Shown one piece after another: positions 1-64,000 of a stretch of DNA of 64,000 nucleotides. Numbering within the stretch: position 1 is the first letter of the stretch; every line of letters starts with the position of its first letter. Location of the stretch: positions 24,708 to 88,707 of the forward strand of contig JADFZU010000003.1 in the NCBI GenBank assembly GCA_015232365.1. Reading direction: 5' to 3'. The notes under the pieces are model-generated. The model was not told the DNA's origin, searched no databases, and saw only the letters and a program-made list of their open reading frames with translations. This DNA is from Magnetococcales bacterium. Its GTDB lineage: Bacteria; Pseudomonadota; Magnetococcia; Magnetococcales; JADFYX01. A program made the translations under genes and the position numbers.

Positions 1-1
1 T

Positions 2-1483
2 AATATCGATACATTAAAGCAGTTTACGGAGAACTACCCAGGTACTATAGGGGTGCAGAATTTCTCTGAACTACTTAACAATCCAAAAATTGACGCATTG
101 GTGATTGCAACACCTGCCGAGACCCACTTTGAGATGGTCAAGGATGCTATTTTAGCAGGAAAAGATGTATTTGTAGAGAAACCTCTTAGCCTATCCGAGC
201 AAGAGGGTGCTGAACTATCTGCCCTGGCATACAAAACCGGGCAGATTTTAATGGTCGGCCACCTATTATGGTATCACCCTGCAATAAAAGAGCTGAAAAG
301 AGTGATAGATAGCGGCCAGCTAGGACAACTGCAATATATCTACTCCAACCGCCTTAATTTAGGCAAGCTCCGCCGGGAAGAGAATGTATTATGGTCATTT
401 GCTCCTCATGATATTTCGGTCATTATCGGCTTGGCCAATGAAATGCCGGACTCTGTTATCACCAAGGGTGGAAACTACCTGCACCGGCATATTGCTGATA
501 CTACCGTTACCCAACTGGGTTTTCCAAGCGGCATAAATGCCCATATTTTTGTCTCTTGGCTTCACCCATTCAAAGAGCAAAAACTGGTGATTGTCGGTAG
601 TAAACAGATGGCTGTTTTTGATGATACCGTTCCATGGCAGGAGAAGCTCTGTCTGTTTCCCCACTCTATCGAGTGGAGTGAAAACATACCAGTAGCCAAC
701 AAAGCCGAAGGAATTTTTATCCCATTAAAAGAGGAAGAGCCGCTTAAAACAGAGTGTGAACATTTTTTAGAGGCGATAAAAACCCGCAGGCAACCTCTAA
801 CAAATGGTGATGAAGGAACTAGGGTATTGGCGGTTCTCAACGCTTGCCAAACCTCTATGCAACAAGGAAAGCAGGTCTCAATTGGCGGAGAAACAGACCA
901 ACCAAAAACGTACTTTGCCCATGAAACAGCAGTTATAGACAACAACGTAATAATCGGTAGTGAATGCAAGATCTGGCATTTCAGCCATCTACTATCCGAT
1001 GTAAAAATTGGCAAACAGTGCTCTATTGGTCAGAATGTAACTATTGGTCCAAACGTACAGATTGGCGACAACTGTAAAGTGCAGAACAATGTCTCAATCT
1101 ATAAGGGTGTCACCTTGGAAGATGATGTTTTTTGTGGGCCAAGCATGGTCTTCACCAATGTGGTGAACCCAAGGGCACACATATCACGGAAAGACCAGTT
1201 TATGCCTACCCTGGTCAAACAGGGCTGTACCATTGGTGCAAACGCCACTATTGTCTGTGGAGTAACTCTTGGGAGGTATAGCTTTATAGGTGCTGGCAGC
1301 GTCATCACCAAGGATGTGCCTGACCACGCTCTTATGGTAGGCAATCCTGCCCGGCAGACAGGATGGATGAGTAGCTACGGCGAGCGGCTTGACCTTCCTT
1401 TGTCTGGCAATAAGAAAGCTGTTTGCCCAGGCTCTGGCGAGAAATACCAACTCAAAAAACAGCGCCTGGTTATTATAGGATAA
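2..1483 (+). CDS. Fused sugar-nucleotide oxidoreductase (Gfo/Idh/MocA, WbpB-like) + hexapeptide-repeat N-acetyltransferase (WbpD-like); 5'-partial
   Basis: Frame 2 is open from nt 2 ([18 protein letters not shown] precedes the track's M at 53), so the gene begins upstream of the window. The N-part has the Gfo/Idh/MocA signature [32 protein letters not shown]. From about nt 920 the C-part is a left-handed beta-helix: [52 protein letters not shown]. Confidence 0.8.
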
Positions 1484-1496
1484 TTGGAGTGAATTT

Positions 1497-2603
1497 ATGA
1501 AGCTTGTCACCATTATCGGGGCAAGACCGCAGTTTATAAAAGCGGCAGCACTCTCAAGAGCGATTAAAACCCACAACAGAGACTCTTCATTGCAAAAGGT
1601 CGAAGAGATTATTATTCATAGCGGTCAACATCATGACCCCAATATGTCGGACATTTTTTTCTCCTCATTGGAGATCCCCCTACCCGACTACACTCTAGGA
1701 ATCCATAACCTGTCCCACGGTGCAATGACCGGTCAAATGCTGGAGAAAATTGAGCAAATTCTTCTCCATGAAGCCCCTGATGTAGTGTTGGTTTACGGGG
1801 ATACCAACACTACCCTGGCAGGAGCTTTAGCGGCTGCCAAACTGCATATTCCAGTTGCCCATGTAGAGGCTGGACTACGCTCATTTAACCGGGCCATGCC
1901 AGAAGAGATAAACCGTATCTTGACTGACCACATTGCTCAATGGCTATTCTGTCCAACTCAAGTTGCGGTCAAAAATCTACAGGCAGAAGGAGTAGATCAG
2001 CGTGCAGGGGTAGAGATTATCCATAACGGTGATGTTATGTTGGATACCATGCGCTACTTTATCAACAAAGCGTCAAGGATAACATTAGACAGGCGTAAAG
2101 GGAGTGTTGATGGCTATATTGTCTGCACCCTGCACCGTGCAGAACTTACTGACGACCTGGAGCGTTTAAGAGATGTTTTTACCAGTATAGTTTCTATCGC
2201 TAAAGAGCACCCGGTTTTTTTTCCCCTGCACCCAAGAACAAGAAAAGCCCTAGACAAAGCCGGTTGCACATTTGACCATCCAGGCCTGGAGATTATGGAG
2301 CCTGTTGGTTATCTAGAGATGATCGACCTTCTACACCATGCTGGCCTGGTAATAACAGATAGCGGAGGGTTGCAAAAAGAGGCATTTTTCTCTGGAACTC
2401 CCTGCCTGACAATTAGGGAAGAGACTGAGTGGACAGAACTGGTTGAAGCTGGGTTCAACCGTCTTGCAGGTTATGCTCCTGAAAGTATAGTGGCAGGAGC
2501 AAAAGCCATGGCGACTGTTACTGTTGATAACAGCTCCTTTATCTATGGCGATGGGACTGCAAGCCAGTCAATCATAGCAACATTGCTCCGACGAATTCAT
2601 TGA
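1497..2603 (+). CDS. wecB: UDP-N-acetylglucosamine 2-epimerase family, non-hydrolysing (WecB/WbpI type)
   Basis: MKLVTIIGARPQFIKAAALSRAI, HSGQHHDPNMSDIFF, VLVYGDTNTTLAGALAA and HVEAGLRSFN match the WecB/Epimerase_2 family. The ATG lies 13 nt after the upstream stop, with GGAG 7 nt upstream. Confidence 0.9.
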   Translation: MKLVTIIGARPQFIKAAALSRAIKTHNRDSSLQKVEEIIIHSGQHHDPNMSDIFFSSLEIPLPDYTLGIHNLSHGAMTGQMLEKIEQILLHEAPDVVLVYGDTNTTLAGALAAAKLHIPVAHVEAGLRSFNRAMPEEINRILTDHIAQWLFCPTQVAVKNLQAEGVDQRAGVEIIHNGDVMLDTMRYFINKASRITLDRRKGSVDGYIVCTLHRAELTDDLERLRDVFTSIVSIAKEHPVFFPLHPRTRKALDKAGCTFDHPGLEIMEPVGYLEMIDLLHHAGLVITDSGGLQKEAFFSGTPCLTIREETEWTELVEAGFNRLAGYAPESIVAGAKAMATVTVDNSSFIYGDGTASQSIIATLLRRIH

Positions 2604-2618
2604 TAAGGTAAAATAGGC

Positions 2619-2737
2619 ATGTGGGGATTTTCCGGCGAATAGATGCCAAAAGTTAAGAAGCTTCAACACTTGTAAACACCATTATGCAGAGCATTACCCA
2701 CCGTGGACATAACGGTTCAGGAATTGTCAACCCCTAG
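2619..2737 (+). pseudogene. Relic of the 5' end of an asparagine-synthase-type (AsnB/WbpS-like class II glutamine amidotransferase) gene
   Basis: The ATG at 2619 reads MWGFSGE-stop; compare the MCG(I/F)xG N-terminus, where catalytic Cys2 is Trp here. After a frame change, 2657-2737 reads EASTLVNTIMQSITHRGHNGSGIVNP-stop; compare the L..M...L.HRGPD..G motif. The ~27-codon spacing between the two motifs is what intact genes show. Nothing AsnB-like follows. Confidence 0.35.
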
Positions 2738-2799
2738 ATTCTGCAGTTGAAAGTGCGTTAATAGTGCAATATATTGTTTTTTCTGATTTACTTGGTGAA

Positions 2800-3972
2800 T
2801 CAAGAGGTTGTGCCAGTGATGTGCGAACAACTGCCTAACCCCGGTGAAACCAAGATATTTTTCAACGCTGTAATGACACGCTCCTGATCTATCTCTGTCA
2901 GACCAAGGCCGCTTGGTGGGTAGAAACCACGCCTAGCCAGTTTTTCAGCAACAGGGTAACTCTCTCCAGAAAACAGACCCATATCACGAAAAACAGGCTG
3001 CTCATGCATGGGCCAGAAGAATGGTCTTGCTCCAATGCCAGCCTCATGGAGCATAGCTATTGCTGTCTTAGCATCAAAGGGGATCTCGTCCTCTAAAACA
3101 ATACCGTAAACCCAGTATATATTTTCGGCAAAATCTGTTGCACTAGGCGGCAAAGAAATACCTGCAATATCCTTAAGCTCTGAAGTATAGCGACTACCCA
3201 TGGCTTTTTTCTTTTCAATAAAATGCTCTAACTGCTCTACCTGAGCCAGGCCCACTGCTGCCTGAAGATTAGAAATACGCATATTCCACCCCAATCTATG
3301 ATGGACAAATCGAGGATTTTCAAAACAGAGATTTCGCAGTCCACGGCAAATTTCATCTAGTTTGATATCATTGGTGGTTACCATCCCCCCTTCACCAGTA
3401 GTGACATGTTTATTTGCATAAAAGCTGTAGGTACTGATATGACCAAAACTTCCGCAAGGGCGGCCTTTATACGATTGACCAATACATTCGGCATTATCCT
3501 CAACAATATACAAACCATGCTTTTCAGCCAAATTTATAATCGGATCCATATCGACTGGCAGGCCATAGATATGCACCGGCATTATCGCTTTGGTGCGAGG
3601 GGTAATCTTTGCTGCTACCTGATCAGTCTGCATATTCCAGGTAACCGGGTCACTATCTACCAGAACAGGTGTTGCACCAGCATTTATAACAGCTTGAGCA
3701 CATGAGATAATGGTAAAAGTTGGAAGAATGACCTCATCACCAGGACCAATTCCCAGTGCTGCAATAGCCAACTCCAACGCATCGGTTCCATTTGATACAG
3801 CTATACCATAGCGGTTTCCCATTAATTCAGAAAACTCCATTTCAAACCGTTTTACGAAAGAGCCTTCTGAGGAGATCCATCCGGTATCGATACACTCATT
3901 GAGATAGCGTCGTTCATTCCCACCTAGGAGTGGTAGATTAACCGGAATAAAGGGATGGGGTTTGCTGGGCAT
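2800..3972 (-). CDS. DegT/DnrJ/EryC1/StrS-family PLP-dependent sugar aminotransferase (WbpE/ArnB-like)
   Basis: VSNGTDALELAIAALGIGPGDEVILPTFT, and the PLP-lysine region YSFYANKHVTTGEGGM. The ATG at 3972 is preceded by GAGG with a 5-nt spacer. I prefer it to the TTG at 3990 used by the ORF track. Confidence 0.85.
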   Translation of the reverse strand: MPSKPHPFIPVNLPLLGGNERRYLNECIDTGWISSEGSFVKRFEMEFSELMGNRYGIAVSNGTDALELAIAALGIGPGDEVILPTFTIISCAQAVINAGATPVLVDSDPVTWNMQTDQVAAKITPRTKAIMPVHIYGLPVDMDPIINLAEKHGLYIVEDNAECIGQSYKGRPCGSFGHISTYSFYANKHVTTGEGGMVTTNDIKLDEICRGLRNLCFENPRFVHHRLGWNMRISNLQAAVGLAQVEQLEHFIEKKKAMGSRYTSELKDIAGISLPPSATDFAENIYWVYGIVLEDEIPFDAKTAIAMLHEAGIGARPFFWPMHEQPVFRDMGLFSGESYPVAEKLARRGFYPPSGLGLTEIDQERVITALKNILVSPGLGSCSHITGTTS

Positions 3973-4017
3973 GTCAACCTCATTATGCAAGAAATATAAA
4001 CGCCGGGAAAACTGTAT

Positions 4018-4770
4018 TTATTTTTTCTTTCTGGCGACGGCAAAAACAGATAGACCAAATGGCAGAGGAGAGAAATTCATAAACCAATGTTCCAAACTCA
4101 GTATATTTTTAAAAAGAGTATTTATCCAAGGGTGGACCGGGGAAATATCGGTTACATCAGGAGTATGAGGCAAACGGTTTTTAATCATTCTTATTAAAAA
4201 TGCTGGAAAAAAAATAAGAAAATTTGCATACCCACACTGCTCGACTTGGAAGCCTGCCCGCAGGAGTTTATCTTTCAACTCCTGCCTCTCATAACGCCGC
4301 AAGCCATGGGCTGCCCGGTCATGATGCCCGAAAAGAAACTGGAAGGCTGAATCTGTAATTATCAAAGCCCCTCCATTTCGGAGAGCTTGGTATACCTGGG
4401 CTATAACCTGTTCATCACTGGCTATCCCTCGGTGATATAGAACGTCTAAAAGACATATAACATCAAACTCTTCACCTGAAAATGGTAGAGCCTCTGCTGA
4501 AGCCTGAACTAGAGCATTCAACCCTCTTTTTCTACAAAAGATCAGTGCATCCGAGCTAAAATCGCACCCCACTACCTCACCATATTGGGATAGCTCCTGA
4601 ATATTCCTTCCTGTACCACATCCAACGTCAAGTATACGAAGCTTGTTAGCGACAACTTTATCAACTATCTTATGACGCTTCAAAAGCATATGAACCATAT
4701 GCCGCTTTCCTGCAAACCACCAGTGTTCCGACTCCTGATTATACATGGTCTGGTATTCAACTGGTTTCAT
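4018..4770 (-). CDS. Class I SAM-dependent methyltransferase
   Basis: Motif I ILDVGCGTGRN, a downstream acidic loop VVGCDFS, and DVICLLDVLYH. ATG with GGAG 5 nt upstream. Confidence 0.75.
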   Translation of the reverse strand: MKPVEYQTMYNQESEHWWFAGKRHMVHMLLKRHKIVDKVVANKLRILDVGCGTGRNIQELSQYGEVVGCDFSSDALIFCRKRGLNALVQASAEALPFSGEEFDVICLLDVLYHRGIASDEQVIAQVYQALRNGGALIITDSAFQFLFGHHDRAAHGLRRYERQELKDKLLRAGFQVEQCGYANFLIFFPAFLIRMIKNRLPHTPDVTDISPVHPWINTLFKNILSLEHWFMNFSPLPFGLSVFAVARKKK

Positions 4771-4792
4771 ATCTTCTCCGAAAAGATCTTAC

Positions 4793-5176
4793 TTAATTTG
4801 GGTCTATAAGTGGTGATTCCAAGCGAAAAGTATCCTTCTCATAATCCATGCCTCCACGTGGACCTCGAGTAAGTACAAGAAAGATTGAATCCTCTAGAGC
4901 TTCAAGAGCATGGCTTTCATGATGATCGGTTTTGATCAACTGCCCAGGCTCTAAAATATTAACTTCGACAGGTTCGCCTGGTATCTGAGTTAAAGATTTT
5001 AGTCTACCGCTCTGAAGAAAAACCCACTGCACAGTATCCTTGTGATAATGGTTCCCTCTTACAACCCCTTTTTTTGATTCAATTATGGTTACGGCATCCA
5101 ATGCTTCGTTGTACAGGATATCCTTGATGGCTCCTCTGCTATCTTCATGGGCGATTTTTGGTTCAGTCAGCAGCAT
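4793..5176 (-). CDS. Small cupin-fold protein (sugar-nucleotide isomerase/epimerase-like, WxcM/FdtA-type)
   Basis: 127 aa. HEDSRGAIKDIL followed by VVRGNHYHKDTVQWVFLQSGRL is the cupin His cluster pattern seen in FdtA/WxcM-type enzymes. Context is a sugar cluster. GAGGAA Shine-Dalgarno (SD) sequence. Confidence 0.5.
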   Translation of the reverse strand: MLLTEPKIAHEDSRGAIKDILYNEALDAVTIIESKKGVVRGNHYHKDTVQWVFLQSGRLKSLTQIPGEPVEVNILEPGQLIKTDHHESHALEALEDSIFLVLTRGPRGGMDYEKDTFRLESPLIDPN

Positions 5177-5212
5177 GAATCATTTCCTCTAGGTTTTAAA
5201 ATTAAGAAGGAG

Positions 5213-6499
5213 TTAGATGATTGTAGGCACAGGTATTGGAATAATAAACTTGCCACCTCTCTCCCGAAACTCTTTCTGATTTTTGATTATCTCATCCTTA
5301 AAGTTCCAGGCAAGTAAAAGAGCATAATCTATATTTTCTGTGACAAGAGCTGAATCTGGCAAGATTGGAATAGCACTTCCTGGTGAGTAACGACCGATCT
5401 TGAGATGAGTCTTCTCTGTTATAAATTCCAAAGTTTCACGGCCAATATTGCAATAGTTTAGCAGAGTCATTCCTTTAGCAGGTGCACTGACTCCAGCAAT
5501 TTTTTTACCGTCATGCCTAAGAGCTTCCAAAAGATATCTCAGTTTGCTGCGATGCTCTGCAACACCCTTTGCAAATTTGTTAAGAACATCCAGATCATGG
5601 AGGCCATCTGCCTGCTCTTTGGCATGTAGTTCCAACACGGCATTTGATACCGGATATTTACCTTTGTGACAGATAAAAAGCCGGAAGGAGCCTCCGTGAA
5701 TATCTACCTGCTGAACATCAAATAGCTCCATGCCCATTTTTGAAAAAAATGGAATAAGTGGCATAATGGAAAGATATGAGAGATGTTCATGATAGATGGT
5801 GTCATACTCTAATGCCTTGATAAGGTTGGCTAGATATGGGGCCTCAACTACAAAAACTCCATCCTTATCTAAAAGGGTTATGATACTATCCATAAAAAGG
5901 TCAAGGCGGTCAACGTGGGCAAAAACATTGCTGGCAGTTATCACCATAGCCTGACCCCTATCACGAACAACCCGACGGGCAAGATCTGCATTAAAAAAAT
6001 CTGTTTCTGTTGGAATGCCATTTTTATTTGCAATTTCAGCAATATTCTCGGCAGGATCTACACCTAGAACTTGCATTCCTTGCTGTTTAAAACCATTGAG
6101 AAGAACACCAACATTACTACCAATATCAATTACCAACTTGCCTTTTTCAATTGAGAACCTCTCAACGATTGATTTTGCAAAATTGCTGAAATGAGTCCGC
6201 CCTGTCTGGGTTGTAGATGATTCGTAAGGGTAATCTTCCTGGTATAAAATTTTAGGGTCTACAGCATGGTCTAGCTGACAGAAAAAACATGAGTTACAAC
6301 GCACTACACGTAGTGGATAAGTAATTTCCGGTTCAATCAACTGCTCTACTCTCATAAACCGGTCGGCTAAAGCCGTATGGCCTAAATCTAGAAACAGTGT
6401 TAGATCATTACTTTTGCATAACCGGCAAGAAATTGAATTTAGCTCGGTATATTTTATCGTAGAGTTGGCCGGTTGTGATGGATCTTTTAGATTATTCAT
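5213..6499 (-). CDS. Zinc-ribbon SAM-dependent C-methyltransferase (NDP-hexose C-methyltransferase, TylCIII-like architecture)
   Basis: N-terminal Cys4 pattern CRLCKSN...CNSCFFCQ, a class I SAM fold VIDIGSNVGVLL, and a long C-terminal domain as in sugar C-methyltransferases. Confidence 0.7.
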   Translation of the reverse strand: MNNLKDPSQPANSTIKYTELNSISCRLCKSNDLTLFLDLGHTALADRFMRVEQLIEPEITYPLRVVRCNSCFFCQLDHAVDPKILYQEDYPYESSTTQTGRTHFSNFAKSIVERFSIEKGKLVIDIGSNVGVLLNGFKQQGMQVLGVDPAENIAEIANKNGIPTETDFFNADLARRVVRDRGQAMVITASNVFAHVDRLDLFMDSIITLLDKDGVFVVEAPYLANLIKALEYDTIYHEHLSYLSIMPLIPFFSKMGMELFDVQQVDIHGGSFRLFICHKGKYPVSNAVLELHAKEQADGLHDLDVLNKFAKGVAEHRSKLRYLLEALRHDGKKIAGVSAPAKGMTLLNYCNIGRETLEFITEKTHLKIGRYSPGSAIPILPDSALVTENIDYALLLAWNFKDEIIKNQKEFRERGGKFIIPIPVPTII

Positions 6500-6546
6500 T
6501 TTGCTTCCAACTCCGCTGTTGGATCAATAGATTGTACTTTGTTCCT

Positions 6547-7341
6547 TTATGAAGTCACAGACTTCTGCTGTAACTTCTCATATTTTTTTAGACGTCGCAC
6601 TGCCTTATAACAATGAAAAATGATAGGAAATAGATCAAAAAACCCTGAAGATGTCTTCGATTCACCCTCTTTCCTAACTAAAACAGTCATGGGAACCTCT
6701 GAAATTCTGTAGCCGTGAATATTTACCTTATGGAGAAAGGTGATACAGTAATCCAAATAGTGTCCCTCCAAACCGATATGTTCTAAAACAGGCTTGCGAA
6801 CCGCGTAAAACCCGCTGGTATAGTCAAAAAACCGCTTATCAAGAACAAAGCGCATTACTGCATTTCCCAAGATCGAGATAAGTACCGCTGAGAATGAGTC
6901 CTGAGACTTTCTTATATTACCCAAAAATTGAAATAAATTCCAAGGACTATCACCTGCTCCCTTTCCAACCCCGCCTTCAACATAACGAGAGCCAAATGCC
7001 AGATCTGCACCATCCTTGATTTTTGCAACAAGAATAGGAACTACATTTGGTTGCATAGATTGGTCTGCATCCATCCAGACGATAATATTACCGTTGGCAG
7101 CCTGAATGCCATCACGAATTGCTGGAATCAAACCCCGGTTATTATGCCGTGTAATAAGCCGTACTTTGTCACAATCTTTCGATATCTTCTCAACAATTGC
7201 AGATGTGCCGTCTGGTGAGTTGTCATCCATAACCAGAATTTCCATATCCCAATCCAACATTGAATCCAGGAGGCCATCTATAAGAGGGCTGATATTGCCA
7301 GCTTCATTGTAAGTAGGCAAAATGATTGTTATTTCAGGCAT
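6547..7341 (-). CDS. Family 2 glycosyltransferase of the polyprenyl-phosphate sugar synthase type (DPM1/ArnC-like)
   Basis: ITIILPTYNEAGNI, ILVMDDNSPDGT and VWMDADQS (DxD region), with a C-terminal amphipathic/hydrophobic tail. Confidence 0.8.
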   Translation of the reverse strand: MPEITIILPTYNEAGNISPLIDGLLDSMLDWDMEILVMDDNSPDGTSAIVEKISKDCDKVRLITRHNNRGLIPAIRDGIQAANGNIIVWMDADQSMQPNVVPILVAKIKDGADLAFGSRYVEGGVGKGAGDSPWNLFQFLGNIRKSQDSFSAVLISILGNAVMRFVLDKRFFDYTSGFYAVRKPVLEHIGLEGHYLDYCITFLHKVNIHGYRISEVPMTVLVRKEGESKTSSGFFDLFPIIFHCYKAVRRLKKYEKLQQKSVTS

Positions 7342-7355
7342 CTTTATATTTACTC

Positions 7356-7390
7356 ATGGAGCATGTAACCAACTTATGGAGCATGTAACC
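7356..7390. repeat. Two perfect 15-bp direct repeats ATGGAGCATGTAACC spaced exactly 20 bp start-to-start, 15-49 nt upstream of the GT2 start codon
   Basis: Read directly: copies at 7356-7370 and 7376-7390. They lie in the 149-bp gap between the radical SAM and GT2 genes. Confidence 0.9.
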
Positions 7391-7490
7391 GTTTTGAGGC
7401 TTATGATCACAAAGAGACTGTTGACATTAAAAAAGTAGTATACTTGTTACCATCTGCAGCCGGCACATTAACAGTAATAGATACAATCTT

Positions 7491-8954
7491 CTACCCCAAA
7501 ATTTGCAACACCCCTTTGGCTTTGGCTTTAAATTCATATAAAGAGCGAGTATTAAAAATACTACGCAGAATATATTTGGGACGCAGATAGAATTTCATGT
7601 ATGCTTTTTTCTGTATTTTGACTTGATCCTCAATAGAGACAAACTCCTCCCAATGATCAACGGTAAAACCCGGTTTCGGGTCTAGAGCAAAGGCATTCCA
7701 CCTATCTCCATCGATCAAACCCTGTTCATCAGCCTGATGGAATAGAGGAGTATTTGGGTAAAGGTTGAGGACTGATATCTGAGCATAATCTGGATCAATT
7801 TTATTCATAAAGGCCAAATTATTCTCCATATCCTCCTGGCTTTTCTCAAAAGGCAGCCCAATCATGAAATCAGCAATAGTTCTAATATTCAGTTCACGAC
7901 ACCACTTAAAAACATTTTCAACCTGTGCAATGGTTGCTCCTTTTTTCAACGCTTTCAGGCCCTCATCTGTCCCGGTTTCAACCCCAAATGAGATCATTCG
8001 ACATCCGGCATTTTTGGCACGAACCAGAGACTCTCTGGTAACATTATTAACCCGCCCACGGAAATCCCAATGAATAGATAGCCCACGACGCTCTACCTCA
8101 TCACAAAACTCAATGACCTTTTTAGAGGTTATATTGAACAGATCATCATAAAAATGAAATTCGCTATAGCCCATAGCCAAGCACTCTTCAACCTCATCGA
8201 GTACTAGCCCAACAGCCCGTGGTCGATACCTCTTATAAGGTACATCACAAAAAGTACACTTATAAGGACAGCCGCGACTACTGATTATTGTCGCTAAATC
8301 ACCTGTCATACCAACCGTACTGTGGTATTTTATATGTCGTATGTAAGAACGATTTGGAGCTGGCAGGGTATCGATATCGTCGATATAACCAGGCGGGACC
8401 ATCACATTTCCTAAAAACCGTTTATCGTTATAGCTATTTTTTTGCCAGGATTTAATGGACTCCCTGGTATAGACTCCAAGAATTTCTGTAATTTCCCTGT
8501 TTTGCTCCAATGCATTCACCAACTGTGTAAAAGCCACCTCTCCCTCGCCAACAACAATAGAGTCAAACTCAACCAACTGAACCGCTTCAAATGGAAAGGC
8601 AATGGGGTGATGGCCTCCCATGCAGATGTGGGCATCAGGAACTATCTCTCTGGCGGTCTTTGCCACCTGATGAACGTCTATCAGGGAGATTGTAAAACTA
8701 GTAACACCTATAATATCTGGCTCTATTTCCTGAATGATTTTTTTCAATCCTAGATGGGATATTTTTTCGCCAACGCAATCTTTGAAGAAAAGCTGATGAC
8801 CGTTGGTATTCTCCTCCAAATAGGTAAGAACATATAGCGGGCCAAGTGGAGGAAAGGCTCCAAAGTCATCAGTCTCAAGATAGGCCTCCCCATCTTCATT
8901 TGGATATTCCAACACGACATTTTCACTTGGAGGGTTTATTAATAATATTTTCAT
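7491..8954 (-). CDS. B12-binding-domain radical SAM enzyme (class B radical SAM, probable methylase)
   Basis: N-terminal cobalamin-binding-like domain (IIGVTSFTISLIDVHQVAK...ICMGGHHP). Radical SAM cluster motif SSRGCPYKCTFCDV (CxxxCxxC). Confidence 0.85.
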   Translation of the reverse strand: MKILLINPPSENVVLEYPNEDGEAYLETDDFGAFPPLGPLYVLTYLEENTNGHQLFFKDCVGEKISHLGLKKIIQEIEPDIIGVTSFTISLIDVHQVAKTAREIVPDAHICMGGHHPIAFPFEAVQLVEFDSIVVGEGEVAFTQLVNALEQNREITEILGVYTRESIKSWQKNSYNDKRFLGNVMVPPGYIDDIDTLPAPNRSYIRHIKYHSTVGMTGDLATIISSRGCPYKCTFCDVPYKRYRPRAVGLVLDEVEECLAMGYSEFHFYDDLFNITSKKVIEFCDEVERRGLSIHWDFRGRVNNVTRESLVRAKNAGCRMISFGVETGTDEGLKALKKGATIAQVENVFKWCRELNIRTIADFMIGLPFEKSQEDMENNLAFMNKIDPDYAQISVLNLYPNTPLFHQADEQGLIDGDRWNAFALDPKPGFTVDHWEEFVSIEDQVKIQKKAYMKFYLRPKYILRSIFNTRSLYEFKAKAKGVLQILG

Positions 8955-9020
8955 AATTTAACAATGAGAGCTAAAAAGTTTTATTTGTTGCATACACCAG
9001 AGAACCACCAACCCAGCATA

Positions 9021-11483
9021 TCATTTGATTCTATAGAGAGCGTGCCAAGCAGAACGAGCAACAAGAGGTAGATCAAGCTCCCAGTTCGGTGGCGTAACAA
9101 TACCATATACATTATATTTTTTAGATATTTTTTGCCATGTTACAATATCTCTATTTTCCCATACTTCTCTAGCAAAGCCTCTATTATCTTCACATTTATG
9201 TGTCGGATCGAAAAGGTAACAGCTATCTTTTTTATTAAATAGCTCAAGACCATATACATCTTTTAGCATTTTCTGAATTTTCGGCATCTCATCTGGGAGG
9301 TAAACTACCCAACCATTGAGTGTTGCTGCATAGATTAAGGTCGGCTTTCTTGACCAAATTTGGGACATACGTGAGATACTGGCGGCAGTTAATAAAACCC
9401 CTGGAAGGTCCTCAGCCTTTTTCCAAAAATTTATATCTTCATCAGGCTGCAACAACGGGTGTCCGTATGGGCTGCTATTTTGCATATGGATATAGCTTTT
9501 ATGGATTAACCCACCAGCAGAAGATAGAGTGATGATCAAGAATCCAGTCAAAAGCAGAGAGGCCGAATAGCTCCTATATTTTGGATTTACATCTGACGGT
9601 TTTTCCCCATTATCAAGATCTATTGATAGTATAATCGGTAGAACAGAGATGCCACACACTCCGATAAATAGTAGGTCAAGAGGCCATGTCCGCCATAGAA
9701 TATATACCACCAAAAAAGAGGTGGCAGGAACAATGGTCCATGCAACCAGCAACCAAGGTCTAGTTGGAACAGTTTTCTTAATTTTAAAAGAGATCTTGCT
9801 ACTGACAGAGCGACGGTAAAGCACCAAAGCAATTACCAGTCCCAAAATAAGCATAACTCCAAGAGGATGTCGCCGAAACTCCCTTACCAGCACAAGAGAT
9901 CCAACTAAATTGACAACCAGATATCCTGCTAAAAAGTTTATTATCTTGTACTTTGCTTTGCTGTTTGCACATCTGCTCTGCTGAAATGTACTCCATAAAA
10001 AAATGGTTGTTGCTGTACCTATAGCAATAAAAACCAACAACTGGTGTGGATCTTTATAAAATAGAAACCGTAGTCCATAGACAACAAAAAAAACCAAAAT
10101 AGGTGTAAACCCAAGCAAGAGTTTCTGTGCTGGTTCAACTATTCGCTGCTCAGTATTTATTAGTAGTGAAGCTTGGCGGGCCTCATAATCAAAAGCCAAC
10201 CATCCAGCAGCAATAACTGACAAAAGCAGATCAAAATCAAGGAGAACTCTTGTTGGCTCAAAGGCAGCAAAAGCAAGAATAAAAATCAGTGCCGCCTGTG
10301 TTACACCCCTGCCAGAATTAAAAAGGATAGCGATTAATGTCAACCCACTCAAGGCTATAGGCAAGGTTATGAAACGGTTGGGGATGGTTCGCAAAAAAAG
10401 ATCTGGAAGCACCCAACCACCAAGCTTATAAACAAAAAAAGCAACGGCTCCAAACAGAGCTGAAAGCACTAACGCCATCAGCATTAACGGCTCCATGTCA
10501 CGGCTGTTTTTTTTCACGAGAAAAATAGACACTACCACTACCGGAATAAACAACAATGTATGAGATATAGAAACCCAGTGTTTTGCAGACAGGTCAAATT
10601 TTGTGTGGGTATATTGCCATAATACCTTTAATGCTGCTAGATAGTCAGCATCGACAGTTGCTGCGGATGGTATGGCACTACCATACAAATAAATATGCAG
10701 CAAAAAGCTGGAAGCTGTTATAGAGAGCCCTAACAACAAAAATTTATAGCTATGGTAGATCTTATCAAGAGGCCATTTTGAAAACCTTGCAAATAGCAGT
10801 GTGCAGCCCCAAACCCCCAGATACCAAGCTCCCCACAATATATGGGTGGCTGGTGTCAAACCTAATAAAAAAGCAGCGAGACCAACCCTTCCCAGCCCAA
10901 CCAGACCAAAAATCAAAGCTCCTAAAGCCAAAGCAACCTGGCTGTAAACATACATACCGTTTGGAATCACTGAAAAATCTGAATATCCAAAATAAGCAAA
11001 CGATTCCAAAAACAGTATAGCCGTTAGAAGTGCCAGAGGTATATTGCGGGTCAGAGCCAGAACAATAGAGGCAAAACCTTGGAAAAATAGTGCTAGAATC
11101 AAACAGCTAAAGAAGACAGAAACCTGGGCTTCATTAAAGCCAATAGCCAGGAAAAAAGCTGCCAACTGTTTAAGGATGCTCCAACTCTGTTCAAACATCA
11201 CCTGATTTGGCGAGCCAGATTGGTATTCTACTATGCCGGCCATGATCTGCCCCCCGGCAAGCACTCCTCTCCATGTGGCATTGAACAAGCCAAGAGCAAT
11301 ACCCAAAAGAGTTGAAAGTACAAAAAAGCCTCTCTCACCTTTCAGGTCATACCAAGTAAACAAATTTATAAAATAGGAAGGTAGTCTGCTGCTTAAGTAC
11401 CGGTTAAGTCGTGATAAATCTGGATTTTTCAAAAAAACATCTGCCACAATGACTATCACTCCCCTACATTTTCCAGGGTACAA
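9021..11483 (-). CDS. Large polytopic inner-membrane protein with C-terminal soluble domain (possible GT-C-type lipid-linked-sugar transferase)
   Basis: 820-aa ORF that is almost entirely hydrophobic helices for about 640 aa, followed by a roughly 170-aa hydrophilic C-terminal domain. TTG start; the true start is uncertain. The function is inferred only from context next to the ArnC-like GT2. Confidence 0.6.
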   Translation of the reverse strand: MYPGKCRGVIVIVADVFLKNPDLSRLNRYLSSRLPSYFINLFTWYDLKGERGFFVLSTLLGIALGLFNATWRGVLAGGQIMAGIVEYQSGSPNQVMFEQSWSILKQLAAFFLAIGFNEAQVSVFFSCLILALFFQGFASIVLALTRNIPLALLTAILFLESFAYFGYSDFSVIPNGMYVYSQVALALGALIFGLVGLGRVGLAAFLLGLTPATHILWGAWYLGVWGCTLLFARFSKWPLDKIYHSYKFLLLGLSITASSFLLHIYLYGSAIPSAATVDADYLAALKVLWQYTHTKFDLSAKHWVSISHTLLFIPVVVVSIFLVKKNSRDMEPLMLMALVLSALFGAVAFFVYKLGGWVLPDLFLRTIPNRFITLPIALSGLTLIAILFNSGRGVTQAALIFILAFAAFEPTRVLLDFDLLLSVIAAGWLAFDYEARQASLLINTEQRIVEPAQKLLLGFTPILVFFVVYGLRFLFYKDPHQLLVFIAIGTATTIFLWSTFQQSRCANSKAKYKIINFLAGYLVVNLVGSLVLVREFRRHPLGVMLILGLVIALVLYRRSVSSKISFKIKKTVPTRPWLLVAWTIVPATSFLVVYILWRTWPLDLLFIGVCGISVLPIILSIDLDNGEKPSDVNPKYRSYSASLLLTGFLIITLSSAGGLIHKSYIHMQNSSPYGHPLLQPDEDINFWKKAEDLPGVLLTAASISRMSQIWSRKPTLIYAATLNGWVVYLPDEMPKIQKMLKDVYGLELFNKKDSCYLFDPTHKCEDNRGFAREVWENRDIVTWQKISKKYNVYGIVTPPNWELDLPLVARSAWHALYRIK

Positions 11484-11511
11484 ATCTTAATCAAGAAAAG
11501 AGCTAAAAAAA

Positions 11512-12111
11512 TTATTCAATGCCCTTTACCACATCATGGGTAATGCTCTTCACAAGCCCGGCAATTTCACCTTTTAGCTGGGTGACCTCCTCGCCCTTTT
11601 CTGCTAAGGTTTCCATCCTTACCTTCTCTACTTCAAACAGTACTTTCTCCTCAAGAGAGAGTTTCAAGTCATCAATTTTTTGCTCGTACTGTTTGTCTAA
11701 ACGGGTTTGTAGCCGGGACTTTTCTCTCTCCATCCAAGCCTCTAGTTTATCAACGGCTGCCTGTTTTTCGGCTCCCATCTCCACGTCAAGCTGGGTAAGC
11801 TTTTGACTCTTGATTATGTCAACCTCTCTGTCAATAATCTCCAGCCTTGTCTTTTTATACTCACTCCAATCAGCTTCCATTTCAACTCGGCGCTTCTCTC
11901 TCTCTTCTCTTATCTTGACGCCATACTCTTCAATCTGTTTTTCATAACTTTTCCTAACCTCTTTAACCATACCGTCAAGTAGAGACTTTTCAGTACTCAA
12001 GCCGGATATTGCTCGGATGAGAAGATCTCGCTTAGCAGTTAAATTCCCAATTTTTGCCCCCATTTGGTATAAAAACCAAACCAGAATGACGATTCCAATT
12101 AAAACGAGCAT
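11512..12111 (-). CDS. Membrane-anchored coiled-coil protein (unknown function)
   Basis: One N-terminal helix, MLVLIGIVILVWFLYQMG. The remaining ~175 aa are Glu/Lys-rich with heptad character (EEREKRRVEMEADWSEYKKTRLE...). ATG with GGAGAA 5 nt upstream. The gene lies 28 bp upstream of the 820-aa gene. Confidence 0.65.
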   Translation of the reverse strand: MLVLIGIVILVWFLYQMGAKIGNLTAKRDLLIRAISGLSTEKSLLDGMVKEVRKSYEKQIEEYGVKIREEREKRRVEMEADWSEYKKTRLEIIDREVDIIKSQKLTQLDVEMGAEKQAAVDKLEAWMEREKSRLQTRLDKQYEQKIDDLKLSLEEKVLFEVEKVRMETLAEKGEEVTQLKGEIAGLVKSITHDVVKGIE

Positions 12112-12271
12112 AAAATTTCTCCGAACTCTCTTTAAATACTAACCTATTCAGTTGATATATACTTTAACATAGATTTGACCGTTGTTCGCACATCACTGGT
12201 GTAACATCATGATTTACCTGATATACCAACATGTTATACCATTAATACTCGCCCAACTGCCAAATCCAGGT

Positions 12272-13405
12272 TTAAACTTCCTGGTCCAATCTGGTAATCA
12301 ACTCTATCCACTTCATCCTGGCATCAGTACCGTTTGTAAACGAGGTAATAATAGCAACGGCATCAGTAGTAGTCTGCCGGTGTATTTGCTGATTTGAGAT
12401 TTCAAGAGTAATTTTTTTCTTTGGAAAATCAATCTGCTGTATCGAGTGCACACGTCCATCTGGTGCACGAAACTTTACCCCATGCATAGAGACATCCCTG
12501 GCAAAGGCTCTAAAAATCTGGCCGTTAGTTAAAATGCCTTGCACAACCATTGCTTCTGGTGGAACCTTTATACGCAGAGAAAAACGCCTGTCAAAACCAA
12601 CAGGACGGGACGCCCTTACTCTAGCACTTTGATCTCCAGCCGGAGCAGCAGAGTCGGCAACAGCTTTGTTGTATGGAGCTTGAACAGGTTCAGCACTGAC
12701 AGATGGAGCCATATGGAGTGTTGCTCCGTATGCTGTGTATGTAAAAGGAGAGCTACTCTTCTCAGTATTGGGTTTTTTGAAACCCTGTCCATGATTTTGA
12801 TTAACACTACCTGTAGTATGCTGTTGTGGTTTTGATTTTCCAGCCGCCTCTTTTCCATCCCTTGTTACAGCCATTATCGCTCCAACAAGAGCAAGAGGCA
12901 TCAGAAAACCTGCACCAAATCCAACTGTTATGGAGGTAATAGACGGCAGCAAGCCAGTAGGGCCGGCAAAAGCTACCATGCCAGGAAGCACTGCAGTTTT
13001 GCCAATAATTGATTTTCCCAACCAGAAATCTCTAATGGAGCTGGTTGGGGTAAGCACAGCTCCTGGCAACATAACTGCACCTGCCTTACTTTTGCCCAGA
13101 CTACCAGTAACACCAGAGAAGCCTTTACCTCCGCCGGCTACACCAGACAAACCTTTGCCTCCTACAGTTACGCCTGCCCCCACCTTCCCTGCTCCAGCGA
13201 CACCCGTAAGACCTTTACCTCCTGCGGATGGCAACATGCCCAGACCAGCTTTGCCTTTCCCGGCAGCCCCTGCGGCTGTACCAATATTATTGCCACTGTT
13301 TAATGGTACTGGTGATGGAGTAACCACTTCCACCTCTCCAGATGTAAAGGGAAAGATTTGACTCATTCTGCCAAGAATTTCACTGCTCACGTCAACTTTA
13401 CTCAA
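12272..13405 (-). CDS. Gly/Lys decapeptide-repeat membrane protein with C-terminal PilZ (c-di-GMP receptor) domain
   Basis: PilZ motifs RRFSLR (RxxxR) and DVSMHG (D/NxSxxG) lie 26 aa apart in the C-terminal ~110 aa (nt 12272-12604). A hydrophobic stretch spans aa ~138-181, and Gly-rich repeats span aa 41-110. The TTG start at 13405 is preceded by AAGGGAG with a 7-nt spacer. Confidence 0.75.
   Translation of the reverse strand: MSKVDVSSEILGRMSQIFPFTSGEVEVVTPSPVPLNSGNNIGTAAGAAGKGKAGLGMLPSAGGKGLTGVAGAGKVGAGVTVGGKGLSGVAGGGKGFSGVTGSLGKSKAGAVMLPGAVLTPTSSIRDFWLGKSIIGKTAVLPGMVAFAGPTGLLPSITSITVGFGAGFLMPLALVGAIMAVTRDGKEAAGKSKPQQHTTGSVNQNHGQGFKKPNTEKSSSPFTYTAYGATLHMAPSVSAEPVQAPYNKAVADSAAPAGDQSARVRASRPVGFDRRFSLRIKVPPEAMVVQGILTNGQIFRAFARDVSMHGVKFRAPDGRVHSIQQIDFPKKKITLEISNQQIHRQTTTDAVAIITSFTNGTDARMKWIELITRLDQEV
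13076..13285 (-). repeat. About 30-bp periodic coding repeats (Gly/Lys decapeptide units) inside the PilZ gene
   Basis: Protein units GGKGLTGVAG / AGKVGAGVTV / GGKGLSGVAG / GGKGFSGVTG. On the plus strand these appear as acaccagagaagcctttacctcc / acaccagacaaacctttgcctcc / acacccgtaagacctttacctcc. Confidence 0.8.
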
Positions 13406-14055
13406 AACATAGCTCCCTTACAAAAAAATGAAATGAGGAGGTGGTTGATAAAAATCACAATTTTAGCTACGCACAATCCATAGAATGCTAACATTTTTTT
13501 AGCCTATATGATACTGTTTTTGCTATACATCTTAGATCTTTGAATGTTAACAGTATTTTACATAATTGAGTGAATTTATCTACATAATCCATACACTTAC
13601 ACAGGCAAGCATCCATTTTGGGTGCAGAAGATGTTTTTTTTAAAAATATGTGTTAGTATGAGATCTTGTTAATAATATATTTCTAATAATAGGTTGAACA
13701 GTTAAAAACAAACCCAACCAAGACATAAAAACACTATTAAGACAACGCTTTAAAATTTGTTTTACAGCACCAAAGCAGACTGATGCAGGTGTGGGTGGAG
13801 ATAGAAGAGTGAATAGAGCAGTGAAAAGGCGACTAAAAAATCTACCTAAAAGAAACTATCGATCTGTGATCGCCACCCCCCCTGACCTTCATGCCCCTCA
13901 AAACAGACTACATCAAAGAGTAGAATTCATCATTTCAAGCCAACTATTAGAAGCGACCTGCGGCTACGAAAAAGCTCTTGAAATCCAGTCGATAAATATA
14001 ACGGCGATTTTTAACGCCGGCTTTGCTCTGCAACCATTAGAGAAGGGTATTAAGA

Positions 14056-17000
14056 ATGGACTCCATTCTCCTCGTTGACGAATCAAACAGCTTCTCTACC
14101 ATGTTTATTTACATGGTTGCTGAAACATTAAATGTTAATATTGTTGTGGCGGACAGTTATGCCCAGACTGTTGAGTTGATCAACAGTGCTCAAGAGGTAT
14201 TTTCTACTGCTGTAGTTATGCACTCTCTCCATGATGCAGCTAATGGAGAGGCTGTAGATTTTGTTATATCCCAGGGAATACCCTGCTTTGTTTTATTAGA
14301 CGCTAATAAAAAAGATCTTCGCGATCAATTATTGAATACTGGAGTATTAGACTGTTTTTTCAAAGATAGCCATAGAGTAGTAAACTCGATAATCAGAGCT
14401 GTTGGGAAATATCTCCGCAACAAACTTATGCATATTCTGGTTATTGACGACTCCAAAAGTATTCGGGTCCATTTAGAGCAGCTACTATCACGGCACGGTT
14501 ATGTTGTTTTCCTAGCTGAAGATGGTAGAGAGGCACTAAAGGTAATTGCTGGTCAAAAGATTCATCTGGCAATTTCAGATTATCAGATGCCCAACATGGA
14601 CGGTCTGCAATTTGTCAAAAAGTTGCGAACCAAGTTTCTACCTGATGAGTTAGGGGTTATTGGCCTCTCATCTTTTGAGAATTCTGACCTTGCTGTACAG
14701 TTCATGAAATTTGGTGCCAATGATTTTTTAGTAAAACCATTCAAGCCCGAAGAGCTGTTATGCCGGGTATCTCAAAATATTGAACTAATTGAACGACGCA
14801 AAGAACTCGGCAGTTTAATTGAACGCCACCGCTCTATCCTTACCCACGCCTTAGATGCAATCATTACTACAGATGATACTGGCAGGGTGTTGGATTACAA
14901 CCCTGCTGCTGAACTGCTTTTTGGCCACAAAAAAGAGAGCGTTCTTGGCCAGAATATTGATCAACTAATCGTGCCGGCTGAGTATATTGAGCAACACAAA
15001 AAAGCTTTAAAGCATCGCTCTACTCTGAGCCATGACTTGCCTTCAATAAAAAGACGCATAGAGCTGCCAGGGGTTCGTTCTGATGGCAAGATTGTCGATT
15101 TACAGATATCTCTCACCTCTAATATTGCAGATCACAAGATCAACTACACCGCATTCATCCAAGACATTACTGACAAAAAACAGCTATTAACCTCTCTGCA
15201 AGAGACATTGAATGTTGCCGAGTCTGCTAATCTTGCTAAAGATGAGTTTCTCGCCAATATGAGCCATGAAATCAGAACGCCAATGAATGCTGTTCTCGGC
15301 TTTACCGAACTGGCTCTTAAAGCCGAACTACCAAAAAGAGTCCAGGACTACCTGGAAAAAATTGAGAACGCTTCCCGCTCTTTGATGGGAGTAATCAACG
15401 ATATCCTTGATTTTTCAAAAGTTGATACCGGACATATGCAACTTGATCCGGTAAAGTTTGACCTGCAACAGCTCTTCGACCATCTGGCTGACCTATTTAG
15501 CAAACAGATAGCTGATAAACATATTGAACTTGTTTTTTTGGTTCCAGACGCATTTGATAAGGTTTTGTTTGGTGATGTATTACGTCTGGAGCAGATTTTG
15601 ATAAACTTGATTCGTAATGCTATCAAGTTTACCTCCAAAGGTTCAATAATTGTACAGTGCACCCCAGAACTTGCCGATGATAACCACTATAATCTCAAAT
15701 ATTCGGTAACAGATGACGGCATTGGCATAGAAGAAGAGGTGTTGCCAAACCTGTTTGATCCATTTGTCCAGGCAGACGGCTCTACAACCAGAAAATATGG
15801 AGGTACAGGGTTGGGGCTTTCAATTTGCAAAAAACTTGTAACACTAATGGGTGGGAATATTGGTGTCACAAGCACCCTGGGAGAGGGGAGCGAAGTTTTT
15901 TTCAATGTTTTGGTCTCTCTTGTTTCAGAAAACAAGCGTGCGAAAGATTCAATTCCCAAAGAGTTATGGAACAAAAAAACCCTGTTGGTAGATGATCATC
16001 CACAATGTCAAAAACAAATTTCTGGCCTGTTAGAGTCCGTAAATTTAATACCAACACTTTCCAGTTCAGGAAAAGAGGCACTAACAGAGCTAGTAAATGG
16101 GATAAAAGCCGACGCCCCCTACGAGTTGCTTTTTATTGATTGGGACATGCCTGGTAAAGATGGAATTACCTCAATAGTGGAAATATCAGCCACCATTAAA
16201 GCGGCATTTCCAGAGGCACAACTCCCAACGATTTTTCTTCTTACTCCTTTCGGCATCGAATATATCAAGACTGAAAGTGAAAAACTCGGTATTCCCAATT
16301 TTATCGACAAACCGGTTACCAGGGCCAGACTGATTCGGGGCATACTTCAGGCGTATGAAGAAAAACCCAACTCAGTAAAAATTAGAGAACATATTATTTT
16401 AGGCCATGAGGTGGATACTGGGGAGAAGATTTGCGGAGGTAGAATTCTCCTGGTTGAAGACAACGATATAAACCAACAGGTTGCGTTGGGGCTTCTGCAC
16501 CGGGTCGGACTGATAGTCGACATAGCTAATAATGGTCAAGAGGCTTTGTCCATGATTAAACAGCTACGCTATGATGCAATCTTGATGGATATTGATATGC
16601 CGGTTTTGGATGGGTTGGCGACAACCAGACAGATCCGTTTAGATGAGCAGTTCAAAGATATTGGCATTGTTGCCATGACTACCAACTCCGAAGCTGATGA
16701 GATCAAATTGTGCTTTGATGCTGGCATGGACTCATTTTTAAACAAACCAATCCGTCCAGAACGGCTTTATGGTGTATTGGCAAAATTAATTAACAAAGTA
16801 GATATTAATGTCAGTCCTGACTTTTTAACAAAAGAGAGTAATAGCGATGATCTGCCAAATATTGTTGGGATAGATATTCAAGATGGACTAAGCAGGGCTG
16901 CAGGAAACAAAAGGCTTTACCGCCGTATACTGTCCCGCTTTCTAAAAGAGCATAAATATACAACCGAAAAGGTTCGCCAAGCTATGAATGGTGGCAACCT

Positions 17001-19116
17001 CTCAGACGTTGGTTACCTGCTCCACGGCATAAAGGGTTTTGCTGTACACATAGGAGCTATATCACTATTTGAAGCTATAGAGGTTTTTGAAGAGGAGATC
17101 AAACAAGGCTCCAAGGAGGGTCGCCTAGCGGCAATGAGAACATTTTCCAACCGTTTAAACTCCATCATCGATGGTTTAGGGGGCATTAAAGAGATAGAGT
17201 TTGTTCCGGCGGTTGACAAGCATATCATGAGAAATGTTCACATTGAGTTTGATAGAGAGATAATCGCACCACTGGTAAAAGAGTTGGGAAGCCATCTTAA
17301 ATATAACAGTCTAGGCTTTGAAAAATCATTAGAGAAGATAAAAGCAATACTAGAACCAACCCCAACAAATATTCTACTTCTGGAGATGGAGAAACACATA
17401 AAGGACTACCATTTTCATGAGGCGTTTGATGTTCTCAGCAAAATAATAATCCTACTTGATATTGATGTCTCAATAGATACCCAACCCAATCTAGAAAAAA
17501 ACCAGGATTCAGTTCTTATTGTTGATGATCAACGCAGTAATATTGATCTATTAAAAAATATATTGACCGAGTTTAATCTTTTTGTCGCTCTGGATGGTCG
17601 CAAAGCTCTTGAGGTTGCCGGTTTTTCAGTGCCAATTGATCTGATTTTGCTTGATATCATGATGCCGGAAATGAATGGGTACGAGGTCTGCCGCCAACTA
17701 AAAAACAACCAATATACAAAAGAGATTTCTGTCATTTTTGTTACGGCAAAAAAAGAGACCTCCGATGAGTCAGAGGGGTTTGCCGTAGGCGGTGTTGATT
17801 ATATTACAAAACCCTTCAGCTCAGAGATTATTAAACATCGAGTTGCTAGCTGTTTAGAGTTGAAACGTTATAGAAATCAGTTGGAACAAATGGTTGAGTC
17901 GAAAACCATTGAACTTGCTGCTGCTACAAAAAAAGCTGAAGAGAGAAAAGAGGCTGCTGAGTCAGGCAACAGGGCAAAAAGTGATTTTCTTTCACGCATG
18001 AGCCACGAAATCAGGACTCCTCTAAATGCAATTCTAGGAATGGGAGAGTTGGTTTTAGAGACTGATCTAGATGAAGAGCAGTGCAAGTATATACAAGTAT
18101 CCCAAAGAGCCGGTCAATCACTTCATGCTCTGGTAAATGATATTCTGGATCTTTCGAAAATTGAAGCAGGACAGATGCTCCTTGAAATATCAAAATTTGA
18201 TATTATAAGCGTCCTTAACGATGTCTATCACATTCAGAAAATAAATAGCGAAAATAAAGGGATAAAATTACTGCTGGATATAGACCAAAAATCTTCTATT
18301 AATTTAGAAGGTGATCCAAACCGTATTAAACAGATTCTCTTAAACCTTGTGAATAATGCAATCAAGTTCACTGAAGAGGGAGAGGTGACAATTTCCTTTG
18401 AACAGAGAGAAGAGCATATGTTCTGCTTTATAGTTAGTGATACCGGTATTGGTATGCAAGCAGAACATATTGAAAGGATTTTTCAACCGTTTATCCAGTG
18501 TGACTCATCAACAACAAGAAAGTTTGGCGGAACCGGGTTGGGGCTGGCAATATGTCACCATTTAGTTGCTGCAATGAACGGGAAACTTGAAGTCTTCAGT
18601 GAGCCAGGAAAAGGCAGCACATTTATAGTTACCTTGCCTTTGGTACCAGCGGACGAGCCTCTTATAGAGCTTTCAAACCAACCTTTTCATTATAAAACTG
18701 CTAAATCTGAGCAAGACTCAAAAACAGATCCTGGAATGAAAATTATGATTGTCGATGATACCGAAGAGAATATAATAGTATTGGAAGGCTATCTAAAAAA
18801 TTCACCCCATAAATTTTTGTCACTGGGAAATGGCCAGGAGGCTTTTGAAGCATATAAAAATGGTGATTTTGATTTGATATTGATGGATATGTTAATGCCG
18901 GTTATGGATGGATATGAAGCAACAAGAGCAATTAGGGACTTGGAACAAAAGATGAATCGTCCACAGACCCCAATTATTGCCATAACTGCTCAAGCGTTAA
19001 AAGAGGATAAAGCCAGGACATTAGAGGCTGGATGTAGTTATCATTTAACCAAGCCGATAAGAAAGAAAGTTTTGTTTGAGATTATTGATAAGTTTAGCAA
19101 CCAAATCAAAAATTAG
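14056..19116 (+). CDS. Giant cytoplasmic hybrid histidine kinase with two complete kinase cores (pseudoREC-REC-PAS-HisKA/HATPase-REC-REC-Hpt-REC-HisKA/HATPase-REC)
   Basis: H-boxes [10 protein letters not shown] (nt 15259) and [10 protein letters not shown] (nt 17998). G2 boxes GTGLGLSICK (15802) and GTGLGLAICH (18529). Hpt HGIKGFAVHIGA (His codon at 17023). Receiver acceptor motifs AISDYQMPNMDG, FIDWDMPGKDG, LMDIDMPVLDG, LLDIMMPEMNG, LMDMLMPVMDG. No hydrophobic segments. Confidence 0.9.
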   Translation: MDSILLVDESNSFSTMFIYMVAETLNVNIVVADSYAQTVELINSAQEVFSTAVVMHSLHDAANGEAVDFVISQGIPCFVLLDANKKDLRDQLLNTGVLDCFFKDSHRVVNSIIRAVGKYLRNKLMHILVIDDSKSIRVHLEQLLSRHGYVVFLAEDGREALKVIAGQKIHLAISDYQMPNMDGLQFVKKLRTKFLPDELGVIGLSSFENSDLAVQFMKFGANDFLVKPFKPEELLCRVSQNIELIERRKELGSLIERHRSILTHALDAIITTDDTGRVLDYNPAAELLFGHKKESVLGQNIDQLIVPAEYIEQHKKALKHRSTLSHDLPSIKRRIELPGVRSDGKIVDLQISLTSNIADHKINYTAFIQDITDKKQLLTSLQETLNVAESANLAKDEFLANMSHEIRTPMNAVLGFTELALKAELPKRVQDYLEKIENASRSLMGVINDILDFSKVDTGHMQLDPVKFDLQQLFDHLADLFSKQIADKHIELVFLVPDAFDKVLFGDVLRLEQILINLIRNAIKFTSKGSIIVQCTPELADDNHYNLKYSVTDDGIGIEEEVLPNLFDPFVQADGSTTRKYGGTGLGLSICKKLVTLMGGNIGVTSTLGEGSEVFFNVLVSLVSENKRAKDSIPKELWNKKTLLVDDHPQCQKQISGLLESVNLIPTLSSSGKEALTELVNGIKADAPYELLFIDWDMPGKDGITSIVEISATIKAAFPEAQLPTIFLLTPFGIEYIKTESEKLGIPNFIDKPVTRARLIRGILQAYEEKPNSVKIREHIILGHEVDTGEKICGGRILLVEDNDINQQVALGLLHRVGLIVDIANNGQEALSMIKQLRYDAILMDIDMPVLDGLATTRQIRLDEQFKDIGIVAMTTNSEADEIKLCFDAGMDSFLNKPIRPERLYGVLAKLINKVDINVSPDFLTKESNSDDLPNIVGIDIQDGLSRAAGNKRLYRRILSRFLKEHKYTTEKVRQAMNGGNLSDVGYLLHGIKGFAVHIGAISLFEAIEVFEEEIKQGSKEGRLAAMRTFSNRLNSIIDGLGGIKEIEFVPAVDKHIMRNVHIEFDREIIAPLVKELGSHLKYNSLGFEKSLEKIKAILEPTPTNILLLEMEKHIKDYHFHEAFDVLSKIIILLDIDVSIDTQPNLEKNQDSVLIVDDQRSNIDLLKNILTEFNLFVALDGRKALEVAGFSVPIDLILLDIMMPEMNGYEVCRQLKNNQYTKEISVIFVTAKKETSDESEGFAVGGVDYITKPFSSEIIKHRVASCLELKRYRNQLEQMVESKTIELAAATKKAEERKEAAESGNRAKSDFLSRMSHEIRTPLNAILGMGELVLETDLDEEQCKYIQVSQRAGQSLHALVNDILDLSKIEAGQMLLEISKFDIISVLNDVYHIQKINSENKGIKLLLDIDQKSSINLEGDPNRIKQILLNLVNNAIKFTEEGEVTISFEQREEHMFCFIVSDTGIGMQAEHIERIFQPFIQCDSSTTRKFGGTGLGLAICHHLVAAMNGKLEVFSEPGKGSTFIVTLPLVPADEPLIELSNQPFHYKTAKSEQDSKTDPGMKIMIVDDTEENIIVLEGYLKNSPHKFLSLGNGQEAFEAYKNGDFDLILMDMLMPVMDGYEATRAIRDLEQKMNRPQTPIIAITAQALKEDKARTLEAGCSYHLTKPIRKKVLFEIIDKFSNQIKN

Positions 19117-19124
19117 GTGGAAGT

Positions 19125-19538
19125 ATGTCAAAGAACAGTAGTTACCATAGTACCACAAACCAAGAGAAACCCAACACTGAAGCCAGGTCTTCAGCTATCA
19201 ACCATAAGACATGGGAAACACTGCGTGAGGATCTTGGTGGAAATATTGATATGCTTACACAAAAGTTTTTACAGAAGTTGGATGGTCGTACTGAGAGTAT
19301 TTTGGCGGCAATTTCTGTAAATGATAGTGAGGCACTTAGAAACGAAGCCCACGCACTAAAAGGAACATCTGCAACCATTGGTGCTGAACTGCTATCACAG
19401 TTGTGCCGGCAACTAGAAGAGTGCGGAAAAAAAAATGATTTTGCACCAACCGAGGAGTTAAAAACTCTTCTATTGGCGGAAGCTAAGCTGGTTAGAGACT
19501 GTCTAGAAAACATTATTAAAGGCCAAAACAAAAGCTAA
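19125..19538 (+). CDS. Stand-alone histidine phosphotransfer (Hpt) protein
   Basis: 137 aa with EAHALKGTSATIGA (Hpt HxxKG motif). AGGTGGA SD. Starts 8 nt after the kinase stop. Confidence 0.85.
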   Translation: MSKNSSYHSTTNQEKPNTEARSSAINHKTWETLREDLGGNIDMLTQKFLQKLDGRTESILAAISVNDSEALRNEAHALKGTSATIGAELLSQLCRQLEECGKKNDFAPTEELKTLLLAEAKLVRDCLENIIKGQNKS

Positions 19539-19597
19539 CATTTAACTGGGGGAAGTTAGTTGTGGTTATTTTAGAATAATTGGAGCAAAAAAGGGCG

Positions 19598-21091
19598 ATG
19601 AGTAAAACAAACATACCAACAAAACCTCTGATTCTCGTAGCAGATGATGATGACTTCATGTTGGATGCAATCACAATGTTTCTAACCAATGCTGGTTATG
19701 AAGTAATTGAAACTGCAAATGGTCAAGAGGCGTTCCAGGCTTTTGTGAGTCGCCGTCCAGATTTAGTCCTGTTGGATGGACAAATGCCGGTAATGGATGG
19801 CTTTGAAGCGTGCCGGAGAATAAAAGCAGACACCTTTGGTGCTCAAACACCTGTAATCATGATTACCGCCTTAGACGATGATCAATCGGTCAACAATGCT
19901 TTTCTCGTTGGTGCTCAGGAGTTTATCACCAAGCCCATTCTCTGGTCTGTTCTAAAGCAGCGTATTCGGCTTCTATTAGATCAAAAAAGTGCCAATGCAG
20001 CGATTCGTGAACGGGATGAACTCATCGCTGTTTTTTTTGAACACACCCCGACGGCTGTAGCCATGTTTGACCCTGAGATGAAATATCTATTAGCCAGTCA
20101 ACGCTGGTTGAAAGATTATAATTTAGAAGGCAAACCTATCATTGGAAAGTCCCACTACAAACTGCTTCCTAATGAGCCATCACGCTGGCAGGATATTCAC
20201 AAGAGCTGTCTCAAAGGTAATATAGAGCGTAGTGAAGCTGAGCTTATTGATGATAACTGGTATAGGTGGGAAGCTCTGCCTTGGCAGAAAAAGGCAGAAG
20301 ACGCAGGTGGTATTTTGATGTTTACAGAGAACATAACCCCACAAAAAGAGATGGAAGATGAGATAAAGGCCCATAGAGACAGGCTAACTTTTGAGAGGGA
20401 GATAATTGAAGAGATAATCAACAAAATGCGAGCATCAAAGCGTTTTGACCCTACAAACCTTCGTTATATTCAAGCGTCAGCAGAAACAAGTTCTGGAGAC
20501 CTTCTCCTCTCAGCCTTCCGTTCTGATGGAGCACAACATGTTGTTTTGGGAGATTTTACCGGCCACGGACTTCCAGCAGCAGTTGGCGGACCAATTGTTT
20601 CAGATATTTTCTACTCCATGACCAAAAAGGAGATGCATCTTTCAAGAATTCTTCTTGAGATTAACGACCAGCTTGTCGAAAAAACTCCTGTCAGCATGTT
20701 CATGGCTGCCGGTTTTCTTGAGCTGGACCCAGAACGGCGTACTCTTACCGTTTGGAACTGTGCTATTCCTTCTATTTTAATCTACCGCAACAAAAAAATA
20801 CTCCATAGGGTTGAGTCCGGGTATATGGCACCGGGAATGATGAGCAAAACCAATTCTAATGGTGTGGTTTTTTCTGTAGAGCCTGGAGATGTTGTTATTG
20901 CTTACACCGATGGTTTTATGGAAGAGACTGGTGAAGATGGGGAGATGTTCGGACAGAAAAAGTTTGAACTTTTGATCAGCAAAATGTTGGCACATGAAGA
21001 GCCTATGGAAACCTTAACAAAGACACTAAAATGCTTTAGGACTGGCCACGATCAGAGCGATGACATGACTATACTGGAACTAACCTGCTAA
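19598..21091 (+). CDS. Response regulator REC-PAS-PP2C (SpoIIE/RsbU-type) serine phosphatase
   Basis: REC ([24 protein letters not shown]), PAS (FFEHTPTAVAMFDPEMKYLLASQRW), PP2C (GDFTGHGLPAAVGG ... DDMTILEL). The ATG at 19598 has GGAG 12 nt upstream. I prefer it to the TTG at 19580 in the track. Confidence 0.85.
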   Translation: MSKTNIPTKPLILVADDDDFMLDAITMFLTNAGYEVIETANGQEAFQAFVSRRPDLVLLDGQMPVMDGFEACRRIKADTFGAQTPVIMITALDDDQSVNNAFLVGAQEFITKPILWSVLKQRIRLLLDQKSANAAIRERDELIAVFFEHTPTAVAMFDPEMKYLLASQRWLKDYNLEGKPIIGKSHYKLLPNEPSRWQDIHKSCLKGNIERSEAELIDDNWYRWEALPWQKKAEDAGGILMFTENITPQKEMEDEIKAHRDRLTFEREIIEEIINKMRASKRFDPTNLRYIQASAETSSGDLLLSAFRSDGAQHVVLGDFTGHGLPAAVGGPIVSDIFYSMTKKEMHLSRILLEINDQLVEKTPVSMFMAAGFLELDPERRTLTVWNCAIPSILIYRNKKILHRVESGYMAPGMMSKTNSNGVVFSVEPGDVVIAYTDGFMEETGEDGEMFGQKKFELLISKMLAHEEPMETLTKTLKCFRTGHDQSDDMTILELTC

Positions 21092-21203
21092 CGGGACACC
21101 CCTTTCATGATATTTCACCATGGATTCATAAACCGGTTAAACAGTTTTTATCTGATTTAGATGATTAATCAATACTGTTTTGCCAGTAACGTGGGAATAA
21201 CTT

Positions 21204-22997
21204 TTAATCTAGGTTGAGAGCTGATTTTGCATTAGGTTCAAGGCACTTGAGATCAAGAATTATCAGATCATTAAAAGCAAATATTTTTAATTTTGGAATC
21301 AGACGAATCAACTCATAGCCGGCCTCTTTTCCAGCCAGCCTCTTCTTTTTAGCATACTCAAGAAATGGGGCGAAATACCTTAATTTGCCATCTTCAAAAT
21401 GTCTCTTATCAATGACAATATGGGTTACACCGTAGCTGTCTCTCAAACTTTTAATAGCATCCAGGTCTGTCGAAAAATAGGCATCTATAAATTTGTAAGT
21501 TCTTTCGCCGGTTATGTCAGAGATTTTTTTAAGAACCGGGAAGGCGTACTCATTGGAGATAAATATGGAGCGCCTGGCAAGAAACGGCAGGGACTCAACA
21601 ATGCTTTTCGGCCAGGCGGCAATCATCACATCTTTTGGTAAAGTTTGCACATATTCAATAATAGGCTCGTACTCCATAAGATCTTTATCAATGCCTATTT
21701 TAACCTTACCTTTTCCACCCAAAACCAATAGAGCACAAACCCCAACAAACAGAACAAAAAATTGTCGGGAGTAACGCTTGGTAAAAAGTGAAATATTAAA
21801 CCGGCTACCAAGAAAACCAACCATAGAATATGTAACCGCTGGCAAGGCAACCAATAGAAACGGTGGCAAGGTAGCAGAGAGATATCGCACCGGTAGATAT
21901 AGCCGTGGCACTAACGGAATCGAGACGATATAACCAAGACAACCGGCAGCAAAAATTATTAATAGAATCTGCCCTCCCGGATTTTTAGCAAGAGCCAACA
22001 GATAACCGACAAAAACAAAACCCAGCAATAGAACTACGACAACATAATCACGATTTATTCCTCTATCTTTAAGCCACCATTTACCGCTAGTTCGCAGAGC
22101 ATAATTCCACTCTTCTCCCCACCTTAAATCAGTCAAAGTTTCCAGGGATATATTCTTGATTGTCAAAGAGAGAGGTTGAATCGGAATACATGGGCTATTC
22201 TCCCCCATGCGACCATTCGGCCCCATCTCCTCATATTCGTCACAATACTCTGTGGTTAAAAGTGGTCCATGGGCACTGTTTTCCATCAGATGTTTAGCTT
22301 CAACTGCAACAAACAGCAGAGCCGTGACAGCCAAAAAAACAGCCCGCCGCTTGAATGACCAACCTTCTGCCTCACCACGAAGGTTTTGCGGCCAGACCAT
22401 CAACCATAAAAACAGTATAATACTGACTATAAACCCTGAAGGAGGGTAAACAGAGACCCCCAACAGACAGATAAACGCCACTGCTTTCAAACGCCTGAAT
22501 AACATTGCCGCAAGAGAAAGAGCGATTACAGGAAAGATAAATGTTCTAGTGAGGCCGCTTAAATCCGGCCCTCTGGAAAGAAGCAGTGCGATAGTGACCC
22601 ACGCCCCACTCCACCCGCTAAGACGGTAGGAAGCCATACCTATAGCAACCAAACCTATAAAAAAAAGGATGATTCCTACAGTATTGAAATTAGAGTACGG
22701 GTCGCTAAATAATCCTGCAAATTTGTAAATAAGATAAAAACCAATAGGTGTGGTTTTTTCAATATAGTCGACTATATAATCGTTTGGAAAAAGTTCAGCA
22801 TCTATAATGCGAAGTAGAGGAACCCCAAAGCTACGGAGATCTGAGCTAAAAATATATGGGTCATATAGAGACTCAATATAGCCTTGCCAGACAGGCCCAT
22901 ATAAAAAACCCAAGGAGAGGAACAAGATGAATAAGCACTTCCAACAAAAAGCTGGCCGCTCCTCTTCTAGATACTCTCCATCCTTTTGGTTGGACAT
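21204..22997 (-). CDS. Polytopic membrane protein with C-terminal soluble domain (unknown function)
   Basis: Many hydrophobic helices over about 420 aa, then a hydrophilic ~170-aa tail. The ATG at 22997 is preceded by GAGG with a 7-nt spacer. The track start at 23054 is a GTG with no SD. Confidence 0.6.
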   Translation of the reverse strand: MSNQKDGEYLEEERPAFCWKCLFILFLSLGFLYGPVWQGYIESLYDPYIFSSDLRSFGVPLLRIIDAELFPNDYIVDYIEKTTPIGFYLIYKFAGLFSDPYSNFNTVGIILFFIGLVAIGMASYRLSGWSGAWVTIALLLSRGPDLSGLTRTFIFPVIALSLAAMLFRRLKAVAFICLLGVSVYPPSGFIVSIILFLWLMVWPQNLRGEAEGWSFKRRAVFLAVTALLFVAVEAKHLMENSAHGPLLTTEYCDEYEEMGPNGRMGENSPCIPIQPLSLTIKNISLETLTDLRWGEEWNYALRTSGKWWLKDRGINRDYVVVVLLLGFVFVGYLLALAKNPGGQILLIIFAAGCLGYIVSIPLVPRLYLPVRYLSATLPPFLLVALPAVTYSMVGFLGSRFNISLFTKRYSRQFFVLFVGVCALLVLGGKGKVKIGIDKDLMEYEPIIEYVQTLPKDVMIAAWPKSIVESLPFLARRSIFISNEYAFPVLKKISDITGERTYKFIDAYFSTDLDAIKSLRDSYGVTHIVIDKRHFEDGKLRYFAPFLEYAKKKRLAGKEAGYELIRLIPKLKIFAFNDLIILDLKCLEPNAKSALNLD

Positions 22998-23496
22998 ATA
23001 AGAGCCTCGTTCATCGGCAAAATGTATGAAATGTGGATTGACAAACTTAAGCACTCGCTACTAACACGATAATCAGTATTTTTATAACATAGCATAGTAT
23101 AGTATAAGCTATAGATCTCACAATTGATTAAAAAATTCCCGCCTAATTCAGGTGAAAATACGATCAAAACTCTCTATGACCATAGCATTTTTGCAAGAAG
23201 TTTTCGAACTACCGTCTAAAAACATATATAATTCTAAAATTGGCAGTTGGGCCTACATTAAGTGCACATATAGGATGATCTTCTGCAAAGTCAAAAAAAA
23301 ACAACCAATATTAACAGTTATTAGCCCAGGCAGATCTATCTCTTTTTAAAAGAGTATATTTTTGGCTTTTCATTGTTATATAATAGATCTATTAAAAATG
23401 GATTGGTTTTAACATGGTTAACATGTTGATAGTTAACAGAACTAATCACCTGGTATTTTTACAAGCTCCAGTTTTGGCTCAAAACAAGGAAGAGTT

Positions 23497-25158
23497 ATGG
23501 ATGAGTTGAAAAAACAAGGGTTACAGAAAAAGCTTCTTGCCAGCCGCCTAAACTATATCAAGCAGTTGCCTGGCAAAATAGAGAAGATAGAAGAGACATG
23601 GGAGCTATTAACAGACAACCCTTGGAATGTGGAGCGTTTTCAAACATTTTACCGCATGGTTCACACCATTGCCGGCTCCGGTGGCACATTCGGTCTTCCA
23701 GAGCTAGGAGATGCAGCAAGACTGTTGGAAACAACAATAAAGCCCCAACTAGAAAGCGGTGAACAGCCATCTGATAAAGAGCGGGATAACATCATTCTCA
23801 ATCTTAAGCATCTCATTGCCATTTCAGAGACTTCATTACAAAAAACCGCCGAACCAACAGCAAAAAATGTATCTAAAAAAACTACTGTGGCAAAAAAAAG
23901 TCGACAGGAAAAAAGCTTGATCTATCTTGTCGATAATGATGAAAAAAACTCTAAGGACCTAGCTACTCAAATAGACAACTACGGCTACACTGTACAGACT
24001 TTCTCAACTCTATCCAAATTCAACAAAGCCTTTCAAGCAACGGTTCCAACTGTAATCATCATGGAGACACAACTTCCTGATGGTGATGGCTGCAAAGCTT
24101 TGAGTATTATTCATAAGGGTCAATCTCAATATATTCCAACTATATTCATAACAAAAAAGAGTGACTTAAATACCAGGCTCAAAACGGTGAAAGCCGGAGG
24201 GAGAGCATTTTTCAACAAACCGGTTAATGTTACAGATCTGATCGATGAACTAGACCAGATTGTTGATGTGAACGACAGCGAACCATTTCGTATTCTCATC
24301 GTTGATGATTCGGTATCCATGGCCAAATACTTCTCTCTGATTCTAAGGGATGCAGGGATGGATACAGTTGTGGTTACTGATCCACTTACGGTCATGGAAC
24401 CATTGGAGAGCTTCAGACCAGACCTGATCCTAATGGACCTCTACATGCCAGGCTGCTCAGGGCTTGAGCTAGCAAGAGTTATTCGGCAACAATCAGCTTT
24501 TGTGAGCATCCCTATTGTCTATCTATCCGGAGAGACCGATTTAAAAAAACAGCTTGCAGCCATGAGCCTTGGCGGTGATGATTTTCTCACAAAATCCATC
24601 CAGGCAGAACATTTGGTGTTGTCAGTAACCTCACGGGTTAAAAGGACACGGACATTGAGAAACTTTATGATCAGGGATGGTTTGACCGGACTGTATAACC
24701 ACACCCAGACAAAAGAGTTTCTAGACCTAGAAATAGAACGGGCTAAAAGAGATAGCAGGCCAATGGCTTTTGCCATGATTGATATTGACAAATTCAAGCT
24801 GGTCAATGATACCTACGGCCACCCAACTGGTGACCTGGTTATAAAAAGCCTGTCCCGGTTACTAAAGCAGCGGCTACGCAAAACTGATCTGGTTGGTCGC
24901 TATGGTGGTGAAGAGTTTGCGATTATTCTAATCAATACCGGTGCCGAAACAGCAGAGCGAATTTTTAATGAACTTCGAGTTGCATTTGCAAAAATTCAAC
25001 ATAGATTCGAAGACATTGTTTTTAGCAAAACATTCTCTTGCGGCGTCGCCATCTACCCTGGTTATGAAGATGGAACAGCTATGAACAATGCTGCCGATGC
25101 TGCACTTTATAAAGCAAAAGATGGTGGGCGAAATCAGGTTGTATTTGCTAAAGAGTGA
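23497..25158 (+). CDS. Hpt - pseudo-receiver - REC - GGDEF diguanylate cyclase
   Basis: Hpt motif HTIAGSGGTFGL. The first receiver-like domain has Glu at the acceptor position (VIIMETQLPDGDG). The second is canonical (ILIVDDS, LMDLYMPGCSG). The GGDEF domain has GGEEF and an RKTD I-site 5 aa upstream. Confidence 0.85.
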   Translation: MDELKKQGLQKKLLASRLNYIKQLPGKIEKIEETWELLTDNPWNVERFQTFYRMVHTIAGSGGTFGLPELGDAARLLETTIKPQLESGEQPSDKERDNIILNLKHLIAISETSLQKTAEPTAKNVSKKTTVAKKSRQEKSLIYLVDNDEKNSKDLATQIDNYGYTVQTFSTLSKFNKAFQATVPTVIIMETQLPDGDGCKALSIIHKGQSQYIPTIFITKKSDLNTRLKTVKAGGRAFFNKPVNVTDLIDELDQIVDVNDSEPFRILIVDDSVSMAKYFSLILRDAGMDTVVVTDPLTVMEPLESFRPDLILMDLYMPGCSGLELARVIRQQSAFVSIPIVYLSGETDLKKQLAAMSLGGDDFLTKSIQAEHLVLSVTSRVKRTRTLRNFMIRDGLTGLYNHTQTKEFLDLEIERAKRDSRPMAFAMIDIDKFKLVNDTYGHPTGDLVIKSLSRLLKQRLRKTDLVGRYGGEEFAIILINTGAETAERIFNELRVAFAKIQHRFEDIVFSKTFSCGVAIYPGYEDGTAMNNAADAALYKAKDGGRNQVVFAKE

Positions 25159-25377
25159 TTGATAAAAAATTATCTAGAGATAATATGGATTGTGAGTGTA
25201 ACATATGGAAAAATCCAGGCAGATGATTCCACCAATTGCATGGACAACAATAACTATCATAATGGTCCTGACGGCAAGAACCAGATTATTGTCGAAGGGA
25301 CGGTTAACGCCCTTATCATGATCAACAATAATTATAGATTCGGTAGTTGTGCGTGTATTAATGGCCCAACTGCCTAA

Positions 25378-25479
25378 TCCAGGTTAATTGAAAAACCTGG
25401 TAGCAGCACAGGTTTTGAGTCAAAACATGGTGATGGAATCGTTTTCTATTTTGATCTGCCAACTGCATCACAAACTTGA
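25378..25479 (+). pseudogene. Possible relic of the C-terminal end of a histidine-kinase ATPase domain
   Basis: Reads SRLIEKPGSSTGFESKHGDGIVFYFDLPTASQT-stop. Compare the intact kinases in this window: VESQLGDGSTFFFSIPF, FSEPGKGSTFIVTLPL. No upstream kinase sequence is recognisable, and a TAA lies immediately 5' in frame. Confidence 0.3.
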
Positions 25480-25502
25480 GAATTAGTTAAGGGGAAAAAA
25501 CC

Positions 25503-27155
25503 GTGTCTAATTTGAAAAAAGCTTCTGACCTACTTGTGAGAGCACTAGAATCTGAAGGTGTGACTCACATTTTTGCTGTTCCGGGAGAGGAGAATCTTGA
25601 TTTAGTTGAATCATTACGAACCTCAACAATTGAATTGGTCCTAACCCGCCATGAACAGGGAGCCGGTTTTATGGCTGCTACATATGGCCGTCTAACAGGA
25701 AAGGCCGGAGTCTGCATGGCTACATTGGGTCCAGGGGCCACCAACCTTGCCACCCCTGCTGCTTACGCTCACCTTGGCGGTATGCCTCTGATAATGATTA
25801 CCGGCCAGAAGCCGATAAAAAAATCCAAGCAAGGGCAGTTCCAGATTATCGATGTGGTTGGTCTGTTTGATCCTATTTGCAAAATGTCCAAACAGATTGT
25901 CCACGGCAACACCATTCCAGCTTTGGTGAGAGAGGCCTTTCGTATTGCCGAAGAGGAGCGGCCAGGGGCGGTGCTGCTGGAACTGCCTGAAGATATTGCT
26001 GCTGAAGATACCGATGCTCAGGTTCTCCCTCCCCACCCACGTTTCTATGCTGTTGCTGATGAGGCAGTTCTTGACGAAGCTGCCGCACTTATTAAAAACG
26101 CCAAGATGCCGCTTATTTTAATTGGTGCAGGGGCAAATCGCCGAAATGCCCAGAAAACCCTGAGTGATTTTGTCCACTCTACGCAGATTCCATTTTTCAA
26201 TACCCAGATGGGCAAAGGGGTGGTGGATGAACGCTCAAACATCTACCTTGGTACGGCCGCACTCTCATCTGACGACTACCTGCACTGTGCAATAGACCGT
26301 TCTGACCTGATTATAAATATTGGTCATGATGTGGTGGAAAAGCCGCCATTTTTTATGGAGCCTGATGGTAAGCTTGTTATCCATATCAACTATAAATCTG
26401 CCCGTGTCGATCAGGTATATTTTCCGCAAGTTGAGGTTGTCGGCGATCTGGCTCGTTCTATCAACCGGCTTAATGAGAAGCTTGGCGGCGAGGTGAAATG
26501 CGATAGATCTTACTATAGAAGAATCCTCGATGATCTTGATTCCCAGTTGAAAAAAGGAATGGACGATCCACGTTTTCCTATCATTCCCCAACGATTTGTT
26601 GCAGACACAAGAAAAGTGATGGGTGATAAAGATATTATCGCCTTGGATAACGGCATATATAAAATATGGTACGCTCGCAACTACAAAGCCTACCACCCAA
26701 ACACCGTACTGCTAGACAACGCCCTGGCCACCATGGGAGCGGGGCTGCCGTCGGCCATGATGGCTGCTATGCTCAATCCGGAACAGCGAGTTATGGCTAT
26801 CTGCGGCGATGGTGGTTTTATGATGAACTCTCAAGAGTTAGAGACCGCTGTAAGGCTTGGGCTCAACCTTGTTGTTACCATACTCAATGACGGCTCCTAC
26901 GGAATGATTCGTTGGAAACAGACCGCAGCAGGTTTTAAGGATTGGGGATTGAATTACAACAACCCTGATTTCATTCTCTACGCTAAAAGTTACGGTGCAA
27001 CCGGACACCGTATAAATGACGTTGACGAACTTGTGCCAACACTGGAAAATGCATTCAAAGCTGGTGGAGTCCACGTTGTTGATGTGCCGGTAGACTACTC
27101 TGAAAACCAGAAAGTTTTAATAGATGAACTTGCACAAAAGACCTGTCTGTTATGA
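25503..27155 (+). CDS. Thiamine-diphosphate enzyme of the acetolactate synthase (AlsS/IlvB-like) family
   Basis: SDLLVRALESEGVTHIFAVPGEENLDL, THEQGAGFMAATYGRLTGKAGVCMATLGPGATNL, and the TPP-binding motif CGDGGFMMNSQELETAVR...NDGSYGMI. GTG start with a GGGG-rich SD. Confidence 0.8.
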   Translation: MSNLKKASDLLVRALESEGVTHIFAVPGEENLDLVESLRTSTIELVLTRHEQGAGFMAATYGRLTGKAGVCMATLGPGATNLATPAAYAHLGGMPLIMITGQKPIKKSKQGQFQIIDVVGLFDPICKMSKQIVHGNTIPALVREAFRIAEEERPGAVLLELPEDIAAEDTDAQVLPPHPRFYAVADEAVLDEAAALIKNAKMPLILIGAGANRRNAQKTLSDFVHSTQIPFFNTQMGKGVVDERSNIYLGTAALSSDDYLHCAIDRSDLIINIGHDVVEKPPFFMEPDGKLVIHINYKSARVDQVYFPQVEVVGDLARSINRLNEKLGGEVKCDRSYYRRILDDLDSQLKKGMDDPRFPIIPQRFVADTRKVMGDKDIIALDNGIYKIWYARNYKAYHPNTVLLDNALATMGAGLPSAMMAAMLNPEQRVMAICGDGGFMMNSQELETAVRLGLNLVVTILNDGSYGMIRWKQTAAGFKDWGLNYNNPDFILYAKSYGATGHRINDVDELVPTLENAFKAGGVHVVDVPVDYSENQKVLIDELAQKTCLL

Positions 27156-28552
27156 GTATATCAAAACAAAAAACCGACCTTGAAGTTGTCAATCCATTTG
27201 ACCTGCAAGTAATTGGCTCTGTAGCACTATGTGGCTGGCCGAGAGTTGATGACTATCTTGAATCCGCCCAGGCTCTATTCAGAAAGCGGAGCAACTGGCT
27301 ACCTGCCTATAAAAGGATCGAGGTTCTCGATAAAGCTGCCAGAATAATGGAGGATAGAGCCGCTGAGCTTGCCCTCTTGATTGCCAATGAAGGCGGAAAA
27401 CCTCTCATAGATGCAGAGATTGAGGTGGCAAGGGCTATAGACGGAGTAGGGTTGTGTATTAAAGAGCTTTCGCATCTGACTGGTCGGGAGATCCCCATGG
27501 ATCTTACTGCCGCTGGTGCCGGACGGATAGCTTTTGGCAGCCGGGAACCAATTGGGCCAGTTGTTGCTATCTCTGCCTTCAACCATCCACTCAACTTAAT
27601 TGTCCACCAGGTAGCCCCTGCAGTAGCGGTGGGCTGTCCGGTTCTAGTAAAACCGGCAGTGGACACCCCCCTCTCCTGCCAGACTTTTGTCAAAATTCTC
27701 TATGAGGCTGGACTACCGGAAGAGTGGTGCCGTTTTGTTGTCTGTGACAACAGTGTTGCTGAGAAAATGATTACCGACTCCCGTGTAGCATTTTTCTCAT
27801 TTATCGGCTCTGGAAAGGTAGGCTGGATGCTACGCTCAAAACTAGCACCAGGCACACGTTGTGCTCTGGAACATGGAGGAGTTGCCCCGGTAATTGTCGA
27901 TGAATCTGCTGATATACAGAGCATGATTCCCAGCCTAGTCAAAGGAGGGTTTTACCATTCTGGTCAGGTTTGCGTATCGGTACAGAAGATTTTTGCCCCG
28001 AAAAAGATGGTTGTAGAGTTGGCACACAATCTTGCTGAAATTTCTAAAAAACTGGTTGTTGGCAACGCTATATTTGCCGATACCCAGTGCGGCCCCCTAA
28101 TCCGCCCGCAAGAGGTGGACCGGGTTGATAGTTGGATTACAGAGGCCAGAGATGGAGGTGCAGAGATCATCTCCGGCGGTAAGAAGCTGGGGGATACAAC
28201 CTATGCACCGACAGTTTTATTAAACCCGCCAAAAGATGCCAAGGTCTCTACAATGGAAATTTTCGGGCCAGCCATATCTCTATACGGTTATGAAAATTTT
28301 GAGGAGGCTGTCGCCAGAGCCAACTCCCTGCCCTTTGCTTTTCAGGCTGCGGTTTTTACCAAAAACCTCGATATTGCAATGAAAGCAATCAGAGAGCTGG
28401 ATGCAACAGCGGTCATGGTGAATGACCACACCGCTTTTCGTGTGGACTGGATGCCGTTTGCCGGACGTAGAGAGTCTGGTTACAATACCGGCGGCATCCC
28501 GTACACAATGCACGACATGACACAAGAAAAACTTGCTGTTATCAAACTGTAA
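27152..28552 (+). CDS. NAD(P)-dependent aldehyde dehydrogenase family protein
   Basis: LEHGGVAP (ELGG-type motif) and the catalytic Cys region YHSGQVCVSVQKIF. The start overlaps the upstream stop (ATGA). Confidence 0.8.
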   Translation: MSISKQKTDLEVVNPFDLQVIGSVALCGWPRVDDYLESAQALFRKRSNWLPAYKRIEVLDKAARIMEDRAAELALLIANEGGKPLIDAEIEVARAIDGVGLCIKELSHLTGREIPMDLTAAGAGRIAFGSREPIGPVVAISAFNHPLNLIVHQVAPAVAVGCPVLVKPAVDTPLSCQTFVKILYEAGLPEEWCRFVVCDNSVAEKMITDSRVAFFSFIGSGKVGWMLRSKLAPGTRCALEHGGVAPVIVDESADIQSMIPSLVKGGFYHSGQVCVSVQKIFAPKKMVVELAHNLAEISKKLVVGNAIFADTQCGPLIRPQEVDRVDSWITEARDGGAEIISGGKKLGDTTYAPTVLLNPPKDAKVSTMEIFGPAISLYGYENFEEAVARANSLPFAFQAAVFTKNLDIAMKAIRELDATAVMVNDHTAFRVDWMPFAGRRESGYNTGGIPYTMHDMTQEKLAVIKL

Positions 28553-28557
28553 CTATA

Positions 28558-30267
28558 ATGAGCGAAATACTTGCTGTCATCCTACCAACCCTGGCAATAG
28601 CTATAGCTATCAATCTGTTTTTGCGACGGCTTAACCTACCTACACTCATCGGCTATATTGTTGCTGGAACCATTGCAACAGTTATTTTCAAACTTGATCC
28701 GGCCTCAAGCCCCATGCTCAATGAAATAGCCGAGATGGGTATAGTCTTTTTAATGTTCACCATCGGTTTGGAGTTCTCTATTGCCCACCTAATAGCTATG
28801 CGTAAGGAGGTGCTGCTTTTTGGTGGAGTTCAGGTGTTTGCAACCTCTACAGCATTTAGCATAATCGCCTATTATGGTTTTAATCTTGATTTGCGGGAAG
28901 CGGTAGTTATCGGCTTGGCCCTTGCACTCTCCTCTACCGCCATCGTCTTGCAGTTTTTAAATAAAAATCGTGAGATTGACAAACCATACGGACGCAGTTG
29001 CTTGGGGATCCTCCTCTTCCAAGATCTGGCAGTTATTCCAATTTTGTTGATGATCAGTTTTTTTGGTGACGCAAGCCAATCGGCTTCGGTATTGATAATG
29101 CAGACTGCCGGCGGTGCTGTAGTCTCATTTTTGGCACTATATATCATTGGCAAATATTTTGTAGCACACTTTTTAGGCTTGGTAAGTGATACCAGGTCCC
29201 ATGAGACATTTGTAGGCTCGGTTCTGCTGATCGTCGCCTCTGCTGCTTATCTTACCCATGCTCTAGGGTTGAGTTATTCACTAGGGGCTTTTTTTGCTGG
29301 ACTTATGATAGCCGAGACAAAATACCGCTATCAAGTCGAGGCTGACCTGATCCCATTCCGTGATATTCTTCTTGGACTGTTTTTTGTTACGGTAGGTATG
29401 CAAATTGAGGTCAGTTTTCTCCTCGACCATCTTGGAGATGCTCTAGGCTTGACCGCTGCCCTGATAATCATAAAAACTTTCGTAGTCATTTTATTGATCC
29501 GTTTTTCCAAACCCTGGCACGTGGCTTTTAAAACCGGCCTATCCCTAGCCCAGGGCGGCGGCTTCTCTTTTGCAGTGTTTGCATCGGCCAGTGATGCTGG
29601 AATCATGAGTGCAGACACCATCCAGATTTTGATTATTGTCGTAGCAATTTCCATGGCTTTAACCCCTCTCATTCTTAACAATCTGCAGCAACTTACATCC
29701 TTCCTGGAGCAGAAACCAAAGGAGTTCATTAATCAGCCTGTTGACATACAGGATATTGAGAAAAACCGCTTGGTAGTCTGCGGGGTGGAAAGGTGCATAC
29801 CCTTTGATCTGGAGACCAACCATTTTGTGGTCTGTGGATACGGAAAGCTGGGTCAGAGTGTCATGGCCCACCTTAAAGATCTAAACTACCCCTGCGTGGC
29901 AATAGAGCAGAGCCGGGAGATTGTCCAGCATGGTATTGATCGTGGTGATGCAGTAATCTTTGGCAATGCAGCACAGCAAGCCATTCTTGAACACGCACAT
30001 AGCCAGGATGCCGGAGCAATAATCATTGCCATGGAAGATGTCAACTCCATCCGTATGGTGGCAGAAGCCGTGGCAAATGTTGCTAAAGAGCCGCTGATAG
30101 TGGTCCGGGTTGCCGGAGAGTTGGAGCGGGAGCTGTTTAGCGGTATACCCATAAAAAGTTTTGTTGATGAACACTCAGAGGTTGCCAGGATTTTGGTAGA
30201 TCACGCCGTCACCTGTGAGATGGTCCAGCCATATGTTCCAGATATCTGCAAAAAATGTGATCTATAG
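28558..30267 (+). CDS. CPA2-family monovalent cation:proton antiporter (Kef-type) with C-terminal TrkA-N/RCK domain
   Basis: About 12 hydrophobic helices (LPTLIGYIVAGTI..., GLEFS...), then a Rossmann motif HFVVCGYGKLGQSV. Starts 5 nt after the ALDH stop. Confidence 0.8.
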   Translation: MSEILAVILPTLAIAIAINLFLRRLNLPTLIGYIVAGTIATVIFKLDPASSPMLNEIAEMGIVFLMFTIGLEFSIAHLIAMRKEVLLFGGVQVFATSTAFSIIAYYGFNLDLREAVVIGLALALSSTAIVLQFLNKNREIDKPYGRSCLGILLFQDLAVIPILLMISFFGDASQSASVLIMQTAGGAVVSFLALYIIGKYFVAHFLGLVSDTRSHETFVGSVLLIVASAAYLTHALGLSYSLGAFFAGLMIAETKYRYQVEADLIPFRDILLGLFFVTVGMQIEVSFLLDHLGDALGLTAALIIIKTFVVILLIRFSKPWHVAFKTGLSLAQGGGFSFAVFASASDAGIMSADTIQILIIVVAISMALTPLILNNLQQLTSFLEQKPKEFINQPVDIQDIEKNRLVVCGVERCIPFDLETNHFVVCGYGKLGQSVMAHLKDLNYPCVAIEQSREIVQHGIDRGDAVIFGNAAQQAILEHAHSQDAGAIIIAMEDVNSIRMVAEAVANVAKEPLIVVRVAGELERELFSGIPIKSFVDEHSEVARILVDHAVTCEMVQPYVPDICKKCDL

Positions 30268-30461
30268 TTTTCCACTATCACTACTCTTAGCCGATGTTGC
30301 ACTAGAAGTGTATAGTGATATATAATTAAGATCTGTAATAAAATGTTGTTTTTGTTTTAAACAGTGTAAAAAAATCAATCGACAATCGGTCTTTGTCACT
30401 ACAATACAAAAACATTAGCCTTTTGCTTAGTTTTTTTAAATAATTGGAAATAGTAGGTGTT

Positions 30462-30899
30462 ATGGATATTTTCATGACTGAAGCCATAAAAGAGGCAAAA
30501 AAAAGTTTGTCTGAAGGTGGAATACCTATTGGCTCAGTATTGGTACACAAAAAACAAATTATCGGCCGTGGACACAATCAGCGGGTTCAACTAAAAAGTG
30601 CCATATTACACGGTGAGATGAGTGCACTGGAAAACGCTGGCCGCCTACCTGCAAGTGTCTATAAAGAGTCTGTATTATACACCACTCTCTCACCATGTAT
30701 TATGTGCAGCGGCACGATTCTTCTGTATGGAATACCTCATGTACGAGTTGGCGAAAATAGAACATTTCTCGGTGAGGAGTCTCTATTGCGAGAGCGAGGG
30801 GTAGATGTTGAAGTACAACAAAATCTAGAGTGCATATCCATGATGCGCACTTTTATTGCAAACAACCCTGAATTATGGAATGAGGACATAGGAGAGTGA
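30462..30899 (+). CDS. CMP/dCMP-type zinc deaminase, yeast FCY1-like cytosine deaminase
   Basis: GGIPIGSVLV..GRGHNQRVQ..SAILHGEMSALENAGRL and LYTTLSPCIMCSGTILLYGIP..VGEN ... NPELWNEDIGE. This closely parallels my recollection of S. cerevisiae Fcy1 (HGEISTLENCG, TLSPCDMCTGAIIMYGIP, WFEDIGE). The track start is the TTG at 30444; ATGs occur at 30462 and 30474. Confidence 0.75.
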   Translation: MDIFMTEAIKEAKKSLSEGGIPIGSVLVHKKQIIGRGHNQRVQLKSAILHGEMSALENAGRLPASVYKESVLYTTLSPCIMCSGTILLYGIPHVRVGENRTFLGEESLLRERGVDVEVQQNLECISMMRTFIANNPELWNEDIGE

Positions 30900-33800
30900 A
30901 GCAACTCTCCATCATAACAGCAACTTTTTTGCTATTATTTATCACATCAAACTCTGCCACTGCTCTTGATTCAGTAACTCTTCAACTCAAGTGGACACAT
31001 GCCTTCCAATTTGCAGGCTACTACACCGCTAAAGAGAAGGGGTACTACCGGGATGCCGGACTTGATGTCACTTTGACTGAGGCTGGCCCTGGCATTGATG
31101 TAGTAAAGCAGGTTCTTAACGGTACCGCACAATTTGGTGTAGGTACAAGCAGCCTGTTGTTAGAACGCCATACTGGAAAACCAGTTGTTGCACTTGCAGT
31201 AATATTCCAGCACTCGCCACAGGTATTGATCACCCACAATAACAAATTAAAACATGGTATAAAATCTATTGAGGGTAAGCGTCTGATGCTTGAGCCTCAC
31301 GGGGATGAGTTGCTCGCTTTTCTAAAAAAAAAGAGTGTGGAACTGAAGCAAGTTGTCCGTCTTGAGCACAGCTTTGATCCCAAAGACCTGATCAATAATC
31401 GTGTAGATGCAATGTCTGCATATATTACTTATGAGACCTGGTTTCTTGACCAGGCTGGACTCAGCTACAACATATACTCTCCTCGCTCTGCCGGGATTGA
31501 TTTCTACGGCGACAACCTGTTCACTTCTGAAGAACTACTTAAACAAGACCCTGATTTGGTAGAAAGGTTCCGCAGTGCAAGCCTCAAGGGTTGGCGCTAT
31601 GCCATGGCCAACCAAGATGAGGTTTCAGCCATGATTCACAACTCATACTCTTCAAAACTGCCTACGGAGTTCTATAGATACGAAGCTGGCCGCATGACAG
31701 ATCTGATGTTACCGAGGATGATTGAAATAGGTTACATGAGTGAGGACCGGTGGAAACACATAGCAGATACCTATGCTGAACTTGGCCTACTTCCAAACGA
31801 CATATCTCTTAAAGGGTTTATCTACAAAAAAAAGCCAGATATAGATTATACCAAGATCTATATTATTTTGACAATTGTGCTAGCAGTAGTTTTAGGAATC
31901 ATAACTACGTTCCACAACATCAACCGCAGGCTCTTTAAAAGTGAAGAGCGGTTTTCTCTGGCTATGCGTGGAGCTAATGATGGACTGTGGGACTGGAACC
32001 TGGAAACAGACGAAGTCTATTACTCGCCGCGCTGGAAAAGCATGCTAGGCTATAAAGAAAGTGAGCTTGACAATAATATAGATACATGGAAGAACTTGAT
32101 TCATCCAGATGACAAAGATTGGGTTATAGAGAAGGCTCAGGATTGCACATCTGGGCATACTAATTCATTTGAAGCTGAAATACGTATGCTGCATAAAGAT
32201 GGTCATGAAGTTTTTATTCTCTCCCGTGCTTTCTTGGTAAACCACAAACCAGGAGATAAACCTGATCGTTTAGTAGGAACCCATGTTGATATATCAGAGC
32301 GTAAAAAAGTTGAATTTTTCAACAAAAGAAACGCTGATATTCTTGAGATGATTGCTGTAGGCCAACCTGCACCAAACATTTACGATGCAATCGCATTGAT
32401 GTATGAGGGCCTGCACCCAGGCATGCGTTGCTCCATGCTTGAATTACATGACAATAAACTTATCCACGGCGGAGCACCAAGCCTGCCCAAGGAGTATTGT
32501 GATGCAGTAAACGGGCTTGTATATGGCCCAAATGTAGGCTCGTGCGGAACATCCACCTATACTGGAGAGCTGGTCATTGTTGAAAATATTGAGACAGACC
32601 CTAAATGGGATGTAATAAAACATGTAGCACTCCCGCATGGTATGCGTAGCTGCTGGTCTGAGCCTATTAAAAGCTCCTCAGGCAAAGTACTGGGGGCATT
32701 TGGAATGTATTACAATCACCCTGCACTACCAAACCCACTTGAATTAAATGATCTAAAATCAGCGGCAAGGCTTGCTAGTATTATTATGGAGCGGGAAGAG
32801 TCGGAAAAAGAGTTGCAGGCTGAGAGAAGTGCCCTTGAAAAAGCCAACCAAGCTAAGAGTGTATTCCTAGCCACAATGAGCCATGAAATCCGTACTCCTC
32901 TAAATACAATCATCGGCATGGGAGAGATGTTGTCAGAAACAGTCAATACTCCACAGCAAAAGCGATATGTTTCCGCTCAAATAAAGTCGAGTGAAGGACT
33001 GCTATCCCTTATCAATGATATTCTGGACCTTTCAAAAATAGAAGCGGGGCAAATGACGCTAGAGTCCATCCCTTTTAATTTGACAGAACTGGTGGATGGC
33101 ACAACACAAATTCTAAGTGTTCAAGCTCAGGATAAGGGGTTGGTTTTGGAACAGACCATCGATAGAAATGTACCGTCACAAATTATTGGCGACCCCCAGA
33201 GATTACGTCAAATACTGCTCAACTTGCTAAGCAACGCTATCAAATTTTCAGAATATGGAAAAATCCAACTCAAGGTTTCAATGACTGCTGCGGGACACCA
33301 CCTGTTCTCAGTTTTTGATAACGGAGTTGGTATTTCCCATGAAAGTCAAAAGGAAATATTTAAACCGTTTACCCAGGCAGATAGCAGTGTTACCAGACAG
33401 TATGGAGGGACAGGTTTGGGTCTTACAATTTGTTCTCAACTGATAGAATCAATGCAAGGAAAGATCTGGGTTGAAAGCCAACTTGGAGATGGCAGCACAT
33501 TCTTTTTTTCTATCCCTTTTAAGCAAATTATTGACCAAGAAGATCTGGAGATTGCCCATGCTTCCACTGCACAACACAAAAAACCAGATTTGTCACCACC
33601 AACCAGTAAAGTGGTTAACCTTGTGTTGCTAGCTGAGGATGTCGTAGAAAACCAGTATGTTCTTCAGGCGTTCCTAAAAGGAAGCTCATATCAACTAGAG
33701 ATTACGAACAATGGTGCTGAAGCACTTGATAAGTTCAAAAATGGTGATTATAAAATTGTACTGATGGATATTCAAATGCCTGTTATGGATGGTTATACGG

Positions 33801-33991
33801 CTACAAAAAAAATCCGTGAATGGGAGGATAAAATTGGTTCTGACAGAACCCCAATTGTCGCGTTAACTGCCAATGCAATGACAGAGGATAGAGCACGGAC
33901 ATTGGAGGCTGGATGTGATCTGCATATTGCGAAACCGATACGAAAAAAACGACTTTTTGAGGTGTTGGACCAGTTTGTCATGAACAGCTAA
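30896..33991 (+). CDS. Hybrid sensor kinase: periplasmic NMT1/SBP-like domain - TM - PAS - GAF - HisKA - HATPase - REC
   Basis: Signal-like N-terminus, then an SBP-like segment LQLKWTHAFQFAGYYTAKEKGYYRDAGLDV. TM segment IYIILTIVLAVVLGIITTF. PAS (NDGLWDWNLETDEVYYSPRWKSMLGY). H-box [11 protein letters not shown]2 [24 protein letters not shown]. The GTG start overlaps the deaminase stop (GTGA). Confidence 0.85.
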   Translation: MKQLSIITATFLLLFITSNSATALDSVTLQLKWTHAFQFAGYYTAKEKGYYRDAGLDVTLTEAGPGIDVVKQVLNGTAQFGVGTSSLLLERHTGKPVVALAVIFQHSPQVLITHNNKLKHGIKSIEGKRLMLEPHGDELLAFLKKKSVELKQVVRLEHSFDPKDLINNRVDAMSAYITYETWFLDQAGLSYNIYSPRSAGIDFYGDNLFTSEELLKQDPDLVERFRSASLKGWRYAMANQDEVSAMIHNSYSSKLPTEFYRYEAGRMTDLMLPRMIEIGYMSEDRWKHIADTYAELGLLPNDISLKGFIYKKKPDIDYTKIYIILTIVLAVVLGIITTFHNINRRLFKSEERFSLAMRGANDGLWDWNLETDEVYYSPRWKSMLGYKESELDNNIDTWKNLIHPDDKDWVIEKAQDCTSGHTNSFEAEIRMLHKDGHEVFILSRAFLVNHKPGDKPDRLVGTHVDISERKKVEFFNKRNADILEMIAVGQPAPNIYDAIALMYEGLHPGMRCSMLELHDNKLIHGGAPSLPKEYCDAVNGLVYGPNVGSCGTSTYTGELVIVENIETDPKWDVIKHVALPHGMRSCWSEPIKSSSGKVLGAFGMYYNHPALPNPLELNDLKSAARLASIIMEREESEKELQAERSALEKANQAKSVFLATMSHEIRTPLNTIIGMGEMLSETVNTPQQKRYVSAQIKSSEGLLSLINDILDLSKIEAGQMTLESIPFNLTELVDGTTQILSVQAQDKGLVLEQTIDRNVPSQIIGDPQRLRQILLNLLSNAIKFSEYGKIQLKVSMTAAGHHLFSVFDNGVGISHESQKEIFKPFTQADSSVTRQYGGTGLGLTICSQLIESMQGKIWVESQLGDGSTFFFSIPFKQIIDQEDLEIAHASTAQHKKPDLSPPTSKVVNLVLLAEDVVENQYVLQAFLKGSSYQLEITNNGAEALDKFKNGDYKIVLMDIQMPVMDGYTATKKIREWEDKIGSDRTPIVALTANAMTEDRARTLEAGCDLHIAKPIRKKRLFEVLDQFVMNS

Positions 33992-34043
33992 CCATCAAAA
34001 ATTATATTCTGAAATAAGTCGATAAGAGAGTAAGTATTCTACT

Positions 34044-34427
34044 ATGAGCCTGCCCCCATGGAATGAGCACCCACAAGCCCCTGACCCTGGAACCATAATC
34101 TGTTTTGAGTCTGCCATTCCCAAAGTTGGTGGTTTGGAGTTTACTTTTGGCTCTGGCAACAAACCTTTTAGAGGCTTTCTCCTCAAAAAAGATGGAGAAA
34201 TTCTGGCTTATTTAAACGCCTGCACCCACTTTACCGGCACACCTCTAAACCCCAATGGAATTGGTAACTTTCTCGACCCAAAAGACCCCTCTTTGATCTA
34301 TTGTGGCGTCCATGGTTCCCGTTTTTTAGCTGCAACAGGAGCCTGTGTTTCTGGAGAGTGTGATGGTGAGGGGTTGCAACCAATTCCAGTTAAAACAGAA
34401 GGTGGCAAAGTGATCATAAGCTCATAG
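34044..34427 (+). CDS. Rieske [2Fe-2S] domain protein
   Basis: CTH ... CGVHGSRF gives the CxH-(n)-CxxH Rieske ligand pattern in a 127-aa protein. Confidence 0.7.
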   Translation: MSLPPWNEHPQAPDPGTIICFESAIPKVGGLEFTFGSGNKPFRGFLLKKDGEILAYLNACTHFTGTPLNPNGIGNFLDPKDPSLIYCGVHGSRFLAATGACVSGECDGEGLQPIPVKTEGGKVIISS

Positions 34428-34860
34428 ATATATCATGGAAAGTGGCATCAACCTTTTTGTTAGCAAGATTTTTCATGATTTGCTCGGTGAAACAAGAAGC
34501 TGTTCCGTATGATCAAAATCACCACGCCTGACCTATTACAAGGTTTTTCTCTGTTTTGGTAATTAATGAAACAAAGAGCTACATAAAATCAATATGTTAC
34601 CAAATAAAAAGAAAAAATATTATTTTTTTTAATCCTACTATCGACAACAACCAACCACATTAACTATTTGATTTTGCAGTTACCGCCCTCTCTACATCGC
34701 TTTGCAGCATAAAAATGATTTATCATGCATAAATATTTTTAAATACACAAACTTTTTTTTGCTATCTATAATCCGGCTAAACAATATTTTTATTGTGCTA
34801 GCCTTGAAGAGGGGAACAGATCAAAATAGTTACAAACCTACAAAATTGAGGTGTTTACCC

Positions 34861-34947
34861 ATGGAAACAGTACTTCTATCTTTTACTTTTGGGGTTTTAC
34901 TTTTCGCTGTTACTGAATATGGCCTACGCCCTCACAGGGACGGCTAG
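34861..34947 (+). CDS. Possible 28-aa hydrophobic micropeptide or gene fragment
   Basis: METVLLSFTFGVLLFAVTEYGLRPHRDG, preceded by GAGGTG with a 7-nt spacer. It sits alone in a 730-bp AT-rich gap. The longer 81-aa track ORF has no start signal. Confidence 0.2.
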   Translation: METVLLSFTFGVLLFAVTEYGLRPHRDG

Positions 34948-35158
34948 CTGGTAATATATAGAAACTGGATATACATCTAAATTTCTACCTCTATAAAAGC
35001 TACAGGTACGGTCTGCTTGAGCCTTGGTTTTTCTGCAGCATATATCAAAATTAAAACATCCCTCTTGATGTTTCCCTGTGTTAAGATCCTACGAAGTTGA
35101 TGCAGTTTCTTTAATAACTTATTTAAAGATCAGGCCTGCCTGAGGAGAGTTACTTGGT

Positions 35159-36289
35159 ATGAGTAGTGATCTAGACCACTTTGAGGTATTCCCCTGGAGC
35201 TCAAACTTTGAGACTGGGCATAAGGCTATTGATGATCAGCATAAAATCCTGGCAAATCTTTTAAACGTTCTGGCCAGTACCTTGGTTGGTGTTGATACAT
35301 CAGAGACAAACCTTGCTTTTGATAAGCTAGCTGAATATGCAAATGAACATTTTACCGAAGAAGAGTCTATCTGGTTTGAGTACTTTGGTGAAGACCCATG
35401 GTTTGTATCCCATCAGATGAGCCACGCTTCGTTCCTGCCGAAAGTGATGGAACTTAAAAAACTCGAGGGCAAAACCACCTTAACAGATGTGGTGGAGCAG
35501 ACTGTAAAGTTCCTGATTCGCTGGTTGGCTTTTCATATTATTGATAACGACAAACGTATGGCAATTACTGTCGATGCTATACAGAAAGGCTCTTCAATCA
35601 ATGAGGCTAAAACCATAGCTGACCGTCAGATGAGTGGCTCTATGCGAACTCTCATTGAGACAGTATTACAGATGTACGATGGGATGTCGTCACGAACTCT
35701 TGATTTAATGCGTGAAAGAAACGCCAGAATAAAAGCCGAACAAGAGTTAAAATCTGCAAACACTAAACTACAAGAGCTAGCAGTCACAGACCAGCTAACC
35801 GGCCTGTACAATCGCCGCTATTTAGATAGTGCATTTGAGAGAGAGGTAAGAAGGGCGTTGCGAGAAAACACAGCAATAACCTACCTGCTAATCGATATAG
35901 ACTATTTTAAAAGTTTCAATGACAACTATGGACATGTTGAGGGAGATAACGCTCTAAAGCAGGTTGGTGCTATGCTTAATGAGGTATGTCGTCGCCCTGG
36001 TGACTTGGCTTTCCGTGTTGGCGGTGAGGAGTTTGGAGTCCTGGTATCCAGCAATTCCGATGAAGATGTGGGCCTCTTTGGAGAGAAAATAAGAGCCTCT
36101 ATTGAAGGACTTAAAATTCCCCACATGTATAGTGAAATCAACAAATATGTTACCGTATCTGTAGGAGCTGTCTTTAAACGTCCATCCATTGAAGATTCAC
36201 TGGCTGAGTTTGCGACAATTGCCGACAAAAGACTATATATCGCAAAAAGCCAAGGCAGAAACTGTGTAGTATCTACTGAACAGACTTAA
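35159..36289 (+). CDS. Bacteriohemerythrin-domain diguanylate cyclase (hemerythrin-GGDEF)
   Basis: Hemerythrin signature FEVFPWSSNFETGHKAIDDQHKIL...EHFTEEE...H. The GGDEF domain has GGEEF and an RPGD I-site. Confidence 0.85.
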   Translation: MSSDLDHFEVFPWSSNFETGHKAIDDQHKILANLLNVLASTLVGVDTSETNLAFDKLAEYANEHFTEEESIWFEYFGEDPWFVSHQMSHASFLPKVMELKKLEGKTTLTDVVEQTVKFLIRWLAFHIIDNDKRMAITVDAIQKGSSINEAKTIADRQMSGSMRTLIETVLQMYDGMSSRTLDLMRERNARIKAEQELKSANTKLQELAVTDQLTGLYNRRYLDSAFEREVRRALRENTAITYLLIDIDYFKSFNDNYGHVEGDNALKQVGAMLNEVCRRPGDLAFRVGGEEFGVLVSSNSDEDVGLFGEKIRASIEGLKIPHMYSEINKYVTVSVGAVFKRPSIEDSLAEFATIADKRLYIAKSQGRNCVVSTEQT

Positions 36290-36320
36290 CATGATATATT
36301 GGTATTCCAAGGAAAAATGA

Positions 36321-36617
36321 ATGGTTTATGGAAATGATGAATTTAACGTCTGCCCGGTAGGTAAGGAGGCAGATGAGTTCCATGAAAGAATATTGGCAGG
36401 ACTTATGGACTCATTTTTAGAGCTTGAAGAGAGTTATAATGATATTTTAAACACCGCTCCAGGGCAACGAGACCAGGGTCAAGCTGAGTTTCTTGAGCTG
36501 TATAAGAAAGCTCAGACTGGCTTGGATAAGATTAAAAAAACTGAGATGTCATATGACCAAAAATACTTTTTAGCTCAAGAGATTAGAGAGTACATGACCG
36601 ATATGGAGCTTCTCTAG
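36321..36617 (+). CDS. Small acidic hypothetical protein
   Basis: 98-aa ORF with AAGGAAA upstream. No motif recognised. Confidence 0.4.
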   Translation: MVYGNDEFNVCPVGKEADEFHERILAGLMDSFLELEESYNDILNTAPGQRDQGQAEFLELYKKAQTGLDKIKKTEMSYDQKYFLAQEIREYMTDMELL

Positions 36618-36655
36618 TGTTATGCTAAAGACAACTTTTACTAAGGCCATCTTTT

Positions 36656-37273
36656 ATGGGTAAGCACCACCACCCCCAACATATTTTCAACCCAGCCAAA
36701 GCTGAAAAATTATTAGATCCAAAATGGCGTCTTATAGAAGATCCACTAAAGCTTGTGCAGCAAATGGGGGTAAAGGCTGGTCTTAAGGTGGTTGATTTAG
36801 GTTGTGGTGCCGGTTTTTTCACCAAGGCTCTCTTAGAGGCGGTAACACTCCATGGAGAGGTGGCTGCAGTTGACCTGCAAAAACCTGTTTTGGAGTTTTT
36901 CCACAAACATATAGGAGAGAGGCCAAACCTTACCACCATCCAGGCCGACCTCTGTAAAACCGGCCTGAAGAGCGGACAATGGGATAGTGTATTTATCGCC
37001 TTTACCATGCACGAGGTAAAGGTTGCTGATGCCTTACAAGAGATAAAGAGAATTTTAAAACCTGGAGGCAAGCTTTTAGTGCTGGAGTGGGGAGTAAGTG
37101 ATACTTGCCCTGAAAATGATAGCGGGAAACGTGCAGGACCACCAGATGATCACCGTCTTCTTCACCCTACCCTGCTTAACCATCTGCAGGAGGCTGGGTT
37201 TAAAGCCATCAATCGAGATGAGCTACTTGGTGGATGTCAATACTACATTGTTGCCCAATCTGATAGAGAGTAA
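36656..37273 (+). CDS. Class I SAM-dependent methyltransferase
   Basis: Motif I VVDLGCGAGFF, and post-I/II motifs (AVDLQ, ILKPGGKLLVLEW). Confidence 0.75.
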   Translation: MGKHHHPQHIFNPAKAEKLLDPKWRLIEDPLKLVQQMGVKAGLKVVDLGCGAGFFTKALLEAVTLHGEVAAVDLQKPVLEFFHKHIGERPNLTTIQADLCKTGLKSGQWDSVFIAFTMHEVKVADALQEIKRILKPGGKLLVLEWGVSDTCPENDSGKRAGPPDDHRLLHPTLLNHLQEAGFKAINRDELLGGCQYYIVAQSDRE

Positions 37274-37276
37274 AAA

Positions 37277-38029
37277 GTGCAACGACAGACAATCACCCAA
37301 GCTGGGGCGATTATTATTGGTGATGAGATCCTCTCCAGTTATCGCCAAGATGCCCACATGCCCTACCTGCTGAAAACATTCCCCAACCTGGGTATTTCAC
37401 TCAAACGGGTGGCCTATGTTGGCGACTCTCCCAAAGAGCTTCACAACACCCTTAAATGCAGCAGATCTTCAGAAATTCCGGTTTTCTGTTTTGGCGGAAT
37501 TGGAGCAACAGAAGATGACCGCACCAGACAGATTGCCGCCCAAGTATTCAACAGGCCCATTACCAGGCACCCAGAAGCTGAGAAGATGATCCGCAACCGC
37601 TTTGGAGAGGAGTCAGAACCCTACCGGATTAGGATGGCTGACCTGCCAAAAGGGTGCGATCTAATTCCCAATCCGGCAAGTCAAATCCCCGGTTTTTATC
37701 ATGACAACCACTACTTTATGCCCGGCTTTCCCAATATGGCCCAAACAATGATAAGCTGGATACTAACAAATATTCTAAAACCACCAGGCCACAAAACCGT
37801 CACGGTAACCTCTCATTTTGTCAACTGTAAAGAGAGTCAGTTGGTTCCGATTATGGAGAGCCTTACCAGGAAGTTTCCTATGTGCAGTTTTTTTAGCCTG
37901 CCATCTACTGACTGTAGCGGCCTTATTGAGTTGGGGTTTAGAAGCAGCCAGCCAATACCAGCAGCATTAACTTTTATGGAAAAACTGTTAAAGATAGAAA
38001 ATATTCCATGGAGCAAGCCAGATAATTAG
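37277..38029 (+). CDS. Molybdopterin-binding (MoCF_biosynth/CinA N-terminal-like) domain protein
   Basis: GAIIIGDEILSS and GGIGATEDDRT (compare GGLGPTxDDxT). GTG start 3 nt after the upstream stop. Confidence 0.6.
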   Translation: MQRQTITQAGAIIIGDEILSSYRQDAHMPYLLKTFPNLGISLKRVAYVGDSPKELHNTLKCSRSSEIPVFCFGGIGATEDDRTRQIAAQVFNRPITRHPEAEKMIRNRFGEESEPYRIRMADLPKGCDLIPNPASQIPGFYHDNHYFMPGFPNMAQTMISWILTNILKPPGHKTVTVTSHFVNCKESQLVPIMESLTRKFPMCSFFSLPSTDCSGLIELGFRSSQPIPAALTFMEKLLKIENIPWSKPDN

Positions 38030-38084
38030 AGCATTATAAAGATCAATTTTTTTAGAGCAAAGATAAACAAGCCTGGAGAGAAAT

Positions 38085-38762
38085 GTGATTAGATTATTCA
38101 TCGGCTATGATAAACGCGTACCTGTGGCCTACAATGTCTTGGCACACAGCGTACAGCGGCAAGCTTCGCAACCTGTCTCCATTACTCCACTGATGCTCAG
38201 CCAGCTAAAAGGTTTAATGACAAGAGAGCCACATCCACTACAATCCACTGATTTTGCCTTCTCCAGATTTTTGGTTCCCTACCTATGCAATTTTCAGGGT
38301 TGGGCAGTTTTTATGGATAATGATATGTTGCTCCTTGATGATATTGCCAAGCTTTGGTCACTACGTGACGAACGCTATGCAGTACAGGTTGTTAAGCACC
38401 AGCATGAACCGAGAGAAGAGACCAAATTTCTCAACCAGACCCAGACAAAATACCAAAAAAAGAATTGGTCCAGCGTAATGCTGATGAACTGCAACCGCTG
38501 TAAAGCTTTAACAAAAGAGTATGTCAACAGTGCCAGCGGCCTGGAGTTACACCAATTCAAGTGGCTTGAAAGCGATGAGCTTATAGGCAGCATTGACCAA
38601 CGCTGGAATTTTTTAGCTGGTGTATATCCAGCAATACCAATCTCCCAGATATCAAATATCCACTACACCATCGGCGGCCCTTTTTATGAAGAGTATAAAA
38701 ACTGTGACCTTGCCAGCCAATGGTTTGTTGAGCGGGATATAATGCTGCACACAGAAAACTAA
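38085..38762 (+). CDS. Putative nucleotide-sugar glycosyltransferase (GT8-like fold)
   Basis: FSRFLVPYLCNFQGWAVFMDNDMLLLDDIAKLW resembles the GT8 DxD region. GTG start. Confidence 0.4.
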   Translation: MIRLFIGYDKRVPVAYNVLAHSVQRQASQPVSITPLMLSQLKGLMTREPHPLQSTDFAFSRFLVPYLCNFQGWAVFMDNDMLLLDDIAKLWSLRDERYAVQVVKHQHEPREETKFLNQTQTKYQKKNWSSVMLMNCNRCKALTKEYVNSASGLELHQFKWLESDELIGSIDQRWNFLAGVYPAIPISQISNIHYTIGGPFYEEYKNCDLASQWFVERDIMLHTEN

Positions 38763-39280
38763 ACAGCACAACAACATCTTCAAAATACTACTAGCCAATT
38801 CATAGGAAAGCCGTAGCATATCAGTTAGTTTATAAACAAAAAAAATGGTAGTTGCATATGTTAAATATTGTGATATCCTGCAAAAAAAAGCAGATTATCA
38901 GTTAACATCCATAGTACAAATAGCAACATATGAAAGCTTCAACACAAAACGATGCTGTGCAAATTGTAAAATCAATACTGTACGCCTCGATCAAGTATCT
39001 GTATATACTATGGTTTATTGTTTATATGATAGTTTTTTAATCTGTTGGTCAATATCAATTGGAAAACAGTACGCACACCCTACCCCACAAACAAAAAAAC
39101 TCTTTATTTCCATATAAATTTTAGTTTGGACAAAACATGCAGGAAAATGCTATAGTGAAGATAGCTTTTTATTGTTAATTCATGAATTTATCTCTATCTA
39201 AAAATAACAACCCAGGTAGATTTGCATTCAGCAAAACACAACTGTCAAACACAGGGTGTAATAAATCAACGGATAGCTAA

Positions 39281-40258
39281 ATGACAAAAAGATCGTTTCT
39301 GCTCCGACAACTATCAATATTGCTCATCACTATAGCAGTTTGCACTTTTCAACCTTCAAAAGCCGATAGTGCTAACTGTTTATGGGTCTCATCATACCAT
39401 CAAGGTTATGAGTGGAATGATGGCATTGGCAGAGGGTTGGATGCTACTCTGGCATCCCGGTGCAAAATTGAAAAATTCTACATGGATACCAAACGCAATA
39501 CCAGCCAAGATTTTGGCCGTAAGATGGGGGCAGAAGCCTTTGCTCTGGTCCAACGCAACAAACCAGATCTAATTATCGCCTCTGACGACAACGCCTCCAG
39601 ATATTTTGTAAAGCCATATCTGAAAAACAGCAAAATACCAGTAGTATTTTGCGGAATAAACTGGGGCATAGAAGAGTACGGATACCCGTATGATAACGCC
39701 ACAGGAATGGTAGAGATTGCTCCAGTAACAGCTATTTTAGAAGAGATAAAACGGACTATAAATAGCCCATCCAGAGGTTTATACCTATCTGTTGATGTAC
39801 CTACAGAACATATCGACTATTTTTGGTATAAAAAAACCTTTGCTCGGAATAGAGTTACTGTTGATAGCCACTTTGTGAAAACCCTGGCAGAGTGGAAGGC
39901 AGGATACCTTACAGGGCAGCGATATGATTTTATTATCATTGGCAACAATGGTGGCATCAAAAATTGGAACAAAAAGCAGGCTGAAGATTTTGCCTATAAA
40001 AATGCCAAAAAACTCACCGTAACCAACTATGACTGGATGATGCCCTACACAATGTTGGCTGAAACTAAAATCCCTGATGAGCAGGGAGAGTGGGCTGGAA
40101 TGGTAGCCTTGGAAATTTTAGATGGCATGCACCCGTCTGATATTCCCATAGTACCCAATCGACGCTGGAGCTTTTTTGTTAATCACAAACTTCTTGAAAA
40201 GGCAGGTATTCAATTAAAGCAAGATTTTCTAATTAATGCCATAAGGATACAACAATGA
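39281..40258 (+). CDS. Periplasmic ABC-type substrate-binding-like protein (ABC_sub_bind-like), probable sensor partner
   Basis: Signal peptide ([22 protein letters not shown]), then an SBP-like fold pattern ([13 protein letters not shown]..., [21 protein letters not shown]). Its stop overlaps the start of the CHASE kinase (ATGA). Confidence 0.45.
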
Positions 40259-43200
40259 GTCAACTCTTCACTTTGACTCCTAAACAAGCAACAAGATTTG
40301 TCACTTTTGTAGGCATCTGTTTTACAGCTCTACTGCTCTACACTTCCTGGATATACACCATTGAACAGGACCGTAAGTCTCTTGGCAAAGAGTCAGAATC
40401 TTTATCGCAGAACTTTACCCATTCATTAGTAACTGGTGTGCAGAGCATACATGATATTTCACTAATATTCCGAGTCTCTGAAAGTGTAACTGCTGATGAG
40501 TTTCAAATACTTTCTGAATCAATGCTCTCAAGAAACAAATTTCTAAAAGCGGTGCTCTATATGCCGTTAGTTAACGCAGAAAATAGAGAAATATTTAAGC
40601 AAAAAATGCGTGATATGGGCTACATCAGTTTTCAAAACATAGAGACTGCAAGCCCAATTCTAGACGAACACCTGGTGAGAGACCAGCACCTGCCGGTACA
40701 GTTTATTGAGCCATTCACAGTTAAAAACAGCACATTATTGGGCTGGGACCCTCTCTCCCATCCAACAATCTCTATCGCTATACAACAATCCATAAAAAGC
40801 GGCAGCCCCATAATGCTCTCTGTAAACGAAGAGACAACGAAGTTTAAAGGAGATATTTTTATACAGGCAATTTATGCTGGGCGTAATTCCCCTAAAACTA
40901 CTGAGGAGCGAAGACAACGGTTAAGAGGGGCTATTGCACTTCTGTTAGATCCCAACAATCTAGCAACTGTAAAAATTCCCTCAAACATGGAAATGTCACT
41001 AATAGTCCGGGACAATAATACCCCTGATAGACAACAAATACTTTTTGAAAAAAAAGATTTAACTGACAAACCAAACAAACCAGTTTTTACCACAATTTTT
41101 GAAAATCACGATCTTTTTGCCACATCCCAGCAAACTTTTACCTTAAATATTAAAAAAAGAATTCATACAGAAGAGCTATCTTTATTACCTATGGGCATAG
41201 CTTTTTCAGCCGGTCTGATTTTAAGCATCTTGGGGGCCGCTCTTATTCGGGGGACGGTAAACAAAAACCTCATATTGTCCAACCGGAACATAGAGATTGA
41301 AAAAGAGGTACAACGGCAAACCTCCATGTTGAAGCTGGTCCTTGACACTATTCCAGTTCAGGTGTTTTGGAAGGATATCCAAGGTCAATTTCTTGGCTGC
41401 AACAAACTATTTGCAGCTAGTGCTGGCTATAAAAATGCTCACGAAATCATTGGTAAAACAGACTTTGACATGCCCTGGAAAGAGTATGCAAGAAATTTTA
41501 AACAGAATGACATGATAGTCCTTTCGTCAGGGTCGGCCATATTAAATTATGAAGTGCAAAAGAGCACGTCTGATGGCAAGCAAATCTGGCTGGAGACCAG
41601 CAAGATACCTCTGCCTGGATTTGAAGGAGAAATTATTGGTATTTTAGGGGTCCATGCAGATATAACAGAGCGCAAAAATGCAGAGCAGCAGGCCAAGAAT
41701 CTGGTTTGTGAACTCAACTTCCAAAAATCCTCTCTGGATGAACATGCAATCGTCTCCACTTCTGATGTTAGAGGAAACATCACCTACGTCAATGATAAGT
41801 TTGTCAAAATTAGTGGCTATACAAGGGAAGAGTTGATTGGAAATAATCATAGAATGGTTAAATCCAATGAACACTCTAAAGAGTTCTACAAAAATATGTG
41901 GCAGACCATCACCAGTGGCAAACCCTGGCATGGAGAGGTGAAAAACCTGTCTAAAAACGGTGACTCCTATTGGGTAAGGGCAACCATTGTTCCCTTTTTA
42001 AACGACCGGGGAAAACCGTTTAAATATGTTTCAATACGGACAGACGTAACCCCTATGAAAAATCTTGAGACCAGCCTGCAAATCGCCAAAGAGGAGGCAG
42101 AAGCGGCTGGCAGAGCCAAAAGCGATTTCCTGGCTAATATGAGCCATGAAATCCGTACACCAATGAATGCAATAATTGGCTTGAGTCATCTCTGTCTGCA
42201 GACAACTCTTACCACTCGCCAGAAAGATTACATCAGCAAGGTTAATAGCTCTGCAACCTCACTACTACGCATTATCAACGATATCCTGGATTTTTCAAAG
42301 ATTGATGCTGGTAAACTGGATATGGAGTCGATTGATTTTACCCTGGAGGAGGTTCTTGGTAACGCCTCTGCAATGATCTCCATTAAAGCTCAAGAGAAAA
42401 ATTTGGAATTTCTCATGGAGACCGATAAAGAGATTCCTCCATGTCTGGTTGGCGACCCACTGCGTTTAGGACAGATTCTTATCAATCTTGCCAATAACGC
42501 CGTCAAGTTCACAGATCATGGTGAAGTTATCATAATTACCAAGCTTATAGAAAAGGACGAAGAGTCTATCCGGTTGCAGTTTACCATACAAGATACCGGA
42601 ATAGGCATGACTCCTGAGCAACAAGCTGGACTTTTCCAAGCCTTCTCCCAGGCCGACTCATCGATTACCCGCAAATATGGCGGAACCGGACTGGGGCTGA
42701 CAATTTCACAGCGGCTTATTGAGATGATGGGTGGAAAAATAATTGCTGAGAGCGAGGCAGGAGTCGGTTCCAAATTTATTTTTGATGCCAGATTTGGGGT
42801 ATCAAGCCGGATAATTAAAAAAGTAATGGTCCCTACACAAGATTTGCGAGGCATGAAAGTCTTGACAGTAGATGATAATGAAAGTGCACGAAATATAACC
42901 TCAGAATATCTAGCCTCCTTTACCTTCAATGTGACAACTGCCAAGAGCGGTGTTGAAGCCATTGCCACTGTTAAAGAGGCAGACATTGCTGGAGAGCCTT
43001 TTAATTTAATAATCATGGACTACATGATGCCGGAGTTAGACGGTATTTCCACCTCGGCTAAAATCCGTAACGTTCTGGATTTAAACCAGAAGCCAGTGAT
43101 CATAATGGCGACAGCTTATGGTGAAGAAGACGTAGTCAACCGAGCAAAAAATGAGGCGGAAGTTGATGGATTCTTGGTCAAACCAATAAGCCAAAACCTG

Positions 43201-44370
43201 CTCTTTGAGTCCATAATGGAGGCGTTTGGCAAAACTGGAAACAAGAGCACGCAAGAGACAGCAAGCTTTAATAATGGTGAAAATTTCAAGACTGCTCTAT
43301 CTGGGGCAAAAATTCTTCTTGCAGAGGATAATGAAATCAACCAACAGGTTGCAATTGAGCTGTTAGAGCAGGCCAACATAACCGTCACTCTTGCTGTGAA
43401 CGGCAAAGAGACAATAGACTTTATCGAAAAAGAGAGTTTTGATGGAGTGTTGATGGATGTACAGATGCCGGTAATGGATGGAATTACAGCTACACGATTA
43501 ATTCGTAAAAACCAACGATTTGCCAACCTGCCAATTCTGGCCATGACCGCCAACGCCATGTCCGGCGACCGTGACCTCTGCCTTGATGCTGGTATGCAGG
43601 ACCATATAGCCAAACCTATCGACCCTGACAACCTTTTCTCTACCCTTGTTAAATGGATAAAACCGGCAGAAAAAGAAGCTCCTCCAGACTTCAAAGTCAA
43701 CGAGGATCTTCAAGAAGAGGAGATGCAGCCGATCTCTATCCCGGAAATTCCCGGTATAAACACCAAATCCGGCCTGAAACGCATGGCTGGCAATATCAAT
43801 GGATATTTAAGTCTGCTGATTAAATTCAAAACAAACCAGGGTGGGGCCGAAGAGAGTATTCGCCACGCCTTAGCCACAAACGACATGCCAACTGCCGAAC
43901 GCATTGCCCACACTCTAAAAGGTGTAGCAGCGACCATTGGTGCCGACTCTCTACAGTTAAAAGCCAAACGTTTGGAGGCGGCATTCAAAACACATACAAG
44001 CCAAGAGCAGATAGAGAGTTTGTTATCAGAGACAACCACAGAGCTATCGAAAATCTGTGCTGCTATAACCAGTGCCATACCTGAAGAGAAAAAGGCAGCC
44101 AGCCCCAAGTTGCTTATTGAGGATTCTGAGCAGCTCAACAGTGAAACTGTGGCCCTTATTAAAACAATATACAACCAACTGGAAATTTTTGATGCCGATG
44201 TAAAAAGCAGCTTGGAAAATCTAAAAAACACCCCACTATCTCAGATGCTGTTTGACTGTATTTATGAGATGGAAAACAGTATTGAACAATATGAGTTTGA
44301 AGATGCCCAAAAACGTTTAAAAGAGTATGCAGCCAAACACAATATTGCTCTGGAGTATACTGATGGGTGA
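40255..44370 (+). CDS. Hybrid sensor kinase: TM - CHASE - TM - PAS - PAS - HisKA - HATPase - REC - REC - Hpt
   Basis: CHASE-like periplasmic region ([26 protein letters not shown]). Two PAS domains. H-box [11 protein letters not shown]2 [24 protein letters not shown] and [11 protein letters not shown]. Hpt [12 protein letters not shown]. Confidence 0.9.
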
Positions 44371-46237
44371 GCAACTTAAAAAAACCTCTATATTGATTGT
44401 TGATGATACACTGAAAAATCTTGATGATTTGCAAAATATATTACAAGACATATATACAGTTTCTATAGCTAGAAATGGCCAGGTTGCTCTACAACTGTCT
44501 ACTAATGATCCACAGCCAGATCTTATCCTGCTAAATATTTTACTGCCGGATATGGACGGCTACAAACTCTGTCGTCAACTTAAAAACAGCCAACCAACAG
44601 AAGATATTCCAGTGATTTTCATCATCCCCAATGGTGATAACCATGCAGAGCTGGAGGGGCTGAAGGTTGGTGGAAATGAGTTTATATATGAACCATTAAA
44701 TCCTAATACAGTAAAGATGCGAATAGAGACCCAGTTGACACTTCGCAAGTTAATCAGTGATACAGAGAATAAAAACCACCAAAAAAAGAGTGTAGACCGC
44801 CTGCAAATTGCTTTGCAAAATGGCAAGCTTGGGTTTTGGGATGTCAACCTTATAAGCGGAGAACAGGTTCTAAACAATGCAGGAATAGATGTTTTCGGTC
44901 ACTCTTCAACGCAAGAGTTTATGTGCCGTGAAGATTGGATTGCCACACTTCATCCAGATGACAAAGAGCGGGTTTTAGAGGCAGGTGCAAGCTACCGCTC
45001 TGGAGCAAGCAATGAATACGATTTAGAATACCGGATCATCACCCCTGGCGGTGAAGTGCGCTGGGTTAATTCTAAAGGTACAGCTACAGAGTGGGACCAG
45101 CATGGCAACGCCACCAGAATGTTGGGAACAGTAGCCGATATTAGTCAACGCAAAAACTTAGAGGCATCATTGATCAATGCCAAAGATGTGGCAGAAAAAG
45201 CCAGCCAGGCTAAAGACAACTTTCTAGCTAATATCAGCCATGAAATTCGTACACCTCTAAATGCTGTGATCGGTTTGACTCACATTTGCCTGCAAACAGA
45301 TATGAGAAATGAACAGAGAGAATATCTTGATAAAGTTTATCTCTGCGCTAACTCGCTTCTATCCCTGATCGACAACATCTTGGATTTTTCAAAAATTGAA
45401 GCGGGAAAATTATCTATGGAGAGTTCTCACTTTTCTTTAGATAAACTACTCAACGAATTGGTAGCAACTTCCAACATTAAATGCCAGGATAAAGGTCTGA
45501 AACTTCTGCTGGAGATAGACCAGAATGTTCCCAAACAACTAGAAGGTGACTCACACCGTTTGGAACAGGTGCTAAACAATTTGGTTGGCAACGCCATAAA
45601 ATTTACCGAAAAAGGCAATGTAACTATTTATACTGAACTGCTGGAAGAGAGCAATAGCAGCACACTTCTTAAATTTACCATCCAAGATTCCGGTATTGGC
45701 ATGAACTCTCAAGAGGTTGCTGAACTATTCCATGATTTTTTCCAGGCTGATCCATCAACCACCAGAAAATATGGCGGGATAGGGTTGGGGCTGACTATAA
45801 GCAAAAGTCTTGTGGAGTTGATGGGTGGGGAGATAAAAGTAGAGAGTAAACCAGGTGAAGGGAGCCGGTTCTCCTTTTCAGCCAGGTTCAATAAAGCACA
45901 TGGTTATATAGCCGATATATTGACAAGTTCAGATGATAGTGCCAACCTTGGGACTTCGCAGGCAGATGCAGCAATCAGAGCAGAACCAATGCAGCAATAT
46001 ACCGATGCAGAACCTGATCTACTGGCCCCGTTATTTCAACAGGCTGTAGATCTTCTTCTAGAGTATGACTCTTCTGTTGAAAGAGTTGTCAAAAAAATCA
46101 TCCCGTTAGTGCAAAACGAAAACCGAAGGACCAGGCTTTCCGCTATACAAAAGGCACTTGGAGAGTATGATTTTGAAAAAAGTTTAATAATTTTTCAAGA
46201 ATGGGCTAAAGCTGAAGACATAGATCTAGAGGTGTAG
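44363..46237 (+). CDS. REC - PAS - HisKA - HATPase histidine kinase with C-terminal helical tail
   Basis: [29 protein letters not shown] ([12 protein letters not shown]...), H-box [11 protein letters not shown]2 [10 protein letters not shown]. The ATG at 44363 overlaps the upstream gene by 8 nt. The track start at 44327 lies inside the upstream gene. Confidence 0.85.
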
Positions 46238-46338
46238 CAAATATTGTCAACATTAGGCCAGAACACCGTAAACATCATTAAACAGCATCAAGATAGCCAC
46301 AAATAGCAGATACACTGCTAACTGTATGGATAAGCAAT

Positions 46339-47475
46339 ATGTCAAATAGCAATACTGACAAACAGACTATTTTGGTGGTTGATGATACAGCAGAGAATCT
46401 TGATGTATTAAAAGGTGCTCTACTTCCCGATTTTAAAGTCAGGCTAGCTCCGAATGGTAAGGTCGCATTAAAAGCGGCTAACGTAAAACCCCATCCTGAC
46501 TTGGTACTGTTAGACATCATGATGCCGATAATGGATGGCTTTGAAGTGTGCAGAAGGTTAAAAGCTTCTGAAGCTACTAAAGATATTCCTGTTATTTTTG
46601 TTACGGCAAAAACTGGAGAAGATGATGAGCTTGAAGGGCTTAAACTAGGAGCTGTGGACTATATTACCAAACCAATCAGCATCCCTATTGTCAGAGCCAG
46701 GGTCAATGCCCACCTTGAGCTACGAAAGTCTAAACAGCAGCTTGATAGACACAACAAACGTCTGCTTTATGAGCGGGAGTTGATCGAAAAAATTATCCTT
46801 AAAATGCGGGATGCAGATGTTTTTGATAACCGTAATTTACGTTATCTTATCTCTCCAGTAGAAGAGACTGCTGGAGATATGCTCATTTCAACGTTTACCC
46901 CTGATGGCCGGCAGTTGGTTCTGCTTGGAGATTTTACCGGTCATGGACTTCCTGCAGCTATAGGTGGTCCACTGGTTACATATATTCTCTATGAGCTAGC
47001 GATGCGTGGGGAGTCTGGGGAGTCAATTTTAAGCGTTATTAACAGCCAGCTTTATGCCAGGCTACCAACCGGTATTTTTTTTGCAGCTTTTTTTCTCGAA
47101 ATCTCCCCGGAACGAGACATAGCTACCATATGGAATGCAGCAATACCTGATGGGGTTGTTCTCAGAAAAGGTGATATTGTTAAACAGTTACCATCCAACT
47201 TACTGCCTCTAGGGGTAACTAGCTCCATTGATACTGCCAAAGCCGCCAACAAAATCCCTTTAGAAACAGGAGATCGCATATTTATTTTTTCAGATGGAAT
47301 TGTCGAAGCAAGGGGTAACAACCGTGAGATGTTTGGGTATAAGAGAATAGAGGATTACATCAAACAATTGGCACTGGCAGATGAAAACTTTAAAGAGCTG
47401 CTATCTTTACTAAACAACCACGTTGGCTCCTCTATTCACGATGATGACATCACTCTTGCAGAGATACGGTTTTAA
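46339..47475 (+). CDS. Response regulator REC-PP2C (SpoIIE/RsbU-type) serine phosphatase
   Basis: ILVVDDTAENLD, LLDIMMPIMDG, ITKP, then GDFTGHGLPAAIGG ... FSDGIVEA ... DDDITLAEI. Clear paralogue of the phosphatase part of 19598-21091. Confidence 0.85.
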   Translation: MSNSNTDKQTILVVDDTAENLDVLKGALLPDFKVRLAPNGKVALKAANVKPHPDLVLLDIMMPIMDGFEVCRRLKASEATKDIPVIFVTAKTGEDDELEGLKLGAVDYITKPISIPIVRARVNAHLELRKSKQQLDRHNKRLLYERELIEKIILKMRDADVFDNRNLRYLISPVEETAGDMLISTFTPDGRQLVLLGDFTGHGLPAAIGGPLVTYILYELAMRGESGESILSVINSQLYARLPTGIFFAAFFLEISPERDIATIWNAAIPDGVVLRKGDIVKQLPSNLLPLGVTSSIDTAKAANKIPLETGDRIFIFSDGIVEARGNNREMFGYKRIEDYIKQLALADENFKELLSLLNNHVGSSIHDDDITLAEIRF

Positions 47476-47499
47476 ACTGATCATGCTTGGAGAGGAGTA

Positions 47500-48411
47500 G
47501 TGGGAAAAAAAAGCAAAAAACCATCGGTTCTTATTGTCGATGACGTGCCTGAAAATTTGGACATACTAATAAACACTCTAAAAGGTGAATATACAGTACG
47601 TCTTGCAAAAAATGGCAAATTGGCTTTAAAGCTGGCGAAGGCAGAGCCACAACCTGATATTATTTTGCTGGATATCATGATGCAAGTCATGGATGGCTAC
47701 GAAGTATGCCAGCAGCTAAAAGCTGATAGCTCTACAGAGTTGATTCCCGTGGTATTTGTTACTGCAATGACCGCTGTGAAAGATATCAGCAAAGGGTTGG
47801 GACTTGGTGCACACTACTATTTGACAAAACCCATAGACCCACAAAACCTATTGGCTGTTGTCTCATCAGTACTAGAAAAACAGAAACATCTGCATGAGTT
47901 AAAAGAAAATAGCAATAAAACCATAGATACTTTTAGATTGATTCATAGCGGACTTTTTCATTTTAAAACCCTTGAAGAAGCCAGAAACCTGGCTATGCTT
48001 TTAGCCAAAACCTGCCCGTTCCCAGACAGGTGTTATGGTGGTCTAAAAGAGTTGATGCTCAATGCTGTTGAACACGGAAACCTTGGCATCACCTACTCCC
48101 AAAAAGACGGGATGGACGTGGCTGCTCTTGAAGAGGAAGTATCCCGCCGCTTGGCACTATCCAAATATGCCAATAAAACTGCATCCATTCTAATTGAACG
48201 TAGCGATAAAGAGATCCGCTTCTTGATATCGGATCAAGGTGATGGTTTTGACTGGCAAATATTTATGGAGTTTGATCCTGCACGTATTTTTGATACCCAT
48301 GGCCGGGGTATTGCCATGGCCAACTCTGCATTTTTTGATAGGGTTGAATACCGGGGAAACGGCAGTGAAGTTTTAGCTGTGATAAATATTGAGCCAATAG
48401 AATCTTTATAA
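47500..48411 (+). CDS. REC + RsbW/SpoIIAB-type GHKL ATPase (anti-sigma-like serine kinase) protein
   Basis: REC (VLIVDDVPENLD, LLDIMMQVMDG, LTKP). C-terminal N-box ELMLNAVEHGN, G1 DQGDGFD, G2 THGRGIAMAN, with no HisKA/H-box. GTG start, with SD AGAGGAG very close by. Confidence 0.7.
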   Translation: MGKKSKKPSVLIVDDVPENLDILINTLKGEYTVRLAKNGKLALKLAKAEPQPDIILLDIMMQVMDGYEVCQQLKADSSTELIPVVFVTAMTAVKDISKGLGLGAHYYLTKPIDPQNLLAVVSSVLEKQKHLHELKENSNKTIDTFRLIHSGLFHFKTLEEARNLAMLLAKTCPFPDRCYGGLKELMLNAVEHGNLGITYSQKDGMDVAALEEEVSRRLALSKYANKTASILIERSDKEIRFLISDQGDGFDWQIFMEFDPARIFDTHGRGIAMANSAFFDRVEYRGNGSEVLAVINIEPIESL

Positions 48412-48553
48412 CCAAAACTTCAATGCTCTATGATCCCTTTGTTTAGATGTCCAATAGTATGATTGATAAAAAAAGTTGATACATTGACAATAGCTTCAGT
48501 AAATTTACCCAAGGTTTGCTGTGCAACCCCCATATTTATAATGCAAGGCTGTT

Positions 48554-48709
48554 TTAAGGCTGGATAACAAGAGTCTTTTTATAGCAATTTATAGCCTTAT
48601 CCATCTGCCCTAGCTGATGAAAACATAACCCGGTTTGCAGTGCCTCTGCCGCTCTGCTCTTTCTGTCAGTAATTTCATTATTTAATCTGGAATTTTCTAA
48701 ATCTTCCAT
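48554..48709 (-). CDS. Possible 51-aa single-TPR-motif peptide or truncated TPR gene fragment
   Basis: MEDLENS...AEALQTGLCFHQLGQMDKAINCYKKTLVIQP-stop fits one TPR unit and ends where a second would begin. The longer track ORF overlaps the VWA gene. Weak SD. Confidence 0.2.
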   Translation of the reverse strand: MEDLENSRLNNEITDRKSRAAEALQTGLCFHQLGQMDKAINCYKKTLVIQP

Positions 48710-48728
48710 GATTAGACTCACACACTGT

Positions 48729-50960
48729 TTATTTAAGTGACTCAGCCAACCTGACCAAACCAATAAACTCAGCCCGGTAACCAAATTGATCTGCACCTTT
48801 ACCACTATTAGCCAGAGCAATGATATCCTTTTGGCTATACTCTCCAGTATATTTTCCGCCTCGGAGTTTTTGACCAAATGCAGCAACTGCAGCAGCAAAG
48901 CGCATATCGTCAGAGAGAGCCTCCACCCCTTTTAGAAGATCACCATCATCAATAGCTCTACTGATCAAGCGGCTTTTTGTCTCATTGGGGAGTTTGTAAC
49001 GCATTTTGAGAAATGCAAACTCTCCAACATTTGCACTGGATTTCTTACTTTCAGCAATTTTTTTACCATACCGTAAAGGTTCAACCAACTTCCCACCACC
49101 ATCGGCAAGAGCTACCTCATAGATAGCAGTCACAGTGTGGCCTGCTCCTATATCACCTGCATCCACTGCATCATTGTTAAAATCCTCACGACCAAGAAGA
49201 CGGGTCTCATAACCTATCAGGCGGTACTCAGAAATCCGCTCCGGGTTGAACTCCACCTGTATTTTAACATCTCTGGCGATAGGAAAAAGGTTGGCTGTCG
49301 CCTCTTCAACCAGAACTTTACGAGCTTCGTTCAGGTTATCTATATAGGCAGCAATACCGTTACCATTTTGGGCCAACTCCTGCATCAGGCGATCATTATA
49401 GTTGCCCTGCCCAAAGCCCAAAACTGAGAGAAAAACTCCACTTTTACGTTTTCGCTCAATCAAGCCTTTAAGGGCAGAAACATCAGTAGTACCAACGTTA
49501 AAATCACCATCAGTAGCCAGGATTACCCGGTTTACACCGCTTTTGTCAAAGTTCGCCTCTGCCAAAGAGTAGGCCAGTTTAATACCGGCTCCACCAGCAG
49601 TAGAACCTCCGGCTGTCAGTTTGTCCAGAGCCGTAACTATCTTATGCCGCTCTTTGACTGGGGTAGGCTCTAAAACTGTTCCTGCTGCACCGGCATAGAC
49701 AACAATTGCTACGGTGTCGTCCGGCTTCAGAGAGTCGACAAGAAGTTTTAAACCGTTTTTGAGAAGAGGTAGTTTATCCCTGGCCCCCATAGAGCCTGAA
49801 ACATCGATTAGAAACACCAGATTACTCTTTTTAACCGCTTTGGTTGCAGCAAAACCCTTGATACCGATATGAAGCAGACGGGTCTCTGGGTTCCAAGGGG
49901 TGGTATAGAGAGCTACAGATGGTTTAAATGGTCGGCTCTTATCGGTTGGGGCGGCATAATCATAGTCGAAATAGTTAAGCATCTCCTCAACTCTAACTGC
50001 AGCAGGTTGAGGCAGTCGTCCGGCATTGATCTGACGACGAACAAAACTATAAGAGGCGGTATCAACATCAACAGATAAAGTTGATACCGGTTTTTCAGTA
50101 GTAAGATGGACCGGATTTAACTCCAACTCTGCAAAACGGTCCCGCTCCTCACCATCAACCACAACCGTAGCTACATCATCCCGGCCATGGGCCAGCCTGG
50201 GCAGCTCCTCTACAATCTGGGTAGCACCAAATTGCTGCAGACCAATTCGTTTAGAGAGCATGGTGCTCTGCTCTCTCTGCCGGGCAATCCTGGCTGACTT
50301 CATCGCCATAACCGGAGCAGAAGGAGCGTAGGCTGCATTAGGAGCACTGCTAGCCATGCTAGAGCTGCCTAAATAACTAATGCCTCCACCCTCAGAGACA
50401 TCATAGTCAACCTGTGGAGGCATATAACTGTGGGCTATTCCAGGCTGGCTTGGTGGAAGAAAATGTGGTTGTGCAACTGCCGGAGCAACTTTCTTGGCAA
50501 CTGCACCTGACATAGGAACCGGCTCAGGTTGAGGCATATCTGCTGCTGGCTCTACAACCACCGCCTCAGGTTTTTGCGACAACTCTTTTTTGGCAAGAGT
50601 ATTTGTCAACTTTTGGGGCTGGGCCGGGACAAAATTATCCTGGCTCATACCGGGAACCTGCTTTTGAATCTGCGGGACTAAAACCACCACTAAACCTGCT
50701 AAAGCCAATGCAGTTGCTGCGGCCATCTGTCTAGAACTGATATCCATCATCCAATCTCCTATAAGTTTAAAAATATGGGCTGTTATAGAGATTAGACTGC
50801 CACTGGATGTAGATCCTTGGAATTTTTTTTCAGATTGTCGTTCAAAAGCCTCCATTGCAGCCTGAATAGCCATCTTTTTAGCAGTTTCACTGGCAGGAGG
50901 AGTCGGTTCGGCATTTAAAGCTTTGTTGATATCTGTATCTTTGAGATCTGTTTTTTTCAT
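48729..50960 (-). CDS. Membrane-anchored von Willebrand factor A (VWA) domain protein (YfbK-like), candidate anti-sigma factor
   Basis: Short cytoplasmic N-terminus and one TM (AAATALALAGLVVVLV), then a Pro-rich linker. VWA-family N-terminal region (VSTLSVDVDTASYSFVRRQI). VWA MIDAS motif LVFLIDVSGSM. Long C-terminal domain. Its start overlaps the sigma-factor stop (ATGA). Confidence 0.75.
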   Translation of the reverse strand: MKKTDLKDTDINKALNAEPTPPASETAKKMAIQAAMEAFERQSEKKFQGSTSSGSLISITAHIFKLIGDWMMDISSRQMAAATALALAGLVVVLVPQIQKQVPGMSQDNFVPAQPQKLTNTLAKKELSQKPEAVVVEPAADMPQPEPVPMSGAVAKKVAPAVAQPHFLPPSQPGIAHSYMPPQVDYDVSEGGGISYLGSSSMASSAPNAAYAPSAPVMAMKSARIARQREQSTMLSKRIGLQQFGATQIVEELPRLAHGRDDVATVVVDGEERDRFAELELNPVHLTTEKPVSTLSVDVDTASYSFVRRQINAGRLPQPAAVRVEEMLNYFDYDYAAPTDKSRPFKPSVALYTTPWNPETRLLHIGIKGFAATKAVKKSNLVFLIDVSGSMGARDKLPLLKNGLKLLVDSLKPDDTVAIVVYAGAAGTVLEPTPVKERHKIVTALDKLTAGGSTAGGAGIKLAYSLAEANFDKSGVNRVILATDGDFNVGTTDVSALKGLIERKRKSGVFLSVLGFGQGNYNDRLMQELAQNGNGIAAYIDNLNEARKVLVEEATANLFPIARDVKIQVEFNPERISEYRLIGYETRLLGREDFNNDAVDAGDIGAGHTVTAIYEVALADGGGKLVEPLRYGKKIAESKKSSANVGEFAFLKMRYKLPNETKSRLISRAIDDGDLLKGVEALSDDMRFAAAVAAFGQKLRGGKYTGEYSQKDIIALANSGKGADQFGYRAEFIGLVRLAESLK

Positions 50961-51502
50961 GAGCGATCTCCCATATCCAGACAGGTAGTAAGATGTTTTC
51001 TAGCTTCAGAAAGTCGCCAGGAAATTGTTCCCTCAGCACACTGCTGGGCCTCACCTGCTTGGAGATGGTTAAAACCTTCGCCGTGTACTAGAAGCACTGC
51101 CATTCGCAAACTGTCCGGCAGCAGAGCGATGCAGCGTCTTATCATGCTGGCAAAAAGAGAGTTTTCGGGGTTGCCGCTTGCAGCCTGAAACTGGTCAAGA
51201 TCCCAGGCGGTATCCTCCCTCTGATCCCGGCTAGTTTTTTTCCGGTGAAAATCCCTGGCAGCGTTTAATGTTATGCCGTAAAGCCAGCTAGAAAATGCCG
51301 CCTCCCCCCGGTAGCCATTAATAGCTCCTGCCAGTTTGACACACACATCTTGAGCCACCTCTTCTGCATCCTCTTTTAGTCCGCTCCAACGATATGCAAG
51401 TTTATAAATCGCACTATAGTGACGCTCTAAAAGAGTGGAAAAGGCTGCCCTATCGCCATTTTGTGCCAACTCCACCAATCTGCCATCATCACATGCTTCC
51501 AT
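50957..51502 (-). CDS. ECF-type sigma-70 family RNA polymerase sigma factor
   Basis: Region 2 (DRAAFSTLLERHYSAIYKLAYRWSG...DAEEVAQDVCVKL, SWLYGITLNAARD) and region 4 (LPDSLRMAVLLVHGEGFNHLQAGEAQQCAEGTISWRLSEARKHL). The ATG at 51502 has GGAGG 4 nt upstream. The track start at 51523 is a GTG. Confidence 0.85.
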   Translation of the reverse strand: MEACDDGRLVELAQNGDRAAFSTLLERHYSAIYKLAYRWSGLKEDAEEVAQDVCVKLAGAINGYRGEAAFSSWLYGITLNAARDFHRKKTSRDQREDTAWDLDQFQAASGNPENSLFASMIRRCIALLPDSLRMAVLLVHGEGFNHLQAGEAQQCAEGTISWRLSEARKHLTTCLDMGDRS

Positions 51503-51777
51503 GCAGCCTCCAAAAACCAACACGGGTAAAATTTAACTTCTTACACATTTTAGATGCAATAGAGACAGAGATCCTTGGAATTTTATATATACTAAATGTT
51601 CTGTTGATAAGATTAGTATACACCTAATTGAGTTAAAAAGAGAGCCAGTATTTATTGTGGAAAAGATCTTTTTTCACTGTTGACGTTGTTAGCTGGAAGA
51701 TGAAGAGCTTTAGCCGTAATATCTCATAGTGTCTATACTGGTCATTGACAAACAGCTACTTAACCAAGGGAAACAGA

Positions 51778-52374
51778 GTGGAAAAAACCGTTGCTGTACT
51801 ACTAGCTGGAGGGAGGTCACGGCGTATGGGAGGCAGAGAGAAAAGCCTGCTCGCATTTGCCGATACAACCCTGATTCACCACATCTACAAACGTCTAGCT
51901 CCTCAAGTTGACAAGGTGGTAATAAGTGCTAACGGCAACCCAGAACGCTTTGCAATGGCGGATATTCCAGTAGTTCCTGATCTACGCCAGGACAGAGCTG
52001 GACCTCTTGCCGGTTTGGAGGCGGTTATGACTGTTTATAACGCACCATGGTTTCTAACCGTTCCCAGTGATACCCCAATGATTCCACTTGATCTGCTCAA
52101 GGGGCTAGGCAGTAAAATTACTATTGACAAAAAAAAGGTTGTTATAGCTAAAAGTGGTCAGCGACACCACCATGTTATCGGCCTATGGCCCAGAGAGGTG
52201 TTGCCACTCATCAGCAAGGCGTTAGATGATGATCAACGGGCTATTAAACATTGGCTGGCGGCTAATCCACATCAGGTGGTGGAGTTTGCATTTTCCCAAG
52301 ATGGCAGCGACCCATTTTTTAATATCAATACCCCTGAAGAGCTGCTACTTGCAAAAGCTAAATTTTCCCTCTAG
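51778..52374 (+). CDS. mobA: Molybdenum cofactor guanylyltransferase
   Basis: VAVLLAGGRSRRMGGREKSLL is the MobA signature, with a later PDLRQDRAGPLAGL. The GTG at 51778 has AAGGGA 6 nt upstream. The track start is the TTG at 51745. Confidence 0.8.
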   Translation: MEKTVAVLLAGGRSRRMGGREKSLLAFADTTLIHHIYKRLAPQVDKVVISANGNPERFAMADIPVVPDLRQDRAGPLAGLEAVMTVYNAPWFLTVPSDTPMIPLDLLKGLGSKITIDKKKVVIAKSGQRHHHVIGLWPREVLPLISKALDDDQRAIKHWLAANPHQVVEFAFSQDGSDPFFNINTPEELLLAKAKFSL

Positions 52375-52414
52375 ACCGGATGACGCACAAATTATACCCG
52401 GGCTAGCAGCCAAA

Positions 52415-54304
52415 TTAATACTGCTGATCATCCCACATATCTTTGGTAAAGCGTACAGATTTATTCCGCCCGCTCTCTTTGGCTTTATAGAGAGCAACGT
52501 CAGCATATTTAAGAGTTTTCCAAAACCCATCCTCATCTTCAGGATAGATGCTAATTCCAATACTGATGGTTTTTTTGATTGGCGACTGGCCTTTTACCTG
52601 AAACTCTGTCGACTCAACCTGTTTACGCAGTTTTTCGGCTAGCCCCATCACCTCATCAGCCTCTATATCCACCAGGATAATAATAAACTCCTCGCCGCCA
52701 AAACGGACAACCAGATCAGACTGCCTGACTGTCTCTTGAAGTATAGTGGCAGTTTTTTTCAGCACCTCATCACCAACATCATGACCGTAGGTGTCGTTCA
52801 CCTGCTTGAAGAAATCCAGATCACACATCAACAAGCCGATTTTTTTGCCCCGGCGTTTACTACCAGAGCATAAATTGTTGGCACACTCTTGGAGAAAACG
52901 CCGATTGTGCAGACCGGTCATGGGATCAACCAGAGTTGAAGCACGCAAGGAGGCTGTCAACCGTTTTGCTTCAACAACAGGTAACGCCTCTTTAATGAAC
53001 TGGGATGCTTTATCAATTTGAATGGCAACTGTCTCTCTATCAAACCTCTCCTTACGATCATCTAAGACAAACTGCACTACACCAATAATTCCTCCTCCTA
53101 TAGCCATTGGAATACAGACATGTTCCATGGCCTCATCCAGATGGAGAAACTGTTTACACACTTTATTAAAAGCCAGTGAGGAGATTGGGTGACCTGTTCT
53201 CTTGGCTTTACACATTCCACACTTTTCCATTATATCTGGACTACAGTGGATATCCTGCTCTTGAAGGTTCAGAGGGTAGACCACCTTCATTACATCATGA
53301 CCCTCATCCACCTCATAGATAACCACGGTAGGAAAGCCAATATCAACAACAAGCACATCCCAAAGCCTGGAGTAGACCTCATCGCAGGTCTCATCCTCTT
53401 CTATCACTTTGCGAAAGCGGCTAAGGTCACTGATAGAGTCCATTAACGCATTAAACTCGAAAGAGAGAGTTCCAATCTCATCAGACGAGTTGATTGCAAT
53501 ACACTGGGTCTGGTCAAGATTGCCACGACCTTGAGCCACCTCTTGCAGTCCAGCAATCACTTTTACCAGGCGTTTGGTGATACTCTGGCCGATTATATAG
53601 GCTACCAACATAGTGACAACAGCAAAAAAGGCCGCCATAGCCATTGTGATCAACCTGAGGCCAGCGACAACCCGTTCAACCTCTTTCATGTCAATATTAC
53701 TTACAACAATCCAACCCCAGGGTTTAAACTCCTTTAGATAAGATATTTTTTTCAGAAGAGCACCTTCCTCTACGACAGCTTCAGGCCATGAGTGTTCAAC
53801 AAACCTACCTTCCAGACTTTTAGAAGCTTTGACAAACTCACTAAAAATAAACTTGCCGTTTGGGTCAGATATTGAAGCTAAATCTTTACCCTCAAGCTCT
53901 GGCATAAGAGGATGCAGCACCATAACCGGGGTCTCATCTATTATCAAAAAAACCTCATTTTTCCGGTAACGGATCTGCCTTATAAGATCAATAGCCTGTT
54001 TTTTTGCATCTTTTCTATTGTAGACTCCACTACTCTCCAACTGCTGAAAATGGTCCAAGATACCGTAGACCACACTCACAGTCTGCACTGTTGCCTTCTT
54101 CTCCCCCTCCATCACCCGTTTTTCGACATAAGGGAGAAAAAATAGAACTGTAACAGCAAGAATAAGTGCAACACCAAGAAAGGAAATGAAAGGAATTTTT
54201 ACTTTAATCGACCAGTTGCGAACAGACCATAAGCCGAATGAACCAATAGAACTATTCATCTTACGAAACTTGGTCATTTCAGATTTATTGCAGCTATCAA
54301 TCAT
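52415..54304 (-). CDS. TM - single Cache (sCache_2-like) - TM - HAMP - GAF-like - GGDEF diguanylate cyclase
   Basis: Cache-like region RKDAKKQAIDLIRQIRYRKNEVFLIIDETPVMVLHPLMPELEGKDL...KPWGWIVVS. HAMP (ITKRLVKVIAGLQEVAQG). GGDEF with GGEEF and an RQSD I-site. Confidence 0.8.
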   Translation of the reverse strand: MIDSCNKSEMTKFRKMNSSIGSFGLWSVRNWSIKVKIPFISFLGVALILAVTVLFFLPYVEKRVMEGEKKATVQTVSVVYGILDHFQQLESSGVYNRKDAKKQAIDLIRQIRYRKNEVFLIIDETPVMVLHPLMPELEGKDLASISDPNGKFIFSEFVKASKSLEGRFVEHSWPEAVVEEGALLKKISYLKEFKPWGWIVVSNIDMKEVERVVAGLRLITMAMAAFFAVVTMLVAYIIGQSITKRLVKVIAGLQEVAQGRGNLDQTQCIAINSSDEIGTLSFEFNALMDSISDLSRFRKVIEEDETCDEVYSRLWDVLVVDIGFPTVVIYEVDEGHDVMKVVYPLNLQEQDIHCSPDIMEKCGMCKAKRTGHPISSLAFNKVCKQFLHLDEAMEHVCIPMAIGGGIIGVVQFVLDDRKERFDRETVAIQIDKASQFIKEALPVVEAKRLTASLRASTLVDPMTGLHNRRFLQECANNLCSGSKRRGKKIGLLMCDLDFFKQVNDTYGHDVGDEVLKKTATILQETVRQSDLVVRFGGEEFIIILVDIEADEVMGLAEKLRKQVESTEFQVKGQSPIKKTISIGISIYPEDEDGFWKTLKYADVALYKAKESGRNKSVRFTKDMWDDQQY

Positions 54305-54499
54305 CTTATAAATATCCTAATTATTTTAGCAAAACATTAAAACCATTAGGCAAATTATACTCCGCCAAAAGCCTGATAAACTTTTTTAATATTCTCAACT
54401 TATAACCATACTGGACATAATAGTAATTGTACTACAACATCAATTAATTAAAAAGTGATGCCTCTCCTGAAGTTATATTTTCATGCTTTTGCACAATTT

Positions 54500-54528
54500 T
54501 TAATGAAAAATTATATTTGTGCTATACT
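54500..54528 (+). promoter_or_regulatory. Candidate extended -10 sigma-70 promoter for the cNMP-GGDEF gene
   Basis: TTAATG (54500-54505), a 17-nt spacer ending in TGc, then TATACT (54523-54528). This would give a leader of roughly 140 nt. By-eye match only. Confidence 0.25.
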
Positions 54529-54673
54529 CTGACTCAAGATTTAGAGCAGGAAAATACTAGCAACTTAAACACGAACCATATAAAAAATGATGAAAGCACT
54601 TTTTAAACCGGATATTTCAATCTCTGTATGTAATAAAAAACAGACTCCACAGTAAAAAGGTATCAGACAAGCC

Positions 54674-55639
54674 ATGTCACTACCAAACCCTAAAATTACT
54701 GAACATATTGACATAATTAAAAACTGTAAACTTTTTGAGAGAATTGCACCGAAAGTCTATCAAAAAGATATTGAACGTTGCGATGTTATTCTTGTCGATA
54801 CCAATGAGGTCGTAATTGATATTGGTAGTGACAATAGCAATACGTATATGGTTCTTGATGGAGTTTTATCAATACATCTAGAGAAGCTCGACAATACACC
54901 AATTCGCTATGTCAAGAGTGGTGAAACAGTTGGGGAGTTGTCTCTTTTGGGTGAGACAAAAGCCACAGCAATAGTTACTGCCTGCAACCCTTGTCACCTT
55001 CTGGTCATTCCCAGAAAATTAATGTGGGGACTGATTCGCAGGTCGGCTCACGTCTCACAAAATCTGCTCTTTATCCTGACTGACTGGATAATATTGGACA
55101 ACGAACGGTTTATAGACCGCACAAAAGAGGTAGAAAATCTTAAAAATTTAAGTCAGCTCGATGGGCTTACCGGATTGATTAACAGAAGGGAACTGGATAA
55201 AATAATCAACAGGATCTACACCCGTAGCCAGATGAGCGGCAATCCGTTTTCTATTATCATGATTGATGTGGATCATTTTAAAAAATATAATGACAACAAC
55301 GGCCATCAAGGTGGCGATCAGGCACTAATTGCACTGGCTAATGTATTAAAAGAGGAGATTCGCCCTGGAGATATTGCTGGCCGTTATGGTGGCGAAGAGT
55401 TTACTGTTGTGCTGCCGGACTCAACAGCAAATGATGCACTCCACGTTGCCGAACGACTACGCAAGGCAACAGAGATAAAACCTATTATAAGCACAAAAGG
55501 CACCAGCCTACCTTCAATAACTGTCTCCATTGGCATTGGCGAATCAACCAACGACAGCAACATTGAAGATCTTATCAAGCTGGCTGACAGCAATCTCTAC
55601 AAGGCCAAAAAAAGTGGTAGAAACTGCTGCTGCCTATAA
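54674..55639 (+). CDS. Cyclic-nucleotide-binding (cNMP) domain - GGDEF diguanylate cyclase
   Basis: The cNMP-binding pattern GETVGELSLLGETKATAIVTA, then GGDEF with GGEEF and an RPGD I-site. Confidence 0.8.
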   Translation: MSLPNPKITEHIDIIKNCKLFERIAPKVYQKDIERCDVILVDTNEVVIDIGSDNSNTYMVLDGVLSIHLEKLDNTPIRYVKSGETVGELSLLGETKATAIVTACNPCHLLVIPRKLMWGLIRRSAHVSQNLLFILTDWIILDNERFIDRTKEVENLKNLSQLDGLTGLINRRELDKIINRIYTRSQMSGNPFSIIMIDVDHFKKYNDNNGHQGGDQALIALANVLKEEIRPGDIAGRYGGEEFTVVLPDSTANDALHVAERLRKATEIKPIISTKGTSLPSITVSIGIGESTNDSNIEDLIKLADSNLYKAKKSGRNCCCL

Positions 55640-55661
55640 GTGTATGGATAATATGTAATAA

Positions 55662-55826
55662 ATGATCATGCGTATTATAATAATTCTGGTTATACTCTAT
55701 GCAATTGTCTCTTTTGTTCTATGGAAACGTGGCATACAGATAGGCCTGACTGCCAAAGGAAGAACAGCTCTATTTAGAGGGATGCTTATAGCCATCAGGC
55801 TGTTTTTGCGAAGGTTTGGTTTGTAA
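55662..55826 (+). CDS. Possible 54-aa small membrane protein
   Basis: MIMRIIIILVILYAIVSFVLWKRG...IAIRLFLRRFGL has two hydrophobic segments. It is below the track's size cut-off, and no clear SD is present. Confidence 0.2.
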   Translation: MIMRIIIILVILYAIVSFVLWKRGIQIGLTAKGRTALFRGMLIAIRLFLRRFGL

Positions 55827-55843
55827 ACTAGAAGCACAACATT

Positions 55844-56266
55844 TCATCTTATAAATGCAGATTTATCCATAAAAGGGGGGAAAATCTTCCCCTGGTCAGC
55901 CAACAGCCTTACTACTGCGGTTATAGTTCTCTGTGCCTCATCAACCTCACTACGTGGCTTTGGTCCCAACATAGTCAACTCTTCGGTTAATATAGCCCCG
56001 GCCCTTTGCGACATATTTTTAATAATTTTATCCACCAACTGCCTGTCGGCCCCTTTTAATGCTATTGGCAGCAGTGGGTTTGGAATCTCCTGCAAAAGAG
56101 TCTTCAGATCACTATCTTCAAGTTTTAACAGATCTTCAAATCTAAATAGAGAGGAGCATATTGCTTGGCAAAGAGGCGGGTCCCTGCTGGAAATATAGTC
56201 AATAACCCCCTCGGCTGACTCTCTATCCAGCAGGTTTATTATCTTGGCTACTTTTTCAATACTCAT
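55844..56266 (-). CDS. Stand-alone FliG C-terminal-domain-like protein
   Basis: FRFEDLLKLEDSDLKTLLQEIPNPLLPIALKGADRQLVDKIIKNMSQRAGAILTEELTMLGPKPRSEVDEAQRTITAVVRLLADQGKI matches the FliG_C pattern (F.FEDL..LDD..IQ..L.EV....L..ALKGA...L.....NMS.RAA..L.EDLE..GPVR.S.VE.AQ..I....R.L...GEI). It is only 140 aa. Confidence 0.7.
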   Translation of the reverse strand: MSIEKVAKIINLLDRESAEGVIDYISSRDPPLCQAICSSLFRFEDLLKLEDSDLKTLLQEIPNPLLPIALKGADRQLVDKIIKNMSQRAGAILTEELTMLGPKPRSEVDEAQRTITAVVRLLADQGKIFPPFMDKSAFIR

Positions 56267-56484
56267 AAAATATTCGGGACTAAATCAATGGTTTGTGCCA
56301 AATGCTTGCCTCGAACTTACGATTCAAGGTTTATACCCTTTAGCGGTTGTCTCAAGCAAGTTTCTGCTCTATCTTCAAAGCCACATTGGAGAGCTACAAT
56401 TTTCCGGCTTTGTGCTCTTGGCAACAACTGGATAGAGAATATACGAACAAAAAAAGATTAATTCCCATAATTAAGGATTAGATA

Positions 56485-56781
56485 ATGGCTGACATAACAA
56501 TAAAAGATGATGATGACATACCGGCATTTACGGTTCATGGAGAGGGTGATGACCAGATGCAGACCATTGACATGCTTACCTCTGCTCCAATGATGCTAAT
56601 GACATTGATGGATATTCTCGAGCAAGATGCACTAAAACCTGAGGCTCAAGGTTTAAGGGATCAGGTTCTGGGTGTTATGAATATGTGCGGTTATGACTCA
56701 GCACAGTTTAACAAAACTGATGCAGGTTCAGCACAACTCAATAAAATTGAGATAGATTTAGCCCAAGTTGACAAAAATTAG
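56485..56781 (+). CDS. Small acidic hypothetical protein
   Basis: 98 aa with an Asp-rich N-terminus (IKDDDDIPAF) and an internal near-repeat SAQFNKT / SAQLNKI. AAGGA SD upstream. Confidence 0.4.
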   Translation: MADITIKDDDDIPAFTVHGEGDDQMQTIDMLTSAPMMLMTLMDILEQDALKPEAQGLRDQVLGVMNMCGYDSAQFNKTDAGSAQLNKIEIDLAQVDKN

Positions 56782-56799
56782 ATAGATTAACCAAAAACT

Positions 56800-57363
56800 T
56801 TATCCATATATATCGGTTTGGGCTTTCAAAATCCTATAATAACTGGCTCTGCTGATATTTAATTTATTGACAATATCAGTAACCCCAAACCCTTTATCTC
56901 TAAGATCTAGAATCTCTTTGGTTTTGGCTTTGGCTGTTGGTTTTCTGCCAAGGTATTTTCCTTCATCTTTAGCTCTAGCTATCCCCTCTCTCTGCCGCTC
57001 CAACAGTAGATCATTCTCAAATTTGGCAACAGCTTCCAGCGTTGCAATCATGAGCCTGCCGTTTGGAGTACCGCTATCCAACCCTGGCTCCAGAACAACA
57101 AGTCGAACACCACGCTCTAAAAACTTGGTAGTCAACTTTACCAAATGGCTGGTTGAACGGGCTAGGCTAGCCAGGGTGGCAACCGTAAAGACATCCCCCT
57201 TGCCGGATCTGTGAATTGCCAACTCAAGCTGCTCTCGCAAACCTACGCTGCTGGTCTGTTCAGAAAAAACTTTATCACAACCAGCCTTCTCAAGCCTCTC
57301 TATATGAGCATCAAAATCAGCTTGCGACTCCAGTATTGATGATCTTGCATAACCAATATTCAT
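56800..57363 (-). CDS. Small serine recombinase (resolvase/invertase family) with C-terminal HTH; active-site motifs partly divergent
   Basis: MNIGYARSS...Q, GDVFTVATLASLARS, an E-helix region (ATLEAVAKFENDLLLERQREGIARAKDEGKYLGRKP), and a C-terminal HTH (DIVNKLNISRASYYRIL). It aligns along its whole length with my recollection of gamma-delta resolvase and Hin. Confidence 0.8.
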   Translation of the reverse strand: MNIGYARSSILESQADFDAHIERLEKAGCDKVFSEQTSSVGLREQLELAIHRSGKGDVFTVATLASLARSTSHLVKLTTKFLERGVRLVVLEPGLDSGTPNGRLMIATLEAVAKFENDLLLERQREGIARAKDEGKYLGRKPTAKAKTKEILDLRDKGFGVTDIVNKLNISRASYYRILKAQTDIYG

Positions 57364-57385
57364 TTTATTGACTCCTAGTAAAACA

Positions 57386-57452
57386 TCTCACATGACTCTT
57401 AGATACTGTGACACTATTTGTCTCAAAAGTCAAATAGCATTTATATGAGACA
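57386..57452. promoter_or_regulatory. res-like array of two inverted-repeat subsites upstream of the recombinase gene
   Basis: Subsite A: TCTCACA (57386-57392) ... TGTGACA (57407-57413), 6/7 inverted, 28 bp overall. Subsite B: TGTCTCA (57419-57425) ... TGAGACA (57446-57452), 7/7 inverted, 34 bp overall, 5 bp from A. Half-sites resemble the TGTCY resolvase half-site. Confidence 0.5.
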
Positions 57453-57519
57453 CTTTTTAGAAGTTTTTTAGTACCGGTCATACATGGTTTTTTGGTTTTT
57501 AAGCATATAGTATGTTGAT

Positions 57520-58704
57520 TTATTTAATATGTTTCTCAATAAACTCGCTGATCCTAGCTACCCCATCTTGAATATTTGCAAAAGATGTTGCATAGGAGAA
57601 GCGCAGATGTTCTCCAGGGCGGTGCTGACCAAAATCAAGACCAGGAGTGACTCCAACTCCAGCCTCATCCAGAAGCATGTTGCAAAACTGCCTGGAGTCG
57701 GCAATCCCGGTCTGCTCTAAAAGCCTTGAAATATCGGCATAAATATAAAATGCCCCCAACGGCTCCACAGCAATTTCAAAGCCTGACTTTGTCAATGCAT
57801 CCAGCAAAAAAACCCGGTTTTTATTATATTTCTCTAGCTGCTCTTGAAAAACATTACCACACTCAAAAGCTGCCATGGCTGCATATTGGGAGATTGACGA
57901 AGCACTTATAAAAAGGTTCTGCTGCAACATCTCCACCGCCCCTAAAGCATCTTCTGGGACAATCATCCAGCCCAACCGCCAGCCGGTCATGGCAAAATAT
58001 TTGGAAAATCCGTTGATAACCACTGCCCGGTCAGAAAACTCAAGAGCGGTCTGGGCCGATTGACCGTAGGTAATGCCGTGGTAGATTTCGTCAGAGATCA
58101 GCAAACCGCCATGATTTTCAATCAGGGTCGTTACCTCAGAAAAGTCTTGCTCTGAAATCAGTGTGCCTGTCGGGTTGGATGGGGAGGTAACTAGAGCACC
58201 CCGCAAGCCTTTTTTCAACTCCGGCTGTAAGAGAGCAGCGTTGAGCTGATAGTTGCTCAGCGGTCCAACAGGAATGCGAACCGGCTCAGCGTTTAAAAGT
58301 TGGATCATATTGGAATAGCATGGATAACCCGGATCTGAAATTGCGAATCTATCACCAGGGTTCAAAAGAGCACCGAAGGCCAGCATGAAAGCTCCGGAAC
58401 TGCCGGAGGTGATGACAATACGCTGCGGTGAGACCTCAACACCATACTGACTCATATACCATCTGGCTATTCCCTCTCGAAGTTGCTTACTGCCGGTAGC
58501 CAGACTATATTTGGTCTGATCCATATCCAGTGCTTTGCGGGCTGCTGCCAGAATAGGTTCTGGTGTGGCAAAATCAGGCTCTCCAACCTCAAGATGAATA
58601 ATATCTCGACCCTGAGTAGATAGCTCATCAGCTCTACGCAGAACCTCCATAACATAAAAAGGCTGAATGTTGTCAAGTTTCTCTGCCCAATCCATATCAA
58701 CCAA
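57520..58704 (-). CDS. Class I/II PLP-dependent aminotransferase (aspartate/aromatic aminotransferase-like)
   Basis: HLEVGEPDFATP, SPSNPTG, and the PLP-lysine motif GFSKYFAMTGWRLGW. The start is either the TTG at 58704 or the ATG at 58695. Confidence 0.85.
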   Translation of the reverse strand: MVDMDWAEKLDNIQPFYVMEVLRRADELSTQGRDIIHLEVGEPDFATPEPILAAARKALDMDQTKYSLATGSKQLREGIARWYMSQYGVEVSPQRIVITSGSSGAFMLAFGALLNPGDRFAISDPGYPCYSNMIQLLNAEPVRIPVGPLSNYQLNAALLQPELKKGLRGALVTSPSNPTGTLISEQDFSEVTTLIENHGGLLISDEIYHGITYGQSAQTALEFSDRAVVINGFSKYFAMTGWRLGWMIVPEDALGAVEMLQQNLFISASSISQYAAMAAFECGNVFQEQLEKYNKNRVFLLDALTKSGFEIAVEPLGAFYIYADISRLLEQTGIADSRQFCNMLLDEAGVGVTPGLDFGQHRPGEHLRFSYATSFANIQDGVARISEFIEKHIK

Positions 58705-58823
58705 TAATCCTCTTTGTAAATTATTTCAAATAATGGCATTTATTTGTAAAAATATTATGCTAAACTTGTGGATGATGATAGTAAAAACATGATCAACTCC
58801 ATAACTGTCAAGTTAACTGCAAA

Positions 58824-59270
58824 ATGTCGGAGATCAATACCGGGAGTAACATGAAAAGTTTTCGTAAAGAGCTGTGGTTTAACATTAAATATCGCCGGGA
58901 ATTCATTAATATAACCAGCCAAATTGAAGAGTGCCTGGCCCAGAGCGGTATACAAGAGGGGCTGATCTTAGTCAACGCAATGCACATCACCGCCTCAGTT
59001 TTTATCAACGACGATGAAGGCGGCCTCCATCAAGACTACGAAAAATGGCTGGAGCACCTTGCCCCACACGAGCCAATATCCCAATATAAACATAATAACA
59101 CTGGTGAAGATAACGGCGACGCACACCTAAAAAGACAGATTATGGGGCGAGAGGTTGTGGTTGCGGTAACTAATGGTATGCTTGACTTCGGACCTTGGGA
59201 ACAGATCTTCTATGGTGAGTTTGATGGCGGCAGAAAAAAACGGGTTCTGGTAAAGATTATTGGGGAGTAA
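58824..59270 (+). CDS. yjbQ: YjbQ/UPF0047 family protein (secondary thiamine-phosphate synthase-like)
   Basis: [35 protein letters not shown] ... [39 protein letters not shown] is the YjbQ family pattern. Confidence 0.8.
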
Positions 59271-59272
59271 AG

Positions 59273-59644
59273 ATGAGTGACCGCAGCAAAAAACGGGATG
59301 GAGCAACTCTAACAACTGGAGTTGCTATAAACCGGGTTTTAGAGGCAGAGCAGAGTGCACTACTGGCTATTGCCAAGAGTCGCCAAGATGGTGAGGCTAT
59401 TATACTTTCTGCCCAGCACAAAGGGGTAGAAATTGCTGCCAGAGCCGATCAACGAATAAGCAGGATTATCAAAAAACGTTCTAAAAAAAATAAAAAGTTT
59501 CTCAACAAATCTAAACATAGCAACAACAACCTGGCAACACAAAACAGTCCAGAGATAGCCAAGATTGATTTAGAAAAAATTGTCGAAGAGTTGGCAGCCA
59601 AATTGACCCATGGAGAACCTTTAACAGTGGCTGCAAAAAATTAA
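59273..59644 (+). CDS. Possible V-type ATPase peripheral-stalk accessory subunit (G/H-like)
   Basis: 123-aa helical protein (VLEAEQSALLAIAKSRQDGEAIILSAQHKGVEIAARADQRI). GGGGAG SD. It starts 2 nt after the yjbQ stop and immediately precedes the V-ATPase genes. Confidence 0.35.
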   Translation: MSDRSKKRDGATLTTGVAINRVLEAEQSALLAIAKSRQDGEAIILSAQHKGVEIAARADQRISRIIKKRSKKNKKFLNKSKHSNNNLATQNSPEIAKIDLEKIVEELAAKLTHGEPLTVAAKN

Positions 59645-60255
59645 TGCGTGGTTTTGTCTATGTTCAAGCCAGAATGCAGGCCAGATATGGCGAGCGTTTG
59701 GATTCAGCCGCCTGGAACCGTCTGGAGTCATCTGCCAGCTTTAGCGTTTTTCTTAAAAATACCCGTGAAACGTCCATGGCCCCGTGGGTAAGTGCCGTCG
59801 ATGACGACGTTGACATCCATGAACTGGAAGATCTTCTAAAAAACCATCTCTTTATTTTTATTCAAGAGGCGGAATCTTGGGTTCCTACCGAGTGGAAAGC
59901 GGCAGTCGGCTGGTGTAAAAAGCTCTTTGAGCTATCTGAAGAGGATGGTCTCTCAAGCTGGTTAAAACAGTGGCGTAGTCTATGGCCTACAAAAAAAAAT
60001 CAGCAGCAACTTGAAGAGTTGATAACCCTGATTCAACACCATTACCAGCATTTCATATCTCTTGACGATCCAGATCATGGCAGCTCTGCCCGGCAAGATT
60101 TAAAATACGCTTTAGAGTTAAGATTCCGCCGTTTTGCAGCTACCCCTGGAGCTTTGTTTGTCTATCTGCTACTACTGGCTTTGGACTATGAACGGTTGCG
60201 AGGTGATCTGGCAAGCAGACTGCTTTTTGGTGATGAACATGAGGTAGATAGTTGA
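59644..60255 (+). CDS. Short V-type ATPase subunit C/d (AC39)-like protein
   Basis: The N-terminus FVYVQARMQARYGERLDSAAWNRLES and the C-terminus FVYLLLLALDYERLRGDLASRLLF resemble the start and end of AC39-family subunits. The protein is only 203 aa. Confidence 0.45.
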   Translation: MRGFVYVQARMQARYGERLDSAAWNRLESSASFSVFLKNTRETSMAPWVSAVDDDVDIHELEDLLKNHLFIFIQEAESWVPTEWKAAVGWCKKLFELSEEDGLSSWLKQWRSLWPTKKNQQQLEELITLIQHHYQHFISLDDPDHGSSARQDLKYALELRFRRFAATPGALFVYLLLLALDYERLRGDLASRLLFGDEHEVDS

Positions 60256-62093
60256 TGATTTCCAGGCCACAACCAGCCCACCGCTTTCAACTACTATGCT
60301 CTCTAGAAGAGCTACCACAAGCCATGGCAGCACTTGGCCGGGTTTTTGGTGTGCAGTTGGAGAGTGGTGTTGAGCTGGAAAAACTTGACAGGTTCCCCAC
60401 CTTAACTCCAGAGCTGGCCCAACGCCTAAGCCGTTACCGGGAGCTGGCCGACCGCTTCCAAACCTACTGGCCCAAGGACTCCTCTACAGCCAAAACGATC
60501 CCCAACAGCAGAGCGTTAAACCTGCTGGACCAGACTGTTCTAGCTCTTGAATCTTGGCGTGAAGAGGCAGAGCCGGTTATTGAGCAACTCCAGGAGATAG
60601 AGGGAGTTGGCGTTGACCTGGCCCTACTCTTTGAGATGCTCACCCATCTGGGAGAGAGCACCCTGGATTTTTCCAACATATCCAACCCAGCCTCTGATGG
60701 TGAAGAGCGGATTTTAAACTCTAGTCTCTTTGTTGTACCAGAGATTCTAAAAGAGCCTCCTCCCATAGAACCGTCAACCTTGCTAAGAGTAATAAGCGGG
60801 GAAGATAACACCTTTTTAGTGGCAGTAGGCTTGCCCAATGCCATCCAGCCTCTTGACGACTGGGTGGTTGCAGCACAAGGCAGGGAGTTTACCATGCCAA
60901 AATGGTGTAACGGCGATGTAAAAGATCTGCTTGTTGAGACGGTGCAGCGAATGGAGAGCAACCAACAGAGCCAGAGCAAACTGTGGCAACAGCTAAATGG
61001 GATAGGAGAAAAATTTGCAGTATCCAGCCTGTTACAGACCACCAAACAGTTGGAGTGGTTTTTTTCGGTTATGGAGAGTGCAGCCTCCAATGAGCAGTTA
61101 GCTCGTGTTGAAGGTTGGACCGACGGTCAAACGGCAAGCTCCATCAACAACTATTTTGAAAAGGCCGGTATTAACGCTCTGGTGGATATTGACAAAAGCC
61201 TTGCTAAAAACCCACCAATCTTACTGGTCAACCCCAGTTGGGCTAAACCATTTGAGATATTCCCCCGGCTTATTGGGGTTCCAGGCCGGAACGAGGCCGA
61301 CCCCAGTCAGTTGCTGGCGGTGATAGCTCCTCTTCTTTTTGGTTTTATGTTTGGCGATGTAGGCCAAGGGGCGGTATTAGCTCTGGCCGGTCTTGTTTTA
61401 AGAAAACGGTTTGCAGCAGCTTGGTTGCTTATCTCCGGCGGAGTGTCGGCTATATTTTTTGGTATTTTGTTTGGCAGCATTTTCAGTCGTGAGGATATCT
61501 TTGCTCCACTATGGCTGCACCCAACCCAAGAGCCGTTGACAGTCCTCGCTCTACCCATGTTTTTAGGCTTTTCACTGATAATAGTCGGGATGTCTCTAGA
61601 TGCTCTTGGGGAGTTCTGGTCTGGTAACGGTAAAAAATGGCTGCTTACTGATGGTGGAATAACTATTTTATATGTTGGGCTGGCTGCTACTTTTTTTCAT
61701 CAAGACGGGCTGCTGGTTGCTGCTAGCGGTCTTGCCTGGTTTCTTATAGGAAACTACCTCAGCCACAAGAGTTTTTTAAAGGTTTTAGGTCGAGTTGGGC
61801 ACCTTATTGAACTGCTAATGCAGTTGGGGGTCAATACCCTCTCCTTTGCCCGTGTTGGAGCTTTTGCCCTGGCCCATGCCGGGCTATCCATGGCGGTGAT
61901 GACTCTGACTGAGCTTCCTGAAAGTATTGTCCTCAGTTATATAATACTCTTTTTTGGCAATGTTCTGATTATTGCTCTAGAGGGGCTGGTGGTATCGGTA
62001 CAGACCACCCGTTTGATTCTTTTTGAATTTTTTGTCCGTTTTTTACATGGTACCGGCAGGCCGTTTAGACCCCTTCCGGCACCGCCAATCTAG
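60255..62093 (+). CDS. ntpI: V-type ATPase subunit I (a)
   Basis: Soluble N-terminal half, then polytopic C-terminal half with FARVGAFALAHAGLSMAVM and LEGLVVSVQTTRLILFEFFVRF (conserved Arg-containing helix). The ATG at 60255 overlaps the upstream TGA. Confidence 0.8.
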   Translation: MISRPQPAHRFQLLCSLEELPQAMAALGRVFGVQLESGVELEKLDRFPTLTPELAQRLSRYRELADRFQTYWPKDSSTAKTIPNSRALNLLDQTVLALESWREEAEPVIEQLQEIEGVGVDLALLFEMLTHLGESTLDFSNISNPASDGEERILNSSLFVVPEILKEPPPIEPSTLLRVISGEDNTFLVAVGLPNAIQPLDDWVVAAQGREFTMPKWCNGDVKDLLVETVQRMESNQQSQSKLWQQLNGIGEKFAVSSLLQTTKQLEWFFSVMESAASNEQLARVEGWTDGQTASSINNYFEKAGINALVDIDKSLAKNPPILLVNPSWAKPFEIFPRLIGVPGRNEADPSQLLAVIAPLLFGFMFGDVGQGAVLALAGLVLRKRFAAAWLLISGGVSAIFFGILFGSIFSREDIFAPLWLHPTQEPLTVLALPMFLGFSLIIVGMSLDALGEFWSGNGKKWLLTDGGITILYVGLAATFFHQDGLLVAASGLAWFLIGNYLSHKSFLKVLGRVGHLIELLMQLGVNTLSFARVGAFALAHAGLSMAVMTLTELPESIVLSYIILFFGNVLIIALEGLVVSVQTTRLILFEFFVRFLHGTGRPFRPLPAPPI

Positions 62094-62127
62094 TCTGTTT
62101 TTTTATATATTTTTTTAGGAGGCTTTT

Positions 62128-62481
62128 ATGTCACCACGCACCAAAATGGCTTTTGCTCTCACTCTATTTACCGCTGTTCTTGCTGGTGTTGTCACCTGGT
62201 TTTTTGGCAACATGGAGGCATTGGCCTCAGCACCAGCACATGGTGAAAAAGTGGCCAGTGCTTTTGATCCCAGTATGGGCTATATAGCAGCAGCTCTGGC
62301 TACCGGCCTATCCTCTTTGGCGGCAGGAATTGCAGTTGGTCAAGTGGGAGCTGCCGCGGTGGGGGCTATTACTGAAAAACCGGAACTGATGGGCAGGATG
62401 CTGATTTTGATTGGACTTGCCGAGGGAATCGCAATCTACGGCCTGATTATCTCCATTTTGATTCTAAACCGGTTGGGATAG
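62128..62481 (+). CDS. ntpK: V-type ATPase proteolipid subunit K (c)
   Basis: GLSSLAAGIAVGQVGAAAVGAITEKPE...LILIGLAEGIAIYGLIISILIL is a c-subunit hairpin with the conserved Glu. It has an extra N-terminal hydrophobic segment. AGGAGG SD. Confidence 0.85.
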   Translation: MSPRTKMAFALTLFTAVLAGVVTWFFGNMEALASAPAHGEKVASAFDPSMGYIAAALATGLSSLAAGIAVGQVGAAAVGAITEKPELMGRMLILIGLAEGIAIYGLIISILILNRLG

Positions 62482-62778
62482 ATGCCTGCCCTGCTCTTTA
62501 TAGGTGATGAAATATCTGCTGCTGGCTGGTCTCTGGCTGGAGTCAACGTCATAACTCCACAACCAGGCGGTGAGGAGCGTGCCGTTGAAAAGGCCATGCA
62601 GGAGGCTGAACTGTTGATTATTACATCTGAGGTAGCGGAGCTGATCACCCCCGGCCTACTGGAGAAAATATTGACTTCAACATCTGTTTTAACTCATGTG
62701 GTTGGCGACATACAGAACCGCCACCCACTACCAGATTATGCTGGCCTGCTACGGGCAAAATTGGGGTTGGGCCAATGA
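62482..62778 (+). CDS. ntpF: V-type ATPase subunit F
   Basis: LLFIGDEISAAGWSLAGVNV ... LLIITSEVAELI matches the ATP-synt_F pattern. The ATG directly follows the K stop. Confidence 0.65.
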   Translation: MPALLFIGDEISAAGWSLAGVNVITPQPGGEERAVEKAMQEAELLIITSEVAELITPGLLEKILTSTSVLTHVVGDIQNRHPLPDYAGLLRAKLGLGQ

Positions 62779-63401
62779 GCGACAACCCAGTTAGCAACCG
62801 CATGAATGAGCTTATAAAAATTGTTGAGCAGAACCGGGACGCCAAACAGCAAGAGATACTGGAAGCGGCTCGCAGTGAGGCTCAGCAAATTGTAAAAAAC
62901 GCCCATCAACTAGCCAGAAAACGGGTTAAAGAGGTGGTAGCCCAAGAGCGACGAATGCGGACTGAAGTGGAGAATACCGTCAGGGCCAGACAGGAAACCG
63001 AGCAGCGGCAACAGCAGTTGCAGCAGTCTGAAACCCTGTTGAAAGAGAGCCGTAAGATCCTTGAAAAAGCCCTTGTACGACGTTGGCAAGACCAAACCGC
63101 CAGAAGAGCATGGCTAAACTATATAGCCAAACAGGCTGGACGCTTTTTACCAAAAGGTCATTGGCAGATTATATCACCTGCACCACTGGATGAAGGTGAC
63201 ATTGCCCACCTGAAAAAGTGCTTAAGCAAAAAAACCGCACAATCACTTGATTTTCAAAGTGAAGACAAGCTTGTAGCCGGTCTGAAAATAGGCTGCAAAA
63301 ACGCTTGGGTAGACGGCACATTAGACATATTGCTAGCCGACACCCGTTCCATAGACGCTCAACTTTTGGGCCTTATAGCTGCTACCGGGAAACAATCATG
63401 A
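62775..63401 (+). CDS. ntpE: V-type ATPase subunit E
   Basis: Long N-terminal charged helix (QQEILEAARSEAQQIVKNAHQLARKRVKEVVAQERR...) and a globular C-terminus. Both ends overlap neighbouring genes (ATGA). Confidence 0.55.
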   Translation: MSDNPVSNRMNELIKIVEQNRDAKQQEILEAARSEAQQIVKNAHQLARKRVKEVVAQERRMRTEVENTVRARQETEQRQQQLQQSETLLKESRKILEKALVRRWQDQTARRAWLNYIAKQAGRFLPKGHWQIISPAPLDEGDIAHLKKCLSKKTAQSLDFQSEDKLVAGLKIGCKNAWVDGTLDILLADTRSIDAQLLGLIAATGKQS

Positions 63402-64000
63402 ATGATGCTATCATCCACTGGATCTCTGGCCCTGTCATGAAAGCCATAGTTAACAAACCCTTCAAGATAAATGAGTCGGTCTTGGTTGGTAAGAAAAAAC
63501 TACTTGGCGAGGTTGTCCGTCTAAATAAAAAAGAGATTACCGTCCAGATGTATGAAGATGCCACCGGACTGCGTCCTGGAGATCCGGTAATGGGCGAGGG
63601 CAACCCCCTATCCGTACGTCTGGGTCCAGGCATTTTAGGCAACATTTTTGACGGACTACTCCGCTCTTTAGATGGTGAAGGCCGAGACTTTTTATATCCT
63701 GGTCAAAACCTCCCCGACCCCCCAATTTTTAATTTCACGCCGACGGTAGCGTTAGGAGATGTTTTACAAGCCGGAGCAACTTTTGGGCTGGTTATAACAA
63801 ACCCGGAGCTGACAACAACCCACCCATGCCTGGTACCACCAAACCAGAATGGCAAAGTTATAGCTATAGCAGAGAGTGGTAACTACTCAGATGTGGAGAC
63901 CATCTGTACTCTTCTTGATAAAGATGGTGTTGAACATGAGTTGGCCATGAGCCACTACTGGCCGGTACGAACCCCGCGCCCGGTCTCAAAAAGGTTGGGA
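63398..64000 (+). CDS. ntpA: V-type ATPase catalytic subunit A, 3'-truncated by the window end
   Basis: My own translation from the ATG at 63398 is MNDAIIHWISGPVMKAIV...EVVRLNKKEITVQMYEDATGLRPGDPVMGEGNPLSVRLGPGILGNIFDGLLRSL...HYWPVRTPRPVSKRLG. It is open to nt 64000. It is absent from the track because no stop is reached. Confidence 0.85.
   Translation, partial: MNDAIIHWISGPVMKAIVNKPFKINESVLVGKKKLLGEVVRLNKKEITVQMYEDATGLRPGDPVMGEGNPLSVRLGPGILGNIFDGLLRSLDGEGRDFLYPGQNLPDPPIFNFTPTVALGDVLQAGATFGLVITNPELTTTHPCLVPPNQNGKVIAIAESGNYSDVETICTLLDKDGVEHELAMSHYWPVRTPRPVSKRLG

Follow-up and report, generated by a model that had tools for sequence, protein, structure and literature searches.

Proteins that carry two transmitters are a small minority among hybrid histidine kinases, accounting for 51 of the 4650 hybrid kinases in a 2010 survey (PMC3018481). 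In one such protein, TodS, phosphoryl groups follow a His1-Asp1-His2-Asp2 relay that runs through two autokinase domains (PMC4321377). Leptospira LvrA also contains two kinase cores, and its phosphorylation of Asp56 in LvrB raises the autokinase activity of LvrB (PMC5863495). This result, along with the phosphorylation of a CheS3 receiver by CheA3 (PMC3868531), provides a precedent for the control of one kinase by another through a receiver. The survey also drew attention to Mmc1_3271 (“RRTRRPRTR”), the sole nine-domain case among 43,426 two-component proteins (PMC3018481). Why bacteria build sensor kinases of such complexity is still not understood (PMC4321377).

Here we describe a 1686-residue kinase encoded within a 64,000-nucleotide window, the whole stretch of DNA that was analyzed, from a bacterium of the order Magnetococcales. 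By alignment the protein belongs to the ortholog group of Mmc1_3271, and its layout has thus been known since 2010 in the ortholog of Magnetococcus marinus MC-1. Among the papers searched, that ortholog is named solely in the 2010 survey, as an architecture only, and a search of the literature on Magnetococcus two-component systems returned nothing relevant. A first-pass annotation of the window described tandem kinase cores as rare, which agrees both with the survey and with this genome, where one of 43 kinase-core frames has two cores. It also described them as mechanistically uncharacterized, which does not hold, as TodS and LvrA/LvrB have already been studied (PMC4321377, PMC5863495).

Domain organization of the giant kinase

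The start ATG lies 5 codons past the preceding stop, and translation of 14056-19116 reveals no internal stop codons. Scans for promoters, terminators and Rfam families across 13000-21500 yielded nothing informative. Domains were assigned by Pfam scans of the full protein and of ten pieces of it, and with our own HMMs, giving the architecture (r)R-T-R-R-P-R-T-R:

14056..19116, + strand: whole gene, soluble hybrid kinase of 1686 aa (ORF list, translation, Pfam, own HMMs)
14056..14424, + strand: N-terminal degenerate receiver, aa 1-123 (Response_reg matches in orthologous segments)
14434..14769, + strand: REC1, aa 127-238 (Pfam 100.6 bits)
14821..15174, + strand: PAS, aa 256-373 (Pfam PAS_9 49.6 bits, PAS 41.6 bits)
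15235..15906, + strand: kinase core 1, HisKA aa 394-459 and HATPase_c aa 506-617 (Pfam 74.5 and 99.6 bits)
15982..16338, + strand: REC2, aa 643-761 (Pfam 43.5 bits)
16444..16770, + strand: REC3, aa 797-905 (Pfam 88.4 bits)
16876..17175, + strand: internal Hpt, aa ~941-1040 (Pfam, AlphaFold2, PDB fold matches)
17254..17457, + strand: His-less helical tail after the Hpt, aa 1067-1134 (AlphaFold2, conserved columns)
17509..17850, + strand: REC4, aa 1152-1265 (Pfam 89.3 bits)
17851..17973, + strand: coiled-coil signaling helix, aa 1266-1306 (AlphaFold2, fixed spacing)
17974..18642, + strand: kinase core 2, HisKA aa 1307-1372 and HATPase_c aa 1419-1529 (Pfam 79.8 and 114.8 bits)
18742..19086, + strand: REC5, aa 1563-1677 (Pfam 85.4 bits)

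This order is the one given in the first-pass annotation, and the positions that it assigned to key motifs are also accurate. Nucleotide 17023 is the codon of Hpt His990, while 15259 and 17998 fall inside the two MSHEIRTP H-boxes (His404 and His1317) and 15802 and 18529 inside the two G2 boxes. Likewise borne out is the description of a single ORF that lacks a hydrophobic segment. No membrane segment is present in the 1686-residue protein, in which the highest Kyte-Doolittle 19-residue mean is 1.69. This peak corresponds to the Asp-bearing β3 strand of REC4, and an adjacent membrane protein peaks at 2.62.

The N-terminal 123 residues have His56 in place of the acceptor Asp and Leu81 in place of the conserved Thr, and Pfam reports no match to this segment of the giant kinase (125 residues searched). 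However, the corresponding segments of orthologs match Response_reg at 30.5 and 33.7 bits, and residues 3-250 resemble the tandem receivers of PDB 3luf (E 4e-37). The label “pseudo-REC” is appropriate, because the acceptor Asp that is kept in 18 of 23 orthologs is His56 here. Immediately downstream is REC1, which is complete (D131, D132, D175, S205 and K227) and whose five key residues are invariant in the 23 orthologs. The PAS domain that follows is the sole ligand-type sensor domain of the protein.

Both kinase cores contain the H, N, G1 (DxGxG), F and G2 (GxGxGL) boxes, with HisKA and HATPase_c scores far over the cut-offs. The relevant residues of core 1 (His404, N517, N521, D553xGxG557, F567, F570 and G582-G587) and of core 2 (His1317, N1430, N1434, D1462xGxG1466, F1476, F1479 and G1491-G1496) are invariant in the 23 orthologs. 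Judged by residue content, both cores are catalytically complete HisKA-type kinases.

Between the cores are three further receivers and the internal Hpt. In REC2, D695 and K752 are invariant, and the Thr position varies among orthologs. REC3 is complete in this protein (E801, D802, D845, T875 and K897) and degenerate in one ortholog subclade; its Lys and acidic pair are lost in 7-8 of 23 orthologs. The Pfam match to the internal Hpt (aa 958-1034) scores 23.1 bits, 1.5 bits under the 24.6 cut-off, and its assignment draws additional support from conservation and predicted structure. The phospho-His990 (LLHGIKG, an H-x-x-K-G context) is invariant in the 23-row alignment, and Gln replaces it in one ortholog, L014. 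AlphaFold2 predicts a helical bundle (block pLDDT 88-96), for which the top PDB folds are the HPt domains 3iqt, 3myf and 7c1i (probability 1.00, TM 0.69-0.76 by target). The tail that follows matches no Pfam family (residues 1039-1150 searched). It is modeled as four helices (pLDDT about 84) and includes the conserved residues Y1118, F1120, E1122 and A1123.

REC4 is the best-conserved receiver of the protein (D1157, D1158, D1200, T1230 and K1252). A coiled coil links its α5 with the DHp helix of core 2, and in AlphaFold2 models of the monomer, whose confidence is medium (pLDDT about 79, pTM 0.47-0.53), α5 continues into one 62-residue helix that bears His1317. In all 23 orthologs, Lys1252 and His1317 are exactly 65 residues apart. 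Based on the REC4 residues, the helix and this spacing, aa 1152-1529 fit the layout of a hybrid response regulator (REC-DHp-CA; LvrB, PakF and CheS3 type). The chain ends with REC5, which is also complete, with D1568, D1611, T1644 and K1666 invariant.

Orthologs, split paralogs and downstream genes

At least 21 of the 41 Magnetococcales genomes searched have a collinear, stop-free ortholog that aligns from residue 1 to about 1680 at 43-58% identity. Among them is the closed 4.72-Mb genome of MC-1, and all named ortholog records are from this order. An assembly fusion or missed stop can be rejected, because at least 21 further genomes, including a closed one, have the frame without stops. Neither a stop nor a frameshift that would split the ORF was observed in orthologs, and every catalytic residue of both cores is present in the 23 that were aligned. 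Conservation was scored on this 23-row alignment, which has a mean column identity of 55%. Judging from these comparisons, the gene is real and intact and encodes a cytoplasmic protein in which two complete histidine-kinase cores are linked via receivers and an Hpt.

HMM searches assign the domain string RRTRRPRTR to 20 of 23 orthologs. The protein described here reads RTRRPRTR, its first receiver being so degenerate that the HMM does not score it. The MC-1 ortholog Mmc1_3271 (ABK45761.1 / WP_011714823.1 / UniProt A0LCR8, an equation that rests on architecture and genome position) is 44% identical over its full length and has no stops. Our HMMs return for it the same RRTRRPRTR string as the 2010 survey, and its first receiver retains the acceptor Asp that is His56 in this protein. 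Among the best 80 related loci of species-representative genomes, two-core frames were confined to Magnetococcales, in a non-exhaustive scan that was seeded with two peptide patterns; the other loci were TRRP.

The order also contains a shorter paralog of about 1150 residues that ends after the Hpt tail, whose helices form its C terminus. A tree separates the 23 long from the 12 short forms by one branch (SH-aLRT 99). At all 12 short-paralog loci, which are found across several families, the next gene begins with a REC4-like receiver and coiled coil, the receiver being 50-60% identical to REC4. The paired genes abut or overlap, with junctions of 0, 4 and 29 nt among those read, and the split and fused states are both genuine because the split genes overlap in different frames. 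The distance between the corresponding Lys and His in the split partners is 58 residues, or one heptad less than in the fused protein. The outputs that follow the REC4-like receiver vary and include a kinase, a kinase-REC-REC-Hpt module, metallo-beta-lactamase plus cNMP-binding domains, and PAS. Four of the split partners have Asp instead of the phospho-His, while the receiver, helix and spacing are retained. That the REC4-like receiver and helix drive outputs incapable of accepting phosphate favors allosteric control over relay.

Considered together with gene-neighbor logic, these sequences show a single fusion or fission event. As one element of the overall explanation that we slightly favor, the long form would have arisen by the joining of a kinase-Hpt gene and an adjacent receiver-kinase gene, or the short paralog by the reverse split, prior to the radiation of Magnetococcales.

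Two genes that could carry the output of the giant kinase lie directly downstream:

19125..19538, + strand: stand-alone Hpt protein of 137 aa (Pfam Hpt 55.4 bits)
19580..21091, + strand: REC-PAS-SpoIIE (PP2C) phosphatase (Pfam SpoIIE 120.2, Response_reg 94.2 and PAS_4 28.1 bits)

The Hpt gene begins 8 nt past the kinase stop and is separated by 41 nt from the phosphatase gene, whose product is likely the terminal response regulator. In three genus-mates (G001, G002 and G004), the ortholog has a fused C-terminal Hpt that is homologous to the stand-alone Hpt here. The protein is 1829 aa long in G001 and G004, and a contig end truncates the G002 copy. In all three, the giant-kinase gene shares its last 4 nt with a REC-SpoIIE gene. 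The link to an Hpt and a receiver-PP2C protein is kept in 4 of 5 genus members.

Order-wide synteny with these genes was considered and rejected. Both are absent beside the ortholog in MC-1, G012, G003, G017 and G007, and the output is thus documented for only part of the genus. G003 is itself a genus-mate and yet lacks both neighbors. The neighborhood of the gene contains neither a STAS anti-sigma antagonist nor an anti-sigma gene, and five small STAS-domain matches, two of them with a stop codon, occur on other contigs (C22, C42, C81, C65 and C19).

A candidate two-tier relay and its alternatives

We lean, by a little, toward a cytoplasmic two-tier phosphorelay within one chain, in which REC4 gates core 2. 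From the anatomy described above we infer the individual phosphotransfer steps, as well as which way control runs and what substrate lies at the end. Tier 1 (aa 1-1150) would be a hybrid kinase controlled by receivers and the PAS domain. His404 would autophosphorylate, with Asp845 in REC3 (or Asp695 in REC2) receiving the phosphoryl group and handing it on to His990 of the internal Hpt. Either receiver may serve as the relay station, given the degeneration of REC3 in a subclade and the variable Thr of REC2. The Hpt would then phosphorylate Asp1200 of REC4, a step that by gene-fusion logic is supported by the succession of a kinase-Hpt gene and a REC4-like gene at 12 of 12 paralog loci. Rather than serve as a relay station, REC4 would form with the kinase a hybrid response regulator module (receiver plus kinase) and, as its regulatory domain, switch the ATP-dependent autokinase activity of core 2 (His1317) via a rigid coiled coil of fixed length. 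Core 2 would in turn phosphorylate its own REC5 (Asp1611), and the signal would exit through the 137-residue Hpt to the REC-PAS-PP2C phosphatase. The same logic supports the step from REC5 to Hpt, as the Hpt is fused to the giant kinase in three genus-mates. The phosphatase presumably targets a partner-switching protein of the STAS type that is encoded elsewhere. A cascade from kinase 1 through a receiver and Hpt to a receiver gating kinase 2 was already suggested in the first-pass annotation, and it gains comparative support from the 12 of 12 paralog loci and from the spacing of 65 residues in 23 of 23 orthologs and 58 in the split partners.

Three other arrangements were considered. Conceivably, though we consider it unlikely, the phosphoryl group could travel the length of the chain in the manner of TodS, from His404 through the REC3 Asp, His990, Asp1200, His1317 and Asp1611 to the external Hpt, with the second DHp serving mainly as a phosphotransfer station and its ATPase providing only basal or auxiliary input. 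TodS (PAS-kinase-REC-PAS-kinase) itself uses two autokinase domains in a His1-Asp1-His2-Asp2 relay (PMC4321377), and Williams and Whitworth proposed that the second transmitter is a phosphotransfer domain in TRTR systems (PMC3018481). REC4 directly precedes the DHp and His1317 is invariant, both of which fit such a relay. However, a true Hpt already precedes REC4, and a further His station would therefore be redundant. In addition, the ATP-binding residues of core 2 are all invariant across the order, receivers like REC4, followed by the same helix, drive outputs other than kinases at sister loci, and the phospho-His has become Asp in four split partners that keep the receiver, helix and spacing.

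Less probable still is that two independent hybrid kinases merely share one polypeptide, for scaffolding or co-expression, with neither phosphate nor control passing from one half to the other and REC4 phosphorylated by another kinase. The genome has 43 frames with a kinase core, of which 31 are hybrid and one has two cores, and so partners for cross-talk abound; moreover, TRTR loci may be coincidental juxtapositions according to Williams and Whitworth (PMC3018481). Set against this are the adjacency of kinase-Hpt and REC4-like genes at 12 of 12 paralogous loci in several families, the maintenance of a stop-free fused frame throughout the order, and the presence of an internal Hpt that has no other obvious acceptor in the chain. 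We attach a similarly small probability to the idea that core 2 is mainly a receiver-controlled phosphatase or sink, which drains REC5 and the external Hpt pool such that tier 1 exerts negative control. Phosphorylated REC4 would then toggle core 2 between kinase and phosphatase, and the Hpt-PP2C pathway would be shared with other hybrid kinases. Bifunctionality is common among kinases of the HisKA type, and the SHEIRTP sequence of both H-boxes has the E and T/N positions that phosphatase activity employs. Many hybrid kinases of this genome could also feed one Hpt. The split partners with Asp for His are also conserved, although incapable of autokinase activity. By contrast, His1317 and the entire ATP site are invariant in the fused family.

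Returning to the gated two-tier relay, it could be, with a likelihood that we judge just short of even, that this protein embodies a natural kinase-to-kinase cascade, in which a His-Asp-His-Asp relay ends on a receiver whose sole role is to switch on a second, ATP-consuming kinase and thereby start a second relay. If so, it would be a bacterial counterpart of the tiered kinase cascades of eukaryotes, with amplification and two checkpoints, retained for the entire history of Magnetococcales. The same pathway is directly comparable in fused (this gene), half-fused (the 1829-residue proteins of genus-mates) and split (the paralogous two-gene operons) forms, across which the linker is of fixed length and changes solely by whole heptads. 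If a full relay were shown to gate the second kinase, what is known from LvrA/LvrB and CheA3/CheS3 would hold for a two-tier design in a single chain as well, which would also be useful for the engineering of synthetic signaling circuits. With nine to ten two-component modules per chain, this family is the extreme on record; the three genus-mates have ten (R-T-R-R-P-R-T-R-P plus the degenerate first receiver, in 1829 aa where complete). For magnetotactic cocci, the giant kinase is a conserved node at the core of a network very rich in kinases, and MC-1 is one cultured organism that has an ortholog.

Comparison with known systems

The giant kinase is not a new kind of system. Tier 1 resembles the unorthodox TRP kinases (BarA, ArcB, TorS and EvgS) in its order of kinase, receiver and Hpt. 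Among NCBIfam models, those for BarA (aa 388-1021) and TorS align best, and the fold of the internal Hpt matches the BarA HPt 3iqt. The score for the BarA equivalog (838.9) does not pass its cut-off of 890. That for TorS, TIGR02956, is 807.9 against a cut-off of 676.5, which is passed only because five stretches of repeated domains are summed, the best of them covering only aa 1268-1680. Orthology to TorS was rejected on this basis and for want of a membrane sensor. Unlike the TRP kinases, the giant kinase has no membrane or periplasmic sensor, using instead two N-terminal receivers and a PAS domain as input, and its Hpt is preceded by two receivers and followed by a helical tail.

At the output end, the closest parallel is the partner-switching pathway of Pseudomonas aeruginosa that leads from HptB to HsbR (REC-PP2C). 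As in that pathway, the stand-alone Hpt here precedes, in one operon, a receiver-PP2C phosphatase that is likely the terminal regulator, and the model of the internal Hpt superposes on the HptB structure 7c1i (TM 0.76 by target). The present locus differs in having no STAS anti-sigma antagonist or anti-sigma gene adjacent to it. Its phosphatase carries a PAS domain and is without the kinase-like C-terminal part of HsbR. In MC-1, the ortholog has neither an adjoining Hpt gene nor a REC-PP2C gene, in contrast to this locus.

The gating step is paralleled in Leptospira, where LvrA has two cores with a receiver between them, LvrB is a REC-DHp-CA protein, and both are cytoplasmic (PMC5863495). Phosphorylation of the LvrB receiver Asp raises the activity of the attached autokinase (PMC5863495), and we propose that REC4 acts on core 2 in the same way. 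Unlike the giant kinase, LvrA/LvrB have no Hpt between tiers and far fewer receivers, and their output is thought to be DNA-binding regulators. They are not orthologous to it, as the NCBIfam LvrA model scores 420 bits against a cut-off of 1200.

Finally, TodS and its Pseudomonas relatives TmoS and StyS are, like the giant kinase, soluble single chains in which an internal receiver accompanies two autokinase cores, both complete; in these double sensor kinases an intramolecular multistep relay has been shown experimentally (PMC4321377). In TodS, each core is preceded by a PAS domain, there is a single receiver and no Hpt, and the DNA-binding regulator TodT is adjacent, whereas the giant kinase has one PAS domain, six receiver-fold domains and an internal Hpt, and is neighbored by an Hpt and a REC-PAS-PP2C protein. 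Thus, in the giant kinase a full T-R-P-R relay is placed before core 2, and it is a receiver rather than a PAS domain that contacts the second kinase.

Domain anatomy and conservation of the giant kinase

The giant hybrid kinase at 14056-19116 (+) is encoded by one uninterrupted ORF of 1686 codons, whose ATG lies five codons after the start of the stop-to-stop frame and whose opening residues, MDSILLVDES, line up with the N-termini of all orthologues in the alignment. Pfam was run on the complete protein and on ten pieces of it.

Domains of the giant kinase by Pfam (window 14056-19116, plus strand)
aa 127-238: receiver REC1
aa 256-373: PAS
aa 394-459 (HisKA) and 506-617 (HATPase_c): kinase core 1
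aa 643-761: receiver REC2 (weak, 43.5 bits)
aa 797-905: receiver REC3
aa 958-1034: internal Hpt (23.1 bits, slightly below the 24.6 cut-off)
aa 1152-1265: receiver REC4
aa 1307-1372 (HisKA) and 1419-1529 (HATPase_c): kinase core 2
aa 1563-1677: receiver REC5

The segment ahead of REC1 (aa 1-123) has no match in the Pfam scan; its counterparts in two orthologues attain the Response_reg cut-off, and aa 3-250 match the tandem receivers of 3luf, a REC-REC-GGDEF structure (E 4e-37). No membrane helix is present in the protein, in which the top 19-residue Kyte-Doolittle mean is 1.69, versus 2.62 in a neighboring membrane protein, and sits on the Asp-containing β3 strand of REC4. The first-pass annotation had described this ORF and these domains correctly in each detail that Pfam, translation and hydrophobicity can check, its nucleotide positions landing on His404, the first G2 box, His990, His1317 and the second G2 box.

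The gene is real and was correctly read. The window is part of contig C37 of a 2.84-Mb genome (103 contigs, 83% complete). Among 41 Magnetococcales genomes searched, at least 21 from many families, one of them a single contig of 4.72 Mb, contain a collinear match to aa 1 to ~1680 at 43-58% identity; the stop or frameshift that would split the ORF was looked for and is absent from all of these, which excludes both a missed stop and a fusion created in assembly. The full-length orthologues from the protein search number 28, measure 1667-1829 aa and include those of Magnetococcus marinus MC-1 (ABK45761.1, A0LCR8), M. massalia MO-1 and strain PR-3, and all relatives bearing names are Magnetococcales.

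Residue conservation was counted on an alignment of 23 orthologues. Core 1 (H404, N517, N521, D553xGxG557, F567, F570, G582-G587) and core 2 (H1317, N1430, N1434, D1462xGxG1466, F1476, F1479, G1491-G1496) are invariant, so that neither lacks N, G1 or G2 residues. The acidic pocket, the acceptor Asp, the Thr/Ser and the Lys are present in all 23 for REC1, REC4 and REC5. The first receiver, reported initially as a pseudo-receiver with His at the acceptor position, does carry His56 in the window's protein and Gly or Ser in close relatives, but retains Asp in 18 of the 23; it is a pseudo-receiver only in this protein's own lineage.

The proposed first tier and its split forms

REC2 conserves Asp695 and Lys752 and not the Thr. 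REC3 (window 16444-16770, alignment A1) is complete in the window's protein and is without the acidic pair (QA), Thr and Lys (Leu) in 7-8 of the 23 orthologues (P0011, P0014-P0019, P0021). Because REC3 is degenerate in these while REC2 keeps Asp and Lys, the receiver that serves the relay may differ between lineages.

The phospho-His of the internal Hpt, His990, is invariant among the aligned 23. In a full-length orthologue outside this set, from genome G014 (L014:3082-3759), it is replaced by Gln (RRIQPIQG versus LLHGIKG). An AlphaFold2 model of aa 925-1150 (pLDDT 79.6) is a confident helical bundle, and its top solved-structure matches are the HPt domains of BarA (3iqt), a Shewanella hybrid kinase (3myf) and HptB (7c1i). 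Four short helices (aa 1067-1134) come after the modeled Hpt as a tail of ~70 aa (window 17254-17457) that has no Pfam match and matched nothing known. Tyr1118, Phe1120, Glu1122 and Ala1123 are conserved within this tail, with which all short paralogues terminate. A REC4-type receiver might dock on it.

One such paralogue, of 1165 aa, occurs in the window's own genome; it is 45% identical to aa 1-1150 and ends directly after the helical tail.

Paralogous system in the window's genome
L032 (G000:C81) 2680-8868, minus strand: 1165-aa kinase-Hpt gene and 896-aa gene

Here the 1165-aa gene ends in TAG, immediately followed in the same frame by the ATG of the 896-aa gene, which encodes a receiver, a coiled coil, a metallo-beta-lactamase domain and two cNMP-binding domains; it seems unusual for a phosphorelay to end on an enzyme that may handle cyclic nucleotides. 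In a sample of twelve short-form loci, one each from twelve genomes, the paralogue and the gene after it abut or overlap in every case, and the opening receiver and coiled coil of that second gene are 50-60% identical to REC4, as against only ~30% for the other receivers of the giant kinase. Beyond this shared opening, the split partners carry a kinase core (~400 aa), kinase-REC-REC-Hpt (~800 aa), the metallo-beta-lactamase and cNMP-binding domains (896 aa; in the window's genus, including its own genome) or a PAS domain (331 aa). From this variety, REC4 is probably a regulatory receiver able to drive several kinds of output via its helix.

By the usual logic of gene fusion, the constant adjacency (12/12) suggests a functional partnership between the internal Hpt and REC4. 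When a tree is built from residues 1-1140, one branch parts 23 long from 12 short forms (SH-aLRT 99), which points to one fusion or fission event before Magnetococcales radiated.

The REC4-core 2 linker and probable signal output

In a model of aa 1146-1686 (pLDDT 79.2), α5 of REC4 is followed by a one-residue break and a 62-residue helix bearing His1317. Counting from the conserved Lys of the receiver, the phospho-His comes exactly 65 residues later in 23/23 orthologues and 58 residues later, one heptad shorter, in the three split REC-kinase-REC-REC-Hpt partners. A rigid signaling coiled coil predicts length changes in whole heptads only, and the linker fits this expectation. Four split partners of ~400 aa have Asp in place of the phospho-His (ISDELRNP) and keep the receiver, helix, 65-residue spacing and HATPase_c.

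Asp-for-His split partners (one family)
L021:3982-5187
L022:3392-4582
L023:3240-4448
L029:3948-5141

These may be conserved pseudo-kinases, devoid of His and carrying a phosphomimetic residue.

We somewhat favor, as predicted phosphotransfer, a two-tier relay. The receivers and PAS domain would control tier 1 (aa 1-1150), a classical His-Asp-His-Asp relay terminating on REC4; phosphorylated REC4 would act through the coiled coil to switch the ATP-dependent core 2, which would load REC5, and the signal would exit via an external Hpt. Since tier 1 would itself be under receiver and PAS control, the giant kinase would be an inner network node rather than a primary sensor. A relay like that of TodS, in which the phosphate itself travels through His1317, is unlikely: the Asp-for-His partners are hard to reconcile with a helix that merely places the receiver beside an acceptor His, a role for which the invariant His1317 would be available. 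We give little credence to two uncoupled kinases sharing one chain, given the constant adjacency of the split genes; that core 2, with its full catalytic set, is chiefly a regulated phosphatase or sink appears similarly improbable. A candidate input to REC1 is a hybrid kinase of 1036-1084 aa encoded directly upstream of the giant kinase on the same strand in the genus-mates G004 (L041:3093-6203) and G003 (L018:13019-16273). The upstream neighbor in the window is a divergent PilZ gene.

Genes downstream of the giant kinase in the window
8 nt past its stop: stand-alone Hpt, 137 aa
41 nt past the Hpt gene: REC-PAS-SpoIIE (PP2C) phosphatase

In the genus-mates G001, G002 and G004, the orthologue bears a C-terminal Hpt (Pfam 60 bits; 35-42% identity to the stand-alone Hpt), reaching 1829 aa in two of them (G001 and G004) and truncated by a contig end in G002. 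A gene overlapping it by 4 nt then encodes a REC-SpoIIE protein 40-44% identical to the window's phosphatase.

Ten-module kinase loci (RTRRPRTRP by our HMMs; R, receiver; T, transmitter; P, Hpt)
L041:6357-11846
L042:199-5688
L043:2-2629

This fusion and overlap support a REC5 to Hpt to REC-PP2C output in the window's genus. Neither neighbor accompanies the orthologue in the genus-mate G003, nor in MC-1, G012, G017 or G007. At the ten-module loci, the REC-SpoIIE gene (379 aa) precedes a conserved 229-aa gene without a Pfam match. The genome has three SpoIIE genes, two inside the window; its five small STAS-domain hits, two of which contain a stop codon, lie on contigs other than the window's. 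Two-component genes are very dense in the window: a 553-aa Hpt-REC-REC-GGDEF protein (23497-25158) lies 2.4 kb downstream of the giant kinase operon, and the second REC-SpoIIE gene (~46900-47472), ~26 kb further on, stands beside more hybrid kinases.

Comparison with known multi-core kinases

When the best 80 related loci from species-representative genomes are compared, two-core frames are confined to Magnetococcales (14 RRTRRPRTR, 2 RTRRPRTRP, 1 RTRRPRTR, one TRRPRT and one TRTRRP), and relatives from other phyla are TRRP. Variants in the order include a 2596-aa open frame matching aa 1-1528 (G010:C115:595-8337), a 1460-aa TRRPRT protein (L086; G011:C110:14007-17351) and a further multi-core form, the 1566-aa TRTRRP protein of L094. 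Tandem cores are rare, as first proposed, at 51/4650 hybrid and 2/15,704 non-hybrid kinases (PMC3018481) and one of 43 kinase-core frames in the window's genome, yet they were already catalogued, and TRTR proteins occur in myxobacteria (PMC4603909). The giant kinase has an orthologue, Mmc1_3271 of MC-1, whose architecture was published in 2010, when a survey of 43,426 two-component proteins picked it out as the sole one with nine such domains, RRTRRPRTR (PMC3018481). Our HMMs return for the MC-1 orthologue the exact published string, and a literature search for papers on that protein turned up the 2010 survey alone. New here are the conservation across Magnetococcales, the apparent single fusion or fission with 12/12 neighbor support for transfer from Hpt to REC4, the heptad-quantized linker, the 1829-aa ten-module variants and the genus-level tie to an Hpt and REC-PP2C output. 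The protein is unsurprising to a specialist and a good experimental system for asking why complex kinases exist.

The Magnetococcales family itself remains unstudied; the broader claim that tandem cores are mechanistically uncharacterized is wrong, because precedents exist. TodS runs a His1-Asp1-His2-Asp2 relay via two autokinase domains (PMC4321377), a CheS3 receiver is phosphorylated by CheA3 (PMC3868531), and Leptospira LvrA has two cores, with phosphorylation of Asp56 in the REC-kinase LvrB increasing LvrB autokinase activity (PMC5863495).

Follow-up and report, generated by a model that had tools for sequence, protein, structure and literature searches.

We identified two adjacent genes in a Magnetococcales bacterium, encoding a PP2C phosphatase and an RsbW-like ATP-binding protein, each led by a receiver, and we give about even chances to the reading that their products oppose each other in a partner switch that acts on a STAS protein encoded at another locus. 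The genes lie in a window of 64,000 nucleotides, the whole stretch of DNA analysed here (contig JADFZU010000003.1). In the proposed mechanism, the REC-PP2C protein would be the phosphatase and the REC-RsbW-like protein the kinase of one module, each of the two enzymes would be switched by phosphorylation of the Asp in its receiver, and both would act on a single-domain STAS protein. Phosphoryl groups could come from the Hpt domain of an upstream CHASE kinase, from the intervening PAS kinase, in the way that LvrB supplies LvrC, or from the two together, and by setting the kinase/phosphatase ratio the relay would determine how far the STAS serine is phosphorylated. The kinase and phosphatase activities, the pairing of donors with receivers and the identity of the STAS target are all features that we infer.

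The pair stands at the end of a set of plus-strand genes (39281-48411) whose spacing fits one signalling operon. The first gene (39281..40258) encodes a periplasmic protein resembling substrate-binding proteins (Pfam ABC_sub_bind, 39 bits), and its stop codon overlaps the start of a gene for a hybrid sensor kinase with the Pfam architecture CHASE-PAS-PAS-HisKA-HATPase-REC-REC-Hpt (40255..44370). Both internal receivers of this kinase retain the acceptor Asp, the Thr and the Lys in a receiver alignment, and its Hpt domain is the likely phosphodonor of the operon. The ATG at 44363 of the following REC-PAS-HisKA-HATPase histidine kinase gene (44363..46237, with an alternative start at 44327; Pfam REC 63 bits) overlaps the stop codon of the gene upstream (ATGGGTGA). 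After 101 nt comes the gene for a REC-PP2C serine phosphatase response regulator of the SpoIIE/RsbU type (46339..47475; Pfam SpoIIE 118 bits, Response_reg 86 bits), and after a further gap of 24 nt a gene for a REC + HATPase_c_2 response regulator of the LvrC/TciR type (47500..48411; Pfam HATPase_c_2 29.2 bits against a cut-off of 27.4). Pfam therefore returns the architectures that a preliminary description had read behind the CHASE hybrid kinase/Hpt gene, and the short gaps and overlaps are in keeping with a single transcription unit. Promoter and terminator scans of 38700-48800 performed no better than on shuffled sequence, the top promoter-like site of the region being at 39127-39156. The receivers of the PP2C and REC-kinase genes are 53% identical and are mutually closest within the operon. 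Elsewhere in the window is another relay, which includes a REC-PAS-PP2C protein of its own.

The same description had counted three receiver-led genes downstream of the hybrid kinase. Three REC domains are indeed found, and the first of them is degenerate. The acceptor Asp of the 44363-46237 receiver is replaced by Asn58 (codon AAT, 44534-44536), which precludes canonical phosphorylation, and alignment together with inspection of the codons in the DNA places Ile88 at the conserved Thr and Glu110 at the conserved Lys. These substitutions leave phosphoryl uptake at the canonical site possible for only two of the three receivers. The H-box of the same protein, SHEIRTPL, is intact. Among comparison REC-histidine kinases from relatives, the acceptor Asp was kept in 15 of 15 sampled proteins and the full DDDTK set in 12 of 15. 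When set against the receiver-controlled kinase LvrB, the product of 44363-46237 has the matching architecture and lacks a phosphorylatable acceptor Asp. LvrB-like activation of this REC-PAS-histidine kinase by the Hpt domain is ruled out by the Asn at the acceptor position, with the Thr and Lys also changed.

The product of 47500-48411 carries a canonical receiver (D14/D15, D58, T88 and K110) whose residues are invariant in a 16-member family alignment. Neither HisKA nor HATPase_c was found in it by Pfam. All of the ATPase motifs quoted in the preliminary description are present: the N-box ELMLNAVEHGN (residues 184-194, with E184 and N188), the G1 box DQGDGFD (residues 245-251, D245xGxG) and the G2 box THGRGIAMAN (residues 266-275, G268RG). 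The corresponding nucleotide-binding residues (N-box Glu/Asn, G1 DxGxG and G2 GRG) do not vary among 16 diverse members of the family, and the family insertion reads HGNLGITYSQK in this protein. An AF2 model (pLDDT 88) places a strand at 150-155, a helix at 158-169 and the N-box helix at 175-194, a beta1-alpha1-N-box topology that corresponds to the N-terminal dimer element of RsbW/SpoIIAB. The best match of the family profile in the PDB was 9qih_A (E = 3.8e-13, insertion motif included), and 9QIH, the LvrC structure, was also the top Foldseek match of the model, at full length over 324 columns (E = 4.6e-16), with a TM-score of only about 0.4 because the orientation of the domains differs. Compared directly by sequence, the domain shows weak resemblance to RsbW (6M36; E = 0.014). 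The HATPase_c_2-only domain content, the topology and the LvrC match bear out the view that this domain is of the RsbW/SpoIIAB kind and not a HisKA-less sensor ATPase, and by sequence and modelled structure the protein is an LvrC/TciR-type REC-Bergerat response regulator.

LvrC of Leptospira interrogans (LIC11110; PDB 9QIH, where the molecule is named ‘SenB’) is the last component of the LvrA-LvrB-LvrC phosphorelay and was crystallized with ADP:Mg2+ (Nat Commun 2026, PMC13269768). Like 47500-48411, it has about 300 amino acids, a canonical N-terminal receiver, a C-terminal RsbW-like Bergerat domain and an insertion after the N-box (…NA.EHG..GI.YE.K…), and it is fed by a receiver-led kinase, LvrB, of the same gene type as 44363-46237. 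The two regulators share only about 22% identity; lvrC is encoded apart from its kinases and has no reported PP2C neighbour, whereas 47500-48411 lies in a block with two kinase genes and a PP2C gene, and LvrB has a functional acceptor Asp where the kinase in the window has Asn. TciR of the TciK/TciR system of Vogesella indigofera is, by its published description, likewise a REC + RsbW-like response regulator with conserved kinase residues, and the homologues listed by its authors include proteins of Magnetococcales (Magnetofaba) and Leptospira (J Bacteriol 2025, PMC12826045). It has a sensor kinase of simple architecture as its partner, and its description mentions no PP2C protein, whereas 47500-48411 adjoins a REC-PP2C gene. 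Our family sample includes relatives of Vogesella among the Chromobacteriales (Andreprevotia, Deefgea, Jeongeupia and Chitinibacteraceae). Homologues of 47500-48411 have 290-320 amino acids and the same two domains, and the REC + RsbW-like arrangement is a widespread response-regulator family already described through TciR and LvrC rather than a new product of gene splitting.

The REC-PP2C protein also appears catalytically complete. Its receiver is canonical (D15/D16, D59, T89 and K111), its SpoIIE match spans the full Pfam profile, and the metal-site motifs are intact (TAGD 177-180, GDFTGHG 197-203, SDG 318-320 and DDDIT 368-372). Its closest homologues (56-65% identity), including those in sister genomes of the genus, are found in relay operons that lack an LvrC/TciR-type kinase. 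Co-inheritance of the REC-PP2C gene with the REC-kinase gene had been suggested by BLAST of kinase-centred loci only, and was rejected when a whole-genome search found closer, kinase-less homologues elsewhere. Since the nearest REC-PP2C homologues in sister genomes stand apart from the kinase, the three genes do not form an orthologous unit, and the expectation that they would be co-conserved did not hold. The nearest relative (82% identity) is on a 2.8-kb JGI contig with a 204-aa cut gene upstream, to which a search with the PP2C C-terminus gave no close match.

The preliminary description had noted that no STAS gene is visible in the window, and this stands: Pfam STAS and STAS_2 together with two local STAS HMMs found none in the 64 kb, the local HMMs even at E ≤ 10, and six-frame Pfam STAS/STAS_2 searches of the whole genome gave no match on contig C37. 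The genome-wide inventory that it called for did recover at least four phosphorylatable STAS proteins, with an Asp-Ser phospho-site motif. Two hemerythrin-linked STAS genes, at G000:C22:22589-22852 (minus strand) and C42:10681-10941 (plus strand), encode the best candidate targets of the pair; an HMM trained solely on STAS proteins encoded beside such kinases in other genomes gave its highest scores in this genome to the proteins at C22 (94 bits) and C42 (79 bits). The genome also encodes a stand-alone kinase paralogue, 41% identical, in the gene order kinase-hemerythrin-STAS. Nearly all STAS proteins beside family kinases keep the Asp-Ser phospho-site, locus L029 having Thr-Ser.

The neighbourhoods of the kinase subfamily link it to STAS proteins. 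We scored PP2C and STAS genes within 2.6 kb of non-redundant loci, 17 with stand-alone and 158 with REC-fused kinases. Of the stand-alone kinases, which score 180-215 bits against the family profile, 13 of 17 adjoin a STAS gene, and eight of the 17 have both PP2C and STAS within 2.6 kb; five of these eight are [hybrid HK-Hpt]-[REC-PP2C]-[STAS]-[kinase] operons, with representatives confirmed by Pfam. REC-fused kinases stand next to a (REC-)PP2C gene at 18 of 158 loci, spread over at least ten clades and several phyla, and half of these pairs (9/18) have a STAS gene in the same cluster. Examples include STAS/REC-PP2C/REC-kinase clusters of Thiotrichaceae (L148, L152 and L164), a same-genus genome in which REC-kinase, STAS and REC-PP2C occur together (L029), and REC-kinase/PP2C pairs in SAR324 (L168) and Bacteriovoracaceae (L174). 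The usual neighbour of a REC-kinase is a hybrid HK-Hpt or an HK (approximately 180 loci), and at 136 of the 158 REC-kinase loci (86%) there is no PP2C gene and no STAS gene within 2.6 kb. Around approximately 100 family loci in the order, no gene for a sigma factor or for any other partner recurred. A conserved sigma or partner gene beside family members was rejected as a candidate after 1,259 unannotated neighbour ORFs were clustered and only lineage-specific synteny emerged.

The block is a variant of known partner-switch systems. In HptB-HsbR-HsbA of Pseudomonas aeruginosa, SypE-SypA of Vibrio fischeri and CrsR-CrsA of Shewanella, an Hpt-fed receiver governs PP2C phosphatase and RsbW-type kinase activities directed at a STAS protein; this arrangement and the possibility of non-sigma outputs are points of likeness to the proposed reading of the block. 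In those systems both activities share one receiver in a single chain encoded beside the STAS gene (HsbA/SypA), whereas the block divides them between two proteins, each with a receiver, whose genes are 24 nt apart and have no STAS gene nearby. The kinase domain of 47500-48411 also belongs to a different subfamily from the HsbR-like fusions of the same order (565-580 aa), which score 42-48 bits against the family profile compared with 100-260 bits for the members of that family. A true STAS + HsbR-like pair occurs in sister genomes and is missing from the syntenic place in this one. The idea of a split HsbR/SypE module is thus upheld as far as the recurrent REC-kinase/(REC-)PP2C pairs go, about half of them with STAS, and fails in that the kinase comes from another subfamily and a pre-existing family of about 300 amino acids. 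A REC-PP2C protein that dephosphorylates STAS under the control of a hybrid kinase is also known from RsbK-RsbY-RsbV-RsbW of Bacillus cereus and HenR/STAS of Anabaena, but there the opposing kinase, unlike 47500-48411, carries no receiver.

Several observations argue for the partner-switch reading, namely the STAS linkage of stand-alone subfamily members, the pairing of REC-fused members with PP2C, the intact PP2C motifs, the 24-nt gap and the similarity of the two receivers. That the RsbW-like protein would be a STAS kinase is favoured by its intact ATP-binding residues, by the ADP:Mg2+ in the LvrC crystals and by the lack of a recurrent sigma or other partner gene at the family loci. Against a partner switch stand the 86% of REC-kinase loci without PP2C or STAS, the lack of STAS in 64 kb, the kinase-less REC-PP2C homologues, the anti-sigma model of the LvrC authors and the statement of the TciR authors that Vogesella has no RsbV homologue (PMC12826045); relatives of Vogesella, which were checked in its place, do carry STAS and PP2C genes. 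The main rival, which we consider somewhat unlikely, follows the LvrC authors, who favour a receiver-regulated anti-sigma factor and whose protein has the RsbW/SpoIIAB dimer topology (PMC13269768): the REC-RsbW-like protein would sequester a sigma factor until Asp phosphorylation released it and would have no STAS substrate, and the REC-PP2C protein would be an independent relay output acting on an unrelated phosphoprotein. The many family members with neither STAS nor PP2C nearby suit this model, whereas the genomic context of 47500-48411 points to a STAS kinase. No sigma gene recurs beside family members, the only one nearby in the window being an ECF sigma gene on the opposite strand that has its own VWA-type partner (Pfam) and was the only match of an ECF HMM, a weak test built from a single sequence. 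Pure sequestration would not need strictly conserved ATP-binding residues, and the subfamily's stand-alone kinases are linked to STAS genes. RsbW and SpoIIAB are each both kinase and anti-sigma factor, so sigma binding could coexist with STAS phosphorylation.

It is also unlikely, in our judgement, that the locus is a branched phosphorelay whose phosphatase and kinase act on different targets and are neighbours only because signalling genes crowd together in the genomes of this order. REC-PP2C genes are abundant (2-21 per genome), and this together with the kinase-less homologues means that adjacency could be incidental; the sister genome G009, for instance, has a 65% identical REC-PP2C orthologue behind a REC-HK with no kinase-type regulator (L117). 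The block is not conserved, REC-HD-GYP genes adjoin REC-kinases at least as often as PP2C genes do, and the second relay in the window has a PP2C protein of its own. However, adjacency at 18 of 158 loci is well above a rough chance estimate that assumes about 5-10 PP2C genes per approximately 3,500 genes and ignores signalling-gene clustering, the pairing recurs in distant phyla together with STAS, and the two genes here are closely spaced with 53% identical receivers. We regard as very improbable a role for the Bergerat domain inside the two-component machinery, as a trans-acting ATPase or kinase on, or a regulator of, the adjacent pseudo-receiver kinase. At several loci (L036, L038, L086 and L027) the gene immediately before the REC-kinase encodes a REC-HK, and the degenerate receiver in the window might have gained another role, but the histidine kinase has a complete HATPase_c domain of its own, most family members have no REC-HK neighbour, and we know of no precedent.

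A more specific form of the partner-switch reading, which we offer tentatively as possible rather than probable, is a push-pull arrangement in which one phosphorelay would charge two receivers at once, gating a STAS kinase and a STAS phosphatase whose target would be the C22 and/or the C42 protein. A periplasmic signal sensed through the SBP-like protein and the CHASE domain would then meet an O2/redox signal at one serine, and by extension LvrC/TciR regulators in general, the one from the Leptospira virulence relay among them, would act as STAS kinases gated by their receivers, either instead of serving as anti-sigma factors or in addition to it. The REC-RsbW-like regulators received their first genetic study in 2025 (TciR, PMC12826045) and their first structural study in 2026 (LvrC, PMC13269768), both of which left the substrate or binding partner open, and the comparative linkage reported here suggests that what they act on may be STAS proteins. 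If the partner-switch reading is wrong, the locus would amount to a branched relay whose two enzymatic outputs have nothing to do with each other. If it is true, both antagonistic enzymes would be under direct phosphorelay control, a logic not described for the HsbR, SypE or RsbW systems, and regulators of the LvrC/TciR type would be STAS kinases under the control of their receivers.

Five tightly spaced genes on the forward strand (39281-48411) encode a periplasmic ABC-type substrate-binding-like protein (39281-40258), a CHASE-PAS-PAS-HisKA-HATPase-REC-REC-Hpt hybrid kinase (40255-44370), a REC-PAS-HisKA-HATPase protein (REC-HK; 44363-46237) whose ATG overlaps the stop codon of the upstream gene, a REC-PP2C protein (46339-47475; SpoIIE profile, 118 bits) and a protein joining REC to an RsbW-like HATPase_c_2 domain (REC-kinase; 47500-48411; 29.2 bits against a cut-off of 27.4, no HisKA). 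The last of these starts with GTG, preceded by an GGAGAGGAG ribosome-binding site. The preliminary description saw here a split HsbR/SypE module, with kinase and phosphatase on separate receiver proteins and the STAS partner missing. All of its quoted sequence motifs are present and Pfam confirmed its domain layout; the absence of STAS from the 64 kb also held, because none was detectable in the window, either in six-frame Pfam STAS and STAS_2 searches of the genome, which gave no match on this contig, or with two local HMMs, which found nothing in the window at E ≤ 10. Downstream, convergent with the operon, lie an ECF sigma gene and, in translational coupling with it, a gene for a 743-aa VWA/YfbK_C protein (48729-51523, reverse strand); nothing ties either to the RsbW-like domain. 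The window also holds a second relay (14056-21091), in which a 1686-aa soluble hybrid kinase with two kinase cores and five REC domains is accompanied by a stand-alone Hpt (19125-19538) and a REC-PAS-PP2C protein (19580-21091).

The three genes described as receiver-led do each carry a receiver domain, but only two of these are real phospho-acceptors. The receivers of the REC-PP2C and the REC-kinase are both canonical and share 53% identity in an alignment of the operon's receivers. In that of the REC-HK (44363-44700), Asn replaces the acceptor Asp (AAT, 44534-44536), Ile the conserved Thr (44624-44626) and Glu the conserved Lys (44690-44692), whereas all 15 other REC-HKs sampled at loci of relatives retain the acceptor Asp, 12 of them with the full DDDTK set. 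The REC-HK therefore has a pseudo-receiver that, judged by these residues, cannot accept phosphate from the Hpt domain in the canonical way, and it lacks the phosphorylatable Asp that defines Rec-controlled kinases.

A protein search with the REC-kinase returned thousands of matches, though in many of them the receiver alone probably accounts for the score. The top 120 are proteins of about 300 aa, many from Magnetococcales MAGs, with precomputed Pfam hits to both domains in 116. When species-representative genomes were scanned with a pattern, at least 589 relatives were confirmed, those listed spanning Nitrospirota, Acidobacteriota, Beta- and Gammaproteobacteria, SAR324, Planctomycetia and others. 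In the family alignment the receiver residues and N-box E184, N188 and H192 are invariant, and a family-specific insertion (HGNLGIxYxxK … ExxxRR), G1 (D245xGxGF) and G2 (G268RGIA) are also kept. Against the PDB, a profile of the C-terminal domain matched 9QIH at E=3.8e-13, insertion motif included, and RsbW (6M36) marginally (E=0.014); 9QIH was also the top full-length fold match of an AlphaFold2 model of the window's protein (pLDDT 88). This structure is LvrC of Leptospira interrogans, a response regulator that LvrB, a Rec-controlled kinase, phosphorylates; it was crystallised with ADP:Mg2+, and its authors suggest that it acts as an anti-sigma factor under receiver control, for an unknown sigma (PMC13269768). 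The same architecture is found in TciR of Vogesella indigofera, whose listed homologues include Magnetofaba and Leptospira proteins and whose substrate or partner is stated to be unknown (PMC12826045). Relatives, conserved residues, the 9QIH match and the likeness to TciR therefore identify the REC-kinase as a response regulator of a kind already known and recently named; by four tested criteria it belongs to the LvrC/TciR family and is predicted to work like it. Its architecture is no oddity peculiar to this locus. The REC-PP2C, likewise, is an ordinary regulator of the RsbY/HenR type.

An inventory of the genome (a MAG, 82.7% complete) showed that STAS proteins do exist outside the window: six-frame Pfam searches found five single-domain genes and two of SulP type, and a local HMM added a sixth, weaker single-domain candidate (contig C10:27619-27984). 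The Asp-Ser phospho-site is kept in four single-domain proteins, which an HMM trained solely on STAS proteins encoded beside such kinases in other genomes ranked in the order C22:22589-22852, C42:10681-10941, C65:10338-10634 and C19:5739-6032. The first two are hemerythrin-linked. On C42 (7600-10941) the gene order is EAL-like, P-II, stand-alone kinase, hemerythrin and STAS, and this 167-aa kinase, 41% identical to the window's and with the same motifs, is the only other strong subfamily member in the genome; C22:22589-23320 holds a paralogous hemerythrin-STAS pair with no kinase of its own. STAS proteins linked to hemerythrin in this way may connect partner switching with the sensing of O2 or redox state. 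Leptospira, the source of LvrC, encodes many STAS proteins. In the assembled genome, the window's two REC-PP2Cs were the only SpoIIE-type phosphatases to score strongly.

A kinase-domain profile detected the subfamily in 48 of the 56 genomes of the order, at one to seven copies each. We annotated 100 loci around strong matches with local HMMs, checking representatives by Pfam, and a second sample of 80 loci across phyla gave the same picture. Pooled over non-redundant loci, with neighbours counted within 2.6 kb, 17 stand-alone kinases (those without REC) had PP2C in eight cases, all eight also with STAS, STAS in 13 and neither in four; among 158 REC-fused kinases PP2C was found at 18, STAS at 13 (nine also with PP2C) and neither at 136. 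Within the order STAS almost always adjoins stand-alone kinases, and five of these belong to [hybrid HK-Hpt]-[REC-PP2C]-[STAS]-[kinase] operons. In the domain tree, read by its FastTree topology, REC-kinases linked to PP2C and STAS are spread over ten or more clades. Examples include the order STAS/REC-PP2C/REC-kinase in three Thiotrichaceae, others in SAR324 and Bacteriovoracaceae, and REC-kinase, STAS and REC-PP2C in a genome of the same genus (locus L029), while two genomes (L038 and L086) carry hybrid HK-Hpt/HK/REC-HK/REC-kinase/REC-PP2C, a near mirror of the window. Kinase and STAS are linked in operons at L029, L061, L079, L084, L087, L092, L102, L148, L152, L164, L168 and L174. The genome's STAS genes, the C42 paralogue, the censuses and the STAS ranking together support the subfamily acting on STAS proteins alongside REC-PP2C phosphatases, and they support reading the window's pair as a putative module of this kind with its STAS unlinked.

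Two further features recur among these neighbourhoods. Four loci of the same genus (L058, L063, L064 and L213) have subfamily kinases about 300 aa long whose N-terminal region of about 170 aa gives no receiver match by Pfam or local HMM and may be a degenerate receiver; their genes face, in convergent orientation, a REC-GAF/PAS-PP2C gene (product of 696-828 aa) paired with STAS. At many loci (for example L079:8398-9486, L014:12265-13293, L030, L054, L055, L060, L070 and L112) the gene directly next to that of a REC-kinase encodes a REC-HD-GYP (HD_5) regulator, which hints at a recurrent tie of the family to c-di-GMP turnover.

Several observations count against a kinase/phosphatase module. Neither PP2C nor STAS lies near 86% of REC-kinases, which typically sit directly behind a hybrid kinase-Hpt gene. 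The expectation that the three-gene block is co-conserved was not borne out: it is not an orthologous unit, as the proteins most similar to the window's REC-PP2C (56-65% identity), among them those of three sister genomes of the genus, are encoded either in relay operons or singly, in no case with the kinase, and the PP2Cs that do adjoin REC-kinases are more distant paralogues (43-48%). The only closer relative of the window's kinase, 82% identical, lies on a 2.8-kb contig, and a search with the PP2C C-terminus gave no close match to the gene upstream of it. REC-PP2C genes are very numerous in the order (2-21 per genome) and signalling genes cluster, so some adjacency is expected by chance. 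A branched relay with kinase and phosphatase as incidental neighbours would suit these figures and sits less easily with the repeated STAS and PP2C linkage; we consider it unlikely. That the protein is a receiver-regulated anti-sigma factor, the PP2C being unrelated, follows the proposal for LvrC and is a possible but doubtful reading. Action of the REC-kinase inside the two-component machinery itself seems very improbable.

The split HsbR/SypE reading stands in part: STAS proteins occur in the genome and the subfamily is linked to STAS and PP2C, but HsbR/SypE systems have a single chain, an adjacent STAS and their own kinase subfamily, and the window's REC-kinase differs in all three. True HsbR-like fusions of the order, whose kinase domain is of a different subfamily, score 42-48 bits on the kinase profile. 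In sister genomes G009 (L217, C76:9228-11292) and G011 (L218, C66:8834-10911), STAS and an HsbR-like fusion (REC-PP2C-kinase, 569 aa) are flanked by a conserved small gene on one side and an array of flagellin genes on the other; in the window's genome both flanks (C37:93248-93619 and C70:1-6545) are assembled mid-contig without such a pair, so that the canonical HsbR/HsbA genes have seemingly been lost or relocated.

The analysis shows the domain architectures, the conserved residues, the pseudo-receiver, the family membership and the linkage of the genes; what the enzymes do, which donor serves which receiver, which protein is the target and what the final output is we infer as follows. The CHASE kinase, with the co-encoded binding protein probably taking part in its input, would pass phosphoryl groups via its receivers to its Hpt, and the Hpt and/or, by analogy with LvrB and LvrC, the PAS kinase would phosphorylate both canonical receivers. 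Through these receivers the relay would control two enzymes that work against each other on a STAS protein encoded elsewhere, one a kinase of its serine and the other a PP2C phosphatase. Leading candidates for this target are the C22 and C42 proteins, both linked to hemerythrin; we give the mechanism as a whole about an even chance. No description of both antagonistic enzymes with their own receivers in one relay operon was found in the literature searched, and this arrangement is new. Also new is the comparative evidence, drawn from gene neighbourhoods, that ties LvrC/TciR-type domains to STAS and PP2C partners.
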